The notes under the pieces are model-generated. The model made no database searches. It was not told the DNA's origin and saw only the letters and a program-made list of their open reading frames with translations. Below are positions 1 through 64,000 of a stretch of DNA of 64,000 nt, piece after piece. The first letter of the stretch is position 1. Every line of letters begins with the position of its first letter. The stretch lies in IMG/VR virus record IMGVR_UViG_3300024999_000062; one strand, given 5' to 3'. Both the position numbers and the translations under genes were made by a program. The stretch comes from a virus.

Positions 1-44
1 TAATGAATATAAATTATGGGTATAACTAAAAAATAACTTAAGAA

Positions 45-83
45 AAAGTTGTTTTAGAAATATAATTATTATATCTTTATACC
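45..83 (+). promoter_or_regulatory. Class-I conserved promoter/operator-like element, copy 1
   Basis: The 39-mer AAAGTTGTTTTAGAAATATAATTATTATATCTTTATACC is identical at 4372-4410 and near-identical at 10070-10108, 11531-11563 and 56522-56560. It is intergenic, 36 nt upstream of the ATG at 120. It contains the palindrome ATATAAT-T-ATTATAT (60-74) and TATCTTTA (72-79), which resembles the Bacteroidota -7 box TAnnTTTG. Confidence 0.6.
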
Positions 84-119
84 AGTTTAAAGTTAAAAAC
101 TAATTAAAAACAAAAAATT

Positions 120-938
120 ATGAAAAAGACAAATTTTAGAAGTTTTAATGATTTCAAGAATGAGATTGTTAGACGTTGTAGAAAGAATTTAGCTTGTAAG
201 ACTGAATTTAAGAGAGTATTAGTTTCAAAAAACTTTGAACAAATAGTAAAAGTTTTAACAGATAACTTTTACTGGAGCTGTACACACAATGTATTAGATG
301 GAGAGTTTATTGAACCATTAAATGATGTTTTACAACCCTATGGGTTGTGTGCTAATCAGAATGTTAAAGTGGGGTTTTGCATAGCCTCTGGTTCCTCTAC
401 AGTTGAAGCCTCTGATTCCTCTACAGTTATAGCCTCTGATTCCTCTACAGTTATAGCCTCTGATTCCTCTACAGTTATAGCCTCTGATTCCTCTACAGTT
501 GAAGCCTTTGGTTCCTCTACAGTTAGAGCCTTTGGTTCTTCTACAGTTAGAGCCTTTGATTCCTCTACAGTTAGAGCCTTTGGTTCCTCTACAGTTAGAG
601 CCTCTGGTTCCTCTACAGTTGAAGCCTCTGATTCCTCTACAGTTGAAGCCTTTGGTTCCTCTACAGTTAGAGCCTTTGGTTCCTCTACAGTTAGAGCCTT
701 TGGTTCTTCTACAGTTAGAGCCTTTGATTCCTCTACAGTTAGAGCCTTTGGTTCCTCTACAGTTAGAGCCTTTGATTCCTCTACAGTTAGAGCCTTTGGT
801 TCCTCTACAGTTAGAGCCTTTGGTTCCTCTTATATTTGTTCATATAACACTATTGAACATAAAGTATCAGATAAAGCTATTTGCAGATATTATCATGAAA
901 GTAGAGTTGTTATGACAAGTATGTTAAAAGTTAATTAG
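120..938 (+). CDS. Tandem octapeptide-repeat protein ([GD]SSTV[REI]A[FS] x18) with a unique N-terminal domain
   Basis: A 272-aa ORF directly behind promoter copy 1. About 90 aa of non-repetitive N-terminus are followed by 18 near-identical 8-aa units and a short unique C-terminus. I recognised no named family. Confidence 0.7.
   Translation: MKKTNFRSFNDFKNEIVRRCRKNLACKTEFKRVLVSKNFEQIVKVLTDNFYWSCTHNVLDGEFIEPLNDVLQPYGLCANQNVKVGFCIASGSSTVEASDSSTVIASDSSTVIASDSSTVIASDSSTVEAFGSSTVRAFGSSTVRAFDSSTVRAFGSSTVRASGSSTVEASDSSTVEAFGSSTVRAFGSSTVRAFGSSTVRAFDSSTVRAFGSSTVRAFDSSTVRAFGSSTVRAFGSSYICSYNTIEHKVSDKAICRYYHESRVVMTSMLKVN
390..821 (+). repeat. 18 x 24-nt in-frame tandem repeat (consensus GGTTCCTCTACAGTTAGAGCCTTT)
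   Basis: Counted directly. Units start at 390 with a 24-nt period, and a degenerate 19th unit starts at 822. The GGTTCTTCT variant recurs at about 534 and 702, indicating a higher-order duplication. Confidence 0.95.
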
Positions 939-1171
939 TTAGAATTATAGTAACATATGTCAAAAAGAAAAGATAGAAATAAAGAGTTTAGACAATCTTT
1001 CCCTTCTTTATTTAGAGTAATAATGGAGACAGTTAAAGAAGTGACCATCCCACTAAAAAATAAGAGATAATGATCTTAATTTTACTAAAAATAGTTGTCG
1101 TAATCGGGATGTGCTATCTAGTTTCAAGTAAAAATGATTGACCAGAATAGACATCTGGAAATAAAAGAGAG

Positions 1172-1531
1172 ATGACAGAGAAAAGATATATTATAGTTGA
1201 TGATGGCTCAGATGATAGTGAAAAGACTATTCAAGCTATCAGAGAGAAGTTTGGGGATGCAGCCATTCAGGTTGTTACTCCAGATGAATTCAAGGCACTG
1301 GGTAAGGTGAAGGCAGTCTCAGAAGATATGAGTAGTTTATTAGTAACTCCGGAAACGATTATGCCAATTCGTAACTTTTCTGGAGATTGGTCTTATGTTG
1401 AAGGTAGGTCTAAAGAGGAGATGAATGCTATATTGGTTGATATAAGAAGAGAGCCAAAGATAGCTAGAAACAGTCTATGTCCTTGTAACTCAGGTAAGAA
1501 GTATAAACATTGTTGTATTAATAAAAAGTAG
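1172..1531 (+). CDS. SEC-C motif-containing protein
   Basis: The C-terminal CPCNSGKKYKHCC matches the SEC-C metal-binding motif (CPCGSGKKYKKCC type). 119 aa. Confidence 0.7.
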   Translation: MTEKRYIIVDDGSDDSEKTIQAIREKFGDAAIQVVTPDEFKALGKVKAVSEDMSSLLVTPETIMPIRNFSGDWSYVEGRSKEEMNAILVDIRREPKIARNSLCPCNSGKKYKHCCINKK

Positions 1532-1537
1532 AAGAGA

Positions 1538-1801
1538 ATGCAAATTGATAGTCAATTGTCCTCAGTATCTGACAGAGATCTCCTTATAGCCCTAAGGGAT
1601 GCCATAAAAAGAAAGTGGGCATTAGTAAAAGTTCAAAGAATTAGTGTTGTACTTGATTCACGGATTGGTAAAGGTATAGTTTCAGTAAGTCATAAGTGGT
1701 GGTTTGAAAAGAATAGAGCAGAGTTACTAAGAAGAGTTGAAGCAATGTTAGACAGTGATAAATATAAAAGAAAAGAGAATGAAGACAGAGAATACATCTA
1801 A
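1538..1801 (+). CDS. hypothetical protein
   Basis: An 87-aa ORF with an ATG start, co-directional and closely following the previous gene. Confidence 0.5.
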   Translation: MQIDSQLSSVSDRDLLIALRDAIKRKWALVKVQRISVVLDSRIGKGIVSVSHKWWFEKNRAELLRRVEAMLDSDKYKRKENEDREYI

Positions 1802-2459
1802 GAAATTCCATGTAGGTTGGTTATTTGGTCAAAAGCCTGATTTTATAGAAATCCAAGAAGCCAAAGGCAACAAAGAATTGGTTGAATCTTGTCAGTTACC
1901 TAGAGAATGTAACAGTCCAAGTGAGATAACTGATTGTGCGGAACAGACAGAAAGATGGGCATAAAGACTTTTTACTTCATCTAAAGGAGATGATTTGTTT
2001 TTAGGAGTAAGACTGCCAGAAGGTTGGGAGAAGAAGTTAACAAATCATTCAATGTGGACTGAATTGGTAATGATAAAAAGAGAAAGAGAGCAATTATTTT
2101 TTATAAAGCAAGTTTTTATGATCGTGATGCTTTTATTGACTTTGAACAAAGAGTAAGATTTAATGTCAATAGAAAGTTATTTTTGGATGGTGATTACTCA
2201 CAGAGTGAAGATAGAGAGTATATTGCCTATAAATCTCCTTTTGTAGGCAGAGTATTTGATTATGATGGTAAGATATTTTTGAAACTGAACAAATTAAATG
2301 TGATGTTGTGTATTCTGATTACAATGGGCAAAAGTGTTATTCAGAAGAGTATAAGAGAATTCAAGAAAAATAGAAGAAGATTTAAAAGTAAAGTGTTTAC
2401 AATACCTAGAACAGAATTATCCAAATTTTAGAGATGTAAATGCATATTGGGATAAATAA
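1779..2459 (+). pseudogene. Disrupted gene: in-frame TAA plus two frame changes
   Basis: Four long open segments follow each other, and only the first has a plausible start. Segment 1 runs from ATG 1779 to TAA 1962-1964. Segment 2 continues open in the same frame to 2156. A second frame is open from 2063 to 2431 (IGNDKKRKRAIIFYKASFYDRDAFIDF...). A third frame is open from 2272 to the stop at 2457-2459 (DIFETEQIKCDVVYSDYNGQKCYSEEYKRIQEKIEEDL...). The second shift lies in a T5 run (2276-2280). Confidence 0.5.
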
Positions 2460-2492
2460 AAGAAGAGATTCTGCAAACTAATAATAAAGATA

Positions 2493-2690
2493 ATGAAGAA
2501 GATGTTATTTGTTCTGATTTGTATTAGTTTATTTGGATTTATAACTGATAAACCCTTTATAGTAGTTCATGGAGAGAAGTATTATAGATGCTCTCAATAT
2601 ACTAAAACATACAGAGATACCACTTATTCTGGTTATGGTGCAATGTGGATAGAACAAACAACTACTACTGTTCAAACAATGATGCCATAG
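2493..2690 (+). CDS. small protein with N-terminal signal/anchor sequence
   Basis: 65 aa with the hydrophobic N-terminus MKKMLFVLICISLFGF. Its first 20 nt are identical to the start of the ORF at 24796. Confidence 0.45.
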   Translation: MKKMLFVLICISLFGFITDKPFIVVHGEKYYRCSQYTKTYRDTTYSGYGAMWIEQTTTTVQTMMP

Positions 2691-2719
2691 ATTGTAATGA
2701 TTTAAAAAAGTAAGGGATT

Positions 2720-2971
2720 ATGCAAACTTATAACTTAAACAATTTACCAGATAAAGAAGTAAGTGCTTTATTAAGAAAGATTAATTATCAGAGAAGTTCT
2801 GGTCTGAATGATGGTGCTTTAGGTTATAGAGTTGTTTTAAGTGGAGTTTTCATGAGAATTATTACTTCTTCTAGATGGTCTAGGTGTAGAATGTCAGGAC
2901 ATTATCAGAAAGCAATAGGCTTTGAGTCATTAGTAAAGACAAAAGACAATTCTATCTCCAATTCTGGTTAA
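2720..2971 (+). CDS. hypothetical protein
   Basis: An 83-aa ORF with an ATG start and no recognisable motifs. It is followed by a 170-nt non-coding stretch. Confidence 0.35.
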   Translation: MQTYNLNNLPDKEVSALLRKINYQRSSGLNDGALGYRVVLSGVFMRIITSSRWSRCRMSGHYQKAIGFESLVKTKDNSISNSG

Positions 2972-3140
2972 CTTGTTGAAGTTGATGTATCTTAGTTATG
3001 GTCTAGATCACTACCTAGGTTTCTAGACGAAGAAGTGGTCAAAAAGTTTTAGGTCTGTGAACACTGGGAAGAAGGGTGAGGAAGGTTTTTTGGAGAAAAT
3101 TTAATATATTTAAGGATTCTAATTTTAGTTTTTAGCAGAA

Positions 3141-4367
3141 ATGGCGATTGTAAAAAAGATTGCAAAGGAGGACAAATGTATTCAGCCTCAGGAAGTTATA
3201 GTATATCCTGAAGGTGTAGTTGATACAGAAGCTTACAAAACATACTTGGGCTACAAGAAGAGACTCGACAACCCTAAGTATAGATTTGTAGATACCTCAG
3301 ATGAAGAGATCATGGTGGATCTGGCCACCCCGACCAAGTATATCGAGAGAAACATCCAGTACCTTCCAGCTGAAGAAAGAAAGCTTATTTTGGAACAGGC
3401 TCATGCCTATCGTGTTATTTCAGGCAAGACTTCTATTTGGAAGTTAAGAGCCTTCAAGATCCCAGCCAGGCAATTACGGCAGGCACAAGTACTTGATATA
3501 AGATCAGGAGAAGTGTTTGAGATGTTTGCCAGGATGTATTCTATTGATGAGATCCACAGAATCATTAACCAGGAGTGGGAGATTTCATTAGAGAAGTCAT
3601 CTATTGAAGCCTTTCGTAGGATCCATCTAGTGGAGATAAGAGAGAAACAAATAGAGAAGAATAGATCCTGGGATGGAGTAAGGTTAGGTTGGAAGAGATC
3701 ACGATTAGAGGAGTTGGCATTACTCTATGAAGATAGAAAAGCTAAGTATGTTACATCTCATAAAAGTGAAGATTACAAGCTTCTACTCCAAACTATTGAA
3801 CAAATAAGGAGAGAAGTAGAAGGAGATAAGATAACAATAGATGGTGATATTACAAACAGAGTGGAGGAGGTCATCAATGCTCACATTAATATGGAGATCC
3901 TTGCCAAGATGAATATTCTTCAGATGATTTTGGCTAGAGTTGCCTTTATCCAGAAAAGCAACCCTTTGTATTTACTGTATAGACTGCAGAACTCATACTA
4001 TGCGAAACATACTGGTTTTGGTGGTAAGATTGATGAAGGCGCACCTATACTTCACCCATCCAAGTTAGTTTATGACTTCGATGACTTAGAGAGACGGAAC
4101 AGAGAAATAGATTATCAAGATCAATTAATGAAAGAGAAGTTGGAAGAAGAAGTAAAGGTCTTACCCAGTGAAGAAGGTGGATTGGATGATTTTCAAAAGA
4201 CTTTATTGAACAGAATAAAGAAGAAAAAATTGGAAGTAAACCAAGCTCAGTTCCAAGTTGATCAAGAAGAGTCTGCTCGTTCTGCCAAAGACAAAATAAA
4301 AGCTGATAAGGAGTGGACTAAGTTATTAGAAAGAACCAAGAGTAAGAGAGATAAGTTATCAGAATAA
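3141..4367 (+). CDS. hypothetical protein (possible helix-turn-helix, coiled-coil C-terminus)
   Basis: 408 aa. The segment FARMYSIDEIHRIINQEWEISLEKSSIEAF looks HTH-like, and the tail is long, charged and helical. A small-terminase or DNA-binding role is only a guess. Confidence 0.55.
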   Translation: MAIVKKIAKEDKCIQPQEVIVYPEGVVDTEAYKTYLGYKKRLDNPKYRFVDTSDEEIMVDLATPTKYIERNIQYLPAEERKLILEQAHAYRVISGKTSIWKLRAFKIPARQLRQAQVLDIRSGEVFEMFARMYSIDEIHRIINQEWEISLEKSSIEAFRRIHLVEIREKQIEKNRSWDGVRLGWKRSRLEELALLYEDRKAKYVTSHKSEDYKLLLQTIEQIRREVEGDKITIDGDITNRVEEVINAHINMEILAKMNILQMILARVAFIQKSNPLYLLYRLQNSYYAKHTGFGGKIDEGAPILHPSKLVYDFDDLERRNREIDYQDQLMKEKLEEEVKVLPSEEGGLDDFQKTLLNRIKKKKLEVNQAQFQVDQEESARSAKDKIKADKEWTKLLERTKSKRDKLSE

Positions 4368-4371
4368 AGAT

Positions 4372-4410
4372 AAAGTTGTTTTAGAAATATAATTATTATA
4401 TCTTTATACC
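4372..4410 (+). promoter_or_regulatory. Class-I conserved promoter/operator-like element, copy 2
   Basis: 39/39 identical to 45-83. The palindrome is at 4387-4401. It lies 21 nt upstream of the ATG at 4432. Confidence 0.6.
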
Positions 4411-4431
4411 CTAGATTTTAAATTATCAAAA

Positions 4432-4623
4432 ATGCAGCTCATGCCAGTGCAGGACATTTACATAGAAAGTGGGTATAAGGACAGGCAACACTACTTAGAG
4501 TGTATGTCAGAGGATTATGGAGTTGATATGATCACTGTTCAAGCCTTGTCAGATATGTTAGGTGAAAGTGAAGACTTTGATGGATTAATTTCAGTCCTAG
4601 AAGATGCCAGTAATTTAATTTAA
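4432..4623 (+). CDS. small highly acidic protein
   Basis: 63 aa with about 14 Asp/Glu against 2 Lys/Arg, including the motif GESEDFDGLISVLEDA. It is the first gene behind promoter copy 2. Confidence 0.6.
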   Translation: MQLMPVQDIYIESGYKDRQHYLECMSEDYGVDMITVQALSDMLGESEDFDGLISVLEDASNLI

Positions 4624-4808
4624 TGAATAAGAAAGAAGAATATAAAGAAAGACTGTCCAAGAAGACAGTAGCTGAACTAAAAGCTATTTATACTAGAGCT
4701 TTTGGCAAAGACCTTCTTCGTGGTTCAAAAAGAGAAATGATTTGTACATTGGCAAGTTCAATGAACTACCCCGCCGCAGAGCAGCGGGGTATCTGCCCCC
4801 CCCACTAG
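4623..4808 (+). CDS. small HeH/Rho_N-like protein whose 3' end runs into the IS element
   Basis: LSKKTVAELKAIYTRAFG...SKREMICTL resembles HeH/SAP/Rho_N helix-extension-helix motifs. The last 13 codons (YPAAEQRGICPPH) are encoded by the GC-rich IS end hairpin and C-run. Confidence 0.5.
   Translation: MNKKEEYKERLSKKTVAELKAIYTRAFGKDLLRGSKREMICTLASSMNYPAAEQRGICPPH
4769..4789. repeat. IS end hairpin (CCCCGCCGC-AGA-GCAGCGGGG)
   Basis: A 9-bp stem with one mismatch and a 3-nt loop, followed by a C8 run (4796-4803). Confidence 0.8.
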
Positions 4809-5260
4809 AAGATGGTTAACTGGGTAGTTTTGTGGAGCATTTTGTATTCCTTTTCGATCCCCTGTTCTTTGACGTACTTCGATATTGTTGTCTCATCTCC
4901 AAAACGGCTTACTGTATTTACAAAATATCCGTCTGTCCAGAATTCCCCTCCCCATAACTGTTTCTTGACTTCTGGAAATCGTTGGAATATCTCTTTTGCC
5001 GTAATACTTTTTATTATTGTTATAATTTTTGTACAACTGTAGGTTGGTACACTCTGTAACAGAAAATGTACATGATTTTTGTCTGTACCAATTTCTAAGA
5101 AATGTATCTGATATCGTTCTGATATTTCAAGGCATATTTCTTTTATTCCATTATCCACATTTTCATCAATTACTGATCTCCTATACTTGGCGGGACAAAC
5201 AAAATGATACAACAATACTGATACATTGTGCGATTTATGGATATATTCACTTTTATTCAT
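4805..5260 (-). CDS. tnpA: IS200/IS605-family Y1 (HUH) transposase TnpA
   Basis: About 151 aa. Motifs are YHFVCPAKYRRSVI, the HUH motif HVHFLL, and the catalytic-Tyr region FWTDGYFVNTV. The start was moved to ATG 5260, because the track start at 5266 is TTG. Confidence 0.9.
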   Translation of the reverse strand: MNKSEYIHKSHNVSVLLYHFVCPAKYRRSVIDENVDNGIKEICLEISERYQIHFLEIGTDKNHVHFLLQSVPTYSCTKIITIIKSITAKEIFQRFPEVKKQLWGGEFWTDGYFVNTVSRFGDETTISKYVKEQGIEKEYKMLHKTTQLTIF

Positions 5261-5279
5261 GCACAAATATATAAATTTA

Positions 5280-5294
5280 CGCCGCAGAGCGGCG
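5280..5294. repeat. IS end hairpin (CGCCGC-AGA-GCGGCG)
   Basis: A perfect 6-bp stem with a 3-nt loop, followed by a second small GGGG-AACTAA-CCCC hairpin (5294-5307). Confidence 0.8.
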
Positions 5295-5365
5295 GGGAAC
5301 TAACCCCGTAGCGATTAGATTTTTCAAGAAAATGGAAAGCTATAAGTTCATAAATAAACTATAAA

Positions 5366-5680
5366 ATGAAAAAGAACCCTTTTGCAGTTTTCGTATTAGC
5401 CTTGATGTTCTTTGCCTTACTAGAATCTCTGGTAGGTTGTAAGTCAGAACGTGGAGATAAATTAGAGAATATGAAATATATTCTCAGAGATCATACCGAA
5501 TTACCAATTTATGAGATTTATCAGAACGGAGATACAGTAGTCCACCTTCAAACCATACAATCAATGGCTAATGAAATAGACAGCTTAGATGAAGTAATTA
5601 GAATCAAGAATGCCTATTTTAATTTTCTGATGGTAGATATTGACTCCATAATTCAAGCAGATTGTCCAATTAAAAGATAA
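5366..5680 (+). CDS. putative lipoprotein
   Basis: Signal peptide with the lipobox-like LLESLVG-C (MKKNPFAVFVLALMFFALLESLVGCKSE). Confidence 0.6.
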   Translation: MKKNPFAVFVLALMFFALLESLVGCKSERGDKLENMKYILRDHTELPIYEIYQNGDTVVHLQTIQSMANEIDSLDEVIRIKNAYFNFLMVDIDSIIQADCPIKR

Positions 5681-5684
5681 AGAA

Positions 5685-6506
5685 ATGAAAAAGATTGTAC
5701 TGAAACTAAACAAAGAGGACATTGAAGTGGTTGAATCTAATCACCCAGAATTATTAAAGAGCAATAGAGTTCAACGGTGTATCTATGATGTTCTTATTGA
5801 CAGGTGTATAACTGAAGGTTATTTGGTTGAATTCTTACCAAATGAAAGTGAGAAAGAGAAACTGAATAAAGAAATAGATCTATTCTTAGTCAATCATAGT
5901 AAGAGAGAACACTTCAGAGAAGTATTGAAAGATGTAAGTGAAAAGTATTTCAAGGAGATTGACTTATCAAAAGCTACTTTTATAGAGTCAGAACAGAAGC
6001 CACCTATCATAAACTGGAACCATCAAGGTAGTGATCAACCAATTATAGTAAAAGAAGATACCAGCACTTATGTAGTCTTTGAAGAAGGTTTAGAAATAGC
6101 CATTATTAAGTTACTTAGAGAGTCTTTGATTCAGGATGAAATTGAGAGTGTTGACTTTCTTGATTCAACTAAAGGTGAGAGTGTTAGAGCTGTAGTAAAG
6201 TTAAAGAGTAAGTCTCAGAATGATGTTTGGAATAGAGTTAATGATGCTGTAATTGAATTTTTAAGCAAGACTCCAGAGTATGGACCTACTGATCTCTGTT
6301 TGAATGTAAAAGATGGAAAAGATCTTGAGGCATATTATAGAAATTTATCTGTTATCTATCCAGAAGGGTTAGGACAATTTGTTAATTTCAATACAATTAC
6401 TGTTCAAGGTTATGATTTGAAAGTTACTTCAAATTTACCAGGTAAAAGTTTTGTTAAGTCTTTGGAGGCTCAGAAAAATTCTCATGAAATCATAGTTTAT
6501 TTTTAG
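5685..6506 (+). CDS. hypothetical protein
   Basis: A 273-aa ORF, tightly spaced and co-directional, with no recognised motifs. Confidence 0.6.
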   Translation: MKKIVLKLNKEDIEVVESNHPELLKSNRVQRCIYDVLIDRCITEGYLVEFLPNESEKEKLNKEIDLFLVNHSKREHFREVLKDVSEKYFKEIDLSKATFIESEQKPPIINWNHQGSDQPIIVKEDTSTYVVFEEGLEIAIIKLLRESLIQDEIESVDFLDSTKGESVRAVVKLKSKSQNDVWNRVNDAVIEFLSKTPEYGPTDLCLNVKDGKDLEAYYRNLSVIYPEGLGQFVNFNTITVQGYDLKVTSNLPGKSFVKSLEAQKNSHEIIVYF

Positions 6507-6507
6507 T

Positions 6508-6873
6508 ATGAATAATCCACAAACATTGTCAGAACAATTGGCACAAGCAATTACTGTCAAGATAAAGAATAGAGGTGATGATTTTATTTGTAGAAATTCT
6601 TTATTTGAACTTATTCTCAAGGAACTTCAATCTATTGGTCTAGATAGAAAGTTTGACAAACATCATAATGCTGAAGAAGCTTACAAAAAGAAAATAAGAA
6701 AGAGATATGAAAAGCAAGCTGATTCAATAAAAGATCTTTATCCAAATGGTGTATTTACTATTACTAATTCTGATAATTATGTAGGTATAGACATAACTCT
6801 AAGAAAAGCTATTCGAGAAATGTTAGAATGTGAGAGACTTAAGAAGAGGTGGTGGCAGATATGGAAAGATTAG
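6508..6873 (+). CDS. hypothetical protein
   Basis: A 121-aa ORF that starts 2 nt after the previous stop. Confidence 0.55.
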   Translation: MNNPQTLSEQLAQAITVKIKNRGDDFICRNSLFELILKELQSIGLDRKFDKHHNAEEAYKKKIRKRYEKQADSIKDLYPNGVFTITNSDNYVGIDITLRKAIREMLECERLKKRWWQIWKD

Positions 6874-7038
6874 CTAGTAATATTCATAAGAGTTATGAAA
6901 AAAGAACTTGTTTTGATAGATGTGTTTGTAAAGCCTGGGAGTTTGCCAGAAGATCTCTAGGTAAGACGTTATAGGTGTCTATGTTCTTTTTCTTTTAAAG
7001 AAATTTTTTTAAATTTAAGTTTCATAAGAAAGAGAATC

Positions 7039-8682
7039 ATGGCAAAGAAGATATCAGGAGACAATCTTTATACTCAATTAGAACAAGTATTTGAGAAAGA
7101 AGAAGTAACAAAAGTAGAAAAGAGTATACTCCTTGAGAAAGCCTTAAAGTCTAACAATCCCAATGTAGTCCTAAGAGCCAGAAGGTACATGGAGAATGTA
7201 CCTGGTCAGTCTGATAAGGCTGGTACTCCAAAGTCCATGATCATTGATCCCATTGATTTGTACAATGGGTTAGGTTACAAAGAAACTCCTTTACAACTCT
7301 CTTATAACATACTGAGAAGAATGGCCAGAACTCCTCTGGTAAGGTCTATCATTGAAGTAAGAAAAGATCAGGTGACAGCTTTTTCTGGTGTAAGTGATGA
7401 TGAACAAAAACAAGGCTGGACTATAAGGAAGAAGAGAGCCCTATTTCAAAAAGAAGAGAAAAAGCCAACCCCATCTGAATTAAGAAGGTGTGAAGAGTTA
7501 ATTAACTTCATCAATGATGCTGGTTCCAAGACAAATAAATGGAAGAGAGATGATTTTGACACTTTCCTAAGAAAATCAGTAAAAGACTCTTTAGAATTGG
7601 ACCAGATGATCTGGGAAATAGTCAGAAACAGAAAAGGAGAATTGATTGAATATTTCGCCACCGACGGAGGCACTTATAGAATAACCGGAGATTGGACTAA
7701 TGAAAATGACCCAAGGAACAAAGGCAAACAGATGGTCAATGGTTGTTTTCCAGCTTACATTCAGTTATACCAAATGAGACCAATAGTGGATTTCTATCCA
7801 TGGGAGTTATGTTTTGGGATAAGAAACCAGTCCACCCAGTTAGAGAATAATGGTTATGGGATATCAGAGTTAGAAGATCTCATCAGGATAGTTACTTACA
7901 TCTTATACAGCGAGGATTATAACGGTAAGTTTTTTAGTCAAGGAAGTCACCCAAAAGGGATTCTTAAAGTTTCAAATAATATTTCGGACTCGATGCTGTC
8001 TCAATTCCGTATGGAGTGGTTGGCCATGGTTAATGGGATTCAGAATGTACATCGGGTGCCTATTATACAAGACCAGAATTTGGAATGGATAAATATGCAA
8101 GTCACAAATCAAGATATGCAATTTGAAAAGTGGCAGAACTGGCTACTCCAAATATTGTGTGCCTTATATAAGATAGCTCCTTCAGAATTAGGGTTTGACA
8201 TAAAGAGTGGAAATGGTGGTGGATTAAATGGTGATAATACAAAAGAAAAGTTAGATTTCTCTAGACAAAAAGGGTTCATCCCGTTGATGAAGTTTTTGGA
8301 GAGAAATATCAACAAGTTTCTAACTTCAGAATTAGATGATCGATATGAGTTTGTCTGGACTGGTTTAGCTCCAGAAGATGGTGATAAGGTATTAGATGGA
8401 GATATAAAGAAAGTAACTAACTTTGAAACTCTTAATGAAGTACGTGTCCGTCGTAACCTGCCTAAATTACCTGATGGAGATGTGATTTTAAGTTCAACAT
8501 ATATGCAAGTCAAGTCAATGGCTATGATGGGCAACCAAGAGTCGAACCAAGTAGCTACGGAAGGCAATGGTGAACAATATAATGAAAACCCTTATAATGA
8601 AGAACAAGATGTTGAGAAGGCTATTCAAAGTAATCCTTTTCTAAGAGATCTTGACAGTTATGTAAAAAAAGAATTACAATAA
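7039..8682 (+). CDS. portal protein
   Basis: 547 aa. Blocks such as FLRKSVKDSLELDQMIWEIVRNRKGELIEYFATDGGTY and FSQGSHPKGILKV look like HK97/SPP1-type portals. The acidic C-terminal tail and the position at the head of the morphogenesis genes also fit. Confidence 0.75.
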   Translation: MAKKISGDNLYTQLEQVFEKEEVTKVEKSILLEKALKSNNPNVVLRARRYMENVPGQSDKAGTPKSMIIDPIDLYNGLGYKETPLQLSYNILRRMARTPLVRSIIEVRKDQVTAFSGVSDDEQKQGWTIRKKRALFQKEEKKPTPSELRRCEELINFINDAGSKTNKWKRDDFDTFLRKSVKDSLELDQMIWEIVRNRKGELIEYFATDGGTYRITGDWTNENDPRNKGKQMVNGCFPAYIQLYQMRPIVDFYPWELCFGIRNQSTQLENNGYGISELEDLIRIVTYILYSEDYNGKFFSQGSHPKGILKVSNNISDSMLSQFRMEWLAMVNGIQNVHRVPIIQDQNLEWINMQVTNQDMQFEKWQNWLLQILCALYKIAPSELGFDIKSGNGGGLNGDNTKEKLDFSRQKGFIPLMKFLERNINKFLTSELDDRYEFVWTGLAPEDGDKVLDGDIKKVTNFETLNEVRVRRNLPKLPDGDVILSSTYMQVKSMAMMGNQESNQVATEGNGEQYNENPYNEEQDVEKAIQSNPFLRDLDSYVKKELQ

Positions 8683-8683
8683 C

Positions 8684-9094
8684 ATGGGATTAATTGAAGA
8701 TTTTCCAAAACAAGATGAACTAGGTTCGTCAAACATTTTGAAGAACTTTGAGAAAGCCAAACATCCTGAAGGCTACATAGCTGTATGGAGTGGTGAAAGA
8801 TACCAGAAAAAAGGTGGAGAGTGGGTTTATTTAGGCAAGGCTGAGAAAGTTAAAGAAGCTGCAAAATCAGAACAAGTCAAAGATAAGAAATCTCAACCAA
8901 CTAATCTCAGTAAATTACTTTTGAAGTGGGTTAAAGAGAATAAAGACCTTTTTAAGACAAGAAGTCCTTATTTTTTTGCTGATCTTGAAGATGAAGCTGA
9001 AGTTATTTTTAGAAAAAATGTTCTAACTAAAGAAAACATTTCTCAGATTTTAGTTGATGGGTACTGGGAGAAGCTAAAAGAGAAGAGACTATAA
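8684..9094 (+). CDS. head-block accessory protein with a WSGE..G.WVY module
   Basis: 136 aa. The segment FEKAKHPEGYIAVWSGERYQKKGGEWVYLGKAEK is shared with the ORF at 14386. The N-terminus is MGLIED. Confidence 0.6.
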   Translation: MGLIEDFPKQDELGSSNILKNFEKAKHPEGYIAVWSGERYQKKGGEWVYLGKAEKVKEAAKSEQVKDKKSQPTNLSKLLLKWVKENKDLFKTRSPYFFADLEDEAEVIFRKNVLTKENISQILVDGYWEKLKEKRL

Positions 9095-10056
9095 TGGACT
9101 TACTCCAAATCATAAGAGATAATACTACAGACTCCATAACAAAGAGTAGGTTGGATGTTTTATTTGGGCAAGATGAACCACCAATTATTGAAAAGAGTAG
9201 AAGTGGTGTCTATGCAAATAATCCTGAAAATGAAAGACTTCACAGAGTGGGTCAAAGATATGGTTCAGCAAAGAAAGAAGAAGAACCAACACAAAAGAAA
9301 GAGAATCAGACAGAACCATCAAAACAAAAGTCTAATCCACAAGTAGAACAGAAACTAAAAAAGTATGCCAAAGAGACTCCCACCGATCAACTTCAAAAGT
9401 TCATTTCTAGTACCAAAAATGAAGTAGCTAAGCTTCATGCTGAAAATGAAATGAAGAGTAGAAAGGGAGAATTGGAAAAGAAGAAGGCAGATCTTGGAGA
9501 ATGGAAGCCTATTAAGTTTACTGATGATTTCATGAGAGAGAATTACTTCCTAATGTATGAAGACCAAGTAAAAGAACTAGATAAAGGTGAGACTGATTCA
9601 TTAAACCAGTACAGAGATAATGATTATTTTAGAATTAATAAAGCTTTAAGAAGTAGTCAAGACCAAGAAAACAAAGAAGATCAACAAGTTGTAAGAGAGA
9701 TGGATAAGGCTTTTTCTAAGTGTTACTTAAAGCATGATCTTGAATTACAAAGAGGTGTAAACAGTTCTAAGTTTTTTGAAGGTTTATCAGAAGGTGAAGT
9801 TTATGAAGATAAAGGTTATGTTTCAACTTCATTAAGTAAAAAGATTGTTAACGACAAGTTTGAATCAACAACTAATCTAATAATTAAAGCTAGAAAAGGG
9901 CAGAAGGCTATTCCAATGCAATATGTTGGTGATGAAACCAACAGAGATATGTACAGTGATGAATATGAATTTCTTCTCCCTAGATCTTCAAGATTCAAGG
10001 TACAGAAGATAGATGAGAAAGATGGTAAGAGACAAATCTTTTTAGAGATGTTATAA
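9094..10056 (+). CDS. ADP-ribosyltransferase (R-S-ExE type) with N-terminal extension
   Basis: The C-terminal half carries YRDNDYFRINKALR, LELQRGV (Arg), GYVSTSLS (STS) and EYEFLLPRSSRF (ExE). These are the three hallmark motifs of C3/Alt-like ADP-ribosyltransferases. Confidence 0.8.
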   Translation: MDLLQIIRDNTTDSITKSRLDVLFGQDEPPIIEKSRSGVYANNPENERLHRVGQRYGSAKKEEEPTQKKENQTEPSKQKSNPQVEQKLKKYAKETPTDQLQKFISSTKNEVAKLHAENEMKSRKGELEKKKADLGEWKPIKFTDDFMRENYFLMYEDQVKELDKGETDSLNQYRDNDYFRINKALRSSQDQENKEDQQVVREMDKAFSKCYLKHDLELQRGVNSSKFFEGLSEGEVYEDKGYVSTSLSKKIVNDKFESTTNLIIKARKGQKAIPMQYVGDETNRDMYSDEYEFLLPRSSRFKVQKIDEKDGKRQIFLEML

Positions 10057-10069
10057 AACAATTGGTGAA

Positions 10070-10108
10070 AAAGTTGTTTAATAAATATAATCATTATATT
10101 TTTAAGAA
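10070..10108 (+). promoter_or_regulatory. Class-I conserved promoter/operator-like element, copy 3
   Basis: AAAGTTGTTTAATAAATATAATCATTATATTTTTAAG, with the palindrome ATATAAT-C-ATTATAT at 10085-10099. Confidence 0.5.
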
Positions 10109-10116
10109 ATATTAGA

Positions 10117-10260
10117 ATGAAGCCAGAACCTAAAAAGAAAGAAGAGAAGAAAGATAAGTCAGAAGAAAAAGACTTATCCAGATTCAGTTATCAGGAGGGA
10201 GATGAAAAGGGTTTGAAAGTTCTGGTCAAGAATGGTAAACAAGAAACTAAAGAAAAATAA
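10117..10260 (+). CDS. possible small Lys/Glu-rich ORF (47 aa)
   Basis: It holds the first ATG after promoter copy 3 and is below the length cutoff of the ORF track. Its stop lies 1 nt before ATG 10262. Confidence 0.3.
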   Translation: MKPEPKKKEEKKDKSEEKDLSRFSYQEGDEKGLKVLVKNGKQETKEK

Positions 10261-10261
10261 T

Positions 10262-11521
10262 ATGTCAATAATTGAAGACATCAGAAACCAAGGAGCTAAC
10301 AAACAGGTTGACAACATTTTCAAGTCCATGGAAGGTCAACCATTAGCCAAGAATGAAACCACGGAAGAAGATATTGTAAAGAGTATTGATGTTCTGAACA
10401 AAGCTTTTAATAATGGAGACATACCAGTTCCAGATCTATTGAAAGCTGCCAAGAACATTGGTAAGTTGACAAAGAAGAGAAAATTAATTACAAGAGGTGG
10501 GAGAACCTTCTTAACTACAGTCTATGTAGATGAGAGTGGTTCTGAAACCATGTCGGATGTTGCACACACTGCCTATGAAACTCCAGAATCCCTGAAAGTC
10601 ATAGAACATCTCCATAAAGGTGACTATGTTAAAGTTCTTCGTAAAGATGGTTCAGTTGTTGAAGGTACAGTTTCTGGTATGTCAGGCTTATCAACAGGTA
10701 AGATTGAATTGGCAGTCAGAGTAGAAGGGCAGAAATGGGATAAGTTAATTGACCTAAATACTGTTAAGAGTGTAGAGAAGAAGGAGTTTAAAGTAGAACC
10801 AAAGATCATCAAACCTTCAGTTCAGACTAATATTAAAGTCCTATTTCAAACTAAGAAAGGGGCTTTACTTATTACTGATGGTGAAAAAGTAGCTTGGGTA
10901 ATGGGAAGATCACAAAGAGATGATGGCTCTTTTACAGATAGTGCTACAAAAGCTTTAAAAGAAAGTAGTCAAACTTTCAGTCAATATCAAGAAGAACAAA
11001 AATTGAGACAAACTCCAGTAGTTTTGACCAAAGATAGTATAGTTCAGAAGTCTGATAAAGGTGCCATTCAATTCAAAGGGAAAATTAAGTATAATGTTGA
11101 GGGTGTTGGTGACAGAGAAGTTAAGTTCTGGATACCACCTTTTAAGATGAAAGAAGAAAATGGAGTGATTAGTGTTGATAGACCATTTTTTGAAGAAGAG
11201 AGTAAGAAGGTTGAAGATCAAAACTCTCTAAAAGAATTTCCTGTAAATTCTTTTACTGAATATGATAAATCTTATGGAGTTAGTGTAGGTGTTGAAGATT
11301 ATCATACTGAAAGAGAAATTGGTAGTAAGGTTTTCTTCCCAAAGAGTCTTAGTCAAAAGACTAAGAGTGGTGATTTGCTAGTTCCAGATTGGCTCGTTCA
11401 ACAAAATTTAACAGAAAAAGTAGATAGTTATAAACATGGAGCTTATCAATATGTTCAGTTAGGTATTTTTTTTAAAAATGATCTAATACCAAGAGATATT
11501 AAAGGTAAATTATTTATTTAA
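10262..11521 (+). CDS. hypothetical head-block protein with internal threefold repeat
   Basis: The track ORF starts at 10232 inside the small ORF. ATG 10262 (MSIIEDIRNQ) fits the tight gene packing better. The KLTKKRKLITRGGRTFLTTVYV motif is also seen in the ORF at 28965. Confidence 0.55.
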   Translation: MSIIEDIRNQGANKQVDNIFKSMEGQPLAKNETTEEDIVKSIDVLNKAFNNGDIPVPDLLKAAKNIGKLTKKRKLITRGGRTFLTTVYVDESGSETMSDVAHTAYETPESLKVIEHLHKGDYVKVLRKDGSVVEGTVSGMSGLSTGKIELAVRVEGQKWDKLIDLNTVKSVEKKEFKVEPKIIKPSVQTNIKVLFQTKKGALLITDGEKVAWVMGRSQRDDGSFTDSATKALKESSQTFSQYQEEQKLRQTPVVLTKDSIVQKSDKGAIQFKGKIKYNVEGVGDREVKFWIPPFKMKEENGVISVDRPFFEEESKKVEDQNSLKEFPVNSFTEYDKSYGVSVGVEDYHTEREIGSKVFFPKSLSQKTKSGDLLVPDWLVQQNLTEKVDSYKHGAYQYVQLGIFFKNDLIPRDIKGKLFI

Positions 11522-11530
11522 TAGATATTA

Positions 11531-11563
11531 GGTTTTGAAAAATATAACTATTATATTTATACC
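11531..11563 (+). promoter_or_regulatory. Class-I conserved promoter/operator-like element, copy 4
   Basis: GGTTTTGAAAAATATAACTATTATATTTATACC, with the near-palindrome ATATAAC-T-ATTATAT at 11542-11556. It lies 37 nt upstream of the ATG at 11601. Confidence 0.5.
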
Positions 11564-11600
11564 GAAATTTAAAATTATTAATTAAAAATAAAAATGGTCT

Positions 11601-12086
11601 ATGAAACAGAAAGAAGTCTTTTCAGTTCAAGAAGCATTAAGTTTGGGTTATAGGTATGTAATAGCCTGGAGAGATCATTATAGAGGGAATTCTAAAGGTG
11701 AAGTATATGTTTGTAATGAAACCAATGCCAATGTATGTGTTAGTCATGAAAACATGGATGACAGAAAGATACATACAATGTTTGCCACCAATGAGGATGT
11801 TCTAGCCATTCTTCAAAAAAGAAAAAGAATCATTAATTTGATTAGTGATGTTGAATTTTCAATGACTGTTAATAGTAAGTTATTTAATGGAGTTATTAAA
11901 GAATATGTTGGGAAAAAGATGGTTTTTGGGACTTGGAGAAGTATTTACAGGTCAGTTATAAAATCAGGAGCTTCTAATTTTAATTCTAAGATCTTCTGGA
12001 ATAGACATAATTGTATACTAAATAGATTGAGAGAGTTGGTTAAAGAAACTGACGGAGTTTCAATCACCATGCCAATTTATCAATGA
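11601..12086 (+). CDS. hypothetical protein
   Basis: A 161-aa ORF behind promoter copy 4. Confidence 0.55.
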   Translation: MKQKEVFSVQEALSLGYRYVIAWRDHYRGNSKGEVYVCNETNANVCVSHENMDDRKIHTMFATNEDVLAILQKRKRIINLISDVEFSMTVNSKLFNGVIKEYVGKKMVFGTWRSIYRSVIKSGASNFNSKIFWNRHNCILNRLRELVKETDGVSITMPIYQ

Positions 12087-12115
12087 TTTTTTTACCAAAC
12101 GAAATACAATAACTA

Positions 12116-12298
12116 GTGGACATCATCACCTCATCAGACATAAAGAAACTTCCCAAAAAGTACCATGATCAAACAAGGTATCCTAACATTGTGACAAAGT
12201 ATGAAGATGAATTTAAACAGAACTATTCAGTGATGTTAAGTAAGTCACTAGTTCAGTTAACAAAAAAAATGGTTTCAATTATAAAAGAACGTAAATAA
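12116..12298 (+). CDS. hypothetical small protein (GTG start)
   Basis: A 60-aa ORF with a non-ATG start, so support is weaker. Confidence 0.35.
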   Translation: MDIITSSDIKKLPKKYHDQTRYPNIVTKYEDEFKQNYSVMLSKSLVQLTKKMVSIIKERK

Positions 12299-12306
12299 AG
12301 ATAGTT

Positions 12307-13413
12307 ATGCTACCGATTGTAAATGTGAATCTTCCACTAGATAGATTAATTCTTTCACTCACACAAGAAGAACAACTCCAACTAAGAGATCAGTTAAATG
12401 ACTTACTAGGAAAGAGAGTTACTACTGAAACAAAGAAAGAGATTGTAGAGGCAACCAATAAGTTTCTAGTAAATGTAACTGAAAGTAGAAAAGCTTCTTG
12501 TGAAATATGTGAAGAGAGTTTTATCAAGATATTACCAAGTCAAGTCCTTTGTGGTAAACCTGAATGTAAGAAGGAGAAAGTCAGACGATATAACTTAGCT
12601 TACTATCATCGTAAACATTCAAAAACAGGAGCTGACATATCTCCTCAACCAAAAGTTAAGAAGACATCACATCAGGCAAGAGTAAGAGTAGACAAACCAA
12701 TCTTAAATAAGATTTGTGGTCATACCCTTTGTCAGAAACCCTTCCAAACCACAAAAAAATGTAAAAAATATTGTAGCAAACAATGTAGCCATGATGCAAA
12801 CATTATCAACATAAAAAGAATCCAGGATGAGAAAAGAAAGGGTGTAGCAGCAGCCGATAAGGTAATACAAGGTATAAGTGAAGCTTCTGAAAGAAGGGGT
12901 ATTGAAGTTCAAGCCGATATTCTTATCCAAGGTAAAAAAGTAGGAGAATTAAAAGAACTTCGGGTCCCAGGAGTGGCTGATAATGTTCCTATTGGTAAAG
13001 GTCATGCCAAAGATAAACATCCAAGAAAAAGAAAGACTAAGAAAGTCTTTGTAAAAGAAAGAGTCAATCTTAAGTCAGACTTAAACATGTCTTTGATTGA
13101 TGAAGTAAAGATTAAGAACTTGGGTGAACAAAGATATTGTTTGAAATGTGGAAGAGAATTTACTAGTGAAACCTCCTTGTATTGTGGTCAGGACTGCAAA
13201 AATGGAATGAAAGCCACCATCGAGATGGCTGAAAAGAATCTTAACTCTCCAAGAAAGGTGGATGTTTTATACAATGGTCATAAGGTGTGTGTGTTTGTAA
13301 ATAGTAAGACCAGAATTTTTATCCAATTAAATTCAAGCTTAACGGAGTTATATGAAAAATATGTGCCCAAGAAGATTGTTCTAACACCAGTAGAATTAAA
13401 AGAAGAAGAGTAG
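12307..13413 (+). CDS. multi zinc-ribbon, Lys-rich protein
   Basis: Three Cys clusters are present: CEICEE..CGKPEC, CGHTLC..CKKYCSKQC and CLKCGRE..CGQDC. Confidence 0.6.
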   Translation: MLPIVNVNLPLDRLILSLTQEEQLQLRDQLNDLLGKRVTTETKKEIVEATNKFLVNVTESRKASCEICEESFIKILPSQVLCGKPECKKEKVRRYNLAYYHRKHSKTGADISPQPKVKKTSHQARVRVDKPILNKICGHTLCQKPFQTTKKCKKYCSKQCSHDANIINIKRIQDEKRKGVAAADKVIQGISEASERRGIEVQADILIQGKKVGELKELRVPGVADNVPIGKGHAKDKHPRKRKTKKVFVKERVNLKSDLNMSLIDEVKIKNLGEQRYCLKCGREFTSETSLYCGQDCKNGMKATIEMAEKNLNSPRKVDVLYNGHKVCVFVNSKTRIFIQLNSSLTELYEKYVPKKIVLTPVELKEEE

Positions 13414-14349
13414 ATGTTATTCCAACCAAACGAAATACAAGAGTTAGTAAATATCATAAATGCCCAACATATACTGTTTGTTGGTCAAAATTTAGGTGAA
13501 GATGTTCTAAGTGATGTTGACAAGTCTGTACTAAGATCGTATGGCATGGAGATAGAGGATGTCCAGGACTTTACTGAATTGGCATTCAAATTTGGGTTAC
13601 TTTCTCAATCTCTAGCCATGCCTACTGTAAAGAGAATGACTTATCCAGAAATAAGAAAGTTTGTTAAAGAAGGCAAGTACCTCCCACTAACTACTCAAGA
13701 AAAAGATACTGTCAGAATCTTAAAACAAAAGACCTATTCACATATTAAAGGTCTTGGGTCCAAGATTGGTCAAGAACTTCAATCCCAGATCTCTGAACAA
13801 TCTATACTCCAAAGAGCTAAGACAGAGAAGATTATCAAGAAAGAACTCAGTCAAGGCGTAGAAGACAGGAAGAGTGTATCTCAGATAGTCAGTAGTATTG
13901 GACATAAGACTGGTGACTGGCAACGCGACTTCGGGCGTATCGTGGAGACTGAACTTCAAAATGCCTTTGAAGAGGGTAGATCAGCCCAAATCAAACGGGA
14001 TAATCCTGGAATAGATCCAGAAGTGTATAAAGATGTTTTTCAAGGAGCATGTCATAGTTGTATAAAAGCTTATCTTACTAATGGTCTAGGCAGTAAGCCA
14101 AGAGTGTTCAAGTTATCTCAACTAGAAGCTAATGGGACTAATATTGGTAAGAAACAAGCTGAATGGTTGCCAACATTGCAAGTTTTACACCCTTGGTGTC
14201 GTTGTTTGTTATCGGAGGTTCCAGAAGACCGAGACTGGGATGAAGAAACTAAATCATTCTCCAAACTGAAGCCAGTAGCTGAAAGAAAGAAGAAGATTGA
14301 AAGAAAAAGAGTCAGAGTAGAAATTGGTGGCAAAGAGTTTTTAGTTTAA
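13414..14349 (+). CDS. MuF / SPP1 gp7-type minor head (head morphogenesis) protein
   Basis: RIVETELQNAFEEGR and the signature LHPWCRC near the C-terminus are typical of the Mu F-like family. Confidence 0.8.
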   Translation: MLFQPNEIQELVNIINAQHILFVGQNLGEDVLSDVDKSVLRSYGMEIEDVQDFTELAFKFGLLSQSLAMPTVKRMTYPEIRKFVKEGKYLPLTTQEKDTVRILKQKTYSHIKGLGSKIGQELQSQISEQSILQRAKTEKIIKKELSQGVEDRKSVSQIVSSIGHKTGDWQRDFGRIVETELQNAFEEGRSAQIKRDNPGIDPEVYKDVFQGACHSCIKAYLTNGLGSKPRVFKLSQLEANGTNIGKKQAEWLPTLQVLHPWCRCLLSEVPEDRDWDEETKSFSKLKPVAERKKKIERKRVRVEIGGKEFLV

Positions 14350-14385
14350 GAAAAAATTAATAACTTTATCAAAAGTAATTAGTAT

Positions 14386-15321
14386 ATGTTAGATTCAAAC
14401 AGAACCGTGTTGAAACATTTCACCTCTGGTAACATTGAGAAAGCTGATACCAGAATAATGTCTTTCACAGATCATCAATATGAGTTATTATCAGTAGCTC
14501 TTGAAAAAGAAGAAGGTAATGATCCAGCAAAGTTACAGAAGGCTAGAGAAGATCTTGGAACTTTCCTATTTGTAAACGTTGAAGGCGTAGGAGAACGGTG
14601 GGTAAAAGATGAAGTGGTCTTAAGATCCTTTGGTTTATCCAGTGATGAAATCCAAAAGGCAAGAGGCTTACCAGATGGTACTGTTCGTATCTGGTCAGGT
14701 GAAAAACATGAGAGAGTAAATGGCAAGTGGGTATACAGAGGTAAAGCAAAAGCAGGTGAATCTCATAAAGAAGAAAAAGAAGTTGATCTCCATGATGAAG
14801 AAACCATTAAGAAAGTTTCAGCTCATGCTGGTATCAGTCCAGAAGAATTCAAAAAAATGCACTCTGACACTAAGAAAGAACTTCATAGAAATATGAAGAA
14901 TGACAAAGAAGATTCAATGTGGGAGAATAAAAGTAAAGAGAAGAAAGAAAAAGAAAAGATGTTCAGTAGTGTCAAAGAGTCTCTTGAAGATGAAGGTATT
15001 GATCTTTCAGGCAGTAATCGTGCCAAGTTAGTAGAATTGGTTGAGAAGCATAATGATAGAGCTAAAGTTCTTGAAGCTGCTCGTAAGGAGTTTGGTAAGA
15101 AGGGAGATGATGAGTTTGAAGATGTTACACCAGGACATGAACATAAGAAGGGTGACACTGTAAGAGTTCCACATAACTTAACTTCTGACCCTTATGACAG
15201 AAGAGGTCAAACTGGTACAGTAAGTTTTGTAAATGAGGATGTTGCTCATGTTAAATTTGCAAATGGTGGTGGAGGCATTTATAATCATAATGCTCTTCAA
15301 AAAGAGAAAAAGAAGAAATAG
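14386..15321 (+). CDS. head-block accessory protein with WSGE..G.WVY module and C-terminal SH3/KOW-like segment
   Basis: IQKARGLPDGTVRIWSGEKHERVNGKWVYRGKAKA parallels the ORF at 8684. The C-terminal KKGDTVRV...GQTGTVSFVNEDVAHVKF looks like a small beta-barrel. Confidence 0.6.
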   Translation: MLDSNRTVLKHFTSGNIEKADTRIMSFTDHQYELLSVALEKEEGNDPAKLQKAREDLGTFLFVNVEGVGERWVKDEVVLRSFGLSSDEIQKARGLPDGTVRIWSGEKHERVNGKWVYRGKAKAGESHKEEKEVDLHDEETIKKVSAHAGISPEEFKKMHSDTKKELHRNMKNDKEDSMWENKSKEKKEKEKMFSSVKESLEDEGIDLSGSNRAKLVELVEKHNDRAKVLEAARKEFGKKGDDEFEDVTPGHEHKKGDTVRVPHNLTSDPYDRRGQTGTVSFVNEDVAHVKFANGGGGIYNHNALQKEKKKK

Positions 15322-15375
15322 AATTTTTATTTCTCAAGAAAATATTTTATTTTTATTCAATAAATATTCAGAAAC

Positions 15376-15660
15376 ATGAACACTCAAGACATCGCTAAAA
15401 ACAATATTGATAATCAAGCAAATTTTTTAAAGAACTTTCTCACCGAAAAGAAAGAAGAGACACAGAAATCTTCTATTCCAGGTTTTAATGAAGCTCAGAT
15501 GGGAGTGATCAAGAAAGGGATTGAACAAGCCTTTGAAAAAAGTTTGATGAGTGATGCCGATTATGATAAAGCTTGTCTTGAACTCTCCAAATTTAAGAAA
15601 CAAGAAGTTGAGGTGGCTGGAAAGAAGCAGTTTCGTTATGTAAAGATTGAAATAAAATAA
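15376..15660 (+). CDS. hypothetical protein
   Basis: A 94-aa ORF with an ATG start. Confidence 0.5.
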   Translation: MNTQDIAKNNIDNQANFLKNFLTEKKEETQKSSIPGFNEAQMGVIKKGIEQAFEKSLMSDADYDKACLELSKFKKQEVEVAGKKQFRYVKIEIK

Positions 15661-15675
15661 CAACAAACAATAGTC

Positions 15676-15981
15676 ATGGGAATCTTAACATTAGTTCTTG
15701 AATCAGGGAACGATTATTCAAAAGTTGAATATAAAACTGACCTTGATGTTACAACTTTAGCTGCCAGAGGTAACTTTACTGTAATGGAAATTTCAGGAAT
15801 GAGTGATCTTGAAAAACATCGTGGATTTGATTTTCAGTGTATTCAACATACTCTTAAAGAGTTTGAAGACTTTGCTTTAGCCCATCATTTAAAACTTTCG
15901 TATGTAGCTACTGATATTGCTGAAACAGTAATTGTTGATTATACTGTTGATAGTTCAAGTTCAGGGAGCTTTGGGGGATAA
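15676..15981 (+). CDS. hypothetical protein with acidic Ser-run C-terminus (VDSSSSGSFGG)
   Basis: A 101-aa ORF immediately upstream of the glycosyltransferase island. Confidence 0.5.
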   Translation: MGILTLVLESGNDYSKVEYKTDLDVTTLAARGNFTVMEISGMSDLEKHRGFDFQCIQHTLKEFEDFALAHHLKLSYVATDIAETVIVDYTVDSSSSGSFGG

Positions 15982-16009
15982 GAAGAACTTTTTAAAGAGA
16001 CTGTAAATA

Positions 16010-16558
16010 ATGCAATTGGTATACTTCTTTGGGGGAGTTTACTCTCTCAACAAAAACATAGGTAAGTCTTACAATCAATATATAGAAATGTTACCCAACG
16101 ATAACAGTTGGGCATGTTTTTTTGATGGAGATGCCTGCTTCTTAACTCCAAATTACGGACATCAGATTACACACATAGTAAATAAATACCCTGAGACGGG
16201 TATGTTTACTTGTATTACAAATAGAGTAGGTAATCTTAATCAATGTTTCAGAGGCCAAATTTCAGCTGATGCTGACATCAAGACTCACAGAAGATTGGCT
16301 CATCAAATTCAATTAGACTCTTATGAAAAAGTAAAAGAGTCCAAGAGCCCTATTTCAGGTATCATGATGTGTATTAAGAAGAGTACCTGGAGAAACTTCC
16401 CATTTGCTGGATCTGGTATTCTTCAAGTGGACAATGATATTAGTAGAAGATTAATAAAAGCAGGAAAGAAGATTTTGATAATGGAGGGAGTTTATCTATT
16501 TCATTACTATCGTTTACTTGAAGGTGGACGTTCATTTAAGCAACATCTCAAGAAATGA
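16010..16558 (+). CDS. GT-A-fold glycosyltransferase-like protein
   Basis: FFDGDACF (DxD-like), GIMMCIKKSTW and DNDISRRL...FHYYR resemble small GT2-type enzymes. Recognised by eye only. Confidence 0.45.
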   Translation: MQLVYFFGGVYSLNKNIGKSYNQYIEMLPNDNSWACFFDGDACFLTPNYGHQITHIVNKYPETGMFTCITNRVGNLNQCFRGQISADADIKTHRRLAHQIQLDSYEKVKESKSPISGIMMCIKKSTWRNFPFAGSGILQVDNDISRRLIKAGKKILIMEGVYLFHYYRLLEGGRSFKQHLKK

Positions 16559-17262
16559 AAAAAGTTATTTATACAGCCATAATTGGAGACTATGATGATC
16601 TCTATAACCCAACTGTCATTACACCAGGGTGGAGTTATGTCTGTTTTACGGATAATGAGACTTTGTTTGCGAAGAGAAAAGACTATATTTGGGATATTAG
16701 GATGGTCAGAGACTCAAGCCTTTCAAATACTAAGTTTGCCAGAAAGATAAAAATACTTCATCATGCTTTCTTGTTTGGATTTGACTTAAGCATCTGGATA
16801 GATTCAAATATTCGAATAATAAGTGACTTAAATGTCTTTGTACAAAGATTTCATAGAATGGACATGACAACTCTGGTACATCCAGATCGTAAGTGTATTT
16901 ATGAAGAAGCTATGGCTTGTATTAGGATGGGAAAGGGCTTAAGAAATGTGATAGAAAAGCAAATGAGTCTTTACCACCAGGTTGGCTATCCCATAAACAA
17001 TGGACTTATAGCTAGTCGTATACTTATTCGTCCCTTTAATAGTAAGATTGAGTATTTAATGACTAAGTGGTGGGATCAAGTTCTTAAGCATAGTCAGAGG
17101 GACCAACTATCTTTTAATTTTGTAGTATGGGAAACTCCCTTAGATATTAGTCTTATTCCTTATAATGTTGTCAAGACTCTATTTCAGTTACGAAAACATA
17201 AACATGGCAATAGTAAGCACCAGAAATACAAGTTTGACGGAAAGAAGTATGTTAAGATATGA
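16555..17262 (+). CDS. DUF616-type glycosyltransferase
   Basis: VIYTAIIGDYDD at the N-terminus, WIDSN in the centre, and HPDRKCIYEEAMAC and QRDQLSFNFVVW blocks match my recollection of the DUF616 family. Confidence 0.6.
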   Translation: MKKVIYTAIIGDYDDLYNPTVITPGWSYVCFTDNETLFAKRKDYIWDIRMVRDSSLSNTKFARKIKILHHAFLFGFDLSIWIDSNIRIISDLNVFVQRFHRMDMTTLVHPDRKCIYEEAMACIRMGKGLRNVIEKQMSLYHQVGYPINNGLIASRILIRPFNSKIEYLMTKWWDQVLKHSQRDQLSFNFVVWETPLDISLIPYNVVKTLFQLRKHKHGNSKHQKYKFDGKKYVKI

Positions 17263-17842
17263 CATTATAAATGCTTTGTTGAAGAAGTGCCAAGGCACTA
17301 GTTATCTTGAAATTGGTGTTCAAGGTAGATGGAAGTGTTATGATAAGGTGACAGCTCTTCATAAAATTGGTGTTGACCCAGACCCAAAAGCTCAAGCAGA
17401 CTTTGTAGGTACTTCTGATGAATTTTTCAAACAGAATAAAGAGAAGTTTGATGTTATCTTTATTGATGGACTACATGAAGACTGGCAGTTTGAAAAAGAC
17501 ATTCTTAATTCTTTGAAATTTATCTCGATGGATGGATATATAGTCTGTCATGACTGTAACCCAAAACTAGAAACTGAACAACAAGTTCCTAGAATTAGTA
17601 AGAGATGGAATGGGAATTGTTGGAGAGCCTGGGTAGCTCTAAAAAGAAAGTTAGCAAATGAAATGTTTGTTATTGACACAGATGAAGGTGTAGGAGTCAT
17701 TTGTTTGAACTTAATGAGTAAACAGTTAAAGTCATCTTCTGACAAGGTAAAGATGATTGATCTAAAATATTCAGATTTAGAGAAAAATAGAAAAGATTGG
17801 CTTGGTCTTATTACTGTTGAACAATTTCAAGAGTGGTTATGA
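17249..17842 (+). CDS. class I SAM-dependent methyltransferase (paralogue 1)
   Basis: YLEIGV, FKQNKEKFDVIFIDGLHE and IVCHDCNP. It is clearly paralogous to 19337-19942. The start was moved to ATG 17249, because the track start at 17165 lies inside the previous gene. Confidence 0.6.
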   Translation: MLRYDIINALLKKCQGTSYLEIGVQGRWKCYDKVTALHKIGVDPDPKAQADFVGTSDEFFKQNKEKFDVIFIDGLHEDWQFEKDILNSLKFISMDGYIVCHDCNPKLETEQQVPRISKRWNGNCWRAWVALKRKLANEMFVIDTDEGVGVICLNLMSKQLKSSSDKVKMIDLKYSDLEKNRKDWLGLITVEQFQEWL

Positions 17843-18504
17843 GACTTTGGTATATCTACAAAGTTACTAACTTAATCACCAACAAAAGCTATGTTGGCCA
17901 ACATTGTTATGAAGGAAGTAGAGCTCCTTTGAATGATCATTACTTTGGTAGTGGTATCTATCTTTTGAGATCAATCAAGAAACATGGTCTGAAAAACTTT
18001 AAAAAAGAAATTCTCATTGAAGATTTGACTTCTCAATTTGCAGCCAACCTTTTTGAAGAATACTTTATTAAGAAAGAAAACACTCTCTTTCCAGATGGGT
18101 ATAATATATTGAAAGGTGGTGATATTGTTGAGAATCCTACGTTCATGAAGGGCAGACATCATACTGAAGAGACAAAAAAGAAGATAGGTAATGCTAATCG
18201 AGGACAAGTTCGGTCTGAAGAGCAGAAAAAGATGATCTCTTTGTGTACCAGAGGCAAACATCACTCTCTGGGAACTAAACAAAAGATGTCTCGTACTCGT
18301 AGAGGTAAACCTCTTACTGAAGAATGGAGGCAAAAAATTAGTAAAGCCTTAATTGGTCATAAGGTTTCAGAAGAACAAAGAGAACATCATTCAAGAATCT
18401 TAACAGGAAGGCACCACTCTCTAGAAACTAAGAAGAAGATGTCAAAAGCCCAAAAATCCTTTCATCTAAAAAGAAAGTTGAATAAATGTCAAGAAGAGCT
18501 ATAA
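17839..18504 (+). CDS. GIY-YIG homing endonuclease with NUMOD3-type repeats
   Basis: WYIYKVTNLITNKSYVGQH (GIY...YIG) is followed by repeated HHTEETKKKIG / HHSLGTKQKMS / HHSLETKKKMS DNA-binding repeats. It overlaps both neighbouring genes and is free-standing. Confidence 0.85.
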   Translation: MRLWYIYKVTNLITNKSYVGQHCYEGSRAPLNDHYFGSGIYLLRSIKKHGLKNFKKEILIEDLTSQFAANLFEEYFIKKENTLFPDGYNILKGGDIVENPTFMKGRHHTEETKKKIGNANRGQVRSEEQKKMISLCTRGKHHSLGTKQKMSRTRRGKPLTEEWRQKISKALIGHKVSEEQREHHSRILTGRHHSLETKKKMSKAQKSFHLKRKLNKCQEEL

Positions 18505-19340
18505 TAATATCAGACAAAAATCGTGCTTCTGGACCCATGGCATCTGCAATCTGTAGCACTAACTATGACATACTTGACTTTAATGACTTAGATCAAGCTA
18601 AGAATTATGACTACTTGATTGTTTGGCATAACAAACCCTTCCCAAGACTTGAGACTAATGCTAGAGTAGGGCTTTGGTTTAATGACTACAGAAATCCAGA
18701 AGCTATCTTTCCAAAAGAGAAAATTAATAGAATTGACTATATCTTTCTTTGTTCAGGTGAGCTTATTTCCGAATATCGTGAGTATCTTAATAGACCAGTT
18801 TACTATATGCCACAGTGTGGGTTTAATCATGGAGACTTCATGGAACCTACAGGTAATATTACTTGGGATGTTCTATTTATTGGTCATGTTCAGCATAAGA
18901 GATATCATCTCTGGAGAAATAAGCTTCTTCACGTAGTAGAAGAGAATTTCAGATTTTGTCTTATAGATAATGAACAGACAACTTCAAATCAAGGCTTATT
19001 GTATAGAGATACAAAGATTAATCTATCTCTAACCCTTCCATGGAAATTGACAACAAGCAATAGACTTTATAATATTCTTGCTGCTGGTGGATTTGCTCTA
19101 GTTTCTTACTTCCCAGGTATAGAGAAGTTATTTAGAAACCATTATCATTTAGCTTGGTTTGAAAGTCCAAGAGAGATGGTAAAGCTTATTAAGTTTTATC
19201 AGCAAAGAGATGGGCTAAGAGAAAGAATAAAAAAGAATGGTTTAGAGTTATATCAACAGAAACATACTGCCAAACATAGAATTGAGAATATGTTTGATAT
19301 TATGGAAGGTAAAGAAACAGAATTTAGAGGGTGGTTATGA
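18486..19340 (+). CDS. CgeB-like (Glyco_trans_1_2-type) glycosyltransferase
   Basis: The C-terminal NRLYNILAAGGFALVSYFPGIEKLF...LYQQKHTAKHRIENM resembles CgeB/DUF3880-type GT-B domains. Confidence 0.55.
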   Translation: MSRRAIIISDKNRASGPMASAICSTNYDILDFNDLDQAKNYDYLIVWHNKPFPRLETNARVGLWFNDYRNPEAIFPKEKINRIDYIFLCSGELISEYREYLNRPVYYMPQCGFNHGDFMEPTGNITWDVLFIGHVQHKRYHLWRNKLLHVVEENFRFCLIDNEQTTSNQGLLYRDTKINLSLTLPWKLTTSNRLYNILAAGGFALVSYFPGIEKLFRNHYHLAWFESPREMVKLIKFYQQRDGLRERIKKNGLELYQQKHTAKHRIENMFDIMEGKETEFRGWL

Positions 19341-19942
19341 TAAATAGAAGAGAGATATTAATTGATTTAGTTAATAGGTACAAGCTTCAGTCCTATCTTG
19401 AGTTGGGATTAAGAGACTCTAGTCTTACTTTTGACCATATCCCTTGTACTTTCAAGTTTTCAGTAGATGTTGAGTCAAGATGTAAGCCAAGTTTTTGTGG
19501 TTCTACAGATGAGTTTTTTAAACAAAGTAAAGAAAAGTTTGATCTAGTTCTTGTAGATGCCAATCATGAAGCTGAATTTGTTTATAGAGATTTGATGAAT
19601 TCAGTAAGATGTCTTAGTGATAATGGTATTGTTGTTCTTCATGATGTATTACCAATAAGGTTTGAAGATACTTCAAATAACCTAGACAATGGTACTGCCT
19701 GGAAGGTTGTGCCTCATGTTTTAAAGTATCATCCAGAATTACATATCTGTACAGTTCCAGAAACGAAGTGCGGGTGTGGAATTGTAATCAAGAACTTTGA
19801 AGGATGGAGAGCAATGCTAGACACCTCTTTTAATCTCTTCTATGACTATCATGTTATGAATCAGTATAGAGTAAAGTCCCAGAATTTAATTTCATATAGT
19901 AGATTGTCTGATTGGGTTCAGAAACCTTTTTATCAATTTTAA
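19337..19942 (+). CDS. class I SAM-dependent methyltransferase (paralogue 2)
   Basis: YLELGL, FKQSKEKFDLVLVDANHE and VVLHDVLP parallel 17249-17842. ATG 19337 overlaps the previous TGA (ATGA). Confidence 0.6.
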   Translation: MINRREILIDLVNRYKLQSYLELGLRDSSLTFDHIPCTFKFSVDVESRCKPSFCGSTDEFFKQSKEKFDLVLVDANHEAEFVYRDLMNSVRCLSDNGIVVLHDVLPIRFEDTSNNLDNGTAWKVVPHVLKYHPELHICTVPETKCGCGIVIKNFEGWRAMLDTSFNLFYDYHVMNQYRVKSQNLISYSRLSDWVQKPFYQF

Positions 19943-19944
19943 TT

Positions 19945-20547
19945 ATGGGAATCTTAAGAATAATCAAAGACTACGAAGAAAGTCAACTTAAACTAAGAGG
20001 TGTTAAGTATGAAGGCTTAGATTGGTGTGAATTGGGGAACCAAGATTTTGATGGTCAGCCAGCAAAAGACATTTATGAGAGTGAAGGTGTTAGTCATACT
20101 TCTATTGACTTGAATGGGCTAGATGGAGCTTTGTCCCTGGATCTATCCCAACCAATAGACTTAAAGAAGAAGTTTGATGTGATTACAAATTATGGGACTA
20201 CAGAACATTGTTGTGACCAGTATGAGTGCTTTAAGAATATTCATATTTTTTGTAAGAAGGGTGGGATAATGATTCATGGAGTGCCATTGGTAGGTAATTG
20301 GAGAAAGCATGGTAGGTATTATTATTCAGAGAAATTCTTTAGAGAGTTAGCTTCTGCTTGCAAGTATGAAGTTCAAGACTTTCAGGTTCTGAATAAAGAC
20401 TATTACCAGAAACCAAGGAATTTGGTTCTTGTTGTATTTGTAAAGAGACAAGCTAATTCATTTATTAGTAAAGAGAAGTTTCAGTCTATTCAAGGTTTGT
20501 TTGATTCAGGAGATATTTCTAAAACTCAAAACTATACTCAACAATGA
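19945..20547 (+). CDS. putative SAM-dependent methyltransferase
   Basis: FDVITNYGTTEHC...CKKGGIMIHGVP resembles the post-II/III blocks of class I methyltransferases, but the match is weaker. The ATG at 19945 is preferred over the TTG at 19912. Confidence 0.4.
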   Translation: MGILRIIKDYEESQLKLRGVKYEGLDWCELGNQDFDGQPAKDIYESEGVSHTSIDLNGLDGALSLDLSQPIDLKKKFDVITNYGTTEHCCDQYECFKNIHIFCKKGGIMIHGVPLVGNWRKHGRYYYSEKFFRELASACKYEVQDFQVLNKDYYQKPRNLVLVVFVKRQANSFISKEKFQSIQGLFDSGDISKTQNYTQQ

Positions 20548-21311
20548 ACTTTATAGAGAAGTTTTGGTCAGAGAATGCCAATAAGTATAAAGGTTCTCAT
20601 TGGGCTTCTTGGGGTGATAATTTTTCAATAGACTTGGAGATAGGTGTAATATCCAGACATATTAATAATGGAGACATGGTCTTGGATGTTGGTTGTGCCA
20701 ATGGGTACTCCACTTTTAAACAAAAAGACAGACATTCAATAAATATTGTTGGGGTGGATTTTTGTTATAACATGGTCAAGGTGGCTCATGAAAGAATGGA
20801 GAAAGAAAAGGCAGAAGGGATAAGCTTTATTAAAGGAGATGTTCGATGTTTACCTTTTGAAAACGATCTGTTCGATGTGACTTACACCACCAGAACCCTT
20901 ATCAATCTCCCAACCTGGAAAGAGCAAATGAAAGGAGTTGAAGAATGTTTGAGAGTAACTAGACCAGGTGGGAAAGTTATTTTATCTGAAGGGTTTGCTG
21001 AGCCACTGTTTAGATTAAATTCTCTAAGAGCTTTGTGTAATCTAAGTCCCTTATATGAACATGACTTCAATAGATATCTGAAGCAAGAACTCCTCGAAGC
21101 TTTTCTAGAAGAGAAGAACATTTACAAGTTTAAGAGTGAAGAGTTTAGTTCTACTTATTATTTAGGGAGTCGTTTTCTTCGAGAGCTTGAACAAACAAAT
21201 GAAAAGTACGAAGGTTATTCTAATCCAATAAATAAAGAGTTTTTTGAATTACAGTCTAAGTTTAAAACAAGAGGATTCGGTATCCAGATAGCCTATGTAA
21301 TTAACAAATGA
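20544..21311 (+). CDS. class I SAM-dependent methyltransferase (Methyltransf_11-like)
   Basis: VLDVGCANGYST (motif I), FDVTYTTRTLINL and TRPGGKVILSE. Confidence 0.75.
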   Translation: MNFIEKFWSENANKYKGSHWASWGDNFSIDLEIGVISRHINNGDMVLDVGCANGYSTFKQKDRHSINIVGVDFCYNMVKVAHERMEKEKAEGISFIKGDVRCLPFENDLFDVTYTTRTLINLPTWKEQMKGVEECLRVTRPGGKVILSEGFAEPLFRLNSLRALCNLSPLYEHDFNRYLKQELLEAFLEEKNIYKFKSEEFSSTYYLGSRFLRELEQTNEKYEGYSNPINKEFFELQSKFKTRGFGIQIAYVINK

Positions 21312-22081
21312 AAGTAGACCAATGTCATATTAGTTCTGGTGTAAGATTTTTTGGAAAAGGTTTCAAGAAAAAATGGGACTTGAAAGATTATTACAGCTCA
21401 ACTAAGCCTTGTATATTTCTAGGGTGTTACCAGACATCTGATGTAACAAAGATAAAAGAACACAAAGGTTTGAAGATTGTTCTCTTTACTGGCTCTGACC
21501 ATGTTAATATTCAACAGTTTGTACTGGAGGATGAAGTTTTTGTGATTAGTGATACAATGATCTGTAGAGACTATTTTAAAGATCTGGGAAACATCAAGGG
21601 CTCGAAGTTTTTAAGAATCCCTTTGAAAGACTATTCTTCATTCACTCCAGTATCAACAGGAAAGAAGATCTATGCTTATCAAGGTAAACCTTTAAGAAGT
21701 TTTCAGTCACATTATAGAAAAGACTTGTTAGATGTAGTAGTCAGGTATTTTGGAGAAGAGAACGTTATTATTGGATATCAAGGTCATGATATTGAGTTTG
21801 TGAAAGAGAATTATTATAAACAATCATTTGTCAATCTTCAATTAACACCAACACCTGGTCTTATAACCAGTATTGAGATGGCTCATATGGGAAGAAGAAG
21901 CATCTCAAATTATCCAGCCCCATATTGTATCCCGTTTGAAACTAGAGAAGATGTGATAAAATTGATTGAAAGAGAGAGAGATTCAGCTGAAAGTACAAAG
22001 GCAGTTGCTCAATTGGCCAGAAACTTTATGTTTCAAGGAGAAGATTGGTTAGACACTAAATTTTGGGAGTATGAACATTAA
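21308..22081 (+). CDS. hypothetical protein within the glyco/methyl island
   Basis: A 257-aa ORF with ATGA overlaps on both sides and no recognised motif. Confidence 0.5.
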   Translation: MKVDQCHISSGVRFFGKGFKKKWDLKDYYSSTKPCIFLGCYQTSDVTKIKEHKGLKIVLFTGSDHVNIQQFVLEDEVFVISDTMICRDYFKDLGNIKGSKFLRIPLKDYSSFTPVSTGKKIYAYQGKPLRSFQSHYRKDLLDVVVRYFGEENVIIGYQGHDIEFVKENYYKQSFVNLQLTPTPGLITSIEMAHMGRRSISNYPAPYCIPFETREDVIKLIERERDSAESTKAVAQLARNFMFQGEDWLDTKFWEYEH

Positions 22082-22697
22082 TTCTTACAGAATAGTTCAG
22101 ATGTTTGAAGAAGAAGTTGCAGAATATACTGGAGCCCCTTTTGCTGTTTCTGTTGATAGTTGTACGAATGCCTTATTTTTATGTTGTAAGTATTTGAATG
22201 TTAGACAAGTAACTATTCCTTCTAAAACGTATCTTTCAGTCCCTCAAGCCATCATTCATGCAGGTGGAGAAGTTATTTTTGACAAGAGAGAGACTTCTAA
22301 TAATTGGAAGGGTGTATATGAACTACATCCATACCCAATATATGATTCTGCCAAACGTTTTACTTCTAACATGTACTTTAATAATTCTTTCATGTGCCTT
22401 TCTTTCCATATAAAAAAGCATTTGAAGTTGGGTAAAGGTGGGATGATATTGACAGATAATAGAGAAGCTGTAGCCTGGTTCAAGAAAATGAGATATGAAG
22501 GGAGATCAGAGAAGATGTATCATGAAGATGATATAGATATGTTAGGTTTTAACATGTACATTACACCTCAACAGGCTGCTCATGGACTAGCTCTAATGCA
22601 GAACATGACAAAAAATAACAAAGATCTTGGTGAGAATAATGGTTACAGGGATTTAACAGAATTTACTGTTTTTAAGAATTGTAAAGTAATAGAGTGA
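22071..22697 (+). CDS. short DegT/DnrJ/EryC1/StrS-type PLP aminotransferase-like protein
   Basis: FEEEVAEYTGAPFAVSVDSCTNALFL and SFHIKKHLKLGKGGMILTD (a Lys-containing PLP block) match the sugar aminotransferase family. It is only 208 aa, against about 370 aa for typical members. Confidence 0.6.
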   Translation: MNINSYRIVQMFEEEVAEYTGAPFAVSVDSCTNALFLCCKYLNVRQVTIPSKTYLSVPQAIIHAGGEVIFDKRETSNNWKGVYELHPYPIYDSAKRFTSNMYFNNSFMCLSFHIKKHLKLGKGGMILTDNREAVAWFKKMRYEGRSEKMYHEDDIDMLGFNMYITPQQAAHGLALMQNMTKNNKDLGENNGYRDLTEFTVFKNCKVIE

Positions 22698-23446
22698 TGA
22701 TTAAACTATCAGTAGCCCTTCCAGTATTTAATAGTAAGAAGATTGCCTGGTTAGCCATGGAGAGTCTTTGTAGACAAAAAAATGTAGATTTTTTATGGGA
22801 ATTAGTAGTGGCTGAAGAAAATACAGGTGAATTTTGTGGTGAAAAATTTTTTAAAGGATATGAGGAGAGATTGAAGAAAGTAGCAGGTACCTTAAAGTAC
22901 ATAAAGCTTACTCAATGGATACCTTTATTCCAAAAGTGGAAGTTAATTGCATCTCAAACCGCTCAGACGTCTAGAACATTCATCTTACAGGCTGCTGATT
23001 GCTATTCTGAACCTCATAGACTAAGTAATACTTTTAGATATGTGAATAAAGGTTATGATTGGGTTCAGAATAAGAAGGGAGTGTTTTTTAATATTCGAAC
23101 TCATCAACACATAGTGTATGAAGATCTAGATGGAGTTCAGAATGCTGGTTTGAATATGGCTACTCTTACAGAGTATATGAGAAATTTACCTGATATACCA
23201 CGAAGAGCTTGTGTTGATGGATGGATTTACAAGAGTGTACAACCTAAGAATAAAATTAATCTTTTTGGTAGTGAATGTTTGTTTGGTGTAGACACACACG
23301 GGTTAAACAATATTTCAATAAAAAGAGAGAAGTTTTTTAATAATCCAGCTTTCCCGTTTACAAAGACTGACTTAAGAATAGAAAGTTGTTTGCCCACCCA
23401 AATCTCCCAAAGACTTTATGCTCTGAGAACAGAATGTTATGAATAA
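22697..23446 (+). CDS. GT2-like glycosyltransferase
   Basis: LSVALPVFNSKKIAWLAMESLCRQ resembles the GT2 N-terminal block, and LQAADCYSEP resembles the DxD region. The ATG at 22697 overlaps the previous TGA. Confidence 0.5.
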   Translation: MIKLSVALPVFNSKKIAWLAMESLCRQKNVDFLWELVVAEENTGEFCGEKFFKGYEERLKKVAGTLKYIKLTQWIPLFQKWKLIASQTAQTSRTFILQAADCYSEPHRLSNTFRYVNKGYDWVQNKKGVFFNIRTHQHIVYEDLDGVQNAGLNMATLTEYMRNLPDIPRRACVDGWIYKSVQPKNKINLFGSECLFGVDTHGLNNISIKREKFFNNPAFPFTKTDLRIESCLPTQISQRLYALRTECYE

Positions 23447-24161
23447 GATTGATGTTGTAATCCCACTAGGTCCAGGTTCCATCTGGCAAGATAATGAAGT
23501 TCGATATGCTATAAGATCAGTTTGTAAGTACTTTGTTGATCTTGGCAGAGTCTTTGTTGTTGGAGAAAAGCCTGACTTTTTAAACTGGTCCAATTCAAGA
23601 TTAGTTCATGTAGATCAAAGAGATGTTCATGGTGATGATAAGGACTTGAATCTGATCATTAAGGTTTTGAAAGCTTGCTATAGTGGTGTAAGTGATCAAT
23701 TTGTTCGAATGAGTGATGACCAGTGTTTTTTACAGCCAGTTCTTGTCAAAGACTTAGTTCCTTATTATTTATATGATCTGAAAACTCGTACTGACTATAA
23801 TAATAGATGGAGTAAGAGACTTGAAAATACAAAAAAAATGTTGTTGGCTGAAAATAAGTCAACTTTTAACTATGAATCTCATTTCCCAATGGTCTATGAG
23901 AGAGAGAAGTTTGTTTCAGTGATGAATGAACTTAAGAATCAAAAAGCTACAATAAATACTTGGTACTTTAACAAGACATTGTCAGAACATCAAGAGATTC
24001 CACAAGGGTATAAGTATACTGCTGAATCTCCAATGTATACTTTTGATGAAAAGATCTTGTTTGCAAGATTCTTAGGGTATAATAATAAGGGAGTTAGGGA
24101 AGGGGTGTTAAAGTCTGTTCTAGAAAGATTTTTTTCTGAGAAGTGTTTTTTGGAAGTGTGA
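23439..24161 (+). CDS. Stealth-like (CR1/CR2-like) putative sugar-phosphate transferase
   Basis: IDVVIPLG..., DNEVRYAIRSVCKYF...RVFVVGEKPDFLNW and MSDDQCFL recall Stealth conserved regions. This is a low-certainty call by eye. Confidence 0.35.
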   Translation: MNKIDVVIPLGPGSIWQDNEVRYAIRSVCKYFVDLGRVFVVGEKPDFLNWSNSRLVHVDQRDVHGDDKDLNLIIKVLKACYSGVSDQFVRMSDDQCFLQPVLVKDLVPYYLYDLKTRTDYNNRWSKRLENTKKMLLAENKSTFNYESHFPMVYEREKFVSVMNELKNQKATINTWYFNKTLSEHQEIPQGYKYTAESPMYTFDEKILFARFLGYNNKGVREGVLKSVLERFFSEKCFLEV

Positions 24162-24195
24162 AGATAATTTTTTATTTTTATAAAAAATAAAACGT

Positions 24196-24549
24196 ATGAA
24201 TCTGGGTAGTCCTCAACAGTATGAGCCTATTGTATTAGTCAATAGGTATGATGTCACAAAAGCCCCTTTAAATCTTCGATACAAGTTACAAGCTCATTTA
24301 AATTATTCTATTCAGATAGTTTGTACTGGTCTAGATAAGGCTGATGCTGTCGTAAAAGTTCAACAGTCAAATGACCCTGATTTAGGGTTTGATGACCATC
24401 CCACTTTTAGTTGGAGTCCTGGAGTAGGCTCAAGCTCTCACAGTTTTGTGTCAACAGTGCCTCTTGGGACTGCTTGGTTGAATGTAAATTTAGTGAAAGG
24501 GACAAATACGACTGGTACTGTAACAGTTATTCTTCAAATAAATAAATAG
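24196..24549 (+). CDS. hypothetical beta-rich protein
   Basis: A 117-aa ORF with phage-like composition. Confidence 0.5.
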   Translation: MNLGSPQQYEPIVLVNRYDVTKAPLNLRYKLQAHLNYSIQIVCTGLDKADAVVKVQQSNDPDLGFDDHPTFSWSPGVGSSSHSFVSTVPLGTAWLNVNLVKGTNTTGTVTVILQINK

Positions 24550-24551
24550 AA

Positions 24552-24788
24552 ATGGGATCAATAACTTATTACCCAATTTCATATACGGGTACATCTCCTA
24601 TTCAGACTGAGCCTTTTATAGCAGGAGCTGGAGATACAACTTTTACCCCAACATTGTTTATCTTGAATACAACATGTCTGGTGTTTGTTAATGGGGCTTA
24701 CCAGAGTTGGGGGTGGTCAATTGTAGCTGGTTCAATTGTTTTTGCTGTTGGTTTAGTAGCTGGTTCAGAAGTGTTAATTATTAATTAG
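24552..24788 (+). CDS. hypothetical small beta-rich protein
   Basis: A 78-aa ORF rich in Gly/Thr/Val. Confidence 0.45.
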   Translation: MGSITYYPISYTGTSPIQTEPFIAGAGDTTFTPTLFILNTTCLVFVNGAYQSWGWSIVAGSIVFAVGLVAGSEVLIIN

Positions 24789-24795
24789 AGAAACA

Positions 24796-26853
24796 ATGAA
24801 GAAGATGTTATTTGTATTGTTGTTATTTTTGTCAATAACAGTTTGTTCTCAGATAAGAACTACTGTGATTTCAGTCCCAGATGCAGTAACAACTTTTAAA
24901 GTAGCTTTTCCAGCTGGAACTCAAGTATGTCAAGAAGATATAGGTGTTATATATGAGTTGACAGCTTATACAGTTGGGACTAAGACTTTAACTACAGCGA
25001 CTAAACGAGTTTTATCATCTGGTCCAGAAGTCGATCCAATATGGAAAGCTGATACAGCAAATGTCCCCAGACTAGGGACACAAAATATATTTACCAAATA
25101 TAACGAATTTCAAGGTAATAATCTATTCTCCGATTCCGCAACATTTCAAAGTAAAATTTGTTTGGGAACAGATTTGAATGGCTATAGGTCGTCAATATAT
25201 GACGATGGAACATTACAACTATGGAGGACTGGAGTTATAAAAAGCTCTTATGTTTATGTAGACACAAATTATGTAGGACTATATACGCAGAATTATGGAA
25301 TCACTGTGAACGATACCTCTTCAATGATTTCTAACCCGACACCAATACAGATGACAGGTGATGTGTTATTTAATAATAAAACTGTTCATTTAGACTCAAT
25401 AAGTCTAATAGGAGGAAGTCTTCAAGACAGCATATATGTATATTCTGACGGGAATTTACATATAGACAAATATGATGGTGCAGGAACAAATGGAACCATT
25501 ACGGGTAATGGTGCATGGGTGTTGGAGTCAAATACAACCGCAATTACTGGTGCTTTGTTTCAGAGTTCATTGTCTATTAACGCAGGAGAGACCTATATGT
25601 TGGCAAAAAAAAATTATGCCGGCACTGAATATAGGCAGAACAAACTAACAAGCAACATAAATGGTTTTATTTTTAACACGTCAACTAAAACAACATCAGT
25701 AGATGGATTAGTTGGTGATACATTAGGTAATGTTACTGTTGCTACAGAATTAAGATCTAATAGATTAAACACAAACATAAATGACACTATGGAGTTTGTT
25801 GATGATGCTATATTTGACAGTACGGTAACAGTGAATGGAAATTTTTATGCAGGAAATTCTACAGATGACACAACAAATGTGTCAGGAGATATAAAAATTG
25901 CTGGAAAAACGGCAGTAGGGGCAACAACGTACTTTCATCAACTAAATATTAACAGCAACCTTGCAACTAATTTAAACTCGATTTGTATTTATGACGGAGA
26001 TATAAACAAAAATACTTCTTCGGCAGCTCAGCAAAGAGATACTGCCGCATTTTATATATATAAAACACTTTTAGGAAAAACAATTTTTGGCGCAAAATCT
26101 GTTCTCGGCGCAAATCTTTTTAGTATGGATTCTGTTGGAACGTGGAGAATAGGTGGTGGTACAAACGTAACGTCATATGTTAGTACATTAAATGTAACAA
26201 AAAGCAGTACAGGAGGAGCTATTGCAGCGGTATACACTGGCTCAAGCTCATCTACCGCAGGCGGAGAAATAATTATAGCACAAGACGATAATGTAAACAC
26301 GTCAGTTGGAGACATGTTTGCAAAACTTACTTTAAAGGCCGCTCGACAAGCTGGTGGAGGATTGTATGCTGGCGCAATGATAGCGGCAATTGCGGCTGAA
26401 ACATTTGCAAATAGCAAATATGGGTCAAATCTATATTTTTACACAGTACCCATAAATACAGCCTCTCTACTGCCGGAATTTATAATTTATAATTCCGGCA
26501 TTATTTCTCAAACATATAATTTATATGAATCAGATTCTTTAAAGTTACAAAGAGAATCTTCAAGTTTAGCAGATGGTGGAACAATAACATTAGCTACAGG
26601 ACAAAGTGGTTATGGCACATTATATGTTGATAGCGCTGGGTTTAGAAAAATATTAATTTATTTTTCTTTTCAAGACGATGGAACAACATGGTTAGATGCT
26701 TCATATAATACTGGCAGTGGCTGGACAACTGCTGCAACAACGGATACACCTGGGAATGTATGTGTTTATGATGCCGGTGCGGGTGTAGCAATTAAAATAA
26801 ATTTAAATTATCGGACAGGAGTTAGACTTAATGTAAATTATGCAACGAATTAA
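24796..26853 (+). CDS. secreted or lipoprotein-type fibre-like beta-rich protein (chimeric composition)
   Basis: The signal peptide is MKKMLFVLLLFLSITVCSQ. 685 aa, rich in Thr/Asn/Gly/Ser. CpG-containing codons appear abruptly from about 25000 onward. Confidence 0.6.
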   Translation: MKKMLFVLLLFLSITVCSQIRTTVISVPDAVTTFKVAFPAGTQVCQEDIGVIYELTAYTVGTKTLTTATKRVLSSGPEVDPIWKADTANVPRLGTQNIFTKYNEFQGNNLFSDSATFQSKICLGTDLNGYRSSIYDDGTLQLWRTGVIKSSYVYVDTNYVGLYTQNYGITVNDTSSMISNPTPIQMTGDVLFNNKTVHLDSISLIGGSLQDSIYVYSDGNLHIDKYDGAGTNGTITGNGAWVLESNTTAITGALFQSSLSINAGETYMLAKKNYAGTEYRQNKLTSNINGFIFNTSTKTTSVDGLVGDTLGNVTVATELRSNRLNTNINDTMEFVDDAIFDSTVTVNGNFYAGNSTDDTTNVSGDIKIAGKTAVGATTYFHQLNINSNLATNLNSICIYDGDINKNTSSAAQQRDTAAFYIYKTLLGKTIFGAKSVLGANLFSMDSVGTWRIGGGTNVTSYVSTLNVTKSSTGGAIAAVYTGSSSSTAGGEIIIAQDDNVNTSVGDMFAKLTLKAARQAGGGLYAGAMIAAIAAETFANSKYGSNLYFYTVPINTASLLPEFIIYNSGIISQTYNLYESDSLKLQRESSSLADGGTITLATGQSGYGTLYVDSAGFRKILIYFSFQDDGTTWLDASYNTGSGWTTAATTDTPGNVCVYDAGAGVAIKINLNYRTGVRLNVNYATN

Positions 26854-27971
26854 TGAGACAATTATTATTTATATTATTAGTGTGTTATTCTTTCTCTTGT
26901 AAAGGTCAAATGGTAATAGATGGGTCAGTTTCTTACAACCCAGAATCTATAACAACAAATACTGGAATAACAATATCTGGAAATCCTACAATAGTAGGAT
27001 ACGGCGATTCAAATACAAAACATTATTCTTCAGAACCAAGTATAACCGTAGAAGGATGGGAGCCATATTCAGATGGCTATATGAATGTGTTGATGGGTGG
27101 TTATCCTTTTTTTTATGGTTCAACTATCGTTAATTCTGGCACTCCTGGAATGACATCCACTACAGCAATCACTAACTTTACTACAAAAGTTAGAGCATAT
27201 TCTCCTAGAATTGTTGTGATGGGATTTGGAACTAATGACCTGGGTGTTGTTAGCTACAATACTTATATAACTAACATGGGCATATTGATAGATTCGATAT
27301 TATCAATACAAGCACAGCCTGTTTTGTTAAACATACCGTGGCGGGAAAACGCAAATGCAAGTACGTTGGCGCAATTTAATGCGGGTTTAGATAGCATTGT
27401 TATAGCAAATAATTTGTCTGAATTATTAGATGTTTACACGGTAACAAATAGTACCCCTATTTATAATTTGATGGAAACCGGATTACCGGGCAACGAGAAA
27501 AGACATTGGACATATTTTATTAGTAATTATATTTCTCACAAATTTAAAGAAACATGGACAGTATATACAAGTTTAGATACGGCCGATTATATAACTACAT
27601 TTAATTCTGGAAATATATTAACAACATTTAATTCAATATATGACACTACCGGAGTGTCTGAATATTTTAAGTCTTACCATATTGGGCACTATGTTAGTGT
27701 TAATGGAGATTCTATAAAAAATGATTTTGAAACATTTTTAGTGCCAAAAGATAGCACAATTGGTATTTCTTTTTTAGGGAAATTATGTATAGGATTTTAT
27801 ACACTATCCGCAAGTACTACGGTAGTGGTATCGGGAACAATTAATAGAAGTTGGCTGATGAATACAGCTACAACCTGCAATCAAAGACAATCAATAATGA
27901 GCGATAAAGTTGAAATTATTTTTCTAACACCAAATAAAGATATTAGAATAAGAACAATTAGCAAAGAATAA
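26853..27971 (+). CDS. SGNH/GDSL-family hydrolase with lipoprotein-type signal peptide
   Basis: MRQLLFILLVCYSFSCKGQ, then GYGDSNT (block I GDS) and MGFGTNDL (block III GxND). I did not find block V clearly. Confidence 0.6.
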   Translation: MRQLLFILLVCYSFSCKGQMVIDGSVSYNPESITTNTGITISGNPTIVGYGDSNTKHYSSEPSITVEGWEPYSDGYMNVLMGGYPFFYGSTIVNSGTPGMTSTTAITNFTTKVRAYSPRIVVMGFGTNDLGVVSYNTYITNMGILIDSILSIQAQPVLLNIPWRENANASTLAQFNAGLDSIVIANNLSELLDVYTVTNSTPIYNLMETGLPGNEKRHWTYFISNYISHKFKETWTVYTSLDTADYITTFNSGNILTTFNSIYDTTGVSEYFKSYHIGHYVSVNGDSIKNDFETFLVPKDSTIGISFLGKLCIGFYTLSASTTVVVSGTINRSWLMNTATTCNQRQSIMSDKVEIIFLTPNKDIRIRTISKE

Positions 27972-28087
27972 TGAGACAAATATTATTTATATTATTAATA
28001 TTATTATTGTTAAGTAATACTGTATTTTATTCAGATACAGACGATATAACAGTAAAAACACTTACACTGTTTGGAATGGGAATGTAA
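27971..28087 (+). pseudogene. 38-aa ORF, likely a remnant 5' stub of a signal-peptide gene
   Basis: It starts with TAATGAGACAAATATTATTTATATTATTA, which matches the start junction of the SGNH gene at 26851 in 28 of 29 nt. It encodes MRQILFILLILLLL... and then stops. Confidence 0.35.
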
Positions 28088-28097
28088 AATTTTAGAT

Positions 28098-28517
28098 ATG
28101 AAACTATTAAACAATAAGTTCACATTAGCTGTAATAGGCACAATTATAGGAGGTGTTGTTACATGGCTTGTAATAGGTATGTTAACTTCATATAAAGACC
28201 GCGAAGCAAATATTGATTCTATTCCAAACGTAAAACAAAAGGTCGAAAATCTGGAGCAATTTCACATAAGCAACAAGGCAGAAATAGCAGAAGCCCGCAA
28301 GTCATTGCAACAACAAATTGACACCCTGCGGGATAAATCCTTAACAACTAATGGCAACTTTAATGAATTCCTCGAAACGTATAAGCAAGACCAGAAGATG
28401 AACAGAATTATACTTATTGAAATTTGTAAAACACAAAAAGAATTAAGTAAGTTGATTCCAATTCTCGATAATTTAAAAACCGTTAATAATAATCAAACAT
28501 CAAATAATCTTAAGTAA
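28098..28517 (+). CDS. membrane-anchored coiled-coil protein
   Basis: An N-terminal TM segment (FTLAVIGTIIGGVVTWLVIGMLT) is followed by a helical charged region. The ATG at 28098 is preferred over the TTG at 28071. Confidence 0.55.
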   Translation: MKLLNNKFTLAVIGTIIGGVVTWLVIGMLTSYKDREANIDSIPNVKQKVENLEQFHISNKAEIAEARKSLQQQIDTLRDKSLTTNGNFNEFLETYKQDQKMNRIILIEICKTQKELSKLIPILDNLKTVNNNQTSNNLK

Positions 28518-28547
28518 AGTTTGAAGAATTTTTAATATCTTTATGCC
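28517..28547 (+). promoter_or_regulatory. Class-II promoter-like element (TTTTTAATATCTTTAT core)
   Basis: AAGTTTGAAGAATTTTTAATATCTTTATGCC lies immediately before the ATG at 28548. The same 16-nt core occurs at 40520-40536, upstream of the sheath gene. Confidence 0.35.
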
Positions 28548-28961
28548 ATGAGAGTAATTATAATTCGTACTTATCTAGAGAAGGAGACTGTAGGTCATCT
28601 TTCTGTTATTGATGATTGTAAAGAAGAGGTTTATACTTGTCATACAGTTGAGCTCCCGAATAAGGATAACCAGAGAAATATTAGTTGTATTCTTGAAGGT
28701 ATTTACGATGTCCAGAAAGAAAAGCCAAATGCTCACTTCAAGTATGTTCACTTTAGTATATTGAATGTGCCAAATAGATCAGGGATAATGATACACATTA
28801 CCAATTATGTTTCTCAGTTAAGAGGTTGTATTGCTCCTGGAAGAGACTTAGTTGATATGAATGGTGATCGCTTACCAGATGTTAATTATTCAAATGTAGT
28901 AATGAAAGAGTTAGCCAAGTTACTTCCAGATAAGTTTAAGTTAGAGATTAAATCAAAATAA
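28548..28961 (+). CDS. DUF5675-like / YkuD-fold-like protein (possible cell-wall enzyme)
   Basis: IMIHITNYVSQLRGCIAPG resembles the H-x(n)-G-C-[IV] catalytic block of L,D-transpeptidase (YkuD) folds. The overall pattern recalls DUF5675. Confidence 0.45.
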   Translation: MRVIIIRTYLEKETVGHLSVIDDCKEEVYTCHTVELPNKDNQRNISCILEGIYDVQKEKPNAHFKYVHFSILNVPNRSGIMIHITNYVSQLRGCIAPGRDLVDMNGDRLPDVNYSNVVMKELAKLLPDKFKLEIKSK

Positions 28962-28964
28962 AGA

Positions 28965-30725
28965 ATGGGTTTGTTCACTTTGTTTCATTATTCAGATTCT
29001 CAGCTTCAACGTTATAAAGAACTTGAAGATCAGATAGTTATTGTGAAAGCAGAAGCTGGAAAAGAGTTTGAGTTGTTTACTACATTTCAGAAGAATTGTC
29101 AAGATAGGCTAAGAGTAATTTTTTTACAGTTAGAGAAGGCAAAGTCACTGGAATTGGTTGAAACTAGAGAATTTATTCAGAAAGGTTATAGATCAGCTTG
29201 GTCAAAGTATTTACAAAAGATTTCTAGTCTTAGAGTTAGCCTCCAGAAGACACAAGAAGCACAAGTCAGTTTATTGAAGCACAAGTCAGTTCGTAGTTAT
29301 GTGTCTTTTAAGAATGAAGATCAGACTGAGTTAAAGAAAGCTATAAACTCTCTTGTTCTTGGTTATTCAGCTAATCAAATTGAAAGAGAAGAGTTCTCAA
29401 AGGGATTCTCCAGAGTGTTATCTCTGGATATTGAAAATCCGGGAATAATAGACTATTTTGGTGTAATTTTAGAGAAGGCAGAAAAGAGAGCTCTATTCCA
29501 GGACTTTATTGATGTTATCAAGGAAGCTATTGGTAAAGGTAAGAAGAAGACTAAATATGCTGATGGTATTATCTTCAATGATAAAGGAGAAATACTTTTT
29601 CTTCGAAGAAAGCCAGATGCTGAATTTGCCCCTTATGAATATGGTCTTCCTGGAGGGCATGTTGATTTTGGTGAAAATCCACAAGATGCAGTTAAGAGAG
29701 AGATTAGTGAAGAGTGTGGTGTTACAGTAAAGACTTGTGAACTAAAAGAAAGATATGAAGATGACAAAGTAATCATCTTCTATTTCCAGTGTACTCTTCA
29801 AGAGCCCTATGAAGTTGTTTTAACTAGAGATGAACACTTTAATTATGAATGGCTATCTCATGAAGTCCGTCAGACAAAGTCTTTGATATCTAACTTGAAT
29901 GACAATCTTAATAGAATTTATGGAATTGAAGGCAAGAGAGATTTTGAGAAAGCAGAAGTAGAGAGAGTTGATGATGACATCTTGAAGCCTTTTACTGAAG
30001 AACAGATAGCCAAGAAGTATGAAATTACTGAAGAAGAAGCTAAAATTTTTCTAGATGAAGGCAAGAAAGTAGAAAAAGAACATACTAAGAATAAAGAAGT
30101 GGCTAGAACAATAGCCTCTCATCATATTTACAAAGAGTCAAAAGACTATTACCCGGAACTTAAGAAGCTGGAAGATAAGTTTAAGGAAGATGGGATTGAG
30201 AAAGCTATGTCAGATGTTTTATTATCTGTTGAAGATAGTGATGATGAAGAGCAAATAATTGAAAAAGCTGGAAGAGTATTTAGTAAACTAACAAAGAATA
30301 TGACTGTAAATAAGAAAGGTTTTTTGCAGACTGTATATCGGTCCCATCCAAATCAGAGTAGTGTTACTAACTCTAACAGGATGAAAGTTAATCAAAAGGT
30401 TAAGACTGGTGGTGACAGTGAAATGGATGTTGATACTTTTGTGAAGAAGTTTGGACATAGAGTTCATTATACAGTAAAACAACACCCAGAAACAAAAAAG
30501 ACCTATACTTATATGGGTGGTGAAGATAAGAAGGGTGGAGTAGTAAGAGAGATTCAACTTAAACCATTTACTCTTTCTCATGAGTTTGATGAAGATACCA
30601 TGGAGCATTTAAGATCTTATGCTGATGGTAAAGAGATTTCAAAAGAAGAAGGGATTAACCATGAAAAAGAGCTGAAACAAATGGGTTTCAAATTAATTAG
30701 AGAACGAGAACAATCAGAAGAATAA
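28965..30725 (+). CDS. large protein with embedded Nudix hydrolase domain
   Basis: A perfect Nudix box, G-HVDFG-E-NPQDAVK-RE-I-S-EE-C-G-V, sits at 29655-29723. It is flanked by about 195 aa of helical N-terminus and about 260 aa of C-terminus that includes EKEHTKNKEVARTIASHHIYKESKDYYPELKKLE. Confidence 0.8.
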   Translation: MGLFTLFHYSDSQLQRYKELEDQIVIVKAEAGKEFELFTTFQKNCQDRLRVIFLQLEKAKSLELVETREFIQKGYRSAWSKYLQKISSLRVSLQKTQEAQVSLLKHKSVRSYVSFKNEDQTELKKAINSLVLGYSANQIEREEFSKGFSRVLSLDIENPGIIDYFGVILEKAEKRALFQDFIDVIKEAIGKGKKKTKYADGIIFNDKGEILFLRRKPDAEFAPYEYGLPGGHVDFGENPQDAVKREISEECGVTVKTCELKERYEDDKVIIFYFQCTLQEPYEVVLTRDEHFNYEWLSHEVRQTKSLISNLNDNLNRIYGIEGKRDFEKAEVERVDDDILKPFTEEQIAKKYEITEEEAKIFLDEGKKVEKEHTKNKEVARTIASHHIYKESKDYYPELKKLEDKFKEDGIEKAMSDVLLSVEDSDDEEQIIEKAGRVFSKLTKNMTVNKKGFLQTVYRSHPNQSSVTNSNRMKVNQKVKTGGDSEMDVDTFVKKFGHRVHYTVKQHPETKKTYTYMGGEDKKGGVVREIQLKPFTLSHEFDEDTMEHLRSYADGKEISKEEGINHEKELKQMGFKLIREREQSEE

Positions 30726-30730
30726 AAGAT

Positions 30731-31927
30731 ATGAACCAAAAAAGAATTAATTTCTTTATCCCATTAGAGATAGAGAAGTCAGCAGATGAAAAGGGCAAAA
30801 AGAAGATGCTTGTCAAAGGTGTTGCTTCTACTAAAGATAAGGATACTGATGATGAAGAACTTGATACTTCAGGGTTTGATCTATCTTATCTAAATAGATA
30901 TGGTTTTTTAAATTGGCATCACCAAGCTAAAGGTACTCCAGCAGCCGTTATTGGTGAGCCTACAAAAGCTGAACTGACTCCAAAGGGTTTGTACATCGAA
31001 GGTGAACTTTATGCTGATTCAAAGCTTGCAAAGGAAGTCTATCAGTTAGCTGAACTCTTGGAAAAGTCAGGTTCAACAAGACATCTTGGTTTTTCTATTG
31101 AAGGTAATGTAGTAGAAAGAGGTTCAAAAGATGAGAAACATCCAGACTTTAAAAAGATTCTTAAGTCACAAATCACGGGAGTAGCCATAACTCACATGCC
31201 AAAGAATAACAATACTCTCCTTTCCATTATGAAGGGGCAGGCTGAGAACCTTTACGAAGAAGTTGAGTTTGAAGTTATTGAAAAGGGTCAGAAGGGTGAA
31301 ACAAATCTTATTATTGATATCACAGATGATTTATTAGATCAAAGAATTACTGTTGATAAAGATCTGAATCTGAAGATCGAAAAAGCTGGTGAAGGTAGTA
31401 GAGGTGGGAAAATCATCGGCCATACAAAATCTGGTAAACCTATATACAGTAGTACTGTTAATTATCATGATTTACATAAAAACTTCACTGCTAAAGATCA
31501 TGAAGATGCTAAACAGCATCATTTAGGTGTAGCTAAAAAACATTTTCAGGAAGCTGAGGAGCATGAGAAGAGATCTGAAGACAAGACTTTGAGCAGTGAA
31601 CAAAGAAAAGAACATGAAGTGAAAATGAATGAATCATCTAAACTTTCAGGTGTACATAGTAGTCTAGCTGACTATCATCGTTCAGAAAAATTTAAGGCAC
31701 CAGAAAAAGAGATAGAAAAATCTATTGATACATCAAATGCTGGAGCCATAATTCGTGAAGATCTAGAACATGCAGTTCACATCTCTCCAGAGGAGAAGAA
31801 GAAAAAAGAACAAGCAATCTGTACTATTACTAAGGCATTCACATCTGGTCAGATTGATGAAAGAGAATTTGAGAATATAAAAAGACAGTTAATTGAAAAG
31901 AGAAAGAGTAATAACCAAAATCAATAA
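30731..31927 (+). CDS. prohead (capsid maturation) serine protease with long C-terminal extension
   Basis: The N-terminal 170 aa fit the HK97-family prohead protease pattern (KGVASTKDKDTDDEELD, LNWHHQ, GLYIEGEL, LGFSIEG). It lies upstream of the scaffold and capsid genes. Confidence 0.7.
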   Translation: MNQKRINFFIPLEIEKSADEKGKKKMLVKGVASTKDKDTDDEELDTSGFDLSYLNRYGFLNWHHQAKGTPAAVIGEPTKAELTPKGLYIEGELYADSKLAKEVYQLAELLEKSGSTRHLGFSIEGNVVERGSKDEKHPDFKKILKSQITGVAITHMPKNNNTLLSIMKGQAENLYEEVEFEVIEKGQKGETNLIIDITDDLLDQRITVDKDLNLKIEKAGEGSRGGKIIGHTKSGKPIYSSTVNYHDLHKNFTAKDHEDAKQHHLGVAKKHFQEAEEHEKRSEDKTLSSEQRKEHEVKMNESSKLSGVHSSLADYHRSEKFKAPEKEIEKSIDTSNAGAIIREDLEHAVHISPEEKKKKEQAICTITKAFTSGQIDEREFENIKRQLIEKRKSNNQNQ

Positions 31928-31929
31928 TT

Positions 31930-32541
31930 ATGAAAAAGTTCTTAATGTTTTTAGTATTAAGTGTGATGTTTATTATGACAGGAGTGTCAGCAGAGAAGTT
32001 AAATGATCGAAATGGAGATCTAACTCTCAAACCTTTACATCAAACTGAATTGATTGTTCAAGATAGCTTACATCAGCTTCAAGTCTGCCCAGATGTAGTA
32101 GAGGTGATGAAAGATTCACTCCAAGTAACTACAACATCTCTGGAGATTGCCAGAGTAAGAACTAGTCAACTTCAAGAGTTTAAAGAGTTAGTACTTGGTG
32201 GTCTGACTCCAGCAACATATTGGGCTGGATTCCTTTTCTGCTTTATCGGGATGTTTATAAGATGGGGTATCAAGACTAGAAAGTCAGTAAAGAATAATCT
32301 TACAACCCCAAGTAAGTTTAAATTTTGGTTTTGGGTAAAAGATAACTTAAAAGACAAGATTCTCCAAGCTCTCTTTGTCTTTGCAGTAATATTTATCTGT
32401 TTAAGATTCCCTTATGAGTTATTGGGTTGGACATTCTCAATGGTGATGTGTTTAGGAGTAGGTTTATTGTTTGACTGGGTTGTTGATATGATTGACAACT
32501 GGAAACCCATAAGAAAGATTGATGCTAATGCTAAGATTTAA
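31930..32541 (+). CDS. integral membrane protein
   Basis: It has a signal-like N-terminus plus about three hydrophobic segments (YWAGFLFCFIGMFI, ILQALFVFAVIFICL, WTFSMVMCLGVGLLF). Confidence 0.6.
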   Translation: MKKFLMFLVLSVMFIMTGVSAEKLNDRNGDLTLKPLHQTELIVQDSLHQLQVCPDVVEVMKDSLQVTTTSLEIARVRTSQLQEFKELVLGGLTPATYWAGFLFCFIGMFIRWGIKTRKSVKNNLTTPSKFKFWFWVKDNLKDKILQALFVFAVIFICLRFPYELLGWTFSMVMCLGVGLLFDWVVDMIDNWKPIRKIDANAKI

Positions 32542-32544
32542 AAG

Positions 32545-33279
32545 ATGAGTCAGATTAGTCGAATTTATATTGGCCAAAGCGTTGATATTCACTTTCGATG
32601 GAGGGACTATAAGAATTTAGACTGTAAAGAGCAGCGTAAGTTATATTACTCTTTTAAGAAACATGGTTTAGAAAGCCATATTTTCGAAATTATTCATCAA
32701 TGTGAACGAAGTGAACTGAACAGATGGGAGAAACATTATGTAGATCTTTTCCAAACTTTCAATACAGAACATGGGATGAATCTAAGGGATGGTGGAGGTA
32801 GTCATGGGAAGTTGTCTGAAGAACATAAAGAGAAGTTAAGAAAGTTTAATTTAGGCAAAAAACTTTCTGAAGAAACTAGGCAGAGAATTTCAGAGTCTAC
32901 TAAAGGGAGAGAGTTTTCAGAAGAGACTAGAAAAAGAATTTCAGAGTCTAAGATGGGGCATCCCATGTCTCCAGAGACTTTAAGAAAGATGTCAGAAGCT
33001 CTTTCTGGAAGAAAACGGTTTGAAGAAACTAAAAAGAAGATCTCAGAAAATGGCAAAGGGAAACATTTTCATGTCTGTTCTAAAGAAACTAAACAAAAGC
33101 TTTCAGAAGCTAATAAAGGAAGAAGACTTTCTGAAGAACACAAGAAGAAGATCGGACTGACCAGTAAAGGTAGAGTTGTATCTGAAGCAACCAGAAAGAA
33201 ACTTTCTGACGGAATGAAAGCTGTTTATCAAGAAAGAAGATTAAAAGAAAATTTATTAAAACAAATTGAAAATGCTTAA
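32545..33279 (+). CDS. GIY-YIG-family homing endonuclease-like protein, N-terminally short, about 8 NUMOD3 repeats
   Basis: RIYIGQSVDIHFRWRDY aligns to the YIG...R block of I-TevI-like enzymes, but the first GIY strand is missing. A stop codon lies immediately upstream in frame. It carries long LSEE.K.K[IL]S repeats. Confidence 0.65.
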   Translation: MSQISRIYIGQSVDIHFRWRDYKNLDCKEQRKLYYSFKKHGLESHIFEIIHQCERSELNRWEKHYVDLFQTFNTEHGMNLRDGGGSHGKLSEEHKEKLRKFNLGKKLSEETRQRISESTKGREFSEETRKRISESKMGHPMSPETLRKMSEALSGRKRFEETKKKISENGKGKHFHVCSKETKQKLSEANKGRRLSEEHKKKIGLTSKGRVVSEATRKKLSDGMKAVYQERRLKENLLKQIENA

Positions 33280-33919
33280 AAAGTACATATATATAATAAT
33301 AGGTGTAGTAGTGATTTTTTTGTGGGGGCTATCTTTATATTTCATTTCTAGCCATTACAGAACCACTATTGATAATCAGGAGGTTGCAATCGACTTTTAT
33401 CAAGAAGGTGTAACTCAAATACTTACAAAGATTAATGATAGTACAAAGGTTTGGGTAGCTAAGACTCATGTAATGAAAATGGAGAGAGATGATCTGATAC
33501 ATACCAGAGACTCTATCACAAAAGCTAACTTAGCCCTATTAAAAGCTATTGGAGTTAAGGAGAATAAGATTCAGAGTTTGTCATCTTTTAATGCTGTACT
33601 TGACAGACAGTATCTACTGAAACTCGATTCAGCTTTAAAGGATAGTGTAGAAATATTAAGAGGTGTGTATGAAGATATCTATAATTCTCTTGTCATAGAC
33701 TTTAACCCAATAGATTCATCTCTTCAAGTTACTTTTCATTCAGAAATCCCAATAGTACAGTCAGTAGTGAAGATAAAGTACAGGTATCTTGAAAAGAAGT
33801 TCTTTATCTCTCGTTGGTGGTCAAGATTGTGGGAGAAGCCATCATTGGAACAAATCCTCACTTCTCCAGTGGAGAATATAAAGTTTCTCTATCCTCAGTA
33901 TATTCAGATTAATGAATAA
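33266..33919 (+). CDS. N-terminally membrane-anchored protein
   Basis: A TM segment (YIYIIIGVVVIFLWGLSLYFI) is followed by a soluble domain. Confidence 0.55.
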   Translation: MKMLKKYIYIIIGVVVIFLWGLSLYFISSHYRTTIDNQEVAIDFYQEGVTQILTKINDSTKVWVAKTHVMKMERDDLIHTRDSITKANLALLKAIGVKENKIQSLSSFNAVLDRQYLLKLDSALKDSVEILRGVYEDIYNSLVIDFNPIDSSLQVTFHSEIPIVQSVVKIKYRYLEKKFFISRWWSRLWEKPSLEQILTSPVENIKFLYPQYIQINE

Positions 33920-34011
33920 TCTTTAGTAATATTTTTTTTGTAGAAAAATAAATTTTAAATTTATTCCATCAGTAGACAAGAATTGAAATAAATAAACAAA
34001 TTATAATTTTT

Positions 34012-34740
34012 ATGGCCAGAGAAGAATTGCAAATCACCCAGTCAGAAATCGAAGAAGCTTATAAAGTTCTTGGAATTTCTAAAGCTAAGGAAGAACCTGA
34101 AAATAAGGAAGAACCTGATGAAGATGAAGAAAAAGAGGGTGGTTCTGAAGAAGTGAAAGCTGAGAAGAGAGCTAAACGTGAGAAGAAGGAAAAGAAAGAG
34201 AAAATTGAAAAAGCTCTTGCTGATAATCAAACAGCAAGTGATCTTTTGAAGAAAGAACTCGACATTCTTGAAAATAAAGGTGACCAGGTTCAGCCTACAG
34301 AAGGTCTGGGAGTTTTATTAAAAGCTCAGTCTGAAGAAATTTCTTCTCTTCGTAAAGTGAACACTGAACTTCGTTCTGAACTTGGTGGAGTGAATACGAA
34401 ACTTGAAACTATTACCAAATCTCTAACTGATGTTACAGCATTGGTTGAAAAAATTGGTGACCAGCCACAAGGTCGTAGATCAATTCAGCCAGGGTCTTTT
34501 CTAGAAAAAGCTTTTCAGGAAGAAGAAGGCGAAGCTGGTAAAACTGGTAAAAAAATGCTTTCTTTATCGGGTCATAAAAAGGAGATCAGAAACTTCTTGA
34601 TGGAAGAGTCAGGAATTCAAAAAGGCAAAAAGGATGGTTTTTATTCTGATGGTCTTGAATTCTTTGAAGCCACAGGCAAGTTAACAGAGAAAGTGATTGT
34701 AGCTTTATTTAAAGATAAGAACATTAAAATTGTCCCTTAG
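34012..34740 (+). CDS. scaffolding protein (putative)
   Basis: 242 aa, highly charged and helical (EEPENKEEPDEDEEKEG, KREKKEKKEKIEK). It sits directly upstream of the major capsid gene. Confidence 0.6.
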   Translation: MAREELQITQSEIEEAYKVLGISKAKEEPENKEEPDEDEEKEGGSEEVKAEKRAKREKKEKKEKIEKALADNQTASDLLKKELDILENKGDQVQPTEGLGVLLKAQSEEISSLRKVNTELRSELGGVNTKLETITKSLTDVTALVEKIGDQPQGRRSIQPGSFLEKAFQEEEGEAGKTGKKMLSLSGHKKEIRNFLMEESGIQKGKKDGFYSDGLEFFEATGKLTEKVIVALFKDKNIKIVP

Positions 34741-34809
34741 TCTTTAATAGTAAGACTGTATCTTAAGATTGTGAAGTTGATTGGTAGTTGTTTTTAAAAA
34801 ATTGAAAAA

Positions 34810-36291
34810 ATGAATCACTTAGGGATACGTCTTGAAGATTATGAATCAATCGGTAACGGTTTTGGTGTTACCAACCAGAAAGATGTCGATCAGCTGTTAA
34901 AAGCTCTCGAGTCTGGTCAGACAACTGGTCGTGAGACGACCAATTCGTTAACTGCCTCTGGTGCCCCTTTAAAAGTGGAAGACCTTGAAGGTACTCTCCA
35001 CTCTGTAACTTTTGATGAACAGGACATTAAGTTCTGGAAACGGGTTACAAAAATGCCTGCATATAATACTGTTGTTGAGTATTTGAGACTTGTCAGTCCA
35101 GGTGCTGAACGTGGTGGTTTCGTAACTGAAACTGAATTACCAGAAGAAGAAGATTCAGTATACCAACGTGCTGCTGAGTTAGTTAAATTTACTGCTGTAA
35201 CAAAGAGTGTATCTTTAGCAATGGAGATGGTAAACACTTTCGAAGGAGTAGGTAAGATTATCCAACGTTCAGTACGTGAAGGCACACTTTGGATTCTCAG
35301 AAAAAATGATCGTGCTCTTGCCTTCGGTAATGCCAATGTTATTCCACAAGAATACAATGGTCTCTATCGTCAGCACATTAATGGTTTCACAACTCTTAAT
35401 GATTGGCATAATTCTGATAACGTTGTTGACATGAGAGATCATCGTCTGTCAGAAACCGGTATTGAAGATGCTGCTCTTGGGATCAGAAAGAATTACGGGT
35501 TTGGTAACTTACTGATGACATCTCCAGTAGTTGTATCAGATTTTGTTAAAAACTTCCATGAGTCTAAACTTATCCAACCTAATACAGTCCAGGTATCTGC
35601 TGGTGAAATGGGTCAGAAAGTTACGACTTTCAATTCCCAGTTTGGGAGAATTGAATTGGATGATGATATCTTTTTAGCAGAGAACCCTCCACGTAGAACT
35701 GGAGATGTTGCCACTTTTTCTAAAGCTCCTGCAAATATTGTCCCAGTTGCTGTAGCAGCTGTAGCAGACGTTGCTGGTAGCAGATTTGGTGCTGCTTTTG
35801 ATGGTGATTACTTTGTTGGAGTAGCTGCTATTAATCGTTATGGTGAATCTCAAGTTACAGCTTTGCAAGCTGGTTTATTAACTGTAGCTGCTACAGAATC
35901 TATTGCTTGTCAGTTTACTGCTGGTGGTGGAGCTTATGCTCCTACAGGTTATGTAATCTATCGTAGTAAGTTAAACCCTACTACTACTCTTGCTAATACC
36001 GACTTATATCCAGTGTTCATGGTTTCAACAGCTGAATTGGCTGCTGGTTATGATGGTGGTGGTGCCGGTATTGTTTGGGATCGTAATAGGTTCATTCCTG
36101 GTACTGAAAAAGCCATCCTGATTCAGAATGATTCTCAGGTTTATAGCTTTAAACAGCTTGCACCTTTGATGAAACTTGATCTTGCCTTACTTGCCCAGGC
36201 TCGTAGATTCGTAGTTATGCTGTATGGGACACCAGTTCTTTACACTCCAAAGAAAATGACTGTTGTCATTAATATTGGGAAACAAGTTTAA
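34810..36291 (+). CDS. major capsid protein
   Basis: 493 aa, following the protease and scaffold. Codon choice is distinctly biased (GGT/GCT/CGT/ACT), consistent with high expression. A strong terminator follows. Confidence 0.7.
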   Translation: MNHLGIRLEDYESIGNGFGVTNQKDVDQLLKALESGQTTGRETTNSLTASGAPLKVEDLEGTLHSVTFDEQDIKFWKRVTKMPAYNTVVEYLRLVSPGAERGGFVTETELPEEEDSVYQRAAELVKFTAVTKSVSLAMEMVNTFEGVGKIIQRSVREGTLWILRKNDRALAFGNANVIPQEYNGLYRQHINGFTTLNDWHNSDNVVDMRDHRLSETGIEDAALGIRKNYGFGNLLMTSPVVVSDFVKNFHESKLIQPNTVQVSAGEMGQKVTTFNSQFGRIELDDDIFLAENPPRRTGDVATFSKAPANIVPVAVAAVADVAGSRFGAAFDGDYFVGVAAINRYGESQVTALQAGLLTVAATESIACQFTAGGGAYAPTGYVIYRSKLNPTTTLANTDLYPVFMVSTAELAAGYDGGGAGIVWDRNRFIPGTEKAILIQNDSQVYSFKQLAPLMKLDLALLAQARRFVVMLYGTPVLYTPKKMTVVINIGKQV

Positions 36292-36317
36292 TCAACCATC
36301 TCCCTTATATTTTAAGA

Positions 36318-36342
36318 GCAGACCTTATGGTCTGTTTTTTTT
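36318..36342 (+). terminator. Rho-independent terminator after the capsid gene
   Basis: GCAGACC-TTAT-GGTCTGT stem-loop followed by a T8 run. Confidence 0.75.
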
Positions 36343-36395
36343 GTTTAGAGAAATTTTATATATTTATTGTCTAGTATTAACTAAAAAGCAATTAT

Positions 36396-37100
36396 ATGAA
36401 TGTAACTTTAAAGACTGATTTACCACATCGATTTGGTAAGACTGTAAAGACTTCAGTATGTGATCTTACCTATGACTCAAAAGGTGAAGTTTCTGTGTCC
36501 CTGGTTCAGGCTGCCAAGATTCTTCAGCTCGGATTAGGGCTAGTGGCTGTAGACCCAAAAGACTATGAACAGAAAGTCAGAGAGTTTGAAAAAACAGCTG
36601 GAAGACCTATTGAAAAGGTTCTTGACCAGATAGAAGAAACTAGATCGTCTATAAGTCTGGATGCTCTCCAGGAATTGTTAATAAAAGAAAGAGAAGATAA
36701 AGTCTCTCTTCTTAGCAGGATACAAGATCTTGAAGCACAAATTGCTGAAAGTGGAGACGGAGCTTCTGATGTTGCCATTAAAGGCTTGAAGAAGCAGGTG
36801 TCTGAACTTCAAGAAGAGAACAAAGCCCTTGTTAAAGCTAACAAGCTTCTTACAGAAGAGAATGTTGTACTGAATCAAAAAGCCCCTGCTACTGATGAAA
36901 AAGAAGAGGCAAATGAAAACAAAGAAGAAGATGAAACTAAGAAAGCTGAAGAAAGAGCTGAACTGGTTACTAAATTGACTTCTTATAATATGGCTGCTTT
37001 ACAGAAGTTAGCCACTGAATCTCAACTACCAAAAGAGCAATGGGAGAATTTAAAGAAAAAGAAAGACTTGGTTGAATACTTAGCTGACAATATTGAATAA
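36396..37100 (+). CDS. acidic coiled-coil protein (virion module, function unassigned)
   Basis: 234 aa with a long helical acidic region. Confidence 0.55.
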   Translation: MNVTLKTDLPHRFGKTVKTSVCDLTYDSKGEVSVSLVQAAKILQLGLGLVAVDPKDYEQKVREFEKTAGRPIEKVLDQIEETRSSISLDALQELLIKEREDKVSLLSRIQDLEAQIAESGDGASDVAIKGLKKQVSELQEENKALVKANKLLTEENVVLNQKAPATDEKEEANENKEEDETKKAEERAELVTKLTSYNMAALQKLATESQLPKEQWENLKKKKDLVEYLADNIE

Positions 37101-37103
37101 AGA

Positions 37104-37874
37104 ATGAATCTTTCGTTTAACTTCTCTTATGGTATAAATGATGGGCTGGTACTTTCTCCAGACAATCTAAAGAAGCTGTATTTTTATGGTGTCCCATTAG
37201 TGGAGAGAAATGGGACAGAGATGTCTGACTCTACTATTTCATCATTTATTCAATCTGCTCAAGATCAGATAGAAAGTCTTTTGTCTATTAAAGTTTGGAA
37301 GCAGTTACTAGAAGAGAAGTTAAATTTTACTCGTTCAGATTTTGACCAATTTGGTTATGTTAAGACTTCTTATCCAGTTGCATCACCATATTCAATGGAG
37401 GGATGGATTGGAATAACCCAACAAATTATCTTTCCAGAGCCTTGGTTATCAAGTAGAACAACTTCAGATGGTCAAACTTATCATAGAAATATTTGGATAG
37501 TGCCTTCTGGAGCCGAAGCATCTCCACAACCTATTATCTTTGGTACAACCCATCCTTATCTTGGTTACTATGGATTGAAACATATTCCAAATTACTGGAA
37601 GGTAAAGTATGTTACTGGGTTTGACAAGTTCCCAATGGATATTGTAACATTAATTGGGAAGCTGGCAGCTATTTTTGTTTTCCAGCAACTTGGAGATATT
37701 ATTCTTGGACCTGGTTTGTCTTCTACTAATCTTAGTATTGATGGTCTCTCTCAATCTGTTCAAACTATTCAGGGTGGTTATAAGAATAGAATAGAGAGTT
37801 ATTTGAAAGATCTTGAACGTGAAGGACCAATGTTAATTGGTAAGTATAAAGGAATGAGATTAACTGTGCTTTAA
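37104..37874 (+). CDS. virion-module protein (head-tail connector candidate by position)
   Basis: A 256-aa ORF between the capsid and sheath genes. Confidence 0.45.
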   Translation: MNLSFNFSYGINDGLVLSPDNLKKLYFYGVPLVERNGTEMSDSTISSFIQSAQDQIESLLSIKVWKQLLEEKLNFTRSDFDQFGYVKTSYPVASPYSMEGWIGITQQIIFPEPWLSSRTTSDGQTYHRNIWIVPSGAEASPQPIIFGTTHPYLGYYGLKHIPNYWKVKYVTGFDKFPMDIVTLIGKLAAIFVFQQLGDIILGPGLSSTNLSIDGLSQSVQTIQGGYKNRIESYLKDLEREGPMLIGKYKGMRLTVL

Positions 37875-37876
37875 GA

Positions 37877-38659
37877 ATGTCAAAGAATAAGAGCATATTA
37901 ACAGAGACAGGTCCATCTAGGTTGTCCCAACCTGACATCAAGTTTAGACCTGATGATTTTGATTTTGCAGTCTTTGACAAGGGACTGGAAGTAGTTTGGG
38001 AAAAGGCTGTACCATGTCCTTGTAAAACAAAAGGTACACAAGCAGCTCTAAGTGCATGTAAGAATTGTGGAGGTATTGGGTGGGTGTTTATCAATCCAAT
38101 TTCTACAAGAATGATGGTGCAAGCTTTAGGTATTAAGGCTCAGTTTAAGATTTGGGGAGAAGAAAGTCCTGGTACAGTTGCAATAACAACTAGAAATGAT
38201 GTGAAGTTGAGTTACATGGATAGACTGATTGTAACAGATTCAGAAACCTTATTTAAACAAGTTCTCTACCCAGTTAAGAACCCTTCTGGTAATTATATTG
38301 GGATTACAGTATATCCATTGATTTCAATTGAGAGCCTGTTCTTATTTCAGTTTTCTAATCAGAAGTTAAAGAGATTGGTTGAAGATACGGATTATACTTT
38401 TGATTATAATGTTATTACGTTAAGTAGTGCTTATAGTTCACTTGGTTCAGTTAATCTGTCTGTAAACTACACTCACAATATTCAATATCATGTGATTGAG
38501 AATATGAAAGATGTTCGTAATTCATATGTATTTGACCCTACTGGAAAAGATTTGTTAGCCAAACTCCCAATTCACGCATTAGGCAGAAGAGCCCACAATG
38601 TATTGGATGTGGAGAACATCCAGGGAGATCGACTTTTTGATAATTCTTTTACCATATGA
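37877..38659 (+). CDS. virion-module protein with CPC...CxxCGGxG zinc-ribbon-like motif
   Basis: CPCKTKGTQAALSACKNCGGIGW at 38015-38080. Confidence 0.5.
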   Translation: MSKNKSILTETGPSRLSQPDIKFRPDDFDFAVFDKGLEVVWEKAVPCPCKTKGTQAALSACKNCGGIGWVFINPISTRMMVQALGIKAQFKIWGEESPGTVAITTRNDVKLSYMDRLIVTDSETLFKQVLYPVKNPSGNYIGITVYPLISIESLFLFQFSNQKLKRLVEDTDYTFDYNVITLSSAYSSLGSVNLSVNYTHNIQYHVIENMKDVRNSYVFDPTGKDLLAKLPIHALGRRAHNVLDVENIQGDRLFDNSFTI

Positions 38660-39429
38660 TTATTCCTATAAATATATACTCTCAAGATCTTATCAGTCAG
38701 TTCACCCTTTCACAGAGAGATATCGATGATCTTATAGCTGGTGTCATAGGTAGTTTGTCCAAGAGACTTTATGTGGAGTGGGAAAATGAAGCAAGGCAGA
38801 GACTGAAAGGCACAAGAAATGAATATATTCGTTCTTTGAAGTATTTCACAGAAGGTCCATTAAAGGGAGGTGTAATGTTGGTGGGTGTGCTCCCAAACAT
38901 GATAGAGTCTGGAGCCGAGCTTTTTGATGAAAAACCTGGATTTTTAGCCTCTTCCAAAGTCAAGATGAGCAAGGGTGGAGGAGTATACTTGACTATACCC
39001 TTTAGATATGCTTCATCTCCAGCCTTAGGAGAATCTTCAGCATTTTCTGGTGTTTTACCAGCAGCAGTGGAGAAAGCTATTAAGTCTGTAGAAGGTCAAA
39101 GAAAGAAGATTCTCTTACCCAGTCCTTATGATGTGAAAAAGACCAGAACAAGAATTGAAACTCCCAAAGGACGGGTATTTGAGGCTTATACTCATAAACA
39201 TAGTATTTATGAAGGTGTAACAAGAGAGAAGAAGTCATATGCTCAAGCTACTCAGTCACAGTACATGGTGTTTAGAAGAGTATCAAGTAAGACAGATTCA
39301 AATGCCTTTATCCATCCAGGTTTTATAGCCTATAATCTTGCGGAAGTGGCTGTAGGTAAAATAAATATTCCCGAAGAGATTGGCTATGCAATTGATCAAA
39401 TGTTATTAAAAATGAATTTATCAGATTAG
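38656..39429 (+). CDS. virion-module protein (neck candidate by position)
   Basis: A 257-aa ORF with an ATGA overlap to the upstream gene. Confidence 0.45.
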   Translation: MIIPINIYSQDLISQFTLSQRDIDDLIAGVIGSLSKRLYVEWENEARQRLKGTRNEYIRSLKYFTEGPLKGGVMLVGVLPNMIESGAELFDEKPGFLASSKVKMSKGGGVYLTIPFRYASSPALGESSAFSGVLPAAVEKAIKSVEGQRKKILLPSPYDVKKTRTRIETPKGRVFEAYTHKHSIYEGVTREKKSYAQATQSQYMVFRRVSSKTDSNAFIHPGFIAYNLAEVAVGKINIPEEIGYAIDQMLLKMNLSD

Positions 39430-39430
39430 T

Positions 39431-40111
39431 ATGATAGTTATTCCAGAAGTGATCATAAAGAGAATGTTGGATTCAGGTATTCTGTTCTTCAAGAATGACT
39501 GGGTGGATGCTATAGATAAGTCAAAGAGTTACCTCTTTATGCTTTTTAGTACGCTTTCATTAGGTGATTTTAATTTTTATGATCAATTAGTTGATCTTTT
39601 GACCAGAGATGAAACTGACCCAAGACATTTAGAAGTGAATTATTTCTATAATAGTGAGAGGCAACAATTCCCTACCATACACATAACCTTGCCCAATGAA
39701 AACCCTAGTGCTGATAATGGCTTAGGCCAGGACGAAGGTTACAGAAGTCCTATTATTGCTAGTCTTGACTATGATGAAATCCCTGTTTATAACAGGTCTT
39801 TTGCCTCCACCTATAACATTGTTATTACTAGTGAAAACTCATTAGAAGTGGTGGGTCTATATCACTTAGTTAGATCACTTTTGGTGAGTATGTTTATCGA
39901 CATGGAAAACCAATACCTTTCCAACCCAAAGATTTCTGGTGGTGATTTAACTGCAATGTCACACCTTATTCCAGAGAACATATTTGTTAGAAATATAGCT
40001 CTCTCATTTAATTATAGTGTACCAGCCTTGAAGCTGTCAACAATACAATCATTTAGAGATGTTGTTTTTCATGGTGTAATTGATGGTGAAGATGAATCAA
40101 GTAGTAGTTAA
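39431..40111 (+). CDS. virion-module protein with acidic Ser-run C-terminus (GEDESSSS)
   Basis: A 226-aa ORF upstream of the sheath gene. Confidence 0.45.
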   Translation: MIVIPEVIIKRMLDSGILFFKNDWVDAIDKSKSYLFMLFSTLSLGDFNFYDQLVDLLTRDETDPRHLEVNYFYNSERQQFPTIHITLPNENPSADNGLGQDEGYRSPIIASLDYDEIPVYNRSFASTYNIVITSENSLEVVGLYHLVRSLLVSMFIDMENQYLSNPKISGGDLTAMSHLIPENIFVRNIALSFNYSVPALKLSTIQSFRDVVFHGVIDGEDESSSS

Positions 40112-40130
40112 TTAAATAAATATATAGATT

Positions 40131-40502
40131 ATGGAAAAGATCGTGTATTCTCAAGAATCAGTAAAAAAAGTTCTCATAGAAGAATGTAAAGACAAAGTTT
40201 TTCTTACAGGAGGAGAAACTCGTAAAGAAATTATTGTACTTATCGAGGATTATAATTCCAAGATTGAGTCTTTAGAAAAAGAAGTTGAATCTTATGTCCC
40301 GAAGTCTGGTGATGGGATAATACTATCATCTCCAATTATTAAAGAGAAGACTATTTTTTCCGAAGCAGAAATGACAGCTCAACAGTATCTTAATTCTAAG
40401 AGTGCTTCAAGCAGAACAAAATTTTTCATTTCAAAGAAGTACGGATTAGGTTCACGTCCAAAGGACGAATGGGAGAATATTTTTAGAGAAGAGAAGTTAT
40501 AA
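40131..40502 (+). CDS. hypothetical protein
   Basis: A 123-aa ORF. Confidence 0.5.
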   Translation: MEKIVYSQESVKKVLIEECKDKVFLTGGETRKEIIVLIEDYNSKIESLEKEVESYVPKSGDGIILSSPIIKEKTIFSEAEMTAQQYLNSKSASSRTKFFISKKYGLGSRPKDEWENIFREEKL

Positions 40503-40519
40503 TTTTTTTTCTTTAGAAC

Positions 40520-40536
40520 TTTTTAATATCTTTATA
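40520..40536 (+). promoter_or_regulatory. Class-II promoter-like element upstream of tail genes
   Basis: TTTTTAATATCTTTATA, with TATCTTTA at 40527-40534, 16 nt upstream of the ATG at 40551. Confidence 0.35.
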
Positions 40537-40550
40537 AAAAATAAGAATAT

Positions 40551-42212
40551 ATGGCAACTTCAGTTATGTTCAATGGGAAGATTGAATCCTTACCTGGATC
40601 TTATGGAGAAATTAAGTCAGGTGTACAGAATCAGTCACCCCCAACTTCATATGGTCGTCTATTGATTATAGATACTGGTCTCGGAGCTGGATTTGGTGGA
40701 GGTTCTGGTGTTGCTGGTACTTTGAAAGAAAAGAAAGATTCTATTTATTCTTTTGACAATATTATTGATTTTCAGAATTTTGTTAAGGGAAGTAAGTGGT
40801 GGCATTTAGCTGAACCATTGTTTAGACCTAATGGGTTTAATGGAGTTGGTGTAAGTCAAATTGACATTATTCGGGCTTGTGCAACAGTTCCAGCTGAAGT
40901 TGTCTTGACTTTTGGTCCTGATTCAAGTTCAGTGTCTGGTGGTATTCCAGCAGACGGAGGGACAATGACTATTCAGTGTGCTGATGAAGGGGTGATTGGG
41001 AATGGTTTGTTAACTGGATTAGTTTTGTATAAGGGATTTGCAGTGAAGATGGTTCGTGGAGAAGCAGATAATACTAAGTATGCTCTTGAATTCTGGGTTG
41101 GCTCCTGGAAAGGCTTACATTCTGATGGTTATGCTTATGACTTTATTGAACAGGCAGACTCAGAAGTCAAATTATATATAACTTCTGATGAGTTTGATAA
41201 TTTTGATGATCTAGTTGCCTGGATGAAAAGGGATGTTACTTTTGGTGCCAAATTTAAATTGAAGAGTTATACAAAGAATGGTACTGGTGGGATTGATGAC
41301 TCAGACTTGAATACTTATTCAGACTATACATTGTTTACTGGAGGTGCTGAAACTTATAATACTACTCATCTAGAATCGGTTCTAGATGCCATTCTTGAGT
41401 TACCATATAATGCAACTCTTTGCAATGACTTTGGTCTGAATGCTATGAGTGCCAATAATGGTAAGATTCTCTCACACATTTTAACCGAAGCTAAGTACAG
41501 AAAGTATATGTATGTTGGAGGTGGGAAAGATCGTAATGAATTCAATACTCCAACAGGCTCAGTAGGCATAGCAGAATACTATAATACAGGGAGATGTATT
41601 GTTGTTCATGGTGCATCAAAGAAAACTTCAGTAAACTTAGCTACTGGTTTCAGAGAAGAGACAGATTCTCAGTATCAAGCAGCAGCTGCTGTTGGTCGTA
41701 TTCTTGGCTTCTCTCCTCAAATTCCAGCAACATTCAAGCCGATTGCTGTTGATGGTGAAGTTCATGACTTAACTGAAAAAGAAAAGAAGTTAGCTTTAAA
41801 GAAAGGAATTCTTGTAGTTACTCTTGATGATGATGGTCAGTATTGTATACTTCAAGATGTTAATACCCTCCAAAAAAATTCAAACTTTATTAATGAAGAT
41901 GGACAATCTCACTCAATTCAAGTTGAAAGAATTTCATCTATTGTTGATACAACCTTGATTGTTAATTCTAAGAAAGATCTTTTGAAGAGAGATGATGGAG
42001 TTAATAGGTTTACACTCTCTGACAAACTACTTCGTGACTGGACTATTAACCAGTTAAAGGCAATGTCTATTACAGAGACGGAAGATAATTATCTGTTATC
42101 TTTTCAGAATGTAACTGTAGTTACAGTTTCAGATACTAAGAGAGTTAATTATGGTTTTACTCCAAATTCAGAGATCACCAAGTTGTTTTTTACAGGCACA
42201 ATTTTAAGTTAA
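40551..42212 (+). CDS. tail sheath protein
   Basis: 553 aa, followed by a tube-sized gene, two chaperone-sized genes and the tape measure. The C-terminal block AAAAVGRILGF...LALKKGILVVTLDDDGQYCILQDVNTLQ looks sheath-like. Confidence 0.75.
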   Translation: MATSVMFNGKIESLPGSYGEIKSGVQNQSPPTSYGRLLIIDTGLGAGFGGGSGVAGTLKEKKDSIYSFDNIIDFQNFVKGSKWWHLAEPLFRPNGFNGVGVSQIDIIRACATVPAEVVLTFGPDSSSVSGGIPADGGTMTIQCADEGVIGNGLLTGLVLYKGFAVKMVRGEADNTKYALEFWVGSWKGLHSDGYAYDFIEQADSEVKLYITSDEFDNFDDLVAWMKRDVTFGAKFKLKSYTKNGTGGIDDSDLNTYSDYTLFTGGAETYNTTHLESVLDAILELPYNATLCNDFGLNAMSANNGKILSHILTEAKYRKYMYVGGGKDRNEFNTPTGSVGIAEYYNTGRCIVVHGASKKTSVNLATGFREETDSQYQAAAAVGRILGFSPQIPATFKPIAVDGEVHDLTEKEKKLALKKGILVVTLDDDGQYCILQDVNTLQKNSNFINEDGQSHSIQVERISSIVDTTLIVNSKKDLLKRDDGVNRFTLSDKLLRDWTINQLKAMSITETEDNYLLSFQNVTVVTVSDTKRVNYGFTPNSEITKLFFTGTILS

Positions 42213-42233
42213 ACTTTTAATAAGTAAGATTAT

Positions 42234-42725
42234 ATGGTAGCTCAACAGAGAACAATGACATCACCTCTTGCCATCGTAAAGATGGGTAACAAGATCATAG
42301 GCAAGATGAAGAACATTCGTGTTACTGAAACATTTCGTAGAGGAGATGTTAGAGGTCTTGGCAACTTGATTTCTACTGAGAAGCCTCTTCTTGGTATTGA
42401 TTGTACTCTTTCTTGTTCTTATGTCTTAATTGACTTAAAACAAGCTGGTATTAAAGATGCTGTAAAGAGAGATGTTGGAACTGTCCAGAAGTTTGTCAAT
42501 ACTGTTCTCTTAAATGAACAAGGTGTTGATATTTATATCTATAAAAAAGAAGCTACTTTGATTGACCAGACAACGGGAATTGTTCTTGATACAGGAGAGG
42601 GTGACTTTGCTGTAATTCGTCAAGCATTTGTAGAATCTCAAGGTTTTGATATCTCAGAAGGTGCAATCGCTGGTAGTGATTGTTCGTTCTCTTACTTAGA
42701 ACCGATTCTCTATCCAGGACAATAA
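42234..42725 (+). CDS. tail tube protein
   Basis: 163 aa, immediately after the sheath gene. Confidence 0.6.
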   Translation: MVAQQRTMTSPLAIVKMGNKIIGKMKNIRVTETFRRGDVRGLGNLISTEKPLLGIDCTLSCSYVLIDLKQAGIKDAVKRDVGTVQKFVNTVLLNEQGVDIYIYKKEATLIDQTTGIVLDTGEGDFAVIRQAFVESQGFDISEGAIAGSDCSFSYLEPILYPGQ

Positions 42726-42754
42726 GATTGTTAAACCTTAATTGATTGTATATT

Positions 42755-43117
42755 ATGAATGAAAAACCGTTATCTCGTGAATTAACATTGACTGTAAAGA
42801 ATCAGTCCTACCCTATTCACTTTCCAAAAGTCAGTCAGCTTTTTGATGTTGAGTCTGAAAAGGCTTTACTTTCAAGAGGGCAGTATGGTGCTATATTAGA
42901 GGCAGGGACAATGGACTCAAGCTTGGTTATTGCTTTAATTAATACTGTTGCAACTTTTAAAGTTCTTTGTCCGAAGTTAATAGAAGATATGAGAATCTCT
43001 ATTATGGACTTAGATCTTCAAGATGCAATGGAGATTGTACAAATCTATTCCAAACAATACTTCCCATGGTATAAAGAGTGGAGAGAGAAGATGGCAAGTT
43101 TAGCTGGTTTAGAGTAG
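42755..43117 (+). CDS. tail assembly chaperone candidate
   Basis: About 120 aa, between the tube and tape measure genes. The ATG at 42755 is preferred over the TTG at 42746. Confidence 0.4.
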   Translation: MNEKPLSRELTLTVKNQSYPIHFPKVSQLFDVESEKALLSRGQYGAILEAGTMDSSLVIALINTVATFKVLCPKLIEDMRISIMDLDLQDAMEIVQIYSKQYFPWYKEWREKMASLAGLE

Positions 43118-43140
43118 AGTATGGTTGTAAGGCTTAAGAT

Positions 43141-43470
43141 GTGTACAGAAATGATAGTTTAAAAGACTTTGTCTGTTCGTGGAACAATAAATTCCCTATT
43201 GACAGGTGGTGGAGGCAAAAACATCAAGTAGCTTTCAATTCATCAGTTCATAGGGATTCTTGTTTTATAGACATGTACTTTGAATTTCTAGAAGATAGAC
43301 TTTGGGAGAAAGCTGTAAGACAACAGGAGAAAGATGAAGATCCTTATATTCCAGGTAGAGGTAATTTTTTGAAGAAGAGAGAGTACACACAGAAAGAAAT
43401 TGATGAGATATTTGACAGGATTGATGTTTCAAAGATGAATGAGAACATAGAAGCTAGTAAGACTAAATGA
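43141..43470 (+). CDS. second small ORF before tape measure (GTG start)
   Basis: 109 aa. It overlaps the tape measure start (ATGA). Confidence 0.35.
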   Translation: MYRNDSLKDFVCSWNNKFPIDRWWRQKHQVAFNSSVHRDSCFIDMYFEFLEDRLWEKAVRQQEKDEDPYIPGRGNFLKKREYTQKEIDEIFDRIDVSKMNENIEASKTK

Positions 43471-45269
43471 GTGATACAACAAAAAGAGTAGTATTTGAAG
43501 GTGTAGACATGGTGTCTGGTGCCTTGAAGTCTATGACTAAGAATGAAAGAGAGTTTTTCCAGACATCTCTCGATCTTGGTGCTAAGTTTTCTCAGACATC
43601 TAGTGGAGTTCTTAAGTTTGTTAATCAAGAAATTGAAGCCAGAAAGCAATTACTTGAGATTACCAAGAAGCAGAAGATTGCAACTACTGAAGCTTATTAT
43701 GAGAGTGAAAAGAAAGGTCGGAAGGGTTCAGTATTAGATGAAATTGAAGCTACAAAAAGAGGCAAGATATCAGGAATTGAAGCTGGTACCAAGAAAGAGC
43801 AAGATCAGCTTGAAGCTCTCAAGAAAATAAATGAAACTCTAGTTACTGGGTTTCAGAGAACTATAGCTGAAGATAGAGATACAGCCAAAAAATGGTTTGA
43901 AACTATTCAAAAGAAAGGTGGAGCAGGACTTTCTGCTGAAGATAAGCTTAAGTTTAAAGTTTATCAAGAGTATTTTGATAAAGAGAAGAAGCCAGAAGAT
44001 GAAAAGAAGAAGAGTAATTTCTGGCCAACTCTTTGGGGCACGATGGGTGGCAACATGATTGCTAAAGCTCTTGATAGAGCTGGTGGGATGGCCGGAGCCC
44101 AGACAGGAGAGTTTGCTTTAGCTCAACTTATGAGTGCCCTCCCAATTGGTGGAGGTTTGTTGAGTACTGTCTATGGTGCTCATTTTTCAGCAGCCATGGC
44201 AGGCCAGATAGGCAGAAAGAGATATCAGTCAATTGCAGGTCGTGGACAAGATGTAAGCGGAGTTCCTTATGGAATGGCAAGTAGTGAAACCGGTCAGCTT
44301 GGAGCTGAACTAGCTTTACAAAGAGGCTCATCAACGAATCTTGGAGGGAGATTGTTAGACCAGATGGCTTTGGAGAAAGCTTTTGGTCTGGATAGAGGTA
44401 CGTTGTTTAAGTTGTCAAAAGGAGAGAGATTTGGTGGCGGTACCGCCATGTCTGGTGTTACTGGGTTAATAAAAGATTTTGGTAAAGAAGTTTTCAAAGG
44501 TGGTGATATGGCAAGAATGCCTGAATTACTTGAACTTCAAATACAGATACAAGAACAACAACTTGATGCACTTGGACGTATTGATTCAAAGTCAGCAAGA
44601 GGCATTCTTGGGTCAATGGTGGAGCTTGGACAGAAGTATTCTATGAACCCTAAGTATATGCAAGGGTTACAAGGAGCTCTTGAATCTCCTGGAAATGAGT
44701 GGCAAAGAGCAAGGCAGTTATCAGTGTTATCAAGACTAAGACCTGGGTCAAGTCTGTGGGAGCTGAATACTATGATGCAAGGTGGGCTTTCAACTCCAGG
44801 TTATATGACTGGTGTGATGAAGTCTATTACTCAGACGGCTGGTTCAGGAGAAGGCAGAAAGTGGTTATTATCAAATATGTTAAGTGGTAGAGGTTGGAAG
44901 AATACTGATATTGATAATCTGATTTCAAAGATGGATAAGGATCCAAACTTGTTTAACAAAGTGGGTTTTGGAGATGTTGAAAAAGATATTCTTAATGTAA
45001 GAGGTAAAGGGAGAGATTTAACTTCACCTTATGCTGTAAAGGCAGCAGCTATTCAAGGAGCTTATGAAGCCGGGCCATGGACAGGTTTTGGGGAAGTTAT
45101 GTCACAGGCTGGAGATGCTTTTTCTACTGCTGTTGCTGATTTTACTGTTGCTATTGCTCAATTAGTTTCTGGTAAAGGTGGTAATAAGTATGATGAAGAG
45201 ATTGCTGAAAAGAAGAGAAAGATTGCTGAAATTAAAGCTAAGATTGCAGCAGCAAAGATAAACGAATAA
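43467..45269 (+). CDS. tape measure protein
   Basis: 600 aa with a helical N-terminal half and a Gly/Ala/Met-rich hydrophobic centre (GGMAGAQTGEFALAQLMSALPIGGGLLSTVYGAHFSAAMAG). It lies downstream of the tube and chaperone genes. Confidence 0.7.
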   Translation: MSDTTKRVVFEGVDMVSGALKSMTKNEREFFQTSLDLGAKFSQTSSGVLKFVNQEIEARKQLLEITKKQKIATTEAYYESEKKGRKGSVLDEIEATKRGKISGIEAGTKKEQDQLEALKKINETLVTGFQRTIAEDRDTAKKWFETIQKKGGAGLSAEDKLKFKVYQEYFDKEKKPEDEKKKSNFWPTLWGTMGGNMIAKALDRAGGMAGAQTGEFALAQLMSALPIGGGLLSTVYGAHFSAAMAGQIGRKRYQSIAGRGQDVSGVPYGMASSETGQLGAELALQRGSSTNLGGRLLDQMALEKAFGLDRGTLFKLSKGERFGGGTAMSGVTGLIKDFGKEVFKGGDMARMPELLELQIQIQEQQLDALGRIDSKSARGILGSMVELGQKYSMNPKYMQGLQGALESPGNEWQRARQLSVLSRLRPGSSLWELNTMMQGGLSTPGYMTGVMKSITQTAGSGEGRKWLLSNMLSGRGWKNTDIDNLISKMDKDPNLFNKVGFGDVEKDILNVRGKGRDLTSPYAVKAAAIQGAYEAGPWTGFGEVMSQAGDAFSTAVADFTVAIAQLVSGKGGNKYDEEIAEKKRKIAEIKAKIAAAKINE

Positions 45270-48200
45270 TGAAGACTTTAACATATACTCATCGTGATTC
45301 ATCTATTCCAGATATAAGAAATTTTTTATATCCAGATAGTTTTGTTGGTGTAGTTAAGGGTTGGAGTTATTATGGTTTTCTTACATTTAAAGGAGAGACT
45401 GAAATTTCTAATCTCCAGAGAGTCTGGACTGCTTATGCCTCTTTTGAGAAGGGAGATAATAAAGAGTTATATGATGATCTAGTTAGTCATATTACAGATG
45501 AAAGTTATTTGAATTCAAAAGGTGGAGATTTGCCATTAAGAGTGGGTACAACTCTTTTACTTGACTTACAGTATCTTGACAGAGAAGTGATGATTACAGA
45601 ATCTAATCAAGAAGTAAGACAAGAAACATTTCAAGAATTCTGGATTGATGGACTAAGAAAGTTACAGTTTGATAAGAGATATCAAAAAGTAAGTGAACTA
45701 TCTCTTACGAAACTTGGGCTTACTCAAAACATATTTCCAAAAGTTACAGTATGGGTATGGTGTAAGAAGCTTTCAACTTCTAAGCTTAATCCTGTTACTG
45801 GTATTAATGAAGTAACTAACTTAGACGGTCAGATTTTTAATCTTACACCATTTGTTCAAGAGATGTCGACTACAGTTGGTGGAGATGGAGGGAGTTTTAA
45901 TCTTAGTCTTTCACCTATTGTTGGTAAATGGGAGAATGGGTTATGGCAAGTTGATCAAGACTTTCTAAAGACAGTAAATTCAGATCAGTTACAGTTTGTA
46001 GCAACATCTTCATTACACAAAAGGAGTGAAAAGTTTGAACGACAGAATTACTTTTTTGAAAAAGCTATCTCCGCCAATGATGTTATTTTTATTCGTTTTG
46101 AGACTCTTGAAATGGAGATTCAAGATAGAGTGAAGAATGTGAAAGACTTTTATATAGATAAGTCATCTCTTCCAAATAAGGTGTATGACATGATTGGATT
46201 GATTGATACAGTAAAGTCCACAGTAACTCCATCAAGTCATGATGTAAAGATAGATGTTACTGGGAGAGACATGATGAAGTTGTTAGTAGAAGATGGGATT
46301 TATTATTATTTATCTGATATGTTAGCTGGATTTTTTGGGAATCAGCAAGATCCAGAAAGTATAGAAAGATTTGATGGTAAGGTTGTGATGTTAACTCAAG
46401 ACTTAGTTAAGTCTATTGGGTATTCTTTAAAGTTTGTGATTAATGGGATGTCTACTATTGGTGTCTGTCCAGATAATTTGTTTGATGCTTATTCCAGATC
46501 TTATGAAGGCAATGTGAATGATGTAACTTCAATTCAAATTACACAACCAGGAGCACCAATACTAGGGCTGACTCCTAAAGACAGAAGAAGCAAGAAGTTT
46601 GTACTTCATTCAAATCGTCAGGAAGTTACTGCTTTACAACAAAAGACTAATAATGAAGTTAGTGAATTAAAGACAACAGCCTTATCAAAGATCTCAGAAG
46701 TCAAGGGAGTGAATGATAAGACAGGTGACCCTGAAGAAGCTTTGAATAAGATTGTACCTTTTTTAGAAGCTCTTGATAAAGCAGGAGTTTTAAATAAGAC
46801 AAACGGGATAGTTAGTGGATGGGAAGATTCTGATTTAGCTGGAAAAGATGAGGTACCAGATGAAATTTATGATGATTTGTTTAAGAAGAATGTTCTTGTT
46901 TCTTATACTTCTCCAAAACCTTTAAAGAGTGTAACAAGAGATAATAATGGTGTTGTTCATACATCAACTTATTATCCACAAGGTCAAACTACTCAGCTTG
47001 ATAGATTAAAAGAAGAGTTAAGTATAAGACAGTCTATTCTTAACAGTAGGCAGACTAAGTTGGCTCAAATGCAGAAGAGAACAACTACCACAAACCCTTT
47101 CAAGAGACAGAGAGATGGGCTACAGAATATAGTAGATAAGGAGGTCCAGGTAGCCTTGATTGAGATTGAGATCTTTAATAAAGAGAATCCAGGAGCTGCT
47201 GTAGATACTGACTATAGTCAAGTTGTACAGAGTGTTGACCACTATAGTGATCTTCAGGAAGCTATTGATAATTATGACCAATATGATCAAGATCATGCCA
47301 GAATAACTGGTGGTTATACTGAAGATGAAGTGACACAAGCTAAGGCTGATGTCCAGTCATCTAAGGCTGATATAGCTGAAACAAATCAAAAGATAAAGGC
47401 TCTTTCAAAAACTACTTATACAAAGAAGGTGTTTTCACAACTAATTCCAAAAGAACAATCTGTCGTCCAGTCTGCCTATAACTATTTGTTAAAGAAGGGC
47501 ATTACTTATCCAGAAGTAATAAAAGATGTAGAAGAGAAAGTAATGAGAGGTGTTTGGCAGATAATTAAGTTAGTGGTTGATAGTAATGTTGAGAATAAGA
47601 GACTGGTTGATAACACTCTTGGGAATGAGATGGGAAGTTTAGTGAATGCTATTCATAAGATTTGTCAAGACCCATTTGTTGAGTTTTTTGGAGATACTTA
47701 TTATGATCAATATCATTTTGTAGTCAGAAAACCTCCTACAGACTATGTAGGCTATAGACAGTTGAAAGATGTAGCTGTCACTATAGAACCTCATGATGTT
47801 GTTAGTGAAGAGTTGGAGATGGGAGCAGAAGAGATTTATTCTTGGTATCGACTAACTCCACAAGCCTTGATTGATGGAATGTCTGATGAAATGGTAAGAA
47901 TGTATATTAAAGCTATTAGATTTTCTGAGTATGCCTATATTTGGGGAGAGAAGTCCCTGGATCAAGTTACAAATTATCAAGACTATCAACCAGCACTTGG
48001 AGCTAATCAATCACTACCAGCAGCCTATATTGTTCGTTCTGCTGTTGAAGCTTTGAAGTATTTGATTGAAAGTCATGCCTATATGCCTTTTGTAAGAAAG
48101 GGATCTATTCAGATTATCGGTAATAGAACAATAAAGAGAGGGACAGTGATTCGTTACAAAGGGACAGGTGAAGTGTTTTATGTAGAGTCTGTAACAAATA

Positions 48201-48514
48201 GTTATACAGTATCAGGTTCAGGTATTAACCGAATTACAACTCTCGAAGTTTCAAGAGGGATGGTGGAACAGTACTTTGAAAAGTACTTCAACATTATCAA
48301 TCTTGAGTTTGATAGAAGAGTGTCTTTTACTGAAGGGTTTGGTTATCAAGATTGGGTTACAAGAGTGTTTCATAACTGGGTTGTAAATTCTCCAGAAAAT
48401 AATGGTAAGTTTTCAAATTTTAATTTTTTCTTAGCTGGCCTACAATTCACGGATGAGAAATTTTTAGTAAAAGATGATGTTAAGTCTAAAATTGATGAAG
48501 AAAACATAGTATAA
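45269..48514 (+). CDS. large baseplate hub / tail-tip protein (by position)
   Basis: 1081 aa, directly after the tape measure (TAATG overlap). Confidence 0.45.
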   Translation: MKTLTYTHRDSSIPDIRNFLYPDSFVGVVKGWSYYGFLTFKGETEISNLQRVWTAYASFEKGDNKELYDDLVSHITDESYLNSKGGDLPLRVGTTLLLDLQYLDREVMITESNQEVRQETFQEFWIDGLRKLQFDKRYQKVSELSLTKLGLTQNIFPKVTVWVWCKKLSTSKLNPVTGINEVTNLDGQIFNLTPFVQEMSTTVGGDGGSFNLSLSPIVGKWENGLWQVDQDFLKTVNSDQLQFVATSSLHKRSEKFERQNYFFEKAISANDVIFIRFETLEMEIQDRVKNVKDFYIDKSSLPNKVYDMIGLIDTVKSTVTPSSHDVKIDVTGRDMMKLLVEDGIYYYLSDMLAGFFGNQQDPESIERFDGKVVMLTQDLVKSIGYSLKFVINGMSTIGVCPDNLFDAYSRSYEGNVNDVTSIQITQPGAPILGLTPKDRRSKKFVLHSNRQEVTALQQKTNNEVSELKTTALSKISEVKGVNDKTGDPEEALNKIVPFLEALDKAGVLNKTNGIVSGWEDSDLAGKDEVPDEIYDDLFKKNVLVSYTSPKPLKSVTRDNNGVVHTSTYYPQGQTTQLDRLKEELSIRQSILNSRQTKLAQMQKRTTTTNPFKRQRDGLQNIVDKEVQVALIEIEIFNKENPGAAVDTDYSQVVQSVDHYSDLQEAIDNYDQYDQDHARITGGYTEDEVTQAKADVQSSKADIAETNQKIKALSKTTYTKKVFSQLIPKEQSVVQSAYNYLLKKGITYPEVIKDVEEKVMRGVWQIIKLVVDSNVENKRLVDNTLGNEMGSLVNAIHKICQDPFVEFFGDTYYDQYHFVVRKPPTDYVGYRQLKDVAVTIEPHDVVSEELEMGAEEIYSWYRLTPQALIDGMSDEMVRMYIKAIRFSEYAYIWGEKSLDQVTNYQDYQPALGANQSLPAAYIVRSAVEALKYLIESHAYMPFVRKGSIQIIGNRTIKRGTVIRYKGTGEVFYVESVTNSYTVSGSGINRITTLEVSRGMVEQYFEKYFNIINLEFDRRVSFTEGFGYQDWVTRVFHNWVVNSPENNGKFSNFNFFLAGLQFTDEKFLVKDDVKSKIDEENIV

Positions 48515-48515
48515 G

Positions 48516-49445
48516 ATGCAGGTAAGTAAATTAGGAGTTCCTGGAAATAGATTGACTGCTGGAGTAGGTTTTTTGTATATACCAAAAGATTTGGCAAGAG
48601 AGAAGTTTGTTACTGCATGTTATAAAAATGGGACTGTAAGTTTTGTTACAGAACATGGAGAACGTTTTGATAATGTTAAAGTTTCTAAGAATCTTTTTAA
48701 AGAATTAGAATTTCCAGATAGTACAGACGTTCTAGGTTCTGAAGTTTTTTGGGTCTTGACTCCAAAGTATAAGCAGCCAGTTATTGTAGGGATTTTGATG
48801 AGAAATGGAGAGTTCTTGAATCTGGCTGAAGGGCAATTCCTTTTAAGTAAGAAGACTTCTGCAGGTTATGTAGAGGTGTTTGGTAGTGTTAAAGATGGGA
48901 GTAATTTAGTTCTCAAGTTAGAGTCTGAAATCCCAAATGGGAAGATTTTGATAGCTTCCACTTCTCGTGATAATTCAGGAGAAATTGAATTATATGCTGA
49001 TGGAAAGACAAAGATTGATTCAAGTGGGCAAGTTGAAGTTCATTCTTCTCAAGAAGTCTTAATGGATGTAACTGATTATGAGAATACCCCGAATGACCAA
49101 TTGAGCTTAAGTCTCTCAAAAGATAATGGGTTTACTTATACAGATGCTTTCTCAAATAGGATTTCTTGTGATAAGGATGGGACAATAACTTTATTTCCAG
49201 CTGTGAAATTGATGATTCAAGAAGGGACTGAACCAATTCCTTTAGGGACTACTCTAAAAGAGAACTTGAACAAAGAAAAGTCAGTCTTAACAGATCTTTT
49301 AGATACTCTGAAGAATGTCACTCCAGTAAGTGTTGTATCAGGAAGTCCTGATGCAACTTGGTCAGCTTTAATACTTCAACTTCAAACGATAGTGAATAGA
49401 GGAGATTATTCAAATATTAATTCTGAAGTTTCATTTACAAAGTAG
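48516..49445 (+). CDS. central spike / gpV-like baseplate protein candidate
   Basis: 309 aa. The C-terminal half has short beta-strand periodicity (LVLKLESEIPNGKILIASTS...IELYADGKTKIDSSGQVEVHSS). Confidence 0.4.
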   Translation: MQVSKLGVPGNRLTAGVGFLYIPKDLAREKFVTACYKNGTVSFVTEHGERFDNVKVSKNLFKELEFPDSTDVLGSEVFWVLTPKYKQPVIVGILMRNGEFLNLAEGQFLLSKKTSAGYVEVFGSVKDGSNLVLKLESEIPNGKILIASTSRDNSGEIELYADGKTKIDSSGQVEVHSSQEVLMDVTDYENTPNDQLSLSLSKDNGFTYTDAFSNRISCDKDGTITLFPAVKLMIQEGTEPIPLGTTLKENLNKEKSVLTDLLDTLKNVTPVSVVSGSPDATWSALILQLQTIVNRGDYSNINSEVSFTK

Positions 49446-49469
49446 AGAAATTTTTATTATTTTTATGAA

Positions 49470-50285
49470 ATGTTAGCCAAAGATAGAGCAGAGCAGTTAA
49501 TTGCCAGTATTGGCAGATCAGGGTTGAATACTCTCTTTCCTAATGACTTTGAGTATTATTTTATGGCTTTAGAGTTAGTAAATAGTCAAGATGAAGTGAT
49601 TGATTACTTTGCTTTCCCAATTATACCAGATATAAGACAAGAAGAACCAAAGATTAAGTCAATGACACAAACAGATGGAGGTTTAGTTATTATTTCTTCT
49701 TCTACAGTATTTGTGCCAAAGCCCATTACGTTAACTGGAGACTTTGGGAGAAAGCTAAGAATTTTGTTTAGAGGTGGAGAAGCCTTAACATTTTCAGCTC
49801 TCAGATTTTCTGGAGTAAAGACTAAAGAAGATCTTGTTCAAAATTTTGTTACTTTAAGAAAAGCTGCTTTTGACCCATCAATCAAGACAGGGTATGGTTG
49901 TATCAAGATTTTACAGTCTATTTGTGACAAATCTGATGGACTAGATGATCTTGGTAAGCCTTTTAAGTTGAATTTGTATAATATGGCTCTTGGAGAAGCT
50001 TATTGGGTTAAAGTTGATCGATTGACCTTGAATCAAGAGAAGACTAAGAACATGATTTGGGGGTTTAGTCTACAATTAAGTGCCATAGCTAGACTAGAAC
50101 ATGTTATTGGGAATATTCAGGGTTCTATGGCAAAAAGACTAGGCTTAAGCCTTTTACAGTCAGAGGTAAATGTATTGGCAGGAAGTCTATTAAGAAATCT
50201 CTCTCAGGATGATATTCAGAATAAGGGAATTGACAAGTTACAAGGGACATTAAAGAAGTTCAAATCAATTTATAGTAAAAAATGA
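49470..50285 (+). CDS. baseplate-module protein
   Basis: A 271-aa ORF, assigned by position only. Confidence 0.4.
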   Translation: MLAKDRAEQLIASIGRSGLNTLFPNDFEYYFMALELVNSQDEVIDYFAFPIIPDIRQEEPKIKSMTQTDGGLVIISSSTVFVPKPITLTGDFGRKLRILFRGGEALTFSALRFSGVKTKEDLVQNFVTLRKAAFDPSIKTGYGCIKILQSICDKSDGLDDLGKPFKLNLYNMALGEAYWVKVDRLTLNQEKTKNMIWGFSLQLSAIARLEHVIGNIQGSMAKRLGLSLLQSEVNVLAGSLLRNLSQDDIQNKGIDKLQGTLKKFKSIYSKK

Positions 50286-51202
50286 AACCAGAAATTATAG
50301 AGAGATTTGGTGATATCTTACAATACCCTGTTCAGGAGTTTATGTCTGGGTTTGTAAACTTTACAAGAATTTATGCAAACAATATTCTTGACTATTATCA
50401 AGGGAATACTGCTGTCCCTGATATGGAGTCTTTTACACAATTAGCTTATCTTCTACAACAATCTCATGTAATTGAAGAGTTAGTTGTACAGAAACAATAT
50501 CAGTTCGATTCTTATGGGTATTATGAATTGTGTGAGCAACTAGATGATATTAAGACTAAGCTTGAAGGGTTTGATAATGCTTCAAGATGGTGCAGAAGCT
50601 CTATCACTAAGAATAGTTACTCCTCAGTTGTTCAACAAGATTTTGTTTTGAGAAGTCAACAGACTATTGAAAGTTTGAGTAGAGAAGTTGGCCAGCCTGA
50701 TTGGGATAATCAATGGGTTGATATTGCTACAAAGAATGATCTAACCGAAGAAGAGTATACACCAGCTGGAGGGAACATATTGAAGTATTCTTTTCAAAGT
50801 AATTTGAAATTGTTTATTGAGACAGTAGTTGATAATATTGCAGGTCAGACCGTTTATGGGAAAGATTTTGATAAGAAAATTACTTTTGAAGATGATGACT
50901 TAAAGGTTCTTTCATATAGAAAGACTATTGAACAGGCTGTATATATTCTACTTAATCTGAGAAAAGGGGATAGTCCAGAGTTTCCACAAGATGGGATCCA
51001 GAGTAATTTGGTAGTAGGTGGAAATATGGGCAATGTTACTTTACCAGTTATTTTCAAACAAATAGCCCAGACTTTTAGTAAAGATGATACACTGAAGTCA
51101 TTACAGATTTTGGATTTTAAAAAAGAAGAAGATAAGATTAGTTTAAGTTGCCAGATAGAAACTAGATTAGGAGAAGTTGTTCCACAATTAGTTGTTTTAT
51201 AG
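50282..51202 (+). CDS. gp25/GpW-like baseplate wedge protein (C-terminal domain)
   Basis: ILLNLRKGDSPEFPQDGIQSNLVVG resembles the GPW_gp25 block (T.kGER...P.FG). Confidence 0.5.
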   Translation: MKPEIIERFGDILQYPVQEFMSGFVNFTRIYANNILDYYQGNTAVPDMESFTQLAYLLQQSHVIEELVVQKQYQFDSYGYYELCEQLDDIKTKLEGFDNASRWCRSSITKNSYSSVVQQDFVLRSQQTIESLSREVGQPDWDNQWVDIATKNDLTEEEYTPAGGNILKYSFQSNLKLFIETVVDNIAGQTVYGKDFDKKITFEDDDLKVLSYRKTIEQAVYILLNLRKGDSPEFPQDGIQSNLVVGGNMGNVTLPVIFKQIAQTFSKDDTLKSLQILDFKKEEDKISLSCQIETRLGEVVPQLVVL

Positions 51203-51227
51203 CAAGAATTTTTATAATTTTAGAAAA

Positions 51228-52427
51228 ATGTTTACAAAACCACAAACAGTAGTAGATCTTAAGACTTTGTTTCTTGAAGGGTTGATTAATCATACAACTA
51301 AAGTGACAAAGATTTCTGATGATAGTGTGTTATCAGGAGTAGGTTATGGGATTGCTAAAGTGGCTCAAAAAGCCATGAAAGACATAGCCTTAATTGAATC
51401 TCATTTGTTTGTCGAATCAGCTTATGGAGATCATTTAGATTTAATAGCTGACAGACTAGGGATTAGCCCTAGATTTACAGCAGCTGGAAGTTCTACTTAC
51501 TTAAGATTAGTAGCTGACCCTGGAACTTTCTATCAAAGAACAATACACTCTTTTACAGGAGCTCATGGGATTGAGTTTGAATTAGAAAATGATGTAACTA
51601 TTGGAGTCCACGGGTTTAATTATGTAAAAGTTCGAAGTACAACGACAGGGAAGAAGACTAATGTAGATCCTGTTTCAGTTAATCAAGTTACTCCAATTCC
51701 AACAGGTCATCAGTATGTGATTAATGAAGTTATGCCTTATAATGGGAGAGATGCTGAAAGCGATGATTTGTTTAGAAAAAGAATTAAAGAAACCCCCAAT
51801 CTTTGTGCTAGATCTACTATCAGTTATATTGAGCAAGTGTTAATGAAGCTTCAACCAGATGTATTAAGAGTTATTTATGCTGGTGTAGATGATAATGGGA
51901 AAGATACTTTGATGGTTGTAACTCAAAGTGGAATAGATTTAACTGTAGTTGAACTCAATACATTGGCTGCTAGTTCAGCCGACTTCTTGGCAGTATCAGA
52001 GCTTAAGCCTTGGGGGTATACAGTTTATGGAGTTAAGTACATCAACCCAACCTGGGATTATGTAGATGTAGATATGAGAGTTGATATTGATAATACTGCA
52101 AACCCAGATGACATAAGAAGAGATATTCAGATTGGTTTTTTGAAATATCTAGATTTTCGTTATTGGGATTATAGTAAGAAAGTTGAATGGGATGATTTGT
52201 TACAGATAGCAAAGTCAACAAAAGGAGTCAAGTATGTACCTGATCAGATGTTTAACCCTCAAGTAGACAAGATAATTCCCACTAACAAGTTACCTAGAAT
52301 GAGAAGCTTTATTTTAAGAAATTTGGCTGGGACAATCATTTCTAATGTTTCTGGGACAATTCAACCTATTTTTTATCCAAATTCTCAAGATGAGAGTTAT
52401 AGAACAACTGTTCTTTATTCTATTTAA
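51228..52427 (+). CDS. Baseplate J-like protein
   Basis: About 399 aa. NGRDAESDDLFRKRIKE matches the conserved G.d.EsDe.lR.Ri block of the Baseplate_J family. The ATG at 51228 is preferred over the TTG at 51192. Confidence 0.7.
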   Translation: MFTKPQTVVDLKTLFLEGLINHTTKVTKISDDSVLSGVGYGIAKVAQKAMKDIALIESHLFVESAYGDHLDLIADRLGISPRFTAAGSSTYLRLVADPGTFYQRTIHSFTGAHGIEFELENDVTIGVHGFNYVKVRSTTTGKKTNVDPVSVNQVTPIPTGHQYVINEVMPYNGRDAESDDLFRKRIKETPNLCARSTISYIEQVLMKLQPDVLRVIYAGVDDNGKDTLMVVTQSGIDLTVVELNTLAASSADFLAVSELKPWGYTVYGVKYINPTWDYVDVDMRVDIDNTANPDDIRRDIQIGFLKYLDFRYWDYSKKVEWDDLLQIAKSTKGVKYVPDQMFNPQVDKIIPTNKLPRMRSFILRNLAGTIISNVSGTIQPIFYPNSQDESYRTTVLYSI

Positions 52428-52430
52428 GTT

Positions 52431-54071
52431 ATGGTGACTGGGAACAATACTACTGAAATTGGAGATGTTATAGTTATACATACAACTACACCTTTAGTAG
52501 GGTTAGTTGCTATTAGTGGCTTCATTGACAGTATACTTGGTTTATCTGGAACTCGTTTTTTTACTAAACAATTTAGATACTCAGTAGATGGGATTAATTG
52601 GTCTTTGTATCAAGATCTTACTTCAGCTAACTTACAGGCAATAGTTGTAGCTCCAGCTTATCCATTTAAGATAGATTATCGTTATACAAGAGCTGGTACA
52701 GATACAACAGGTAATTTAGAGTTACAGAGTGTAAGCTTATTAGATATAATAGTCCCTCCATCAGCTTCTATAGCTTATGATTCGAGTTTATTTGCCCAGT
52801 ACTTTTCTTATTATTCTGTAGATGTTCTGAATTGGTGTTTGAATGTTTTAGAGAAACTCTACAAAAAAGGGATTATCCCAAAGTTTATTGAAAGAGGTGG
52901 GAATGAAAACTTTAATTGGGAAGATCAAGACTTTATTGATTTTTGGAGAAGTATTTGCACATATTTTGCTTTAGTGGTGAATTATGGGAGACAGTTTCAA
53001 GACTTTCCAGACTATCATGATTTCTTAGTTAAGTATATTGAAAGTAAAGGGTTACATGTAAGTGAGACAGAGACTGATGAAGATCTTTTATATTTGATGG
53101 AATATTTTTGGGATGAAACTAGAAAGAGAGGTACTCTAAAAATTGCTGAACAATATCAAGTTGTTGATATAGATCAAAGTAGTTCATCTTCAGGGACTCC
53201 AGTTACAAATTTATTGAATGGAGAGTTATTACGACTAATTACAAAGGGTGAACTAGATGAATTTATTTTTTGTTATGTTGAATCTTGGAAGGTGGGCTGG
53301 AACATAAGTAATTCAAGTCCTTTATATAGAGGGATTAATTTTTATTATAATGCAATTAAAGGGTGGGAGAGATCTCAGGATGTACTTAATCTAAGTAATT
53401 ATCCAGTTATTGATCTTGCTGCTGTTTCTGTTGCTACTGATAGTGGTAAACAAGTTATAAAAATAACAGATCCTGTGGTACAAGCTGGTATTGGGAGTAT
53501 TACTTGGGATTCTACGAAAGCCATCTTAATTGATGAAACTTTGAGTTACGAAGTTACTTTTATGATGAAGCTAGATCGTGATTTAGCCCATCCAGCCAAG
53601 TTAAAGTTCGGTTCACTTGGATTTGATGAAACAGGAAACTTTTCAAGTCATGAAAATATTGTTACTGGAGTTGTGGAGACTACTTTTTTTAAAAATCAAC
53701 AATTTAATAGAGTTGATAAGTATTACTTTGTAAGAGGGATAATCTATAAGATGAATCATCCTTTGTTATCTGTTGCTCAAGCTACATTAAATATAGGTTT
53801 TGGAGAACAACTTAGATTTGGGAAGGTTACAAAATATATTATCCCATTTGTAGGTCTCGCTCATAGTGGGTTCTTTCAAGAAGCTTATCTTTGGGACTTT
53901 AAAGTAAGGCCATTAGCTACAGATGGAGAAATGTGCTTTATTGGAAACAAGAATTTTCTTTGGACATGGATGAAGAACAATACTAAGAAATATACAGAAG
54001 ATCAGATTGAAAACATAATGAGAACACAACTTTTACCATATAATTTGCCTTTTAGAAATAAATATTTATAA
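52431..54071 (+). CDS. baseplate/tail-fibre-associated protein
   Basis: 546 aa, after the J-like gene. It contains an internal DQSSSSSGTP stretch. Confidence 0.4.
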   Translation: MVTGNNTTEIGDVIVIHTTTPLVGLVAISGFIDSILGLSGTRFFTKQFRYSVDGINWSLYQDLTSANLQAIVVAPAYPFKIDYRYTRAGTDTTGNLELQSVSLLDIIVPPSASIAYDSSLFAQYFSYYSVDVLNWCLNVLEKLYKKGIIPKFIERGGNENFNWEDQDFIDFWRSICTYFALVVNYGRQFQDFPDYHDFLVKYIESKGLHVSETETDEDLLYLMEYFWDETRKRGTLKIAEQYQVVDIDQSSSSSGTPVTNLLNGELLRLITKGELDEFIFCYVESWKVGWNISNSSPLYRGINFYYNAIKGWERSQDVLNLSNYPVIDLAAVSVATDSGKQVIKITDPVVQAGIGSITWDSTKAILIDETLSYEVTFMMKLDRDLAHPAKLKFGSLGFDETGNFSSHENIVTGVVETTFFKNQQFNRVDKYYFVRGIIYKMNHPLLSVAQATLNIGFGEQLRFGKVTKYIIPFVGLAHSGFFQEAYLWDFKVRPLATDGEMCFIGNKNFLWTWMKNNTKKYTEDQIENIMRTQLLPYNLPFRNKYL

Positions 54072-54072
54072 T

Positions 54073-56523
54073 ATGTCAGCCGTAAAAACTTCAAACGATT
54101 TGTTTCTTGGAAAGCAAGAACTCGACAGAATAATTCAGTGCCTCTGGACTGATGGAGCAGTAAGAAATCTTCAGTTTCAGACTCATAGTTTTGGGATAGT
54201 AAAATTTATATTGGATACTACCTTGTCTTATTTTAAGGTTGAAGCAGGAACTAACCCTGGTACTGTCAAGGTGCCTTTGTCTTATGCTATTGATTTTTAT
54301 GGAAGAACGATTGTCAAGGCAGCTCAAGATAATATAGCGATACCAAATGATAATACCTGGTATTGGATGAAGATAATTTATGAAACTAATCCAGAAGAGG
54401 TTGGTTCTGTATCAATAGATACAGCTGGTAACTTGACATCTCCAGGGGGAGATACTAAGTTTCAGCAAGTTTTAAGAGGAGCTCCTAATCATCCTGCTGT
54501 AATCAAGTTTACAGATTCAGTTCTTAATACTTCTGAATATGAAGTGGTAGAAGTTACTTCTGATACAGTAGCTATATTAGCTGGTGTTTTTGCCAATGAA
54601 ACTCCTCTAAAGTACAAAGTTATTGGAACTTTTACTCCAGGTGTTCAACCATCAGCAGGTGAAAAAGATATCTTTCAGTATGATTCTTGTAAAGCCTTTA
54701 CAGTAGCAGCTGGAGGCCTAGTTCAATCAGATCCACAGCCAGGATATACTCCAAATTTTGAATTCTTCTGTGCCAGAGTAAAGAACAATGGTGGGGTGGT
54801 GATTATCGAAGACAAGAGGACAGAATTCTTTTACTTAAGAGCTGACCAGTTACTTTCTTATATAGATCGGACTAAGAATAACCCAATTTTGGCTGTAGAG
54901 TCCGTGAAATGGGATAATGAGTTTTCAACTAGAGATAAGAATCAAATTATAGTAGGTTGGGGATTGAGAAGTGTAAACTGGACAGTTTCAACATCACTAA
55001 GACAAGTTACTTTTTCTGGTGGAGAGGGTGGAATATTGAAGTCAGGGACTCTTACCCAAGGGTTCACTGACAATGATTTTAATGGTTGGAGACTCTACTT
55101 CAAGAATGGTAAATATTCAAAAGTTTTAACTTCATTAATTGATGGTACAAACATTAAGATTACTGTAGATGTTCTTAACCCTGATGATTATACATCAGGA
55201 GATGAACTAGTTGTAGTTCCTGATGTTGAAGAAGTAGAAATAAAAGTTACGAGTGATTCAGTTCATAGAGTGATTGAGCAGATTGAATCACAAATTAGTT
55301 TCAATGTTCGTTCTGGTTTTGGAAAGATTTGGCAATTAATTCCAGTTTCAAACGAAGATGAAAGTACTTCTGATAGTATTTCAGTTTTGAATTCATACTT
55401 CTTTAATCTCCAGTATCGTTATAAAGTTTTTGGAGATTATACAGAATGGAAAGAGTTTCCAGATGCTAATATTTCAGGGCTTACTGGTACTGGTTATTAT
55501 GACGAATCAAGTTATGATGAATATGGTGTGTTAAAGACTAACCCTGGGGACAGAACAAGAAAGACTTATTCAGGTTCAATATCAATCGGTTTTGTTGAAT
55601 GTGTACCTAGTACTTTTAGTTATTGGAATAGAATTAATGCTCTTGATATTGGTGATCTTAAAGGAGTTCAACATACAACGATTAATGCCTCTACATCTCT
55701 AATTGATTTACAGATAGGGTTGAAGAGGCAATGTCAGGTAATTGACTTAGATGGATTTACTCTTACTCAGAATATCTGGGTTAATCTCAACAAGTTAGAT
55801 GGTAGAAATGGGAATTCTTTCATTATTCAGTTTGAAACAGGTTTACTTGCCTATGCAGGACAAACATTGAAGATTGTAACTGATTATGTAGTTGGTGGAG
55901 GACCTCCGACTGTAGTCTTACTAGATATTACTTCAGATATTAATGATACAATTATTAATAAGGGTAAATTTGCTGTACTTTGTACTTATGATGGAGTTGA
56001 CTGGGTATTGAAAGATTTGAGTGAATATCAAGCTACTGAGTTAATGATGGGCATTGCTATGAAGGCATCTTCTGCGGAAGCTATTGCTTGTGTTAATAGT
56101 ACTAAGATGTTGACACCCTTAGAATTAGATGAAGTTGGATTTAAGGCATTAATTAATGGGACTATTACAACATCACCTGGAGCTTTGACAATTACTTCTG
56201 ATGCTGGCGTTGTTACTGTAGTTTCTGCATATATTAAGTTTACTAAATTGTCGAATAAGTTAGTGTTTATTCAGATTTACGCTCATGTAACTACCGCCAC
56301 AATAGGTCCAAGATTTTATATAGATTTAACAGGTTCAGGGATTGTTTTGAGTAGTTTTGAAGCTAACGGTAGTGGAATTGTTTATAATGGTGCTTATACT
56401 CTCACACCCGTTTCAACTTTTAAAAGTCTAGGGAATGGGATTACTTTTTTAAAGACTGGTGGTGCTGTCTTTGCAGATGACACTTATTATCTTGGAGGAC
56501 AATTTATAGCTTATATTAATTAA
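54073..56523 (+). CDS. tail fibre / receptor-binding protein candidate
   Basis: 816 aa and the last large gene of the tail module. Confidence 0.45.
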   Translation: MSAVKTSNDLFLGKQELDRIIQCLWTDGAVRNLQFQTHSFGIVKFILDTTLSYFKVEAGTNPGTVKVPLSYAIDFYGRTIVKAAQDNIAIPNDNTWYWMKIIYETNPEEVGSVSIDTAGNLTSPGGDTKFQQVLRGAPNHPAVIKFTDSVLNTSEYEVVEVTSDTVAILAGVFANETPLKYKVIGTFTPGVQPSAGEKDIFQYDSCKAFTVAAGGLVQSDPQPGYTPNFEFFCARVKNNGGVVIIEDKRTEFFYLRADQLLSYIDRTKNNPILAVESVKWDNEFSTRDKNQIIVGWGLRSVNWTVSTSLRQVTFSGGEGGILKSGTLTQGFTDNDFNGWRLYFKNGKYSKVLTSLIDGTNIKITVDVLNPDDYTSGDELVVVPDVEEVEIKVTSDSVHRVIEQIESQISFNVRSGFGKIWQLIPVSNEDESTSDSISVLNSYFFNLQYRYKVFGDYTEWKEFPDANISGLTGTGYYDESSYDEYGVLKTNPGDRTRKTYSGSISIGFVECVPSTFSYWNRINALDIGDLKGVQHTTINASTSLIDLQIGLKRQCQVIDLDGFTLTQNIWVNLNKLDGRNGNSFIIQFETGLLAYAGQTLKIVTDYVVGGGPPTVVLLDITSDINDTIINKGKFAVLCTYDGVDWVLKDLSEYQATELMMGIAMKASSAEAIACVNSTKMLTPLELDEVGFKALINGTITTSPGALTITSDAGVVTVVSAYIKFTKLSNKLVFIQIYAHVTTATIGPRFYIDLTGSGIVLSSFEANGSGIVYNGAYTLTPVSTFKSLGNGITFLKTGGAVFADDTYYLGGQFIAYIN

Positions 56524-56560
56524 AGTTGTTTATTACATATAATTATTATATTTTTATACC
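56522..56560 (+). promoter_or_regulatory. Class-I conserved promoter/operator-like element, copy 5
   Basis: AAAGTTGTTTATTACATATAATTATTATATTTTTATACC, with the perfect palindrome at 56537-56551. It lies 15 nt upstream of the ATG at 56576. Confidence 0.55.
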
Positions 56561-56575
56561 CTAAAATATATCTCT

Positions 56576-56929
56576 ATGAAAAAGATTGTAGTTTTAATGA
56601 TTGTAATTCTCTTTTTTGGTTGTAAGAAAGAGGAGATTGAAGAACCCGTAATAGAGGATTGTGAATTAAGTAGTTATTGTCTGGTTACAATTAAGACTCA
56701 AGACAAGATAATGTGTGTTATGTATACTGGTGTGAATAGTGACTGGTACAAGCTTATTGGGCCAAATGGACAAGCAGACTTGAAGATGAGAGTTGATAGT
56801 TTGATAAATGTAAGAATTTATGAAAACATAGCAGACAATATTCCAGTTTTAACTTCTGAATTTTTTTATACTGAGTCTTGTACTAACCATACTATCACTC
56901 AGATTGGTGATTCAATTATTAATAATTAA
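56576..56929 (+). CDS. putative lipoprotein
   Basis: MKKIVVLMIVILFFGCKKEE (lipobox FFG-C). Confidence 0.6.
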   Translation: MKKIVVLMIVILFFGCKKEEIEEPVIEDCELSSYCLVTIKTQDKIMCVMYTGVNSDWYKLIGPNGQADLKMRVDSLINVRIYENIADNIPVLTSEFFYTESCTNHTITQIGDSIINN

Positions 56930-56931
56930 GT

Positions 56932-57504
56932 ATGTATTTCTACTATACAGGAGCTAAACAGTACCTTGGTCAACAAGGTAAAAAAGAATACAGCCTTGGA
57001 GGCTTTGTTTCTCAAAACAGAATTTCTAATAATGAAATAGGAAATCTATTCTCTCAAGTCTCTCTATATGATATTGAGAAGAAATTGAGAAACATAATTG
57101 GGATTGTTTTGAAGAATGAATCTGGAGTAGATATTTCTGACTTAAGACTATGGTTCGAATCTCCAGCTAATGCTTATTGTAAGTTTGAAGTAGCAGCTGT
57201 AGCTCTAGCCAAAGATTCAAAGAACCAGTATTATATGGAGGAATTGGCAAATAATGAGTCCTTACCATATAATGCTACTTTTCATTCAGCAAATGGCCAA
57301 AGCAGCTCAGTTCTAATAGGAGATCTTGTAGCAGATGGTATGATTGGTCTGTGGATTAAGAGAACTGTTGATAAGGATGGGATTACGGCCTTGTTTACGG
57401 ATTCTGCTATTAAGACAAGAACTACTTCCTTACCAGTTCAAGAAGATGTAATGTTACAACTATCTTGGAATGATGATGATAGTAGTAGTTCAAGTTCAGT
57501 ATGA
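56932..57504 (+). CDS. hypothetical protein with acidic Ser-run C-terminus (NDDDSSSSSSV)
   Basis: A 190-aa ORF. Confidence 0.55.
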   Translation: MYFYYTGAKQYLGQQGKKEYSLGGFVSQNRISNNEIGNLFSQVSLYDIEKKLRNIIGIVLKNESGVDISDLRLWFESPANAYCKFEVAAVALAKDSKNQYYMEELANNESLPYNATFHSANGQSSSVLIGDLVADGMIGLWIKRTVDKDGITALFTDSAIKTRTTSLPVQEDVMLQLSWNDDDSSSSSSV

Positions 57505-58082
57505 TTCTTGGAGAGTTCATATTAGATTCATTCGAATATCTTTATAAAAGATTAAGAGAGAATAATCAATATGAACATATTCTTACAGATAAAGATGGTT
57601 CTTTGATAAGTAATTTTCTTTCTAAGTTAGACAAACAGTATGGTCTAGAGAGTATCGGGAAAAAATTTATATTTGAGTATCTTGTTTGGCAGTTTGATTA
57701 CTGGAAAGACAAAGATTTCAAGAGTATGAAAGGTATTCCATTGAATTGGGTTCTTGGAGATAAGGCTGTTGAAAGATGGGAGAAGAAAGAGAACTTTGAA
57801 GGTCAGTGGTTTCACATTTTTACTTGGGCTACAAGTCTTGGAGTTAAGTGGGAGGAGTTTGAAGATTGTTATAAGTCAGATTTGATTGGACTAAGAGAGT
57901 TTGAAGAAGATGAGAAGATAAGATTTTGGGGTTCAGAACAGGGTCTAGGGAATTGTATAAATTCTACAACTCTCTTCAATCCAAAGTCAAAGTGGTGTAA
58001 TATTTGTGTTTTTGGGTCAGATTGTAAAGAGTTATTGAAAAGCATGTATTTAGGATTGTATAACAAAAGATTGTTAGGATGA
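57501..58082 (+). CDS. hypothetical protein
   Basis: A 193-aa Trp-rich ORF with ATGA overlaps. Confidence 0.55.
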   Translation: MILGEFILDSFEYLYKRLRENNQYEHILTDKDGSLISNFLSKLDKQYGLESIGKKFIFEYLVWQFDYWKDKDFKSMKGIPLNWVLGDKAVERWEKKENFEGQWFHIFTWATSLGVKWEEFEDCYKSDLIGLREFEEDEKIRFWGSEQGLGNCINSTTLFNPKSKWCNICVFGSDCKELLKSMYLGLYNKRLLG

Positions 58083-58534
58083 AGTGGAGTGATTGTGTAA
58101 AGTGTGGTCATAAAAATCGACCGTTAAATGCCAAGGGAGTTTGTAGTGATTGTGTATGGACTAAGAACCATCCTGGGCAAATAAGAACTAATTTTATTAG
58201 TCCTGTAAGTAAGAAGAAGTCTAAAGAGCTTAATCTTCGAAATAAGACTTATGAAGAGATTGACAAAACTAGAGAGCATGTTTGTTCTGGCTGTGGTAGT
58301 TCTACTAAGCCTCTTTCACATTCACATCTTATTCCAGTTTCATTTGACAAGAGATTTGAATCAGACCCAAGAAATATAAAGTTTCATTGTATGGAGACTC
58401 CTGGTGATGAAGGGTGTCATAGAAGATGGGAGAGTCACAATCTCAGTAAGATGATGACTTTACTTGACTTTGAAGAGAATATGAAATATGTTCAGGAAGT
58501 TTGTTTTAAGTATTATAATAAGATTGTAAATTGA
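58079..58534 (+). CDS. HNH/NinG-like zinc-finger nuclease candidate
   Basis: CVKCGH...CSDC, then CSGCGSSTKPLSHSHLIP...NIKFHC...GCHRRWESH, resembling His-Me finger proteins. Confidence 0.45.
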   Translation: MKWSDCVKCGHKNRPLNAKGVCSDCVWTKNHPGQIRTNFISPVSKKKSKELNLRNKTYEEIDKTREHVCSGCGSSTKPLSHSHLIPVSFDKRFESDPRNIKFHCMETPGDEGCHRRWESHNLSKMMTLLDFEENMKYVQEVCFKYYNKIVN

Positions 58535-59004
58535 TGACAGAGTCATTAAGAGAGGCAACGAAAGAGTACCCAATTAAGGGTGTAGAAATAGCCCCTATTT
58601 CAGTAGTTGATGCTGAAATTATTAGTGAAGTTGTTGAAGTAGCTGAGAAGTTTGGAGTTAAGATCTTTAGGGACATAGTAAGGGAGTGGAAGAACTATAG
58701 TGATTCTGATATTCGAGATTTGCTAAGAGCCTTTAATTTTAAGTTTAAAGGATTCAAGGCAGATGAAATGGTTAGGATTGGAGAATATACTTTAAAGGTG
58801 AGATTCTTAGTCTCATTAAAGTTAGAAGAAGGGTATGATGGGATTAGAGGGAAGAGGTGTTATGATATCGTAGTTAATGAAGATCCTTCGGAGAGAATGA
58901 TGATGTGCAATACACATGTTAATTTTGTTTCTAGAAAAGAAAGAGACATGGAGTACAAAAGATTGGAAGAAAGATTGGAAGATTGTAATATAACGTTTTT
59001 ATGA
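58534..59004 (+). CDS. hypothetical protein
   Basis: An ORF of about 156 aa. Its ATG overlaps the previous TGA. Confidence 0.5.
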   Translation: MTESLREATKEYPIKGVEIAPISVVDAEIISEVVEVAEKFGVKIFRDIVREWKNYSDSDIRDLLRAFNFKFKGFKADEMVRIGEYTLKVRFLVSLKLEEGYDGIRGKRCYDIVVNEDPSERMMMCNTHVNFVSRKERDMEYKRLEERLEDCNITFL

Positions 59005-59234
59005 GTAATTTTGAATTTGATGCAAAGAGTACATTTACTCTAGTAAGTTTAATGGGTCATTTGACTGATATAGTCAAACTTAAGAAGTCTGGTGAGCCAT
59101 TTACTCCACAAGATGTACAAGCCTACATTAGCAGAGGCTATTTACCAAAGTATATGGGTGACTGGAAGATTTATACTCAGGCATCCAGAGCTATTGGTGG
59201 GAAGAAGGAGTATAAACTTATAAAGGGTAAATAA
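59001..59234 (+). CDS. hypothetical protein
   Basis: A 77-aa ORF. Confidence 0.5.
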   Translation: MSNFEFDAKSTFTLVSLMGHLTDIVKLKKSGEPFTPQDVQAYISRGYLPKYMGDWKIYTQASRAIGGKKEYKLIKGK

Positions 59235-59857
59235 TGTACGAATGTAACTATTTTGTCATGGACTTTGAGACTGGAGGTTTCACAGCTGACAAGAACCCTA
59301 TTACAGAGATTGCTGCAGTAGTCTTAAACCATAAGATGGAGACTGTAGACAAGTGGTCAAGCTTTGTGTATCCTTATAATGATCTAAGAATTGACAAAGG
59401 AGCTCTAGATGCTACTGGATTAACAATGACTGAGATCATGACTGGGATAGATCAACGAGAAGTCTATAAGAAGATGTCTGATTGGTTAAAGAAGGCTAAG
59501 TGTGGTAAGTTTTCTAAGCCACAATTAGTTGGCCATAACTTTTACAAGTTTGACATGCCCTTCCTTAGATATTTATTTAAGTTGAACGGAGATGATGCTG
59601 ACACTTATATTGACTATCTTTGGGATACAATGAGAATGTCTCAGTTGATCTGGTCTACTGATACTATCCCAAACTATCAACTTGGTACTTGTTGTAAGAG
59701 AGCTGGTGTAGAATTAGTAGAAGCTCATAGAGCCTTACCAGATACTGAAGCAACAGCTGGTTTGTTTAAGTATCTTCGATCTTCTGGTAATCAGCAAGTA
59801 GCTGTCCAGACCGTGCCTACTACTATAAAGAGATTTAGAGATGCCTTTAGGTTCTAA
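59234..59857 (+). CDS. DEDD-family (DnaQ-like) 3'-5' exonuclease
   Basis: ExoI VMDFETGG, ExoII GHNFYKFDMPFL and ExoIII HRALPDTEATAGLF. Confidence 0.75.
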   Translation: MYECNYFVMDFETGGFTADKNPITEIAAVVLNHKMETVDKWSSFVYPYNDLRIDKGALDATGLTMTEIMTGIDQREVYKKMSDWLKKAKCGKFSKPQLVGHNFYKFDMPFLRYLFKLNGDDADTYIDYLWDTMRMSQLIWSTDTIPNYQLGTCCKRAGVELVEAHRALPDTEATAGLFKYLRSSGNQQVAVQTVPTTIKRFRDAFRF

Positions 59858-61511
59858 GATTCTTGATACAAGTAAGACCATTTATTCTCTTGATCAACTA
59901 AGTACTATTTATAGAACAGTTGATGAGTTGATAGATGGTCTTGATTTGGTTGGGATAAAAGAATTGTCTGGTGGGAATAAGAATGATCTTGACAATTTAA
60001 TGAATACTATAGTTCAGGAAACTGGAAGAGTATTGTTTAGTGATCAAACACCTATTAAGAATGGAACTCTTGGGTATTTAGAAAAGTTATCTGAATCTCT
60101 TGATAAGACTCTAAAGAGAACAAATCTTAATTACTTTACTGCCAATGTTCTTGCAGAATTTGATATAAACTGGCATCATATTGAATGGGGGAATCTTGTT
60201 CAATTATATAAACGATTGTTAATTGAAGCAGCCAGAGATCATAGTAAGTCTTATCATCTTAGCCATGTAGTCCCTATCTGGAATATGTACCGTTATCAGT
60301 TAAATCCTTCTTTCTTTCAAAAGAAAGAGAATGCACTCCTAAAGAAAGGGATGATTGTAACGAATGAATATACTTTAGGTAAGACTCTGTTAGGGATCAT
60401 TAGAGAGACAATTGAAGGCAATTCAGAACTAAGAGAAATTTTGTACCCAGGTTCAGGAGAAGGTTGGGGCAAGGAGGAGATTACTTGTAGAAATGGGTGT
60501 AACTTGATGATCAAATCTTACGGCTCAAGAATGAGAGGTTTTCATCCAGGATGGATGATTATTGATGATTTCTTAAATGACTCAGTCTTGTATTCGTTTG
60601 AACAAAGAGAGAAGTATTGGAATATCTTTACAGGTGTTATCTTGAGCATGATCTTACCAGGAGGGCAAATTATTGTTACTGGTACTCCATTTGTTGATGG
60701 AGATATGTATGACAATATCAAGAAAGATCCTACTTTTAAGTGTTTTGAGTATCCTGGAATATTCCCAGATGGGCGTGTCTTATGGCCAGGACGATATACT
60801 TACAAAGACTTGATGGACAAGAAATACTCTCTTGGGTCCATGAGATTTTCAAGAGAAATTCTTTGTAAGCCTATTTCGGATACTTCATCTATCTTCCCGT
60901 ATGAGATATTGAAGAGAGGTTATATGACTTCTTATGCATTGGCTAAGAACATCAATTCATTCCCAAAGAAGTTTGAAAGAATTATTGTTGGAACTGACTT
61001 TGGTATTTCTTCAAATATTGGGAGTGATTATAGTGCCTTTGTTGTTGTTGGAGTTGATGGGTTAGATTTCTGGTTATTGAATATTTTTAGACAAGCTGGA
61101 ATGAGTTATGATTATCAGATAGCCACCTTGAAAGCTATTAATGAAAACTTTAGACCTGATCTATTTATGATTGAAACAAATCAGATGCAGAAGATTTTTG
61201 CCCAAATGGGAAGAGATGCAGGTCTACCAATAGCAGAACATGCAACAGGAGTAGATAAATATTCATTTACTCAAGGTCTTCCAGCCATGGCAGTATTGTT
61301 TGAACAGGGACATATAAAGATCCCTAGAGGAGATCAAGAGAGTGTTGATTTGACTGATATGTTAGCCATGGAGCTGAATTCTTTTACTTTTGACCCAGAC
61401 AAAAAGAAGTTGACTTCAGTAGTTGATCATGATGATATTGGGATGGCTCTATGGCAAGCTATTAGAGGTTGTAAGTATGTTAGTGAAAGATTCTCATTCA
61501 GTTTTGTTTGA
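59841..61511 (+). CDS. terL: terminase large subunit
   Basis: ATPase blocks AARDHSKSY (Walker A-like), WMIIDDF (Walker B) and VTGTPF. The nuclease domain has IIVGTDFGISSNIGSDYSAFVVVG, IETNQMQ and DHDDIGMALWQA. Confidence 0.85.
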   Translation: MPLGSKILDTSKTIYSLDQLSTIYRTVDELIDGLDLVGIKELSGGNKNDLDNLMNTIVQETGRVLFSDQTPIKNGTLGYLEKLSESLDKTLKRTNLNYFTANVLAEFDINWHHIEWGNLVQLYKRLLIEAARDHSKSYHLSHVVPIWNMYRYQLNPSFFQKKENALLKKGMIVTNEYTLGKTLLGIIRETIEGNSELREILYPGSGEGWGKEEITCRNGCNLMIKSYGSRMRGFHPGWMIIDDFLNDSVLYSFEQREKYWNIFTGVILSMILPGGQIIVTGTPFVDGDMYDNIKKDPTFKCFEYPGIFPDGRVLWPGRYTYKDLMDKKYSLGSMRFSREILCKPISDTSSIFPYEILKRGYMTSYALAKNINSFPKKFERIIVGTDFGISSNIGSDYSAFVVVGVDGLDFWLLNIFRQAGMSYDYQIATLKAINENFRPDLFMIETNQMQKIFAQMGRDAGLPIAEHATGVDKYSFTQGLPAMAVLFEQGHIKIPRGDQESVDLTDMLAMELNSFTFDPDKKKLTSVVDHDDIGMALWQAIRGCKYVSERFSFSFV

Positions 61512-61561
61512 GAAATTTTTATTATATTTAGAAGAAGATTGTAAACAAAGATTGAGTAAAG

Positions 61562-62914
61562 ATGAGCCAACTATCACCGACTTTCCTTTTTGAACTATTC
61601 CGATTATTGTTTAAGAGAACAGACTTAGTTGAGATCGGGATACAACATCTAGAATATCATTATTTACCAACTGAAGCCTGGAAAAAGATATGGAAGGGGG
61701 TTAACTCCTATTATCAGTTAAACAAGAAGCTTTCTACATTTGGTTCTGTATCAGAACAAAATACTTCTGATACAGAAGTTCAAGATTTACTAGTAAAGAT
61801 AAGAGAAACTGATATTCCAGATTACGAAGTAGTAGTTCAACAATTCCAAGAATTTTTGAAAGACAGTTTGTCCGTAGACTGTTATAATCAGTTTTCAGAA
61901 GTCTATAATAAAGGAGATAAAGATGGGGCTAAGAAGCTCTTAGTTGATACTGGGAATAAACTAGTAAACTTTAATCTCTCCAATTCAGTATATCTAAAGA
62001 AGATTTTTACAGGTTTTGAGGATAGAAATAGAGCTAGAATTTTAGCTTCTAAGGTCCAGAAGTTTAAGAGAAAGATTCCATTCTCTATAGATGAATTAGA
62101 TGCTTTGACTTATGGAGGGATGGATAGGGAAAATAAAGACACTGCTTGCTTTATAGCTAAGTCTGGAGCTGGCAAAACAAAATTATTAAGATGGATTGGG
62201 GTGGGAGCAGCCAGAAGAGGGATACCTGTAATTCATATACAAGCAGAAAGTTCTGAAGAAGAGTGTTTGTTAGGTTATGATGCTACATGGTCAGCCGTGA
62301 TGTTAAGAGACTTAAAAGAAGGGAATATACAGTCAAAAACTTATGATAAGCTTCAAAAAGTAGTTAGTGATATTAAGTTTTCTGGAGGAGAGATTTTTGT
62401 TCATGCGTTTGAACAATTTAATTCTGGGTCTATGTCTGATGTAAGAGCCCTCTGTCAAGACTTTCTTAAGGGTCATGGCGAATTTGGGATTGTGTTGATT
62501 GACTATCTTGAAAAACTTTCTCCTGGTGATGGTCGAAAATATGCTGTAAGTGAAGAAAAAGAAAGAAGAGAAGCTATTGCAGATAAGATGAAGAATTTGG
62601 CTTTAGAATTTGATTGTTGTCTGGCAACAGCCACCCAAGCCTCTGACATCCCACCCGATCTTTGGAATAATCCAAACTTTGTAATGGATAGACATAATGT
62701 CAGTCATACTAAGAACCTTTCTAATTCATTCTCATACTTTATTTCATTGAATCAAACAAAAGATGAATATCAAGAAGGCATAATGAGACTATATAATGAT
62801 AAGTTAAGACACTTTAAGGCTCACCAGACTATTAAGATTTACCAATCTTATAATCAGGATAGATTTTATGATCGTGGAAGAACTTTATCAGAATTTTATC
62901 AAATTGAAGAGTAA
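61562..62914 (+). CDS. DnaB-like / RecA-fold replicative helicase candidate
   Basis: Walker A FIAKSGAGKTK, Walker B IVLIDYLEKL, and ATATQASD in the C-terminal half. Confidence 0.6.
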   Translation: MSQLSPTFLFELFRLLFKRTDLVEIGIQHLEYHYLPTEAWKKIWKGVNSYYQLNKKLSTFGSVSEQNTSDTEVQDLLVKIRETDIPDYEVVVQQFQEFLKDSLSVDCYNQFSEVYNKGDKDGAKKLLVDTGNKLVNFNLSNSVYLKKIFTGFEDRNRARILASKVQKFKRKIPFSIDELDALTYGGMDRENKDTACFIAKSGAGKTKLLRWIGVGAARRGIPVIHIQAESSEEECLLGYDATWSAVMLRDLKEGNIQSKTYDKLQKVVSDIKFSGGEIFVHAFEQFNSGSMSDVRALCQDFLKGHGEFGIVLIDYLEKLSPGDGRKYAVSEEKERREAIADKMKNLALEFDCCLATATQASDIPPDLWNNPNFVMDRHNVSHTKNLSNSFSYFISLNQTKDEYQEGIMRLYNDKLRHFKAHQTIKIYQSYNQDRFYDRGRTLSEFYQIEE

Positions 62915-62967
62915 TTTTGAAGATATGAAAAATTTTTTTATCTTTAAACAATTAAAAACTAGAAATA

Positions 62968-63528
62968 ATGATATTTATAGATTCAGTTGAAAAAGGCTCA
63001 AATATAATGCACCTTAGTACTGGTGATAACATTAAGAAGTCACTAGAAAAAGCTCACTTAAGTATGAGTTTTGAGTCAGCTAATGATCTTCCGATTTATA
63101 AGACAGGGAGAGAAGTAAAAGAGAAGTTGGTTATTGTCTTGAATAAAGAAGAAGCTGAACTTGAAGACTTAAGAGGTGAAATTCAAGAACAACTTGAAGA
63201 AGCTGGTATTATCCCAACTGAATGTGTTAGTGAATGGCAGAGAAGAGAACTTGAAGAGAATGAAGTACCAAAACTGATTTCTTATGATTTTCTTTGTAAT
63301 GGGATGTGTGATGTTAAACAAGAACAGGGTGGAGTTGCAATTGAACAAGGTGAAAAGATTCAGTTAACTGAAGAGCAAAAGAAAGCTGCCAGAGAATATA
63401 ACCGATTAGTAGATAAGTTGGTTGGTTGTACACTAGAAGTGAAGAGAATAATGACTGTTCTTGAAAACTTAAAAGATGAACAAAAAGTAACCTTATCTCC
63501 AGCCATGGCATCGAGCTTAGGTTTTTAA
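62968..63528 (+). CDS. hypothetical acidic protein
   Basis: A 186-aa ORF. Confidence 0.5.
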   Translation: MIFIDSVEKGSNIMHLSTGDNIKKSLEKAHLSMSFESANDLPIYKTGREVKEKLVIVLNKEEAELEDLRGEIQEQLEEAGIIPTECVSEWQRRELEENEVPKLISYDFLCNGMCDVKQEQGGVAIEQGEKIQLTEEQKKAAREYNRLVDKLVGCTLEVKRIMTVLENLKDEQKVTLSPAMASSLGF

Positions 63529-63543
63529 ATATTTTAGTTACCA

Positions 63544-64000
63544 ATGATTGTACAGAAAGATCGGTTAATAGAAATTTTAAATCTACGTAGAGTAGGTAGT
63601 AAAGGGTGGTATTCAGGAGATTGCCCTTTTTGTGGTAAGCAAGACAAATTTGGAGTTAACTTTGGTGAAGTGCCAACTGATTCAGATAAGAGAGGTCCTT
63701 CTTTTAATTGTTTTGCCGGAGGCTGTAAGAAACACGGGCCAATTTCTACATTACTAAGACATATTGGTCGTCTTGACTTATTATATAAAGAGAGTCTCAA
63801 GTTTGTTGGACTTGAAGATAAGTTAAAGAAGATTGTGTTAGACATTGATACAACAATTCTAGACAAAGCCCCTCCGATTGGTTTTCGAAGAACTTATTCT
63901 AATGACTATTTGGACTCAAGAGGGTTCACACCAGAAGAATATGAAAGATATGTAGTTGGAGTTACAAGCTTCTCTTCTGAGTATGTTTACTTCTTGATTC
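63544..64000 (+). CDS. DNA primase (N-terminal zinc-binding region), partial, runs off the window
   Basis: Open frame from ATG 63544 to the window end. It is absent from the ORF track because there is no stop. CPFCGKQDKF...FNCFAGGCKKHG is a primase-type zinc ribbon. It lies next to the helicase gene. Confidence 0.5.
   Translation, partial: MIVQKDRLIEILNLRRVGSKGWYSGDCPFCGKQDKFGVNFGEVPTDSDKRGPSFNCFAGGCKKHGPISTLLRHIGRLDLLYKESLKFVGLEDKLKKIVLDIDTTILDKAPPIGFRRTYSNDYLDSRGFTPEEYERYVVGVTSFSSEYVYFLI

What the first reader, a model, noticed from the sequence alone, without database searches (positions are those of the whole stretch)
16010..24161. 8-kb glycosyltransferase / methyltransferase / aminotransferase island with no export machinery, embedded in the head-gene block
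Eleven co-directional, overlapping ORFs sit between the MuF-type head gene and the prohead protease. They are:
- a GT-A-like protein (16010)
- a DUF616-type glycosyltransferase (16555)
- a CgeB-like glycosyltransferase (18486)
- a GT2-like glycosyltransferase (22697)
- a Stealth-like protein (23439)
- four SAM methyltransferases (17249 and 19337 are paralogues; also 19945 and 20544)
- a short DegT-type sugar aminotransferase (22071)
- one unknown (21308)

None shows a transmembrane segment. I see no flippase, polymerase, initiating polyprenyl-phosphate transferase or nucleotide-sugar synthase. That argues for a cytoplasmic acceptor rather than classical O-antigen or capsule conversion. CgeB and DUF616 families are associated with spore-coat and flagellin glycosylation. 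Virion protein glycosylation is known for some mycobacteriophages, and chloroviruses put methylated sugars on their capsid glycans. A phage-encoded pathway building a methylated amino-sugar glycan on virion proteins would be an unusual, largely undescribed trait. Less likely targets are DNA or a host cytoplasmic protein. The island takes up about 12 percent of this window.
Basis: partly seen in the sequence, partly recalled or inferred. Interest (0 to 1): 0.85.

Follow-up and report, generated by a model that had tools for sequence, protein, structure and literature searches.

The report
Phage glycosylation island beside small head protein
An uncultured groundwater phage carries an 8-kb block of soluble sugar-adding and methylating enzymes, always placed directly after a small head-region protein with a serine-rich tail, which suggests the phage puts a methylated sugar coat on its own particle.

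Summary
Window 16010-24161 is a tight, co-directional block of 12 ORFs, not 11.

The block encodes six glycosyltransferase-type proteins. It also encodes four SAM methyltransferases and a truncated DegT-like PLP enzyme. No ORF has a transmembrane segment.

The host is probably in Bacteroidota. The closest isolates, Bacteroides phage DAC16 and Chryseobacterium phage MA9V-3, lack the island.

The new finding is a ~100-aa ORF (15676-15981, "p101") directly upstream of the island.
- **Structure:** it has a folded core and a disordered Ser-rich C-terminal tail.
- **Ser-containing tail:** in 14 distinct contigs this form of p101 is immediately followed by the island, even where the island sits elsewhere in the head/packaging module.
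- **GGLGIDNI-type tail:** 3 of 3 homologues are followed by DUF6734 plus a methyltransferase instead.
- **Ig-fused or other tail:** 3 of 3 homologues have no modification genes.

This supports protein glycosylation, probably of the virion, and names a candidate acceptor. It is genomic inference only. Remodelling of host lipid-linked glycans is not excluded. Mycobacteriophage virion glycosylation is the known precedent, so I rate this a new variant of a known kind.

The parts
15676..15981 (+). p101: small head-module protein with a folded core of about 88 aa and a disordered Ser-rich C-terminal tail (...DYTVDSSSSGSFGG). It is the proposed glycan acceptor and display protein.
   Evidence: AF2 gives pLDDT 81 with residues 90-101 disordered. 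There are 42 cluster representatives. It lies immediately upstream of the island in 14 distinct contigs, and its tail class co-varies with the downstream enzymes. Homologues in L061 and L062 carry a C-terminal Ig domain.
16010..16558 (+). Small GT-A-type glycosyltransferase with a DGD motif.
   Evidence: phrog_14179, E 8e-33. It matches the C-terminal half of the fusion family phrog_26101. Pfam GT2_3 is weak. Relatives occur in 139 IMG/VR contigs.
16555..17262 (+). TOD1/MUCI70 (DUF616)-type glycosyltransferase.
   Evidence: Pfam E 2e-17. It matches the N-terminal half of the fusion family phrog_26101.
17249..17842 (+). Methyltransf_24 SAM methyltransferase, paralogue a.
   Evidence: Pfam E 1.5e-8. 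It is 27% identical to 19337, E 1e-23. The 17249 start is supported by the L007 homologue.
17833..18504 (+). Free-standing GIY-YIG/NUMOD3 homing endonuclease inserted in the island. It is not part of the pathway.
   Evidence: NUMOD3 E 2.4e-14. It is absent at this position in L007. It is 33% identical to a second copy at 32545-33279.
18486..19340 (+). CgeB-type glycosyltransferase (Glyco_trans_1_2, GT-B C-terminal half).
   Evidence: Pfam E 1e-18.
19337..19942 (+). Methyltransf_24 SAM methyltransferase, paralogue b.
   Evidence: Pfam E 1.1e-8.
19945..20547 (+). Probable class I methyltransferase; support is weak.
   Evidence: Methyltransf_23 E 2e-4, below the cut-off. Homologues in L007 and L010 carry the same weak hit.
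20544..21311 (+). UbiE/Methyltransf_25-type SAM methyltransferase.
   Evidence: Pfam E 3.5e-18.
21308..22081 (+).
   Evidence: AF2 pLDDT 88.6. Foldseek matches SenB, SdgB, TarM and Gtf3 at E 3e-6 to 1e-4. Only 10 homologues were found, all on phage-like contigs.
22071..22697 (+). Truncated DegT/PseC-like PLP enzyme of 208 aa. It keeps the Asp and Lys residues, lacks about 45 internal residues and the C-terminal domain, and is optional in relatives.
   Evidence: Pfam E 9e-24. The best NCBIfam hits are PseC and LegC. It is absent in L007. The same short form occurs in Flavobacterium phage immuto gp172 and in huge phages.
22697..23446 (+). Divergent GT-A/GT2-like glycosyltransferase.
   Evidence: The family profile matches chondroitin synthase at E 1.3e-5. 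There are 92 homologues, one carrying PF00535.
23439..24161 (+). Stealth-like protein, a possible hexose-1-phosphate transferase.
   Evidence: Stealth_CR2 E 1.5e-8, below the cut-off. phrog_7999 E 1e-13. Homologues in L012 and L059 carry an unmarked Stealth_CR2 hit.

Best explanation
The island is a cytoplasmic protein O-glycosylation cassette expressed with the head genes.

**Proposed mechanism.** Six soluble glycosyltransferase-type enzymes use host nucleotide sugars. They are two GT-A enzymes, one DUF616 enzyme, two GT-B enzymes and one Stealth-like enzyme. Four methyltransferases use SAM. Together they build a methylated oligosaccharide on serine residues. The glycan may contain an amino sugar or a phosphodiester link. 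The acceptor is the disordered C-terminal tail of p101 (15676-15981). p101 is a ~100-aa protein encoded directly upstream. I infer that it binds the capsid surface and displays its C-terminus outward. The result would be a glycan coat on the virion, playing the role that Ig-like domains play on p101 homologues in related phages.

**What is shown.** Enzyme families and folds. Absence of TM segments. Strict p101-island adjacency. Co-variation of p101 tail type with the neighbouring enzyme type.

**What is inferred.** That p101 is on the virion. That its serines are the acceptor. The order of enzyme action. The sugar identities. The biological role, which could be shielding, adhesion or colloidal stability.
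For: 1. **Enzymes.** Families and folds are confirmed. All are soluble. The ORFs are tightly coupled.
2. **Conservation.** The island occurs in a clade whose MCPs are only 38-56% identical to the window's. Gene order is shuffled and gene content varies. It nearly always lies in the head/packaging module:
   - after the MuF-like gene in the window, L007, L012, L059 and L073;
   - before the MuF-like gene in L021 and L042;
   - after TerL in L020 and L022.
3. **p101 adjacency.** p101 lies immediately upstream of the first island gene in 14 distinct contigs despite these rearrangements. Gaps are 8-90 nt, with a homing endonuclease in between in L071/L072.
4. **Unbiased subset.** Seven contigs were found through p101 itself (L057-L064).
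   - Ser-rich tails were followed by the glyco island in 2 of 2.
   - GGLG(I/L)DN-type tails were followed by DUF6734 with or without a methyltransferase in 3 of 3.
   - p101 fused to a C-terminal He_PIG Ig domain was followed by no modifying genes in 2 of 2.
5. **p101 structure.** AF2 predicts a folded core and a disordered tail from residue 90. The Ig part of the long p101 forms resembles Ig domains on Gordonia phage major tail proteins, which are a virion-surface decoration.
6. **Structural neighbours.** The closest structures to 21308 include SdgB, Gtf3, GtfC and Asp1. L060 adds a GT-D-like enzyme. From my own knowledge, not from the tool output, these enzymes O-glycosylate Ser-rich or Ser-Asp repeat proteins in the cytoplasm, and GT-D is the fold used in SRRP glycan elongation.
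7. **Precedent.** Cluster O mycobacteriophages use an O-methyltransferase plus three glycosyltransferases to modify capsid and tail tube (PMC11600133). In mycobacteriophages the glycans sit at the C-termini of capsid and tail-tube subunits (PMC12619734, citing Freeman et al. 2023).
8. **DNA modification is handled elsewhere.** A separate 7-deazaguanine gene set lies just beyond the right end of the window.
Against: - There are no experimental data of any kind. All carriers are uncultured contigs, and p101 has no homologue in isolated phages.
- p101 has no significant structural match to any known decoration protein. Its presence on the virion is therefore inferred only.
- MA9V-3 has a weak p101 homologue without an island. 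p101 may therefore simply be a conserved head-module gene that lies next to an insertion hot spot.
- L010 carries half of the island away from the head genes and without p101.
- Several other lineages carry the GT-A/DUF616/MT24 triad with no detectable p101.
- The contigs are phylogenetically related, so the adjacency counts are not independent events.
- The tails in L020 and L022 are only modestly Ser-rich.
Confidence: 0.5

Rival explanations
1. **Host envelope glycan remodelling.** The soluble or peripheral glycosyltransferases and methyltransferases act at the cytoplasmic face on undecaprenyl-linked intermediates of the host's O-antigen, capsule or general O-glycosylation pathway. The host supplies the initiating transferase, the flippase and the ligase or oligosaccharyltransferase. 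Infected cells, or exported phage proteins, then display an altered glycan. Possible uses are superinfection exclusion or keeping progeny from adsorbing to debris.
For: - GT2, GT-B, DUF616, Stealth, DegT and sugar methyltransferase families are typical of polysaccharide loci. Lack of TM segments does not discriminate (established knowledge of peripheral glycosyltransferases such as the Pgl and Waa enzymes).
- Two proteins sit 0.6-2.7 kb downstream of the island: 24796-26853 and the GDSL/SGNH esterase 26853-27971. Both have lipoprotein-like signal peptides. Both are enriched in the Bacteroidota O-glycosylation sequon D(S/T)(A/I/L/V/M/T), with 12 against 3.8±1.9 expected and 6 against 1.4±1.1 expected.
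- A homologous pair, a p685-like protein plus a SASA esterase, recurs in L059.
- Large glycosyltransferase clusters in cyanophages and in Flavobacterium phage immuto are usually read this way (PMC12801897).
Against: - This reading does not explain why the island stays attached to p101 while its position changes. It also does not explain why p101 tail class predicts the neighbouring enzyme class.
- The phage looks virulent and the island lies in a late structural block.
- The exported proteins are not adjacent to the island in L012, L020 or L022.
Confidence: 0.25
2. **DNA hypermodification.** The enzymes glycosylate and methylate a modified base in phage DNA to block restriction.
For: - DNA glucosylation is the classical role of phage glycosyltransferases, and diverse DNA glycans are now known (bioRxiv 10.1101/2023.12.21.572611).
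- PHROGs labels the MT24 family 'DNA methyltransferase'.
- The 16010 homologue in Phapecoctavirus lies in a four-glycosyltransferase cluster next to primase/helicase and DNA polymerase genes.
- The phage does modify its DNA. The genes queC, queD, queE, queF, folE and dcd lie just beyond the window.
Against: - The deazaguanine genes are about 40 kb from the island, in the replication module.
- No hydroxymethylase, TET/5mYOX or thymidylate-synthase-like gene was seen in the roughly 84 kb examined.
- Six glycosyltransferases plus four methyltransferases is far more than any known DNA-sugar system uses.
- The link to the p101 tail remains unexplained.
- Only part of the genome was seen.
Confidence: 0.07
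3. **Cargo hot spot with no functional link to p101.** The interval downstream of p101 is a recombination hot spot in this lineage. It collects unrelated accessory genes, and the island's true substrate is something else, such as a host cytoplasmic protein or a small molecule.
For: - The MuF-to-protease interval is hypervariable. DAC16 has about 4 kb there, MA9V-3 has a 1459-aa protein, and this window has about 16 kb including toxin-like, NUDIX and exported proteins.
- Homing endonucleases are active in the region.
- Half of the island occurs elsewhere in L010.
Against: - Adjacency persists when the whole p101-island unit sits after TerL or before the MuF-like gene.
- Three tail classes go with three neighbour classes, including the class with none.
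Confidence: 0.15

Closest known systems
Mycobacteriophage virion glycosylation (Che8, Corndog/cluster O, Myrna; Freeman et al. 2023, as cited in PMC11600133, PMC12363180 and PMC12619734)
   Same: - Phage-encoded soluble glycosyltransferases sit beside or inside the structural genes. Cluster O phages also have an O-methyltransferase.
- Glycans are attached at the C-termini of virion-surface subunits.
- No export machinery is involved.
   Different: - The host phylum differs: Actinomycetota there, probably Bacteroidota here.
- There the acceptors are the major capsid and tail-tube proteins themselves. Here the candidate is a dedicated ~100-aa accessory protein.
- This cassette is much larger and includes DUF616, CgeB-type, Stealth-like and DegT-like members.
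- No Mycobacterium phage appeared among the listed hits in the tblastn of the concatenated island.
- Nothing has been shown biochemically here.
Cytoplasmic O-glycosylation of serine-rich-repeat and Ser-Asp-repeat adhesins in Gram-positive bacteria (GtfA/B, Gtf3/GtfC, the GT-D enzyme dGT1, SdgA/SdgB)
   Same: - Sequential soluble glycosyltransferases decorate Ser residues of a disordered, Ser-rich protein segment in the cytoplasm.
- SdgB, Gtf3, GtfC and Asp1 are among the closest structural neighbours of 21308.
- A GT-D-like enzyme occurs in the L060 version of the island.
   Different: - Similarity is at fold level only, about 10-12% identity.
- The acceptor tail here is 10-15 residues, not hundreds.
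- There is no accessory Sec system.
- Methyltransferases are prominent here.
Bacillus subtilis spore-crust glycosylation toolkit (CgeB, CgeD, SpsA-C, YfnD-F; PMC10502511)
   Same: - A glycan is assembled inside a cytoplasm (the mother cell) on a proteinaceous particle.
- It uses a mix of CgeB-type and GT-A enzymes, and a DegT enzyme (SpsC).
- From my memory, unverified, it also uses DUF616 (YfnF) and Stealth-type (YfnD) enzymes.
- No flippase is needed.
   Different: - It is a cellular system, not a viral one, and the crust acceptors are different proteins.
- The family assignments of YfnF and YfnD could not be checked here.
- Only the shared CgeB Pfam family was tested.
Ig-like-domain capsid decoration proteins (T4 Hoc, T5 pb10)
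   Same: A small capsid-anchoring module carries an outward-facing display element. The p101 homologues in L061 and L062 have exactly this layout, an N-terminal p101 domain plus a He_PIG Ig domain.
   Different: - p101 has no detectable sequence or fold similarity to Hoc, pb10 or any solved decoration protein.
- Capsid binding has not been shown.
Glyco-gene clusters of large aquatic phages (cyanophages P-SSM2 and S-SCSM2R; Flavobacterium phage vB_FspM_immuto)
   Same: - They contain many glycosyltransferases, methyltransferases, aminotransferases and sugar-nucleotide enzymes in one block.
- The same short DegT family is present, at 42% identity to immuto gp172.
   Different: - Those clusters lie outside the head module.
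- They include nucleotide-sugar synthesis genes.
- They are usually interpreted as host-surface modification (PMC12801897).
- No p101-type partner has been described for them.

Membership tests
Phage virion-protein glycosylation system (mycobacteriophage type) | Phage-encoded soluble glycosyltransferases, with or without an O-methyltransferase, located in or next to the virion structural genes | tested here: met
   The island lies between portal/MuF-like genes and protease/MCP. The same module placement is seen in L012, L021, L059 and L073.
Phage virion-protein glycosylation system (mycobacteriophage type) | Glycan demonstrably attached to virion proteins by glycostain or MS | not testable with these tools
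   All carriers are uncultured metagenomic contigs.
Phage virion-protein glycosylation system (mycobacteriophage type) | An acceptor with an exposed C-terminal segment on a virion-surface protein | tested here: inconclusive
   p101 has a disordered Ser-rich C-terminal tail, and the tail co-varies with the neighbouring enzymes. Its location on the virion is inferred only, from the Ig-fused homologues.
Classical Wzx/Wzy- or ABC-dependent O-antigen/capsule locus | Initiating polyprenyl-phosphate glycosyltransferase, flippase or ABC transporter, and polymerase or ligase encoded in the locus | tested here: not met
   None of the 12 ORFs has a TM segment or a matching Pfam family. None appears in the precomputed Pfam annotation of about 84 kb around the island. 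Host-encoded functions cannot be excluded.
Stealth hexose-1-phosphotransferases (23439) | Conserved regions CR1-CR4 at or above Pfam thresholds | tested here: inconclusive
   Only CR2 matches, at 35.3 bits against a cut-off of 39.4. There is no PDB sequence match. Homologues in L012 and L059 have stronger CR2 hits. At 240 aa the protein is shorter than typical Stealth proteins.
DegT/DnrJ/EryC1 sugar aminotransferases (22071) | PLP-binding Lys and the Asp that contacts the pyridine nitrogen | tested here: met
   K116 lies in SFHIKKHL and D92 lies in YDSAK. Both align with the catalytic residues of solved DegT enzymes and of the full-length L060 DegT.
DegT/DnrJ/EryC1 sugar aminotransferases (22071) | Full two-domain fold of about 360-400 aa | tested here: not met
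   It is 208 aa. About 45 internal residues and the whole C-terminal domain are missing. The short form is a recurrent phage family, so its activity is uncertain.
GT-B fold glycosyltransferases (21308) | Two Rossmann-like halves, with structural matches to solved GT-B enzymes | tested here: met
   AF2 pLDDT 88.6 and pTM 0.83. There are 36 PDB matches at E ≤ 1e-3, and those inspected are glycosyltransferases or related proteins; TM-score (normalised to the query) reaches 0.62. A conserved E-MAHMGRRSISN motif is present.
Phage DNA glycosylation systems (T4-type or 5hmC/TET-linked) | A co-encoded enzyme that makes a hydroxymethyl-pyrimidine acceptor | tested here: not met
   None was seen in the window or in 10 kb either side. 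Only 7-deazaguanine genes are present. The rest of the genome was not seen.

The most novel reading that the evidence does not exclude
p101 defines a previously undescribed modular display platform on phage heads. A conserved anchor domain of about 88 aa carries an interchangeable C-terminal element, and that element dictates which modification cassette is encoded immediately downstream.
- A Ser-rich tail goes with a multi-enzyme methylated-glycan cassette.
- A YYxGGLGIDNI-type tail goes with DUF6734 plus a methyltransferase, whose chemistry is unknown.
- An Ig-like domain goes with no cassette at all.

On this reading the glycan is a genetically encoded functional substitute for Ig-like decoration domains. 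Environmental Bacteroidota-type myoviruses would then diversify their capsid surface chemistry by swapping tail-plus-enzyme units.
Probability: 0.4. Interest if true: 0.85.

Novelty: new variant of a known kind. Interest (0 to 1): 0.72.

Why it matters
From the papers read here, virion glycosylation in phages rests experimentally on a few mycobacteriophages.

- **Wider distribution.** A large, conserved and fast-diversifying glycosylation cassette in uncultured groundwater, freshwater and marine phages would show the trait is widespread. The 16010-type glycosyltransferase alone occurs in 139 IMG/VR contigs.
- **Chemistry.** Four methyltransferases, a Stealth-like enzyme and an optional amino-sugar step suggest a much richer chemistry than is known so far.
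- **A testable acceptor.** Naming a candidate acceptor turns a vague 'glycosyltransferase island' into a simple experiment. Co-express p101 with the island and weigh it.
- **Possible uses if confirmed.** The p101-plus-cassette unit would be a compact, portable system for displaying defined methylated glycans on a phage capsid. That bears on phage adhesion, on evasion of immune responses or grazers, on particle stability and on glyco-engineering.
- **Annotation.** It would give a function to several unannotated families: the 21308 family, the 22697 family, p101, and possibly DUF6734.

Tried and rejected
1. Megablast of the island against isolated phages found no match.
2. The search for related loci with the 14386-15321 protein, with P0128 and with P0106 in IMG/VR found no relatives.
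3. Alignments A4 and A5 were too divergent to seed a scan. A7 (the GGLGIDNI class) found nothing in IMG/VR. A6 found nothing in the metagenome collection.
4. The search for homologous proteins on p101 returned only p101 itself because of the word prefilter. The full HMMER search was needed instead.
5. The fold search of p101 gave no significant match in PDB. BFVD gave only a borderline match to the N-terminal module of a 495-aa viral 'cellulase'. Homology to known decoration proteins is therefore not supported.
6. In a second lineage a small ORF with a KYSDYxS(F/Y) tail sits upstream of the glycosyltransferase triad (L080, L082, L083, L086, L091, L110). I considered it a distant p101 homologue. 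hhalign gives probability 0.4%, so I rejected homology and kept only the positional analogy.
7. The L012 103-aa ORF shows no BLASTP similarity to p101. It is picked up by the family HMMs.
8. The sigma-70 promoter scan was at chance level, and no terminators mark the island borders. This is uninformative for a Bacteroidota-type host.
9. I could not verify from held papers that B. subtilis YfnF is DUF616 or that YfnD is Stealth.
10. Freeman et al. 2023 is not held. Its content is cited second-hand.
11. I considered a RiPP-precursor reading of p101, with a folded 'leader' and a short modified 'core'. I set it aside because some homologues carry Ig domains and because of the head-module context.

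Full report
**1. What is in the sequence**

Window 16010-24161 holds 12 co-directional + strand ORFs. Their starts and stops overlap by 1-19 nt or lie 2 nt apart. Base composition (GC 0.34) matches the rest of the window, so the block is not a recent foreign insertion.

- 16010 is a small GT-A glycosyltransferase (phrog_14179, E 8e-33). Its Pfam GT2_3 hit is weak.
- 16555 is TOD1/MUCI70 (DUF616), E 2e-17.
- 17249 and 19337 are Methyltransf_24. They are paralogues at 27% identity, E 1e-23.
- 18486 is Glyco_trans_1_2 (CgeB-type), E 1e-18.
- 19945 is a weak Methyltransf_23 hit.
- 20544 is Methyltransf_25/11, E 3e-18.
- 22071 is DegT, E 9e-24, but only 208 aa.
- 23439 is Stealth_CR2, E 1.5e-8, just under Pfam's cut-off.

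Three corrections apply.
It is a GIY-YIG/NUMOD3 homing endonuclease. It is absent at that spot in a 64%-related locus (L007). It is 33% identical to a second copy at 32545-33279.
- The 'unknown' 21308 is a compact GT-B glycosyltransferase. The AF2 model has pLDDT 88.6. Foldseek gives E 3e-6 to 1e-4 against SenB, SdgB, TarM and Gtf3.
- 22697 has no Pfam hit of its own. Its 92-member family gives a profile that matches the GT-A N-terminus of chondroitin synthase at E 1.3e-5.

The island therefore holds six glycosyltransferase-type proteins, four methyltransferases, one truncated PLP enzyme and one selfish endonuclease. None has a hydrophobic segment that could span a membrane (highest KD19 below 1.4).

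The short DegT keeps the PLP lysine (K116) and the aspartate (D92). It lacks about 45 internal residues and the whole C-terminal domain.

**2. Context and origin**

- The portal gene is at 7039-8682.
- A weak MuF-like gene is at 13414-14349.
- A NUDIX protein is at 28965-30725.
- The prohead protease is at 30731-31927.
- The major capsid protein (MCP) is at 34810-36291.

The island does sit in the head block. Three ORFs separate it from the MuF-like gene, and about 6.5 kb separates it from the protease.

Identical proteins are found on contigs from Rifle groundwater metagenomes.

The MCP is 41% identical to that of Bacteroides phage DAC16 and 38% identical to that of Chryseobacterium phage MA9V-3. 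Three observations point to a Bacteroidota host:
- No Shine-Dalgarno sequences precede the ORFs.
- Two downstream proteins have lipoprotein-like signal peptides.
- Those two proteins are enriched in the Bacteroidota O-glycosylation sequon.

DAC16 and MA9V-3 have no island. Their portal-to-MCP distance is about 7-10 kb, against 27.7 kb here.

**3. Relatives of the island**

Exact-protein look-ups and IMG/VR scans recovered the island in a clade whose MCPs are only 38-56% identical to the window's. Content and order vary.
- L022 has all 11 genes in a different order.
- L007 lacks the endonuclease and the short DegT.
- L012 adds a UDP-GlcNAc 2-epimerase.
- L060 adds a GT-D-like enzyme, an FkbM methyltransferase, a Polysacc_synt_2 4,6-dehydratase and a full-length DegT.
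- L059 has a minimal five-gene version: MT24, an unknown ORF, DUF616, GT-A and Stealth.

The recurring core is MT24 plus DUF616 plus the small GT-A. The last two are fused in phrog_26101. That trio also lies between the head-morphogenesis gene and the prohead protease/MCP genes of Cellulophaga phages phi18:1, phi12:1 and phi17:1.

Position is usually in the head/packaging module but is not fixed. The island lies after the MuF-like gene, before it, or right after TerL. In L010 half the island lies beside SNF2 and ligase genes. In Phapecoctavirus the 16010 homologue is in a four-glycosyltransferase cluster next to replication genes. Position alone is therefore weak evidence.

**4. The key lead: p101**

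In every island-bearing member of this clade, a ~93-124-aa ORF (144 aa in L071/L072) ends 8-90 nt before the first island gene. This holds wherever the unit sits. The instances are:
- window 15676-15981;
- L007, L012, L020, L021 and L022;
- L059 and L060;
- L068, L073, L075, L076 and L079;
- L071/L072, with a homing endonuclease in between.

A full HMMER search finds 42 cluster representatives. They share a core of about 88 residues followed by a variable C-terminal tail. AF2 predicts a folded alpha/beta core and a disordered tail from residue 90.

Tails fall into classes:
- acidic and Ser-rich, for example DYTVDSSSSGSFGG and DESGSGSGSISAP;
- YYxGGLG(I/V)DN(I/L);
- a few others.

Some homologues are 291-308 aa long and carry a C-terminal He_PIG Ig domain. 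That domain resembles the Ig domains on Gordonia phage major tail proteins.

Seven contigs were found through p101 itself, so they are unbiased with respect to island presence. Their downstream genes sort by tail class.

| p101 C-terminus | Genes immediately downstream | Contigs |
|---|---|---|
| Ser-rich tail | Glyco island | 2 of 2 |
| GGLG-type tail | DUF6734, with or without a methyltransferase | 3 of 3 |
| Fused Ig domain | No modification genes | 2 of 2 |

Over all loci the counts are 14, 3 and 3. The last group includes MA9V-3.

The simplest reading is that the p101 tail is the substrate of the enzymes encoded next to it. p101 would then be a surface display protein of the head.

**5. 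Mechanism proposed**

The soluble island enzymes would be made late, with the head genes. They would use host nucleotide sugars and SAM to O-glycosylate and methylate serines of the p101 tail in the cytoplasm. p101 would then decorate the capsid.

This works like two known systems. One is the cytoplasmic glycosylation of Ser-rich-repeat or Ser-Asp-repeat adhesins. The closest structural neighbours of 21308 include SdgB, Gtf3, GtfC and Asp1. That these are the enzymes of that process is my own knowledge, not something the fold search states. The other is mycobacteriophage virion glycosylation. There an O-methyltransferase and three glycosyltransferases modify capsid and tail tube (PMC11600133), with the glycans reported at the C-termini of those subunits (PMC12619734).

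The Stealth-like enzyme raises the possibility of a sugar-1-phosphate link. The short DegT raises the possibility of an amino sugar. Both are inference, and the DegT is dispensable in L007.

**6. Rivals**

(a) Host lipid-linked glycan remodelling cannot be excluded.
- Peripheral glycosyltransferases need no TM segment, and the host could supply initiation and export.
- The exported, sequon-rich proteins at 24796-27971 show that the phage does engage the host's periplasmic glycosylation.
- This reading does not explain the p101 linkage.

(b) DNA hypermodification is unlikely.
- The phage has a separate 7-deazaguanine gene set about 40 kb away.
- No hydroxymethyl-pyrimidine enzyme was seen in the roughly 84 kb examined.

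(c) p101 may merely flank a cargo hot spot.
- MA9V-3 has a weak homologue with no island.
- The three-way match between tail class and neighbour class argues against this.

**7. Limits**

- Everything rests on uncultured contigs.
- p101 has no homologue in isolated phages.
- p101 has no significant structural match to any known decoration protein.
- The contigs are related, so the counts are not independent events.
- The rest of the genome was not seen.

**8. Verdict**

- **Classification:** the island is best described as a new, much larger variant of phage virion-protein glycosylation. It has a named candidate acceptor.
- **Confidence:** about 0.5 for protein/virion glycosylation, and about 0.4 for the specific p101 display-platform model.
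- **Interest:** high for a specialist, because the hypothesis can now be tested directly.

Noticed in passing
window 17833-18504 and 32545-33279: There are two free-standing GIY-YIG/NUMOD3 homing endonucleases, 33% identical over the NUMOD3 repeats. One lies inside the glyco island and is absent in L007. The other lies between the prohead protease and the MCP. Similar endonucleases interrupt p101-island units in L071, L075 and L076.
   Followed up: partly
window 24796-26853 and 26853-27971: A 685-aa protein with 22% Ser/Thr content and a GDSL/SGNH esterase both have lipoprotein-like signal peptides (...ITVCSQ, ...FSCKGQ). Both are enriched in the Bacteroidota general O-glycosylation sequon D(S/T)(A/I/L/V/M/T): 12 against 3.8±1.9 expected, and 6 against 1.4±1.1 expected. 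MCP and the putative tail sheath (40551-42212; label assumed, not tested) are not enriched. A homologous pair, a p685-like protein plus a SASA esterase, recurs in L059. These are exported phage proteins encoded within a head module.
   Followed up: partly
L016/L017 12051-18276 (about 2-8 kb past the right end of the window): A complete-looking 7-deazaguanine gene set lies next to a DnaE-type polymerase: PTPS/QueD, radical-SAM QueE, GTP cyclohydrolase I, QueC, QueF and dCTP deaminase. The phage DNA is probably preQ0- or preQ1-modified.
   Followed up: no
L057 10309-11739; L058 10293-11714; L063 10378-11781: p101 homologues with YYxGGLG(I/L)DN(I/L)-type tails are followed directly by DUF6734. 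It is fused to, or sits next to, a SAM methyltransferase. DUF6734 has no PDB sequence match, and no paper in the library mentions it. This may be a second, chemically unknown, tail-modification system.
   Followed up: partly
L008/L009 6079-15899: A T4-like phage (gp23 MCP, S77 protease) carries a 21308-like GT-B enzyme directly followed by the same short DegT. It also carries a sugar N-formyltransferase, NeuB, a CMP-sugar synthetase, PIG-L and a hexapeptide acyltransferase. This looks like a nonulosonic-acid pathway and lies beside the head genes. L013 (138 kb) has Maf-type MptE-like proteins, NeuB and GT29 sialyltransferases.
   Followed up: no
window 22071-22697; L006 10007-10651; LR756511, LR756502, PQ898602: A recurrent short DegT-like family of about 205-215 aa occurs in Flavobacterium phage immuto, in two huge phages above 590 kb and in a cyanophage. 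It keeps the PLP Lys and Asp but lacks the C-terminal domain. Its function is unknown.
   Followed up: partly
window 9094-10056 and 28965-30725: An ADP-ribosyltransferase exotoxin-type domain (PF03496) follows the portal gene. A 586-aa NUDIX protein lies just before the protease. In relatives the NUDIX gene grows to 1424-1717 aa (L057, L058). These may be capsid-packaged, ejected effector proteins.
   Followed up: no
window 4805-5266 (- strand): An IS200/IS605-type Y1 transposase (PF01797) is the only sizeable minus-strand gene in the window.
   Followed up: no
L080, L082, L083, L086, L091, L110: In a different phage lineage a ~526-532-aa ORF (assumed, not tested, to be TerL) is followed by an 83-100-aa ORF that ends in a conserved KYSDYxS(F/Y) tail. 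The GT-A, DUF616 and MT24 triad comes next. The small ORF is not homologous to p101 by hhalign but sits in the same position.
   Followed up: partly
L019 8531-8893 (Chryseobacterium phage MA9V-3): A 120-aa protein next to the p101-like gene ends in a 27-residue poly-Thr/Ser tail (PTTTTTTTTAATTTTTTSSTTTTTTQA). This phage has no glycosyltransferase island.
   Followed up: no
window-wide; island GTs vs MCP in L012: Island proteins are more conserved between distant relatives than the capsid protein is. The 22697 homologue is 56% identical against 38% for MCP in L012. This hints at horizontal exchange of island genes among lineages, or at strong purifying selection.
   Followed up: no

Follow-up and report, generated by a model that had tools for sequence, protein, structure and literature searches.

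A compositionally foreign phage module encoding a tailspike-like protein and an SGNH esterase with predicted export signals

We analyzed a 64,000-nucleotide stretch of viral DNA (IMG/VR record IMGVR_UViG_3300024999_000062; hereafter the window), in which positions 24998-28481 form an island of CpG and dinucleotide signature without being a GC island. In our preferred reading, to which we assign a probability of about 0.6 as a whole, this segment would have recently recombined in from a CpG-normal phage lineage, and its tailspike-like protein and SGNH esterase would be exported to act on the envelope of the infected cell. The recipient, of which the window would be a part, is probably a Bacteroidota myovirus of ~98 kb with a strongly CpG-purged genome of its own; a Bacteroidota host is suggested by the nearest relatives of the window's TnpA, which are Bacteroidota MAGs, and by the nearest cultured major head proteins, those of Bacteroides phages (41%) and a Chryseobacterium phage (38%).

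A CpG-rich segment in a CpG-purged genome

The CpG o/e of the whole window is 0.276 as opposed to 0.82 in 24998-28481, the maximal-scoring CpG-rich segment, whose 81 CpGs compare with 24.5 expected from the outside rate (Poisson P=1.7e-19). An earlier note on this DNA had proposed a compositionally foreign cassette at 25000-28520; the computed segment has essentially the same coordinates, and CpG content, dinucleotide signature and codon statistics agree with a re-encoding control in supporting that claim. Plots of GC, CpG and codon usage had been suggested as a check, and the shift is seen in CpG and codons but not in GC, which is flat (0.339 in the segment versus about 0.34-0.35 in its surroundings). 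Likewise, the CpG excess reported for 26041-26460 is real against a background of ~3 per 420 nt, although the count is 17 rather than roughly 20. Among the CpG-containing codons said to become frequent, NCG codons do so (32/293 NCN codons inside the segment vs 92/3334 outside; OR 4.3, P=1e-9), whereas the enrichment of CGN arginine codons is not significant (7/27 vs 145/817 outside; P=0.31). CpG o/e at codon boundaries is 1.12 inside and 0.26 outside.

When the cassette proteins were rewritten with backbone codon usage in 200 simulations, the re-encoded cassette carried 53+-7 CpGs compared to the 81 observed, a number reached in 0/200 simulations, and backbone genes hold only 35-56% of their simulated CpG; amino-acid composition is thus excluded as the cause of the signal. 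By dinucleotide signature the cassette lies at a delta* of 227 from the backbone, which makes it the strongest outlier of all 3.5-kb windows, and it still ranks top at 204 when CG is omitted, with the next non-overlapping window at ~80; the delta* from the cassette to the phage loci L010 and L011 is 87 and 102. Backbone CpG o/e is 0.23, compared with 0.79-1.09 in the relatives L010, L011, L012 and MA9V-3 and 0.47-1.46 in candidate host loci. Given that relatives and candidate hosts are CpG-normal, the backbone is the anomaly and the cassette looks recently imported, and the genome-wide purge makes such an import visible at near-nucleotide resolution. An IS200 TnpA insertion elsewhere in the window (4805-5266, E=5e-36) is CpG-normal too and serves as an independent internal control for the import signal. 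Three other assemblies contain 24998-28481 intact at >=99.9% identity.

CpG richness is also seen in the 5' half of the major head protein gene, where CGN arginine codons (15/24) account for it, and there it looks expression-related.

The chimeric tailspike-like gene and the inserted esterase gene

The first gene of the module (24796-26853, + strand, as are the other genes and the repeats described between 24196 and 28961) encodes a 685-aa mosaic tailspike/fibre-like protein. Its codons 1-66 contain 0 CpG and the first CpG falls at codon 68, which locates the switch previously placed about 70 codons into the ORF. On the 5' side of the junction, 7 CpGs in L012 and 2 in L013 correspond to none in the window; near 24954 the window reads TATGA where both L012 and L013 read TACGA, and from 24998 onward CpGs are identical between the window and L013 (ACAGCGACTAAACGAG). 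The left recombination junction accordingly maps to 24955-24998, inside the conserved N-terminal domain (residues 20-117), so that the ORF is a chimera as proposed but is not joined after its first domain. A crossover at this site would have fused the resident signal peptide and ~48 mature residues in frame to the incoming mosaic body.

Two native genes precede the junction. The 117-aa gene (24196-24549; CpG o/e 0.24), which is conserved as a partner upstream of the fibre-like gene, has a weak homolog at the equivalent position in L012 (121 aa, 29% over 58 aa), and its product has no match in Pfam, PHROG or NCBIfam. The 78-aa gene (24552-24788; CpG o/e 0.12) encodes a small beta domain that occurs within tail-fibre proteins as well; its product is 54% identical to a 72-aa and 52% identical to a 64-aa protein at the equivalent position in L012 and L013, respectively, and weakly matches the tail-fibre family phrog_2710 (E=4.8e-5). 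The N-terminal domain of the 685-aa protein co-varies with both genes.

The 685-aa protein begins with a Sec/SPI-type signal peptide (residues 1-18, predicted cleavage between VCS and Q19), and its homology is segmental: residues 1-117 align with P0004 (78%) and P0005 (58%), 99-194 with P0002 (69%), 192-349 with P0003 (41%), 570-685 with P0003 (75%) and 483-685 with P0002 (54%). These alignments resolve it into a mosaic of four parts related to tailspike-like proteins on other phage contigs; the beta-rich body of the earlier note does look imported, but is itself mosaic, with three or more additional segments that resemble different phage proteins. The protein itself has no family match in Pfam, PHROG or NCBIfam and no PDB match, whereas its homologs match tailspike and virion-structural PHROGs in their central regions as well as Pfam Beta_helix. 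In L010 and L011 the fibre-like gene is preceded by large tail-like genes; the canonical fibre candidates of the window phage lie at 52.4-56.5 kb, after the baseplate wedge.

The second gene (26853-27971) encodes a 372-aa stand-alone SGNH esterase comprising a signal peptide (residues 1-18, CKG before Q19), an SGNH domain (~40-240) and a C-terminal beta-sandwich (~245-372). Its predicted assignment as an SGNH hydrolase with an N-terminal signal peptide is upheld by a Pfam Lipase_GDSL match (26.4 bits vs a cutoff of 23.6), by catalytic blocks invariant across 25 family members (GDSNT with Ser53, Gly96, GTN with Asn128, and His218), which indicate an intact catalytic set, and by an AF2 model (pLDDT 74, pTM 0.78) for which Foldseek retrieved SGNH hydrolases, two-domain carbohydrate esterases such as 6HH9, and phage tail-fibre/tailspike esterases. 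The lipoprotein type that had been suggested for this signal is less well supported: S-F-S-C is a non-canonical lipobox, and the SPI site fits at least equally well. By homology the enzyme belongs to the tail-fibre esterase family, sharing its catalytic domain family with phage SGNH tail-fibre/tailspike esterases (HMMER down to E=2.5e-29); named members, which are receptor-deacetylating, include the tailspikes of Pectobacterium phages PP99/PPWS4, tail-fibre esterases of Vibrio and Klebsiella phages, and SFP21A Gp09 (PDB 9LNA). These known enzymes and the closest homologs are fused to N-terminal adapters (Phage_T7_tail, BppU_N, tail-collar, tail-fibre PHROGs), whereas the window esterase has no adapter domain and carries a signal peptide in its place.

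A 29-nt direct repeat brackets the esterase gene, with copy 1 at 26851-26879 (the TAATG stop/start overlap and first 9 esterase codons) and copy 2 at 27969-27997 (TAATG and the first 9 codons of a 38-aa ORF); the copies are 28/29 identical and their start-to-start spacing of 1118 nt equals the esterase gene length. The 38-aa ORF (27971-28087), predicted as a gene in L007 and L009, begins MRQILFILL where the esterase begins MRQLLFILL, and its LLLSNTVFY resembles the LLSFTLFY/LLSFTKFY of L010 12425-13039 and L011 12673-13305. It is probably what remains of the 5' end (signal peptide only) of the ~205-aa exported gene located downstream of the fibre gene in those two loci. The repeat and the stump ORF are marks of insertion, and the esterase gene would have entered the module at the next gene's start codon, duplicating that gene's first 9 codons and leaving a 38-codon stump.

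The lysis cassette at the right end

The module would end with a 139-aa membrane protein (28098-28517; CpG o/e 0.94), whose N-terminal TM helix (about residues 7-25 by hydropathy) and helical tail are holin- or i-spanin-like. The description of the third gene as a membrane coiled-coil protein stands as regards the single-pass TM helix and helical tail, and is corrected by its position, which is the first of the lysis cassette, directly before a putative endolysin. Proteins of analogous architecture occupy the equivalent position in L010 (116 aa) and L011 (119 aa), and the 115-aa analogue in L012 has its TM helix at the C-terminus; the 139-aa protein weakly matches a holin family (phrog_6918, E=0.016) and has no detectable homology to these analogues. 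The putative endolysin, a 137-aa DUF5675 protein (28548-28961; PF18925, E=1.1e-23), flanks the right junction with a near-backbone CpG o/e of 0.38 and sits where L011, L012 and L010 have Peptidase_M15_3 and Glucosaminidase endolysins. For DUF5675, a role as a C82-like peptidase lysin domain has been suggested (bioRxiv 10.64898/2026.04.11.717860). This linkage to lysis genes is seen again in L010, L011 and L012, where the gene order is fibre, exported protein(s), TM/coiled-coil protein, (holin) and endolysin. The glyco island, which the earlier note considered a possible functional partner of the cassette, is CpG-purged and hence native, and was therefore not carried in along with it; in L012 it lies on the opposite side of the lysis genes.

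Export signals, alternative readings and known systems

As assessed by eye and with a crude hydropathy rule, textbook n-h-c signal peptides ending small-x-small before Q are present on 5/5 fibre homologs, despite the unrelated N-terminal domains of L010 and L011, and on two same-slot esterases of different Pfam families (SGNH here, SASA in L012). This Q-rule is specific to Bacteroidota (PMC5837995); non-cytoplasmic proteins of the same phylum are marked by the O-glycosylation sequon D[ST][AILVMT] (PMC12871550). In a post hoc analysis, signal-peptide-bearing module proteins of five phages contained 68 sequons vs ~23 expected (~3-fold) while control motifs were flat; the 685-aa protein has 12 vs 3.7 expected and the esterase 6 vs 1.3-1.4, at sites not conserved within its family. 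Across the esterase family, the sequon obs/exp reached 2.8 in members bearing a Q-rule signal peptide (n=5), against 1.09 in those that have no signal peptide (n=105) and 1.16 in those whose signal peptide has no Q (n=23). In MA9V-3, the same-slot protein has no signal peptide and shows no sequon enrichment, in keeping with this pattern. Sequon enrichment favours export, and together with the Q-rule pattern it strengthens the earlier suggestion of export rather than virion assembly; the 685-aa protein and the esterase thus probably act on the envelope of the infected cell and not on the virion. Family profile searches of the module proteins found no outer-membrane export signal and no T9SS CTD, so they may stop at the periplasm.

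The 685-aa protein could instead be a conventional fibre or spike of the virion, sited on tail, neck or head, with the esterase docking as an accessory enzyme, the N-termini being unused as signal peptides or buried and the exchange amounting to a host-range (receptor-binding) swap. The structural PHROG and Beta_helix matches of the homologs, the placement downstream of tail-like genes in both L010 and L011, the co-variation with the upstream gene pair and the tail-fibre match of its 78-aa member all fit this account, as does an esterase family that is overwhelmingly virion-borne. So does the large size of the same-slot MA9V-3 protein and its lack of a signal peptide. Some tail-like proteins without signal peptides also have a mild sequon excess (816 aa in the window, 7 vs 3.6; 592 aa in L011, 5 vs 1.5), which counts against export. 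The virion account is harder to reconcile with Q-rule signal peptides being kept across the fibre homologs and two esterase families, with the adapter-less esterase, and with sequon enrichment that follows the Q-rule signal within the esterase family. Tailed-phage assembly is moreover cytoplasmic. In addition, phage receptor-binding (DGR target) proteins reportedly lack signal peptides (PMC6199706). On balance we regard a virion role as less likely than export, though as its most serious competitor.

The remaining alternatives concern the origin of the segment and are far less probable. Capture from a Bacteroidota chromosome, the donor named in the earlier note, would accommodate a cassette CpG of 0.82 within the Bacteroidota range, Q-rule signal peptides and sequons as host-type features, and the existence of bacterial exported tailspike-fold enzymes such as WceF (PMC7949094). 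However, a scan of 185,579 species (one genome each) yielded no relative of the fibre C-terminal domain and no such donor, every homolog of the fibre protein was found on a phage-like contig (the four partial ones all beside endolysins), the closest esterase homologs are phage tail-fibre proteins, and the dinucleotide signature is near that of L010/L011. These data point to the phage gene pool as the source; the segments shared with relatives have a DNA identity of only 72-77%, and the source phage itself is absent among the matches. Slightly less probable again, and already close to refuted, is vertical inheritance with a CpG excess caused by local constraint (amino-acid composition, expression or codon adaptation). 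The CpG-rich head gene and the unusual composition of fibre proteins would speak for it, but the signal sits in synonymous and codon-boundary CpG, survives the re-encoding controls, stays foreign without CG and ends sharply inside a domain, while CpG purging extends to the native fibre-like genes at 52.4-56.5 kb, the IS200 patch provides an independent internal control, and mosaicism, repeat and stump remain as structural scars.

Among known systems, import of the tailspike-like gene resembles modular receptor-binding-protein swapping in that the N-terminal domain is kept, the crossover lies within it and the exchanged distal parts are segmentally related to several other phages; it differs in the cleavable-type signal peptides and in a location outside the tail/baseplate module, adjoining lysis genes. 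T5 Llp and Cor-type proteins are small receptor-blocking lipoproteins encoded next to receptor-binding genes. They too are phage products that use host export machinery, whereas the products predicted to be exported here comprise a tailspike-like protein of 685 aa and an enzyme. Esterase genes also lie near lysis genes in the case of the NanS-p SASA-type esterases of Stx prophages and the LysB esterases of mycobacteriophages. The window esterase gene shares this placement, with the SASA esterase of L012 in the same slot, but its product falls in the tail-fibre esterase clade and has a Sec signal. Q-rule proteins of P. gingivalis phages have Q at +1 as here, with no assigned fold or function (PMC10367356). 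WceF of Pantoea stewartii is a tailspike-like protein with an export signal that acts on its producer's exopolysaccharide (PMC7949094); it shares no sequence similarity with the window protein and, unlike it, is chromosomal and Tat-exported.

In the preferred reading of an imported module with exported products, the tailspike-like protein and the esterase would not be put on virions in the cytoplasm but would enter the infected cell's envelope via the host Sec/signal-peptidase-I route, with Q at +1, and would probably be O-glycosylated there. Late in infection the pair may act on a surface or periplasmic glycan, binding or cleaving it and removing its O-acetyl groups, which together with the adjacent lysis genes would free progeny and/or destroy receptors, limiting re-adsorption and superinfection.

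Composition of the cassette and of the genome around it

Matches to PHROG families for the portal protein (7039-8682), head maturation protease (30731-31927), major head protein (34810-36291), tail sheath (40551-42212), baseplate wedge (51192-52427) and large terminase (59841-61511) identify the window as part of a myovirus. Three further assemblies, one from a JGI metagenome, one from groundwater and one from an SRA run, contain the same phage with its cassette intact at no less than 99.9% identity; the source metagenomes are JGI 3300025154, ERZ909597/SRR1658469 and SRR3309375. Contigs bearing the fibre gene reach 98 kb. A Bacteroidota host is indicated by three independent lines of evidence: the closest cultured major head proteins belong to Bacteroides thetaiotaomicron phages (41%) and Chryseobacterium phage MA9V-3 (38%), the closest relatives of an IS200 TnpA encoded in the window (68-78% amino acid identity) are almost entirely from Bacteroidota MAGs, and the predicted exported proteins follow the Q-rule described below. 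Directly upstream of the head maturation protease gene, a 586-aa protein (28965-30725) carries an internal NUDIX domain (approximately residues 199-300), and its IMG/VR matches are all distant; the same slot holds a 566-aa long form in the related phage locus L012 and a stand-alone 235-aa NUDIX protein in MA9V-3. Within this gene a perfect 16-nt repeat, GAAGCACAAGTCAGTT, occurs in two copies 20 nt apart (29256-29291).

In a maximal-scoring-segment scan the CpG-rich segment 24998-28481 scored far above all others, with 81 CpG where 24.5 would be expected at the outside rate (Poisson P=1.7e-19); its observed/expected ratio (o/e) is 0.82, and that of the entire window is 0.276. These coordinates are nearly identical to the 25.0-28.5 kb that the earlier note had singled out as foreign, and the CpG excess it described in 26041-26460 holds up, although the count there is 17 and not roughly 20. 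The sliding-window check it proposed shows no shift in GC, which stays flat at approximately 0.31-0.36 across the locus (0.339 in the segment), and CGN arginine codons, of which it had listed CGA/CGG as frequent, show no enrichment in the cassette (P=0.31). NCG codons make up 32 of 293 NCN codons inside the cassette compared to 92 of 3334 outside (OR 4.3, P=1e-9), and the excess is greater still at codon boundaries, where CpG o/e reaches 1.12 as opposed to 0.26 outside. When the cassette proteins were re-encoded with backbone codon usage they yielded 53±7 CpG compared to the 81 observed, and native genes, among them the fibre-like ones at 52.4-56.5 kb, reach just 35-56% of their simulated number, indicating that amino acid composition is not the cause of the excess. 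The delta* between cassette and backbone is 227, the highest of all 3.5-kb windows even when CG is left out, and the distances from the cassette to the phage loci L010 and L011 are 87 and 102; the dinucleotide signature as a whole is foreign. We also considered tRNA genes as a source of the CpG patches and rejected them, there being none in the window.

The cassette looks normal, and it is the backbone that is anomalous. Outside 24998-28481 CpG is extremely depleted (o/e 0.23), compared to 0.83 in L010, 0.91 in L011, 1.09 in L012, 0.79 in MA9V-3 and 0.47-1.46 (mean 0.88) in the Bacteroidota genomic loci around TnpA homologs, our candidate host loci. Because relatives and candidate host loci are CpG-normal, the backbone value is an oddity of this phage lineage, and the range in candidate host loci led us to reject host mimicry as the source of the purge. 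GCGC is down to a single site in 60.5 kb of backbone (o/e 0.02), compared to five sites in the cassette, GCG/CGC contexts stand at 0.02-0.16, and GpC is likewise low at 0.74. TpG/CpA is not raised in the backbone (1.09 compared to 1.18 in the cassette), making the purge unlike deamination, which we rejected as its source; the depletion may instead reflect avoidance of restriction or another defence.

A second CpG-normal patch (4719-5527, o/e 0.88) contains an IS200/IS605-family insertion whose TnpA gene (4805-5266, minus strand; Y1_Tnp, E=5e-36) is the sole sizeable reverse-strand gene of the window. The insertion appears to be a mobile element within a lytic-type myovirus genome, and because this built-in control is also CpG-normal, CpG-normal DNA in this genome can be read as a recent arrival. 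A 104-aa ORF adjoining the IS200 and lying partly within the patch (5366-5680) has a canonical lipobox (LVGC) and no family match. The third CpG-rich patch (34828-35496), within the major head protein gene, is different in kind: CGN accounts for 15 of its 24 arginine codons and NCG for only 3 of 123, a pattern that may stem from codon preference under high expression or from a further recombination tract. The glyco island (19912-24161), which comprises SAM-methyltransferase-like genes, a truncated 208-aa DegT/DnrJ/EryC1-type aminotransferase and a Stealth_CR2 protein, has the CpG-purged composition of the backbone and therefore did not travel with the cassette. L012 has a comparable set (Methyltransf_24, TOD1_MUCI70, Stealth_CR2) downstream of its lysis genes instead, that is, on their other side.

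The mosaic fibre-like protein and the origin of the cassette

The 685-aa fibre-like protein (24796-26853, plus strand) matches nothing in Pfam, PHROG, NCBIfam or the PDB and is a mosaic of segments shared with four partial homologs. Its residues 1-117 are 78% and 58% identical to P0004 and P0005, residues 99-194 are 69% identical to P0002, residues 192-349 are 41% identical to P0003, and the C-terminal part matches P0002 (54% over 483-685) and P0003 (75% over 570-685). P0002, P0003 and P0005 match tailspike and virion-structural PHROGs and Beta_helix in central parts that are absent from the window protein, and all of the fibre homologs sit on phage-like contigs. Residues 20-117 are common only to L012 and a further phage locus, L013, both of which also share the upstream 78-aa gene (24552-24788), and the distal segments are common to the unrelated backbones L010 and L011. 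This is the layout expected of a tail fibre or tailspike, with a backbone-specific N-terminal attachment domain and exchangeable distal parts.

The left junction falls at 24955-24998. Upstream of it the window lacks all of the CpGs present in L012 (7) and L013 (2), and from 24998 onward it has CpGs in common with L013, placing the crossover within the conserved N-terminal domain (residues 20-117). A switch in composition inside this ORF had been noticed from the sequence alone, and we find the initial 66 codons to be free of CpG and the earliest CpG at codon 68; the ORF is indeed a chimera with an imported body, but the change occurs inside the first domain and not after it. A 65-aa ORF elsewhere (2493-2690) starts MKKMLFVL, the same eight residues with which the signal peptide of the fibre-like protein begins. 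At the right border, CpG drops back toward the backbone level between 28481 and approximately 28570.

With its deviant composition, sharp borders and homologs in other genomic contexts, the cassette has the properties of a genomic island. Neither an integrase or transposase gene nor repeats flanking the whole island were found in 24.2-29.0 kb, and just one repeat reached significance, flanking no more than the esterase gene. Homologous recombination is the best explanation for the transfer. DNA identity over the shared segments is only 72-77%, which indicates that the true donor is unsampled. The Bacteroidota donor proposed in the earlier note did not fare well, since an alignment of the conserved fibre C-terminal domain of approximately 115 aa found no relative in GTDB (one genome per species, 185,579 species) and the homologs lie on phage-like contigs. 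Among 50,697 GenBank phages there was no blastn match to 23.5-31 kb and no tblastn match to the fibre or the esterase. Nothing was returned by IMG/VR for the fibre or its C-terminal domain alignment, or by JGI metagenomes for the N-terminal domain alignment; a word-indexed search with the C-terminal third gave no scored match, and searching the PDB by sequence for the fibre, P0002 and the DUF5675 protein brought up nothing meaningful. The cassette proteins share no domains with the baseplate-adjacent fibre candidates.

The esterase gene and the lysis neighbourhood

SGNH/GDSL hydrolases are defined by blocks I (GDS, with the Ser nucleophile), II (Gly), III (GxND, with Asn) and V (with the catalytic His). 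In the 372-aa esterase (26853-27971, plus strand) the corresponding residues G51-D52-S53-N54-T55, G96, G126-T127-N128 and H218 do not vary among 25 family members, and the acidic partner of the histidine is probably E215 (E-K-R-H) as opposed to the usual DxxH. Pfam scores are borderline, above the cutoff for Lipase_GDSL (26.4, cutoff 23.6) and below it for Lipase_GDSL_2 (29.3, cutoff 32.9), and an exhaustive HMMER search recovered 133 relatives, of which 37 scored below E=1e-10. We discarded a single-sequence AF2 model (pLDDT 32) in favour of one built on a 25-sequence alignment (pLDDT 74, pTM 0.78, with values above 90 over most of residues 100-200), which predicts an SGNH domain followed by a beta-sandwich. 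Foldseek searches with this model matched 1YZF, TesA, Axe2 and others (E of roughly 1e-8 to 1e-9, target TM 0.75-0.80), as well as two-domain carbohydrate esterases (6HH9), many phage esterases, tail-fibre esterases and SGNH tailspikes. By its catalytic blocks and modelled fold, the protein is a member of the SGNH/GDSL hydrolase superfamily.

Its best homologs are proteins of 490-936 aa with N-terminal tail-fibre adapters (Phage_T7_tail, BppU_N, tail-collar and several tail-fibre PHROGs). In these homologs the esterase domain starts at residues 130-550, behind tail-fibre N-domains, whereas in the window protein it starts at approximately residue 43 and a predicted 18-residue signal peptide takes the place of the adapter. 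A lipobox, the mark of SPII substrates, reads [LVI][ASTVI][GAS]C at the end of the h-region. The protein had been described as an SGNH hydrolase with a lipoprotein-type signal; the enzyme class stands, but Cys16 is preceded by S-F-S, which is non-canonical at -3, and an SPI site two residues on (CKG/Q19, the slash marking cleavage) fits the Q-rule.

A direct repeat of 29 nt (28/29 identical; 26851-26879 and 27969-27997) brackets the esterase gene exactly and is made up of the TAATG stop/start overlap and the opening nine codons. Its second copy opens a 38-codon ORF (27971-28087) that resembles the signal peptide of the approximately 205-aa gene found after the fibre in L010 and L011, suggesting that the esterase gene was inserted at the start of a resident gene of this type and left a 38-codon stump.

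Downstream, the 139-aa protein (28098-28517, plus strand) has one predicted N-terminal TM helix and a helical tail, and its gene ends 30 nt upstream of a DUF5675 gene (28548-28961, plus strand; E=1e-23) that sits where relatives encode their endolysin. According to one proposal, DUF5675 is a C82-like peptidase lysin domain (bioRxiv 10.64898/2026.04.11.717860). A small membrane protein beside a putative endolysin holds the position of a holin or i-spanin, and the best family match of the 139-aa protein, albeit weak, is to holin phrog_6918 (E=0.016). An hhalign comparison with its positional analogues in L010 and L011 detected no homology (probability 2.5%), and no embedded or adjacent lipobox ORF that could serve as an o-spanin partner was found. 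Position and predicted topology favour describing it as a holin- or i-spanin-like membrane protein of the lysis cassette. A corresponding gene order is found in L010, L011 and L012, namely fibre, exported-type protein(s), TM/coiled-coil protein, in some cases a 2-TM holin-like protein, endolysin (Glucosaminidase or Peptidase_M15_3) and a lipoprotein/spanin-like protein.

The post-endolysin genes of these loci look spanin-like (L012 9767-10477, L010 14199-14789, L011 14455-15039). The 236-aa L012 product combines a lipobox (LLKC) with a C-terminal TM helix in a layout resembling a unimolecular spanin, and the L010 and L011 products, of approximately 195 aa, have FKGC and LKGC; no spanin-like gene adjoins the window's DUF5675 gene. 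Directly after the 816-aa fibre-like gene behind the baseplate wedge, a 117-aa ORF (56576-56929) has a lipoprotein-type signal (ILFFGC/KKEE) and very weak similarity to a Cor superinfection-exclusion PHROG (E=0.064), and could be an o-spanin or a receptor-blocking lipoprotein. PADLOC returned nothing significant among known defence and superinfection-exclusion families, and a sigma-70 promoter and terminator scan, whose models do not include Bacteroidota promoters, gave chance-level counts.

Predicted export, O-glycosylation and competing readings

The fibre-like protein begins MKKMLFVLLLFLSITVCS/Q, a classical n-h-c layout, and all five fibre homologs carry a peptide of this kind, so that the protein appears to bear an export signal, which a protein assembled into virions in the cytoplasm would have to lack. 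Signal peptides and Q-rule sites (small residues at -1/-3, Gln at +1) were assigned by inspection only, placing cleavage at VCS/Q in the window, TFG/Q in L010, GFS/Q in L011, TFA/Q in L012 and VFA/Q in L013 for the fibres, and at CKG/Q in the window (SGNH) and LHC/Q in L012 (SASA) for the esterases. These features are shared although the L010 and L011 N-domains are unrelated to that of the window and the esterases come from different Pfam families. Gln at +1 is a Bacteroidota-specific rule for Sec/SPI substrates (PMC5837995), and some proteins of P. gingivalis phages, of unknown function, have been noted to follow it (PMC10367356). We considered T9SS export through the conserved fibre C-terminus and rejected it; no Pfam or NCBIfam match to a T9SS sorting domain (type A Por_Secre_tail/TIGR04183 or type B TIGR04131) was found in the fibre, the esterase, P0002, P0003 or P0005, even at E<=0.1-1, and the destination may therefore be the periplasm or inner envelope.

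The D-(S/T)-(A/I/L/V/M/T) O-glycosylation sequon is used only in non-cytoplasmic proteins and is enriched there across Bacteroidota (PMC12871550; PMC8550257). In a post hoc count prompted by the Q-rule pattern and accompanied by controls, we observed 12 sequons compared to 3.7 expected in the fibre, 6 compared to 1.3-1.4 in the esterase and 2 compared to 0.3 in the TM protein. Across the signal-peptide-bearing module proteins of five phages the enrichment is about 3-fold (68 compared to approximately 23), four control motifs being flat and large structural proteins without a signal peptide reaching 34 compared to 25. Within the esterase family the ratio is 1.09 without a signal peptide (n=105), 1.16 with a signal peptide lacking the Q (n=23) and 2.8 with a Q-rule signal peptide (n=5), the strongest cases being the window protein (6 compared to 1.4) and the family member P0025 (18 compared to 5.3). 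Each of the six sequons in the window esterase is kept as a sequon in at most one of 24 aligned homologs, and the 1459-aa protein in the same slot of MA9V-3, which has no signal peptide, shows no enrichment (6 compared to 5.7). Read from sequence, this pattern favours real export and probable O-glycosylation.

We put at roughly 0.6 the reading that the cassette is a host-envelope module imported from a CpG-normal phage, whose Sec-exported proteins would act on envelope glycans late in infection. Homologous recombination would have brought the module in; the tailspike-like protein and an O-acetyl-esterase would then be exported and act late, alongside the products of the adjacent lysis genes, with progeny release, receptor destruction or both as the benefit. 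The main competing explanation, an ordinary virion-borne fibre with an accessory enzyme, would make the event a host-range swap and draws on the fibre-like modular architecture and the virion-borne esterase homologs; set against the signal peptides, the missing adapter and the sequons, we consider it the less likely of the two. A bacterial donor, suggested by the predicted Bacteroidota-type export signals, is poorly supported given the GTDB result and strikes us as very improbable. The reading that there was no transfer at all, at odds with the foreign dinucleotide signature, is likewise poorly supported and very improbable.

Beyond the module itself, and as a speculation we hold to be doubtful, Bacteroidota phages may possess tailspike-like proteins and esterases that, as a class, are deliberately Sec-routed and O-glycosylated in the periplasm by the host's general glycosylation system; the phage's adjacent methyltransferase/glycosyltransferase island might alter the glycan. 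At its boldest, the idea is that fibreless particles would pick up such proteins at lysis, giving glycosylated virion fibres assembled outside the cytoplasm; in a milder form, the proteins would make up a set of 'inside-out depolymerases' of a new kind, associated with lysis and destroying receptors.

Fibre genes are routinely exchanged as mosaics, which makes the transfer itself ordinary, and SGNH esterases borne on fibres are also well known. What is unusual is the CpG-purged background that reveals the import: the genome-wide purge acts as a built-in clock that marks recent arrivals (the module and the IS200) at near-nucleotide resolution and exposes a crossover inside a conserved fibre domain. 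Equally unusual are a stand-alone tail-fibre-type esterase with a predicted signal peptide, and the recurrence, on tailspike-like proteins beside the lysis genes of Bacteroidota phages, of a putative Q-rule and O-glycosylation-sequon signature for which we found no description in the searchable literature. If these proteins are really exported, the annotation of 'tail fibres', host-range prediction and depolymerase mining for gut and environmental Bacteroidota phages would all be affected, phage use of the Bacteroidota O-glycosylation system would be directly testable, and Bacteroidota phages would be remodelling the envelope glycans of the infected cell from inside.
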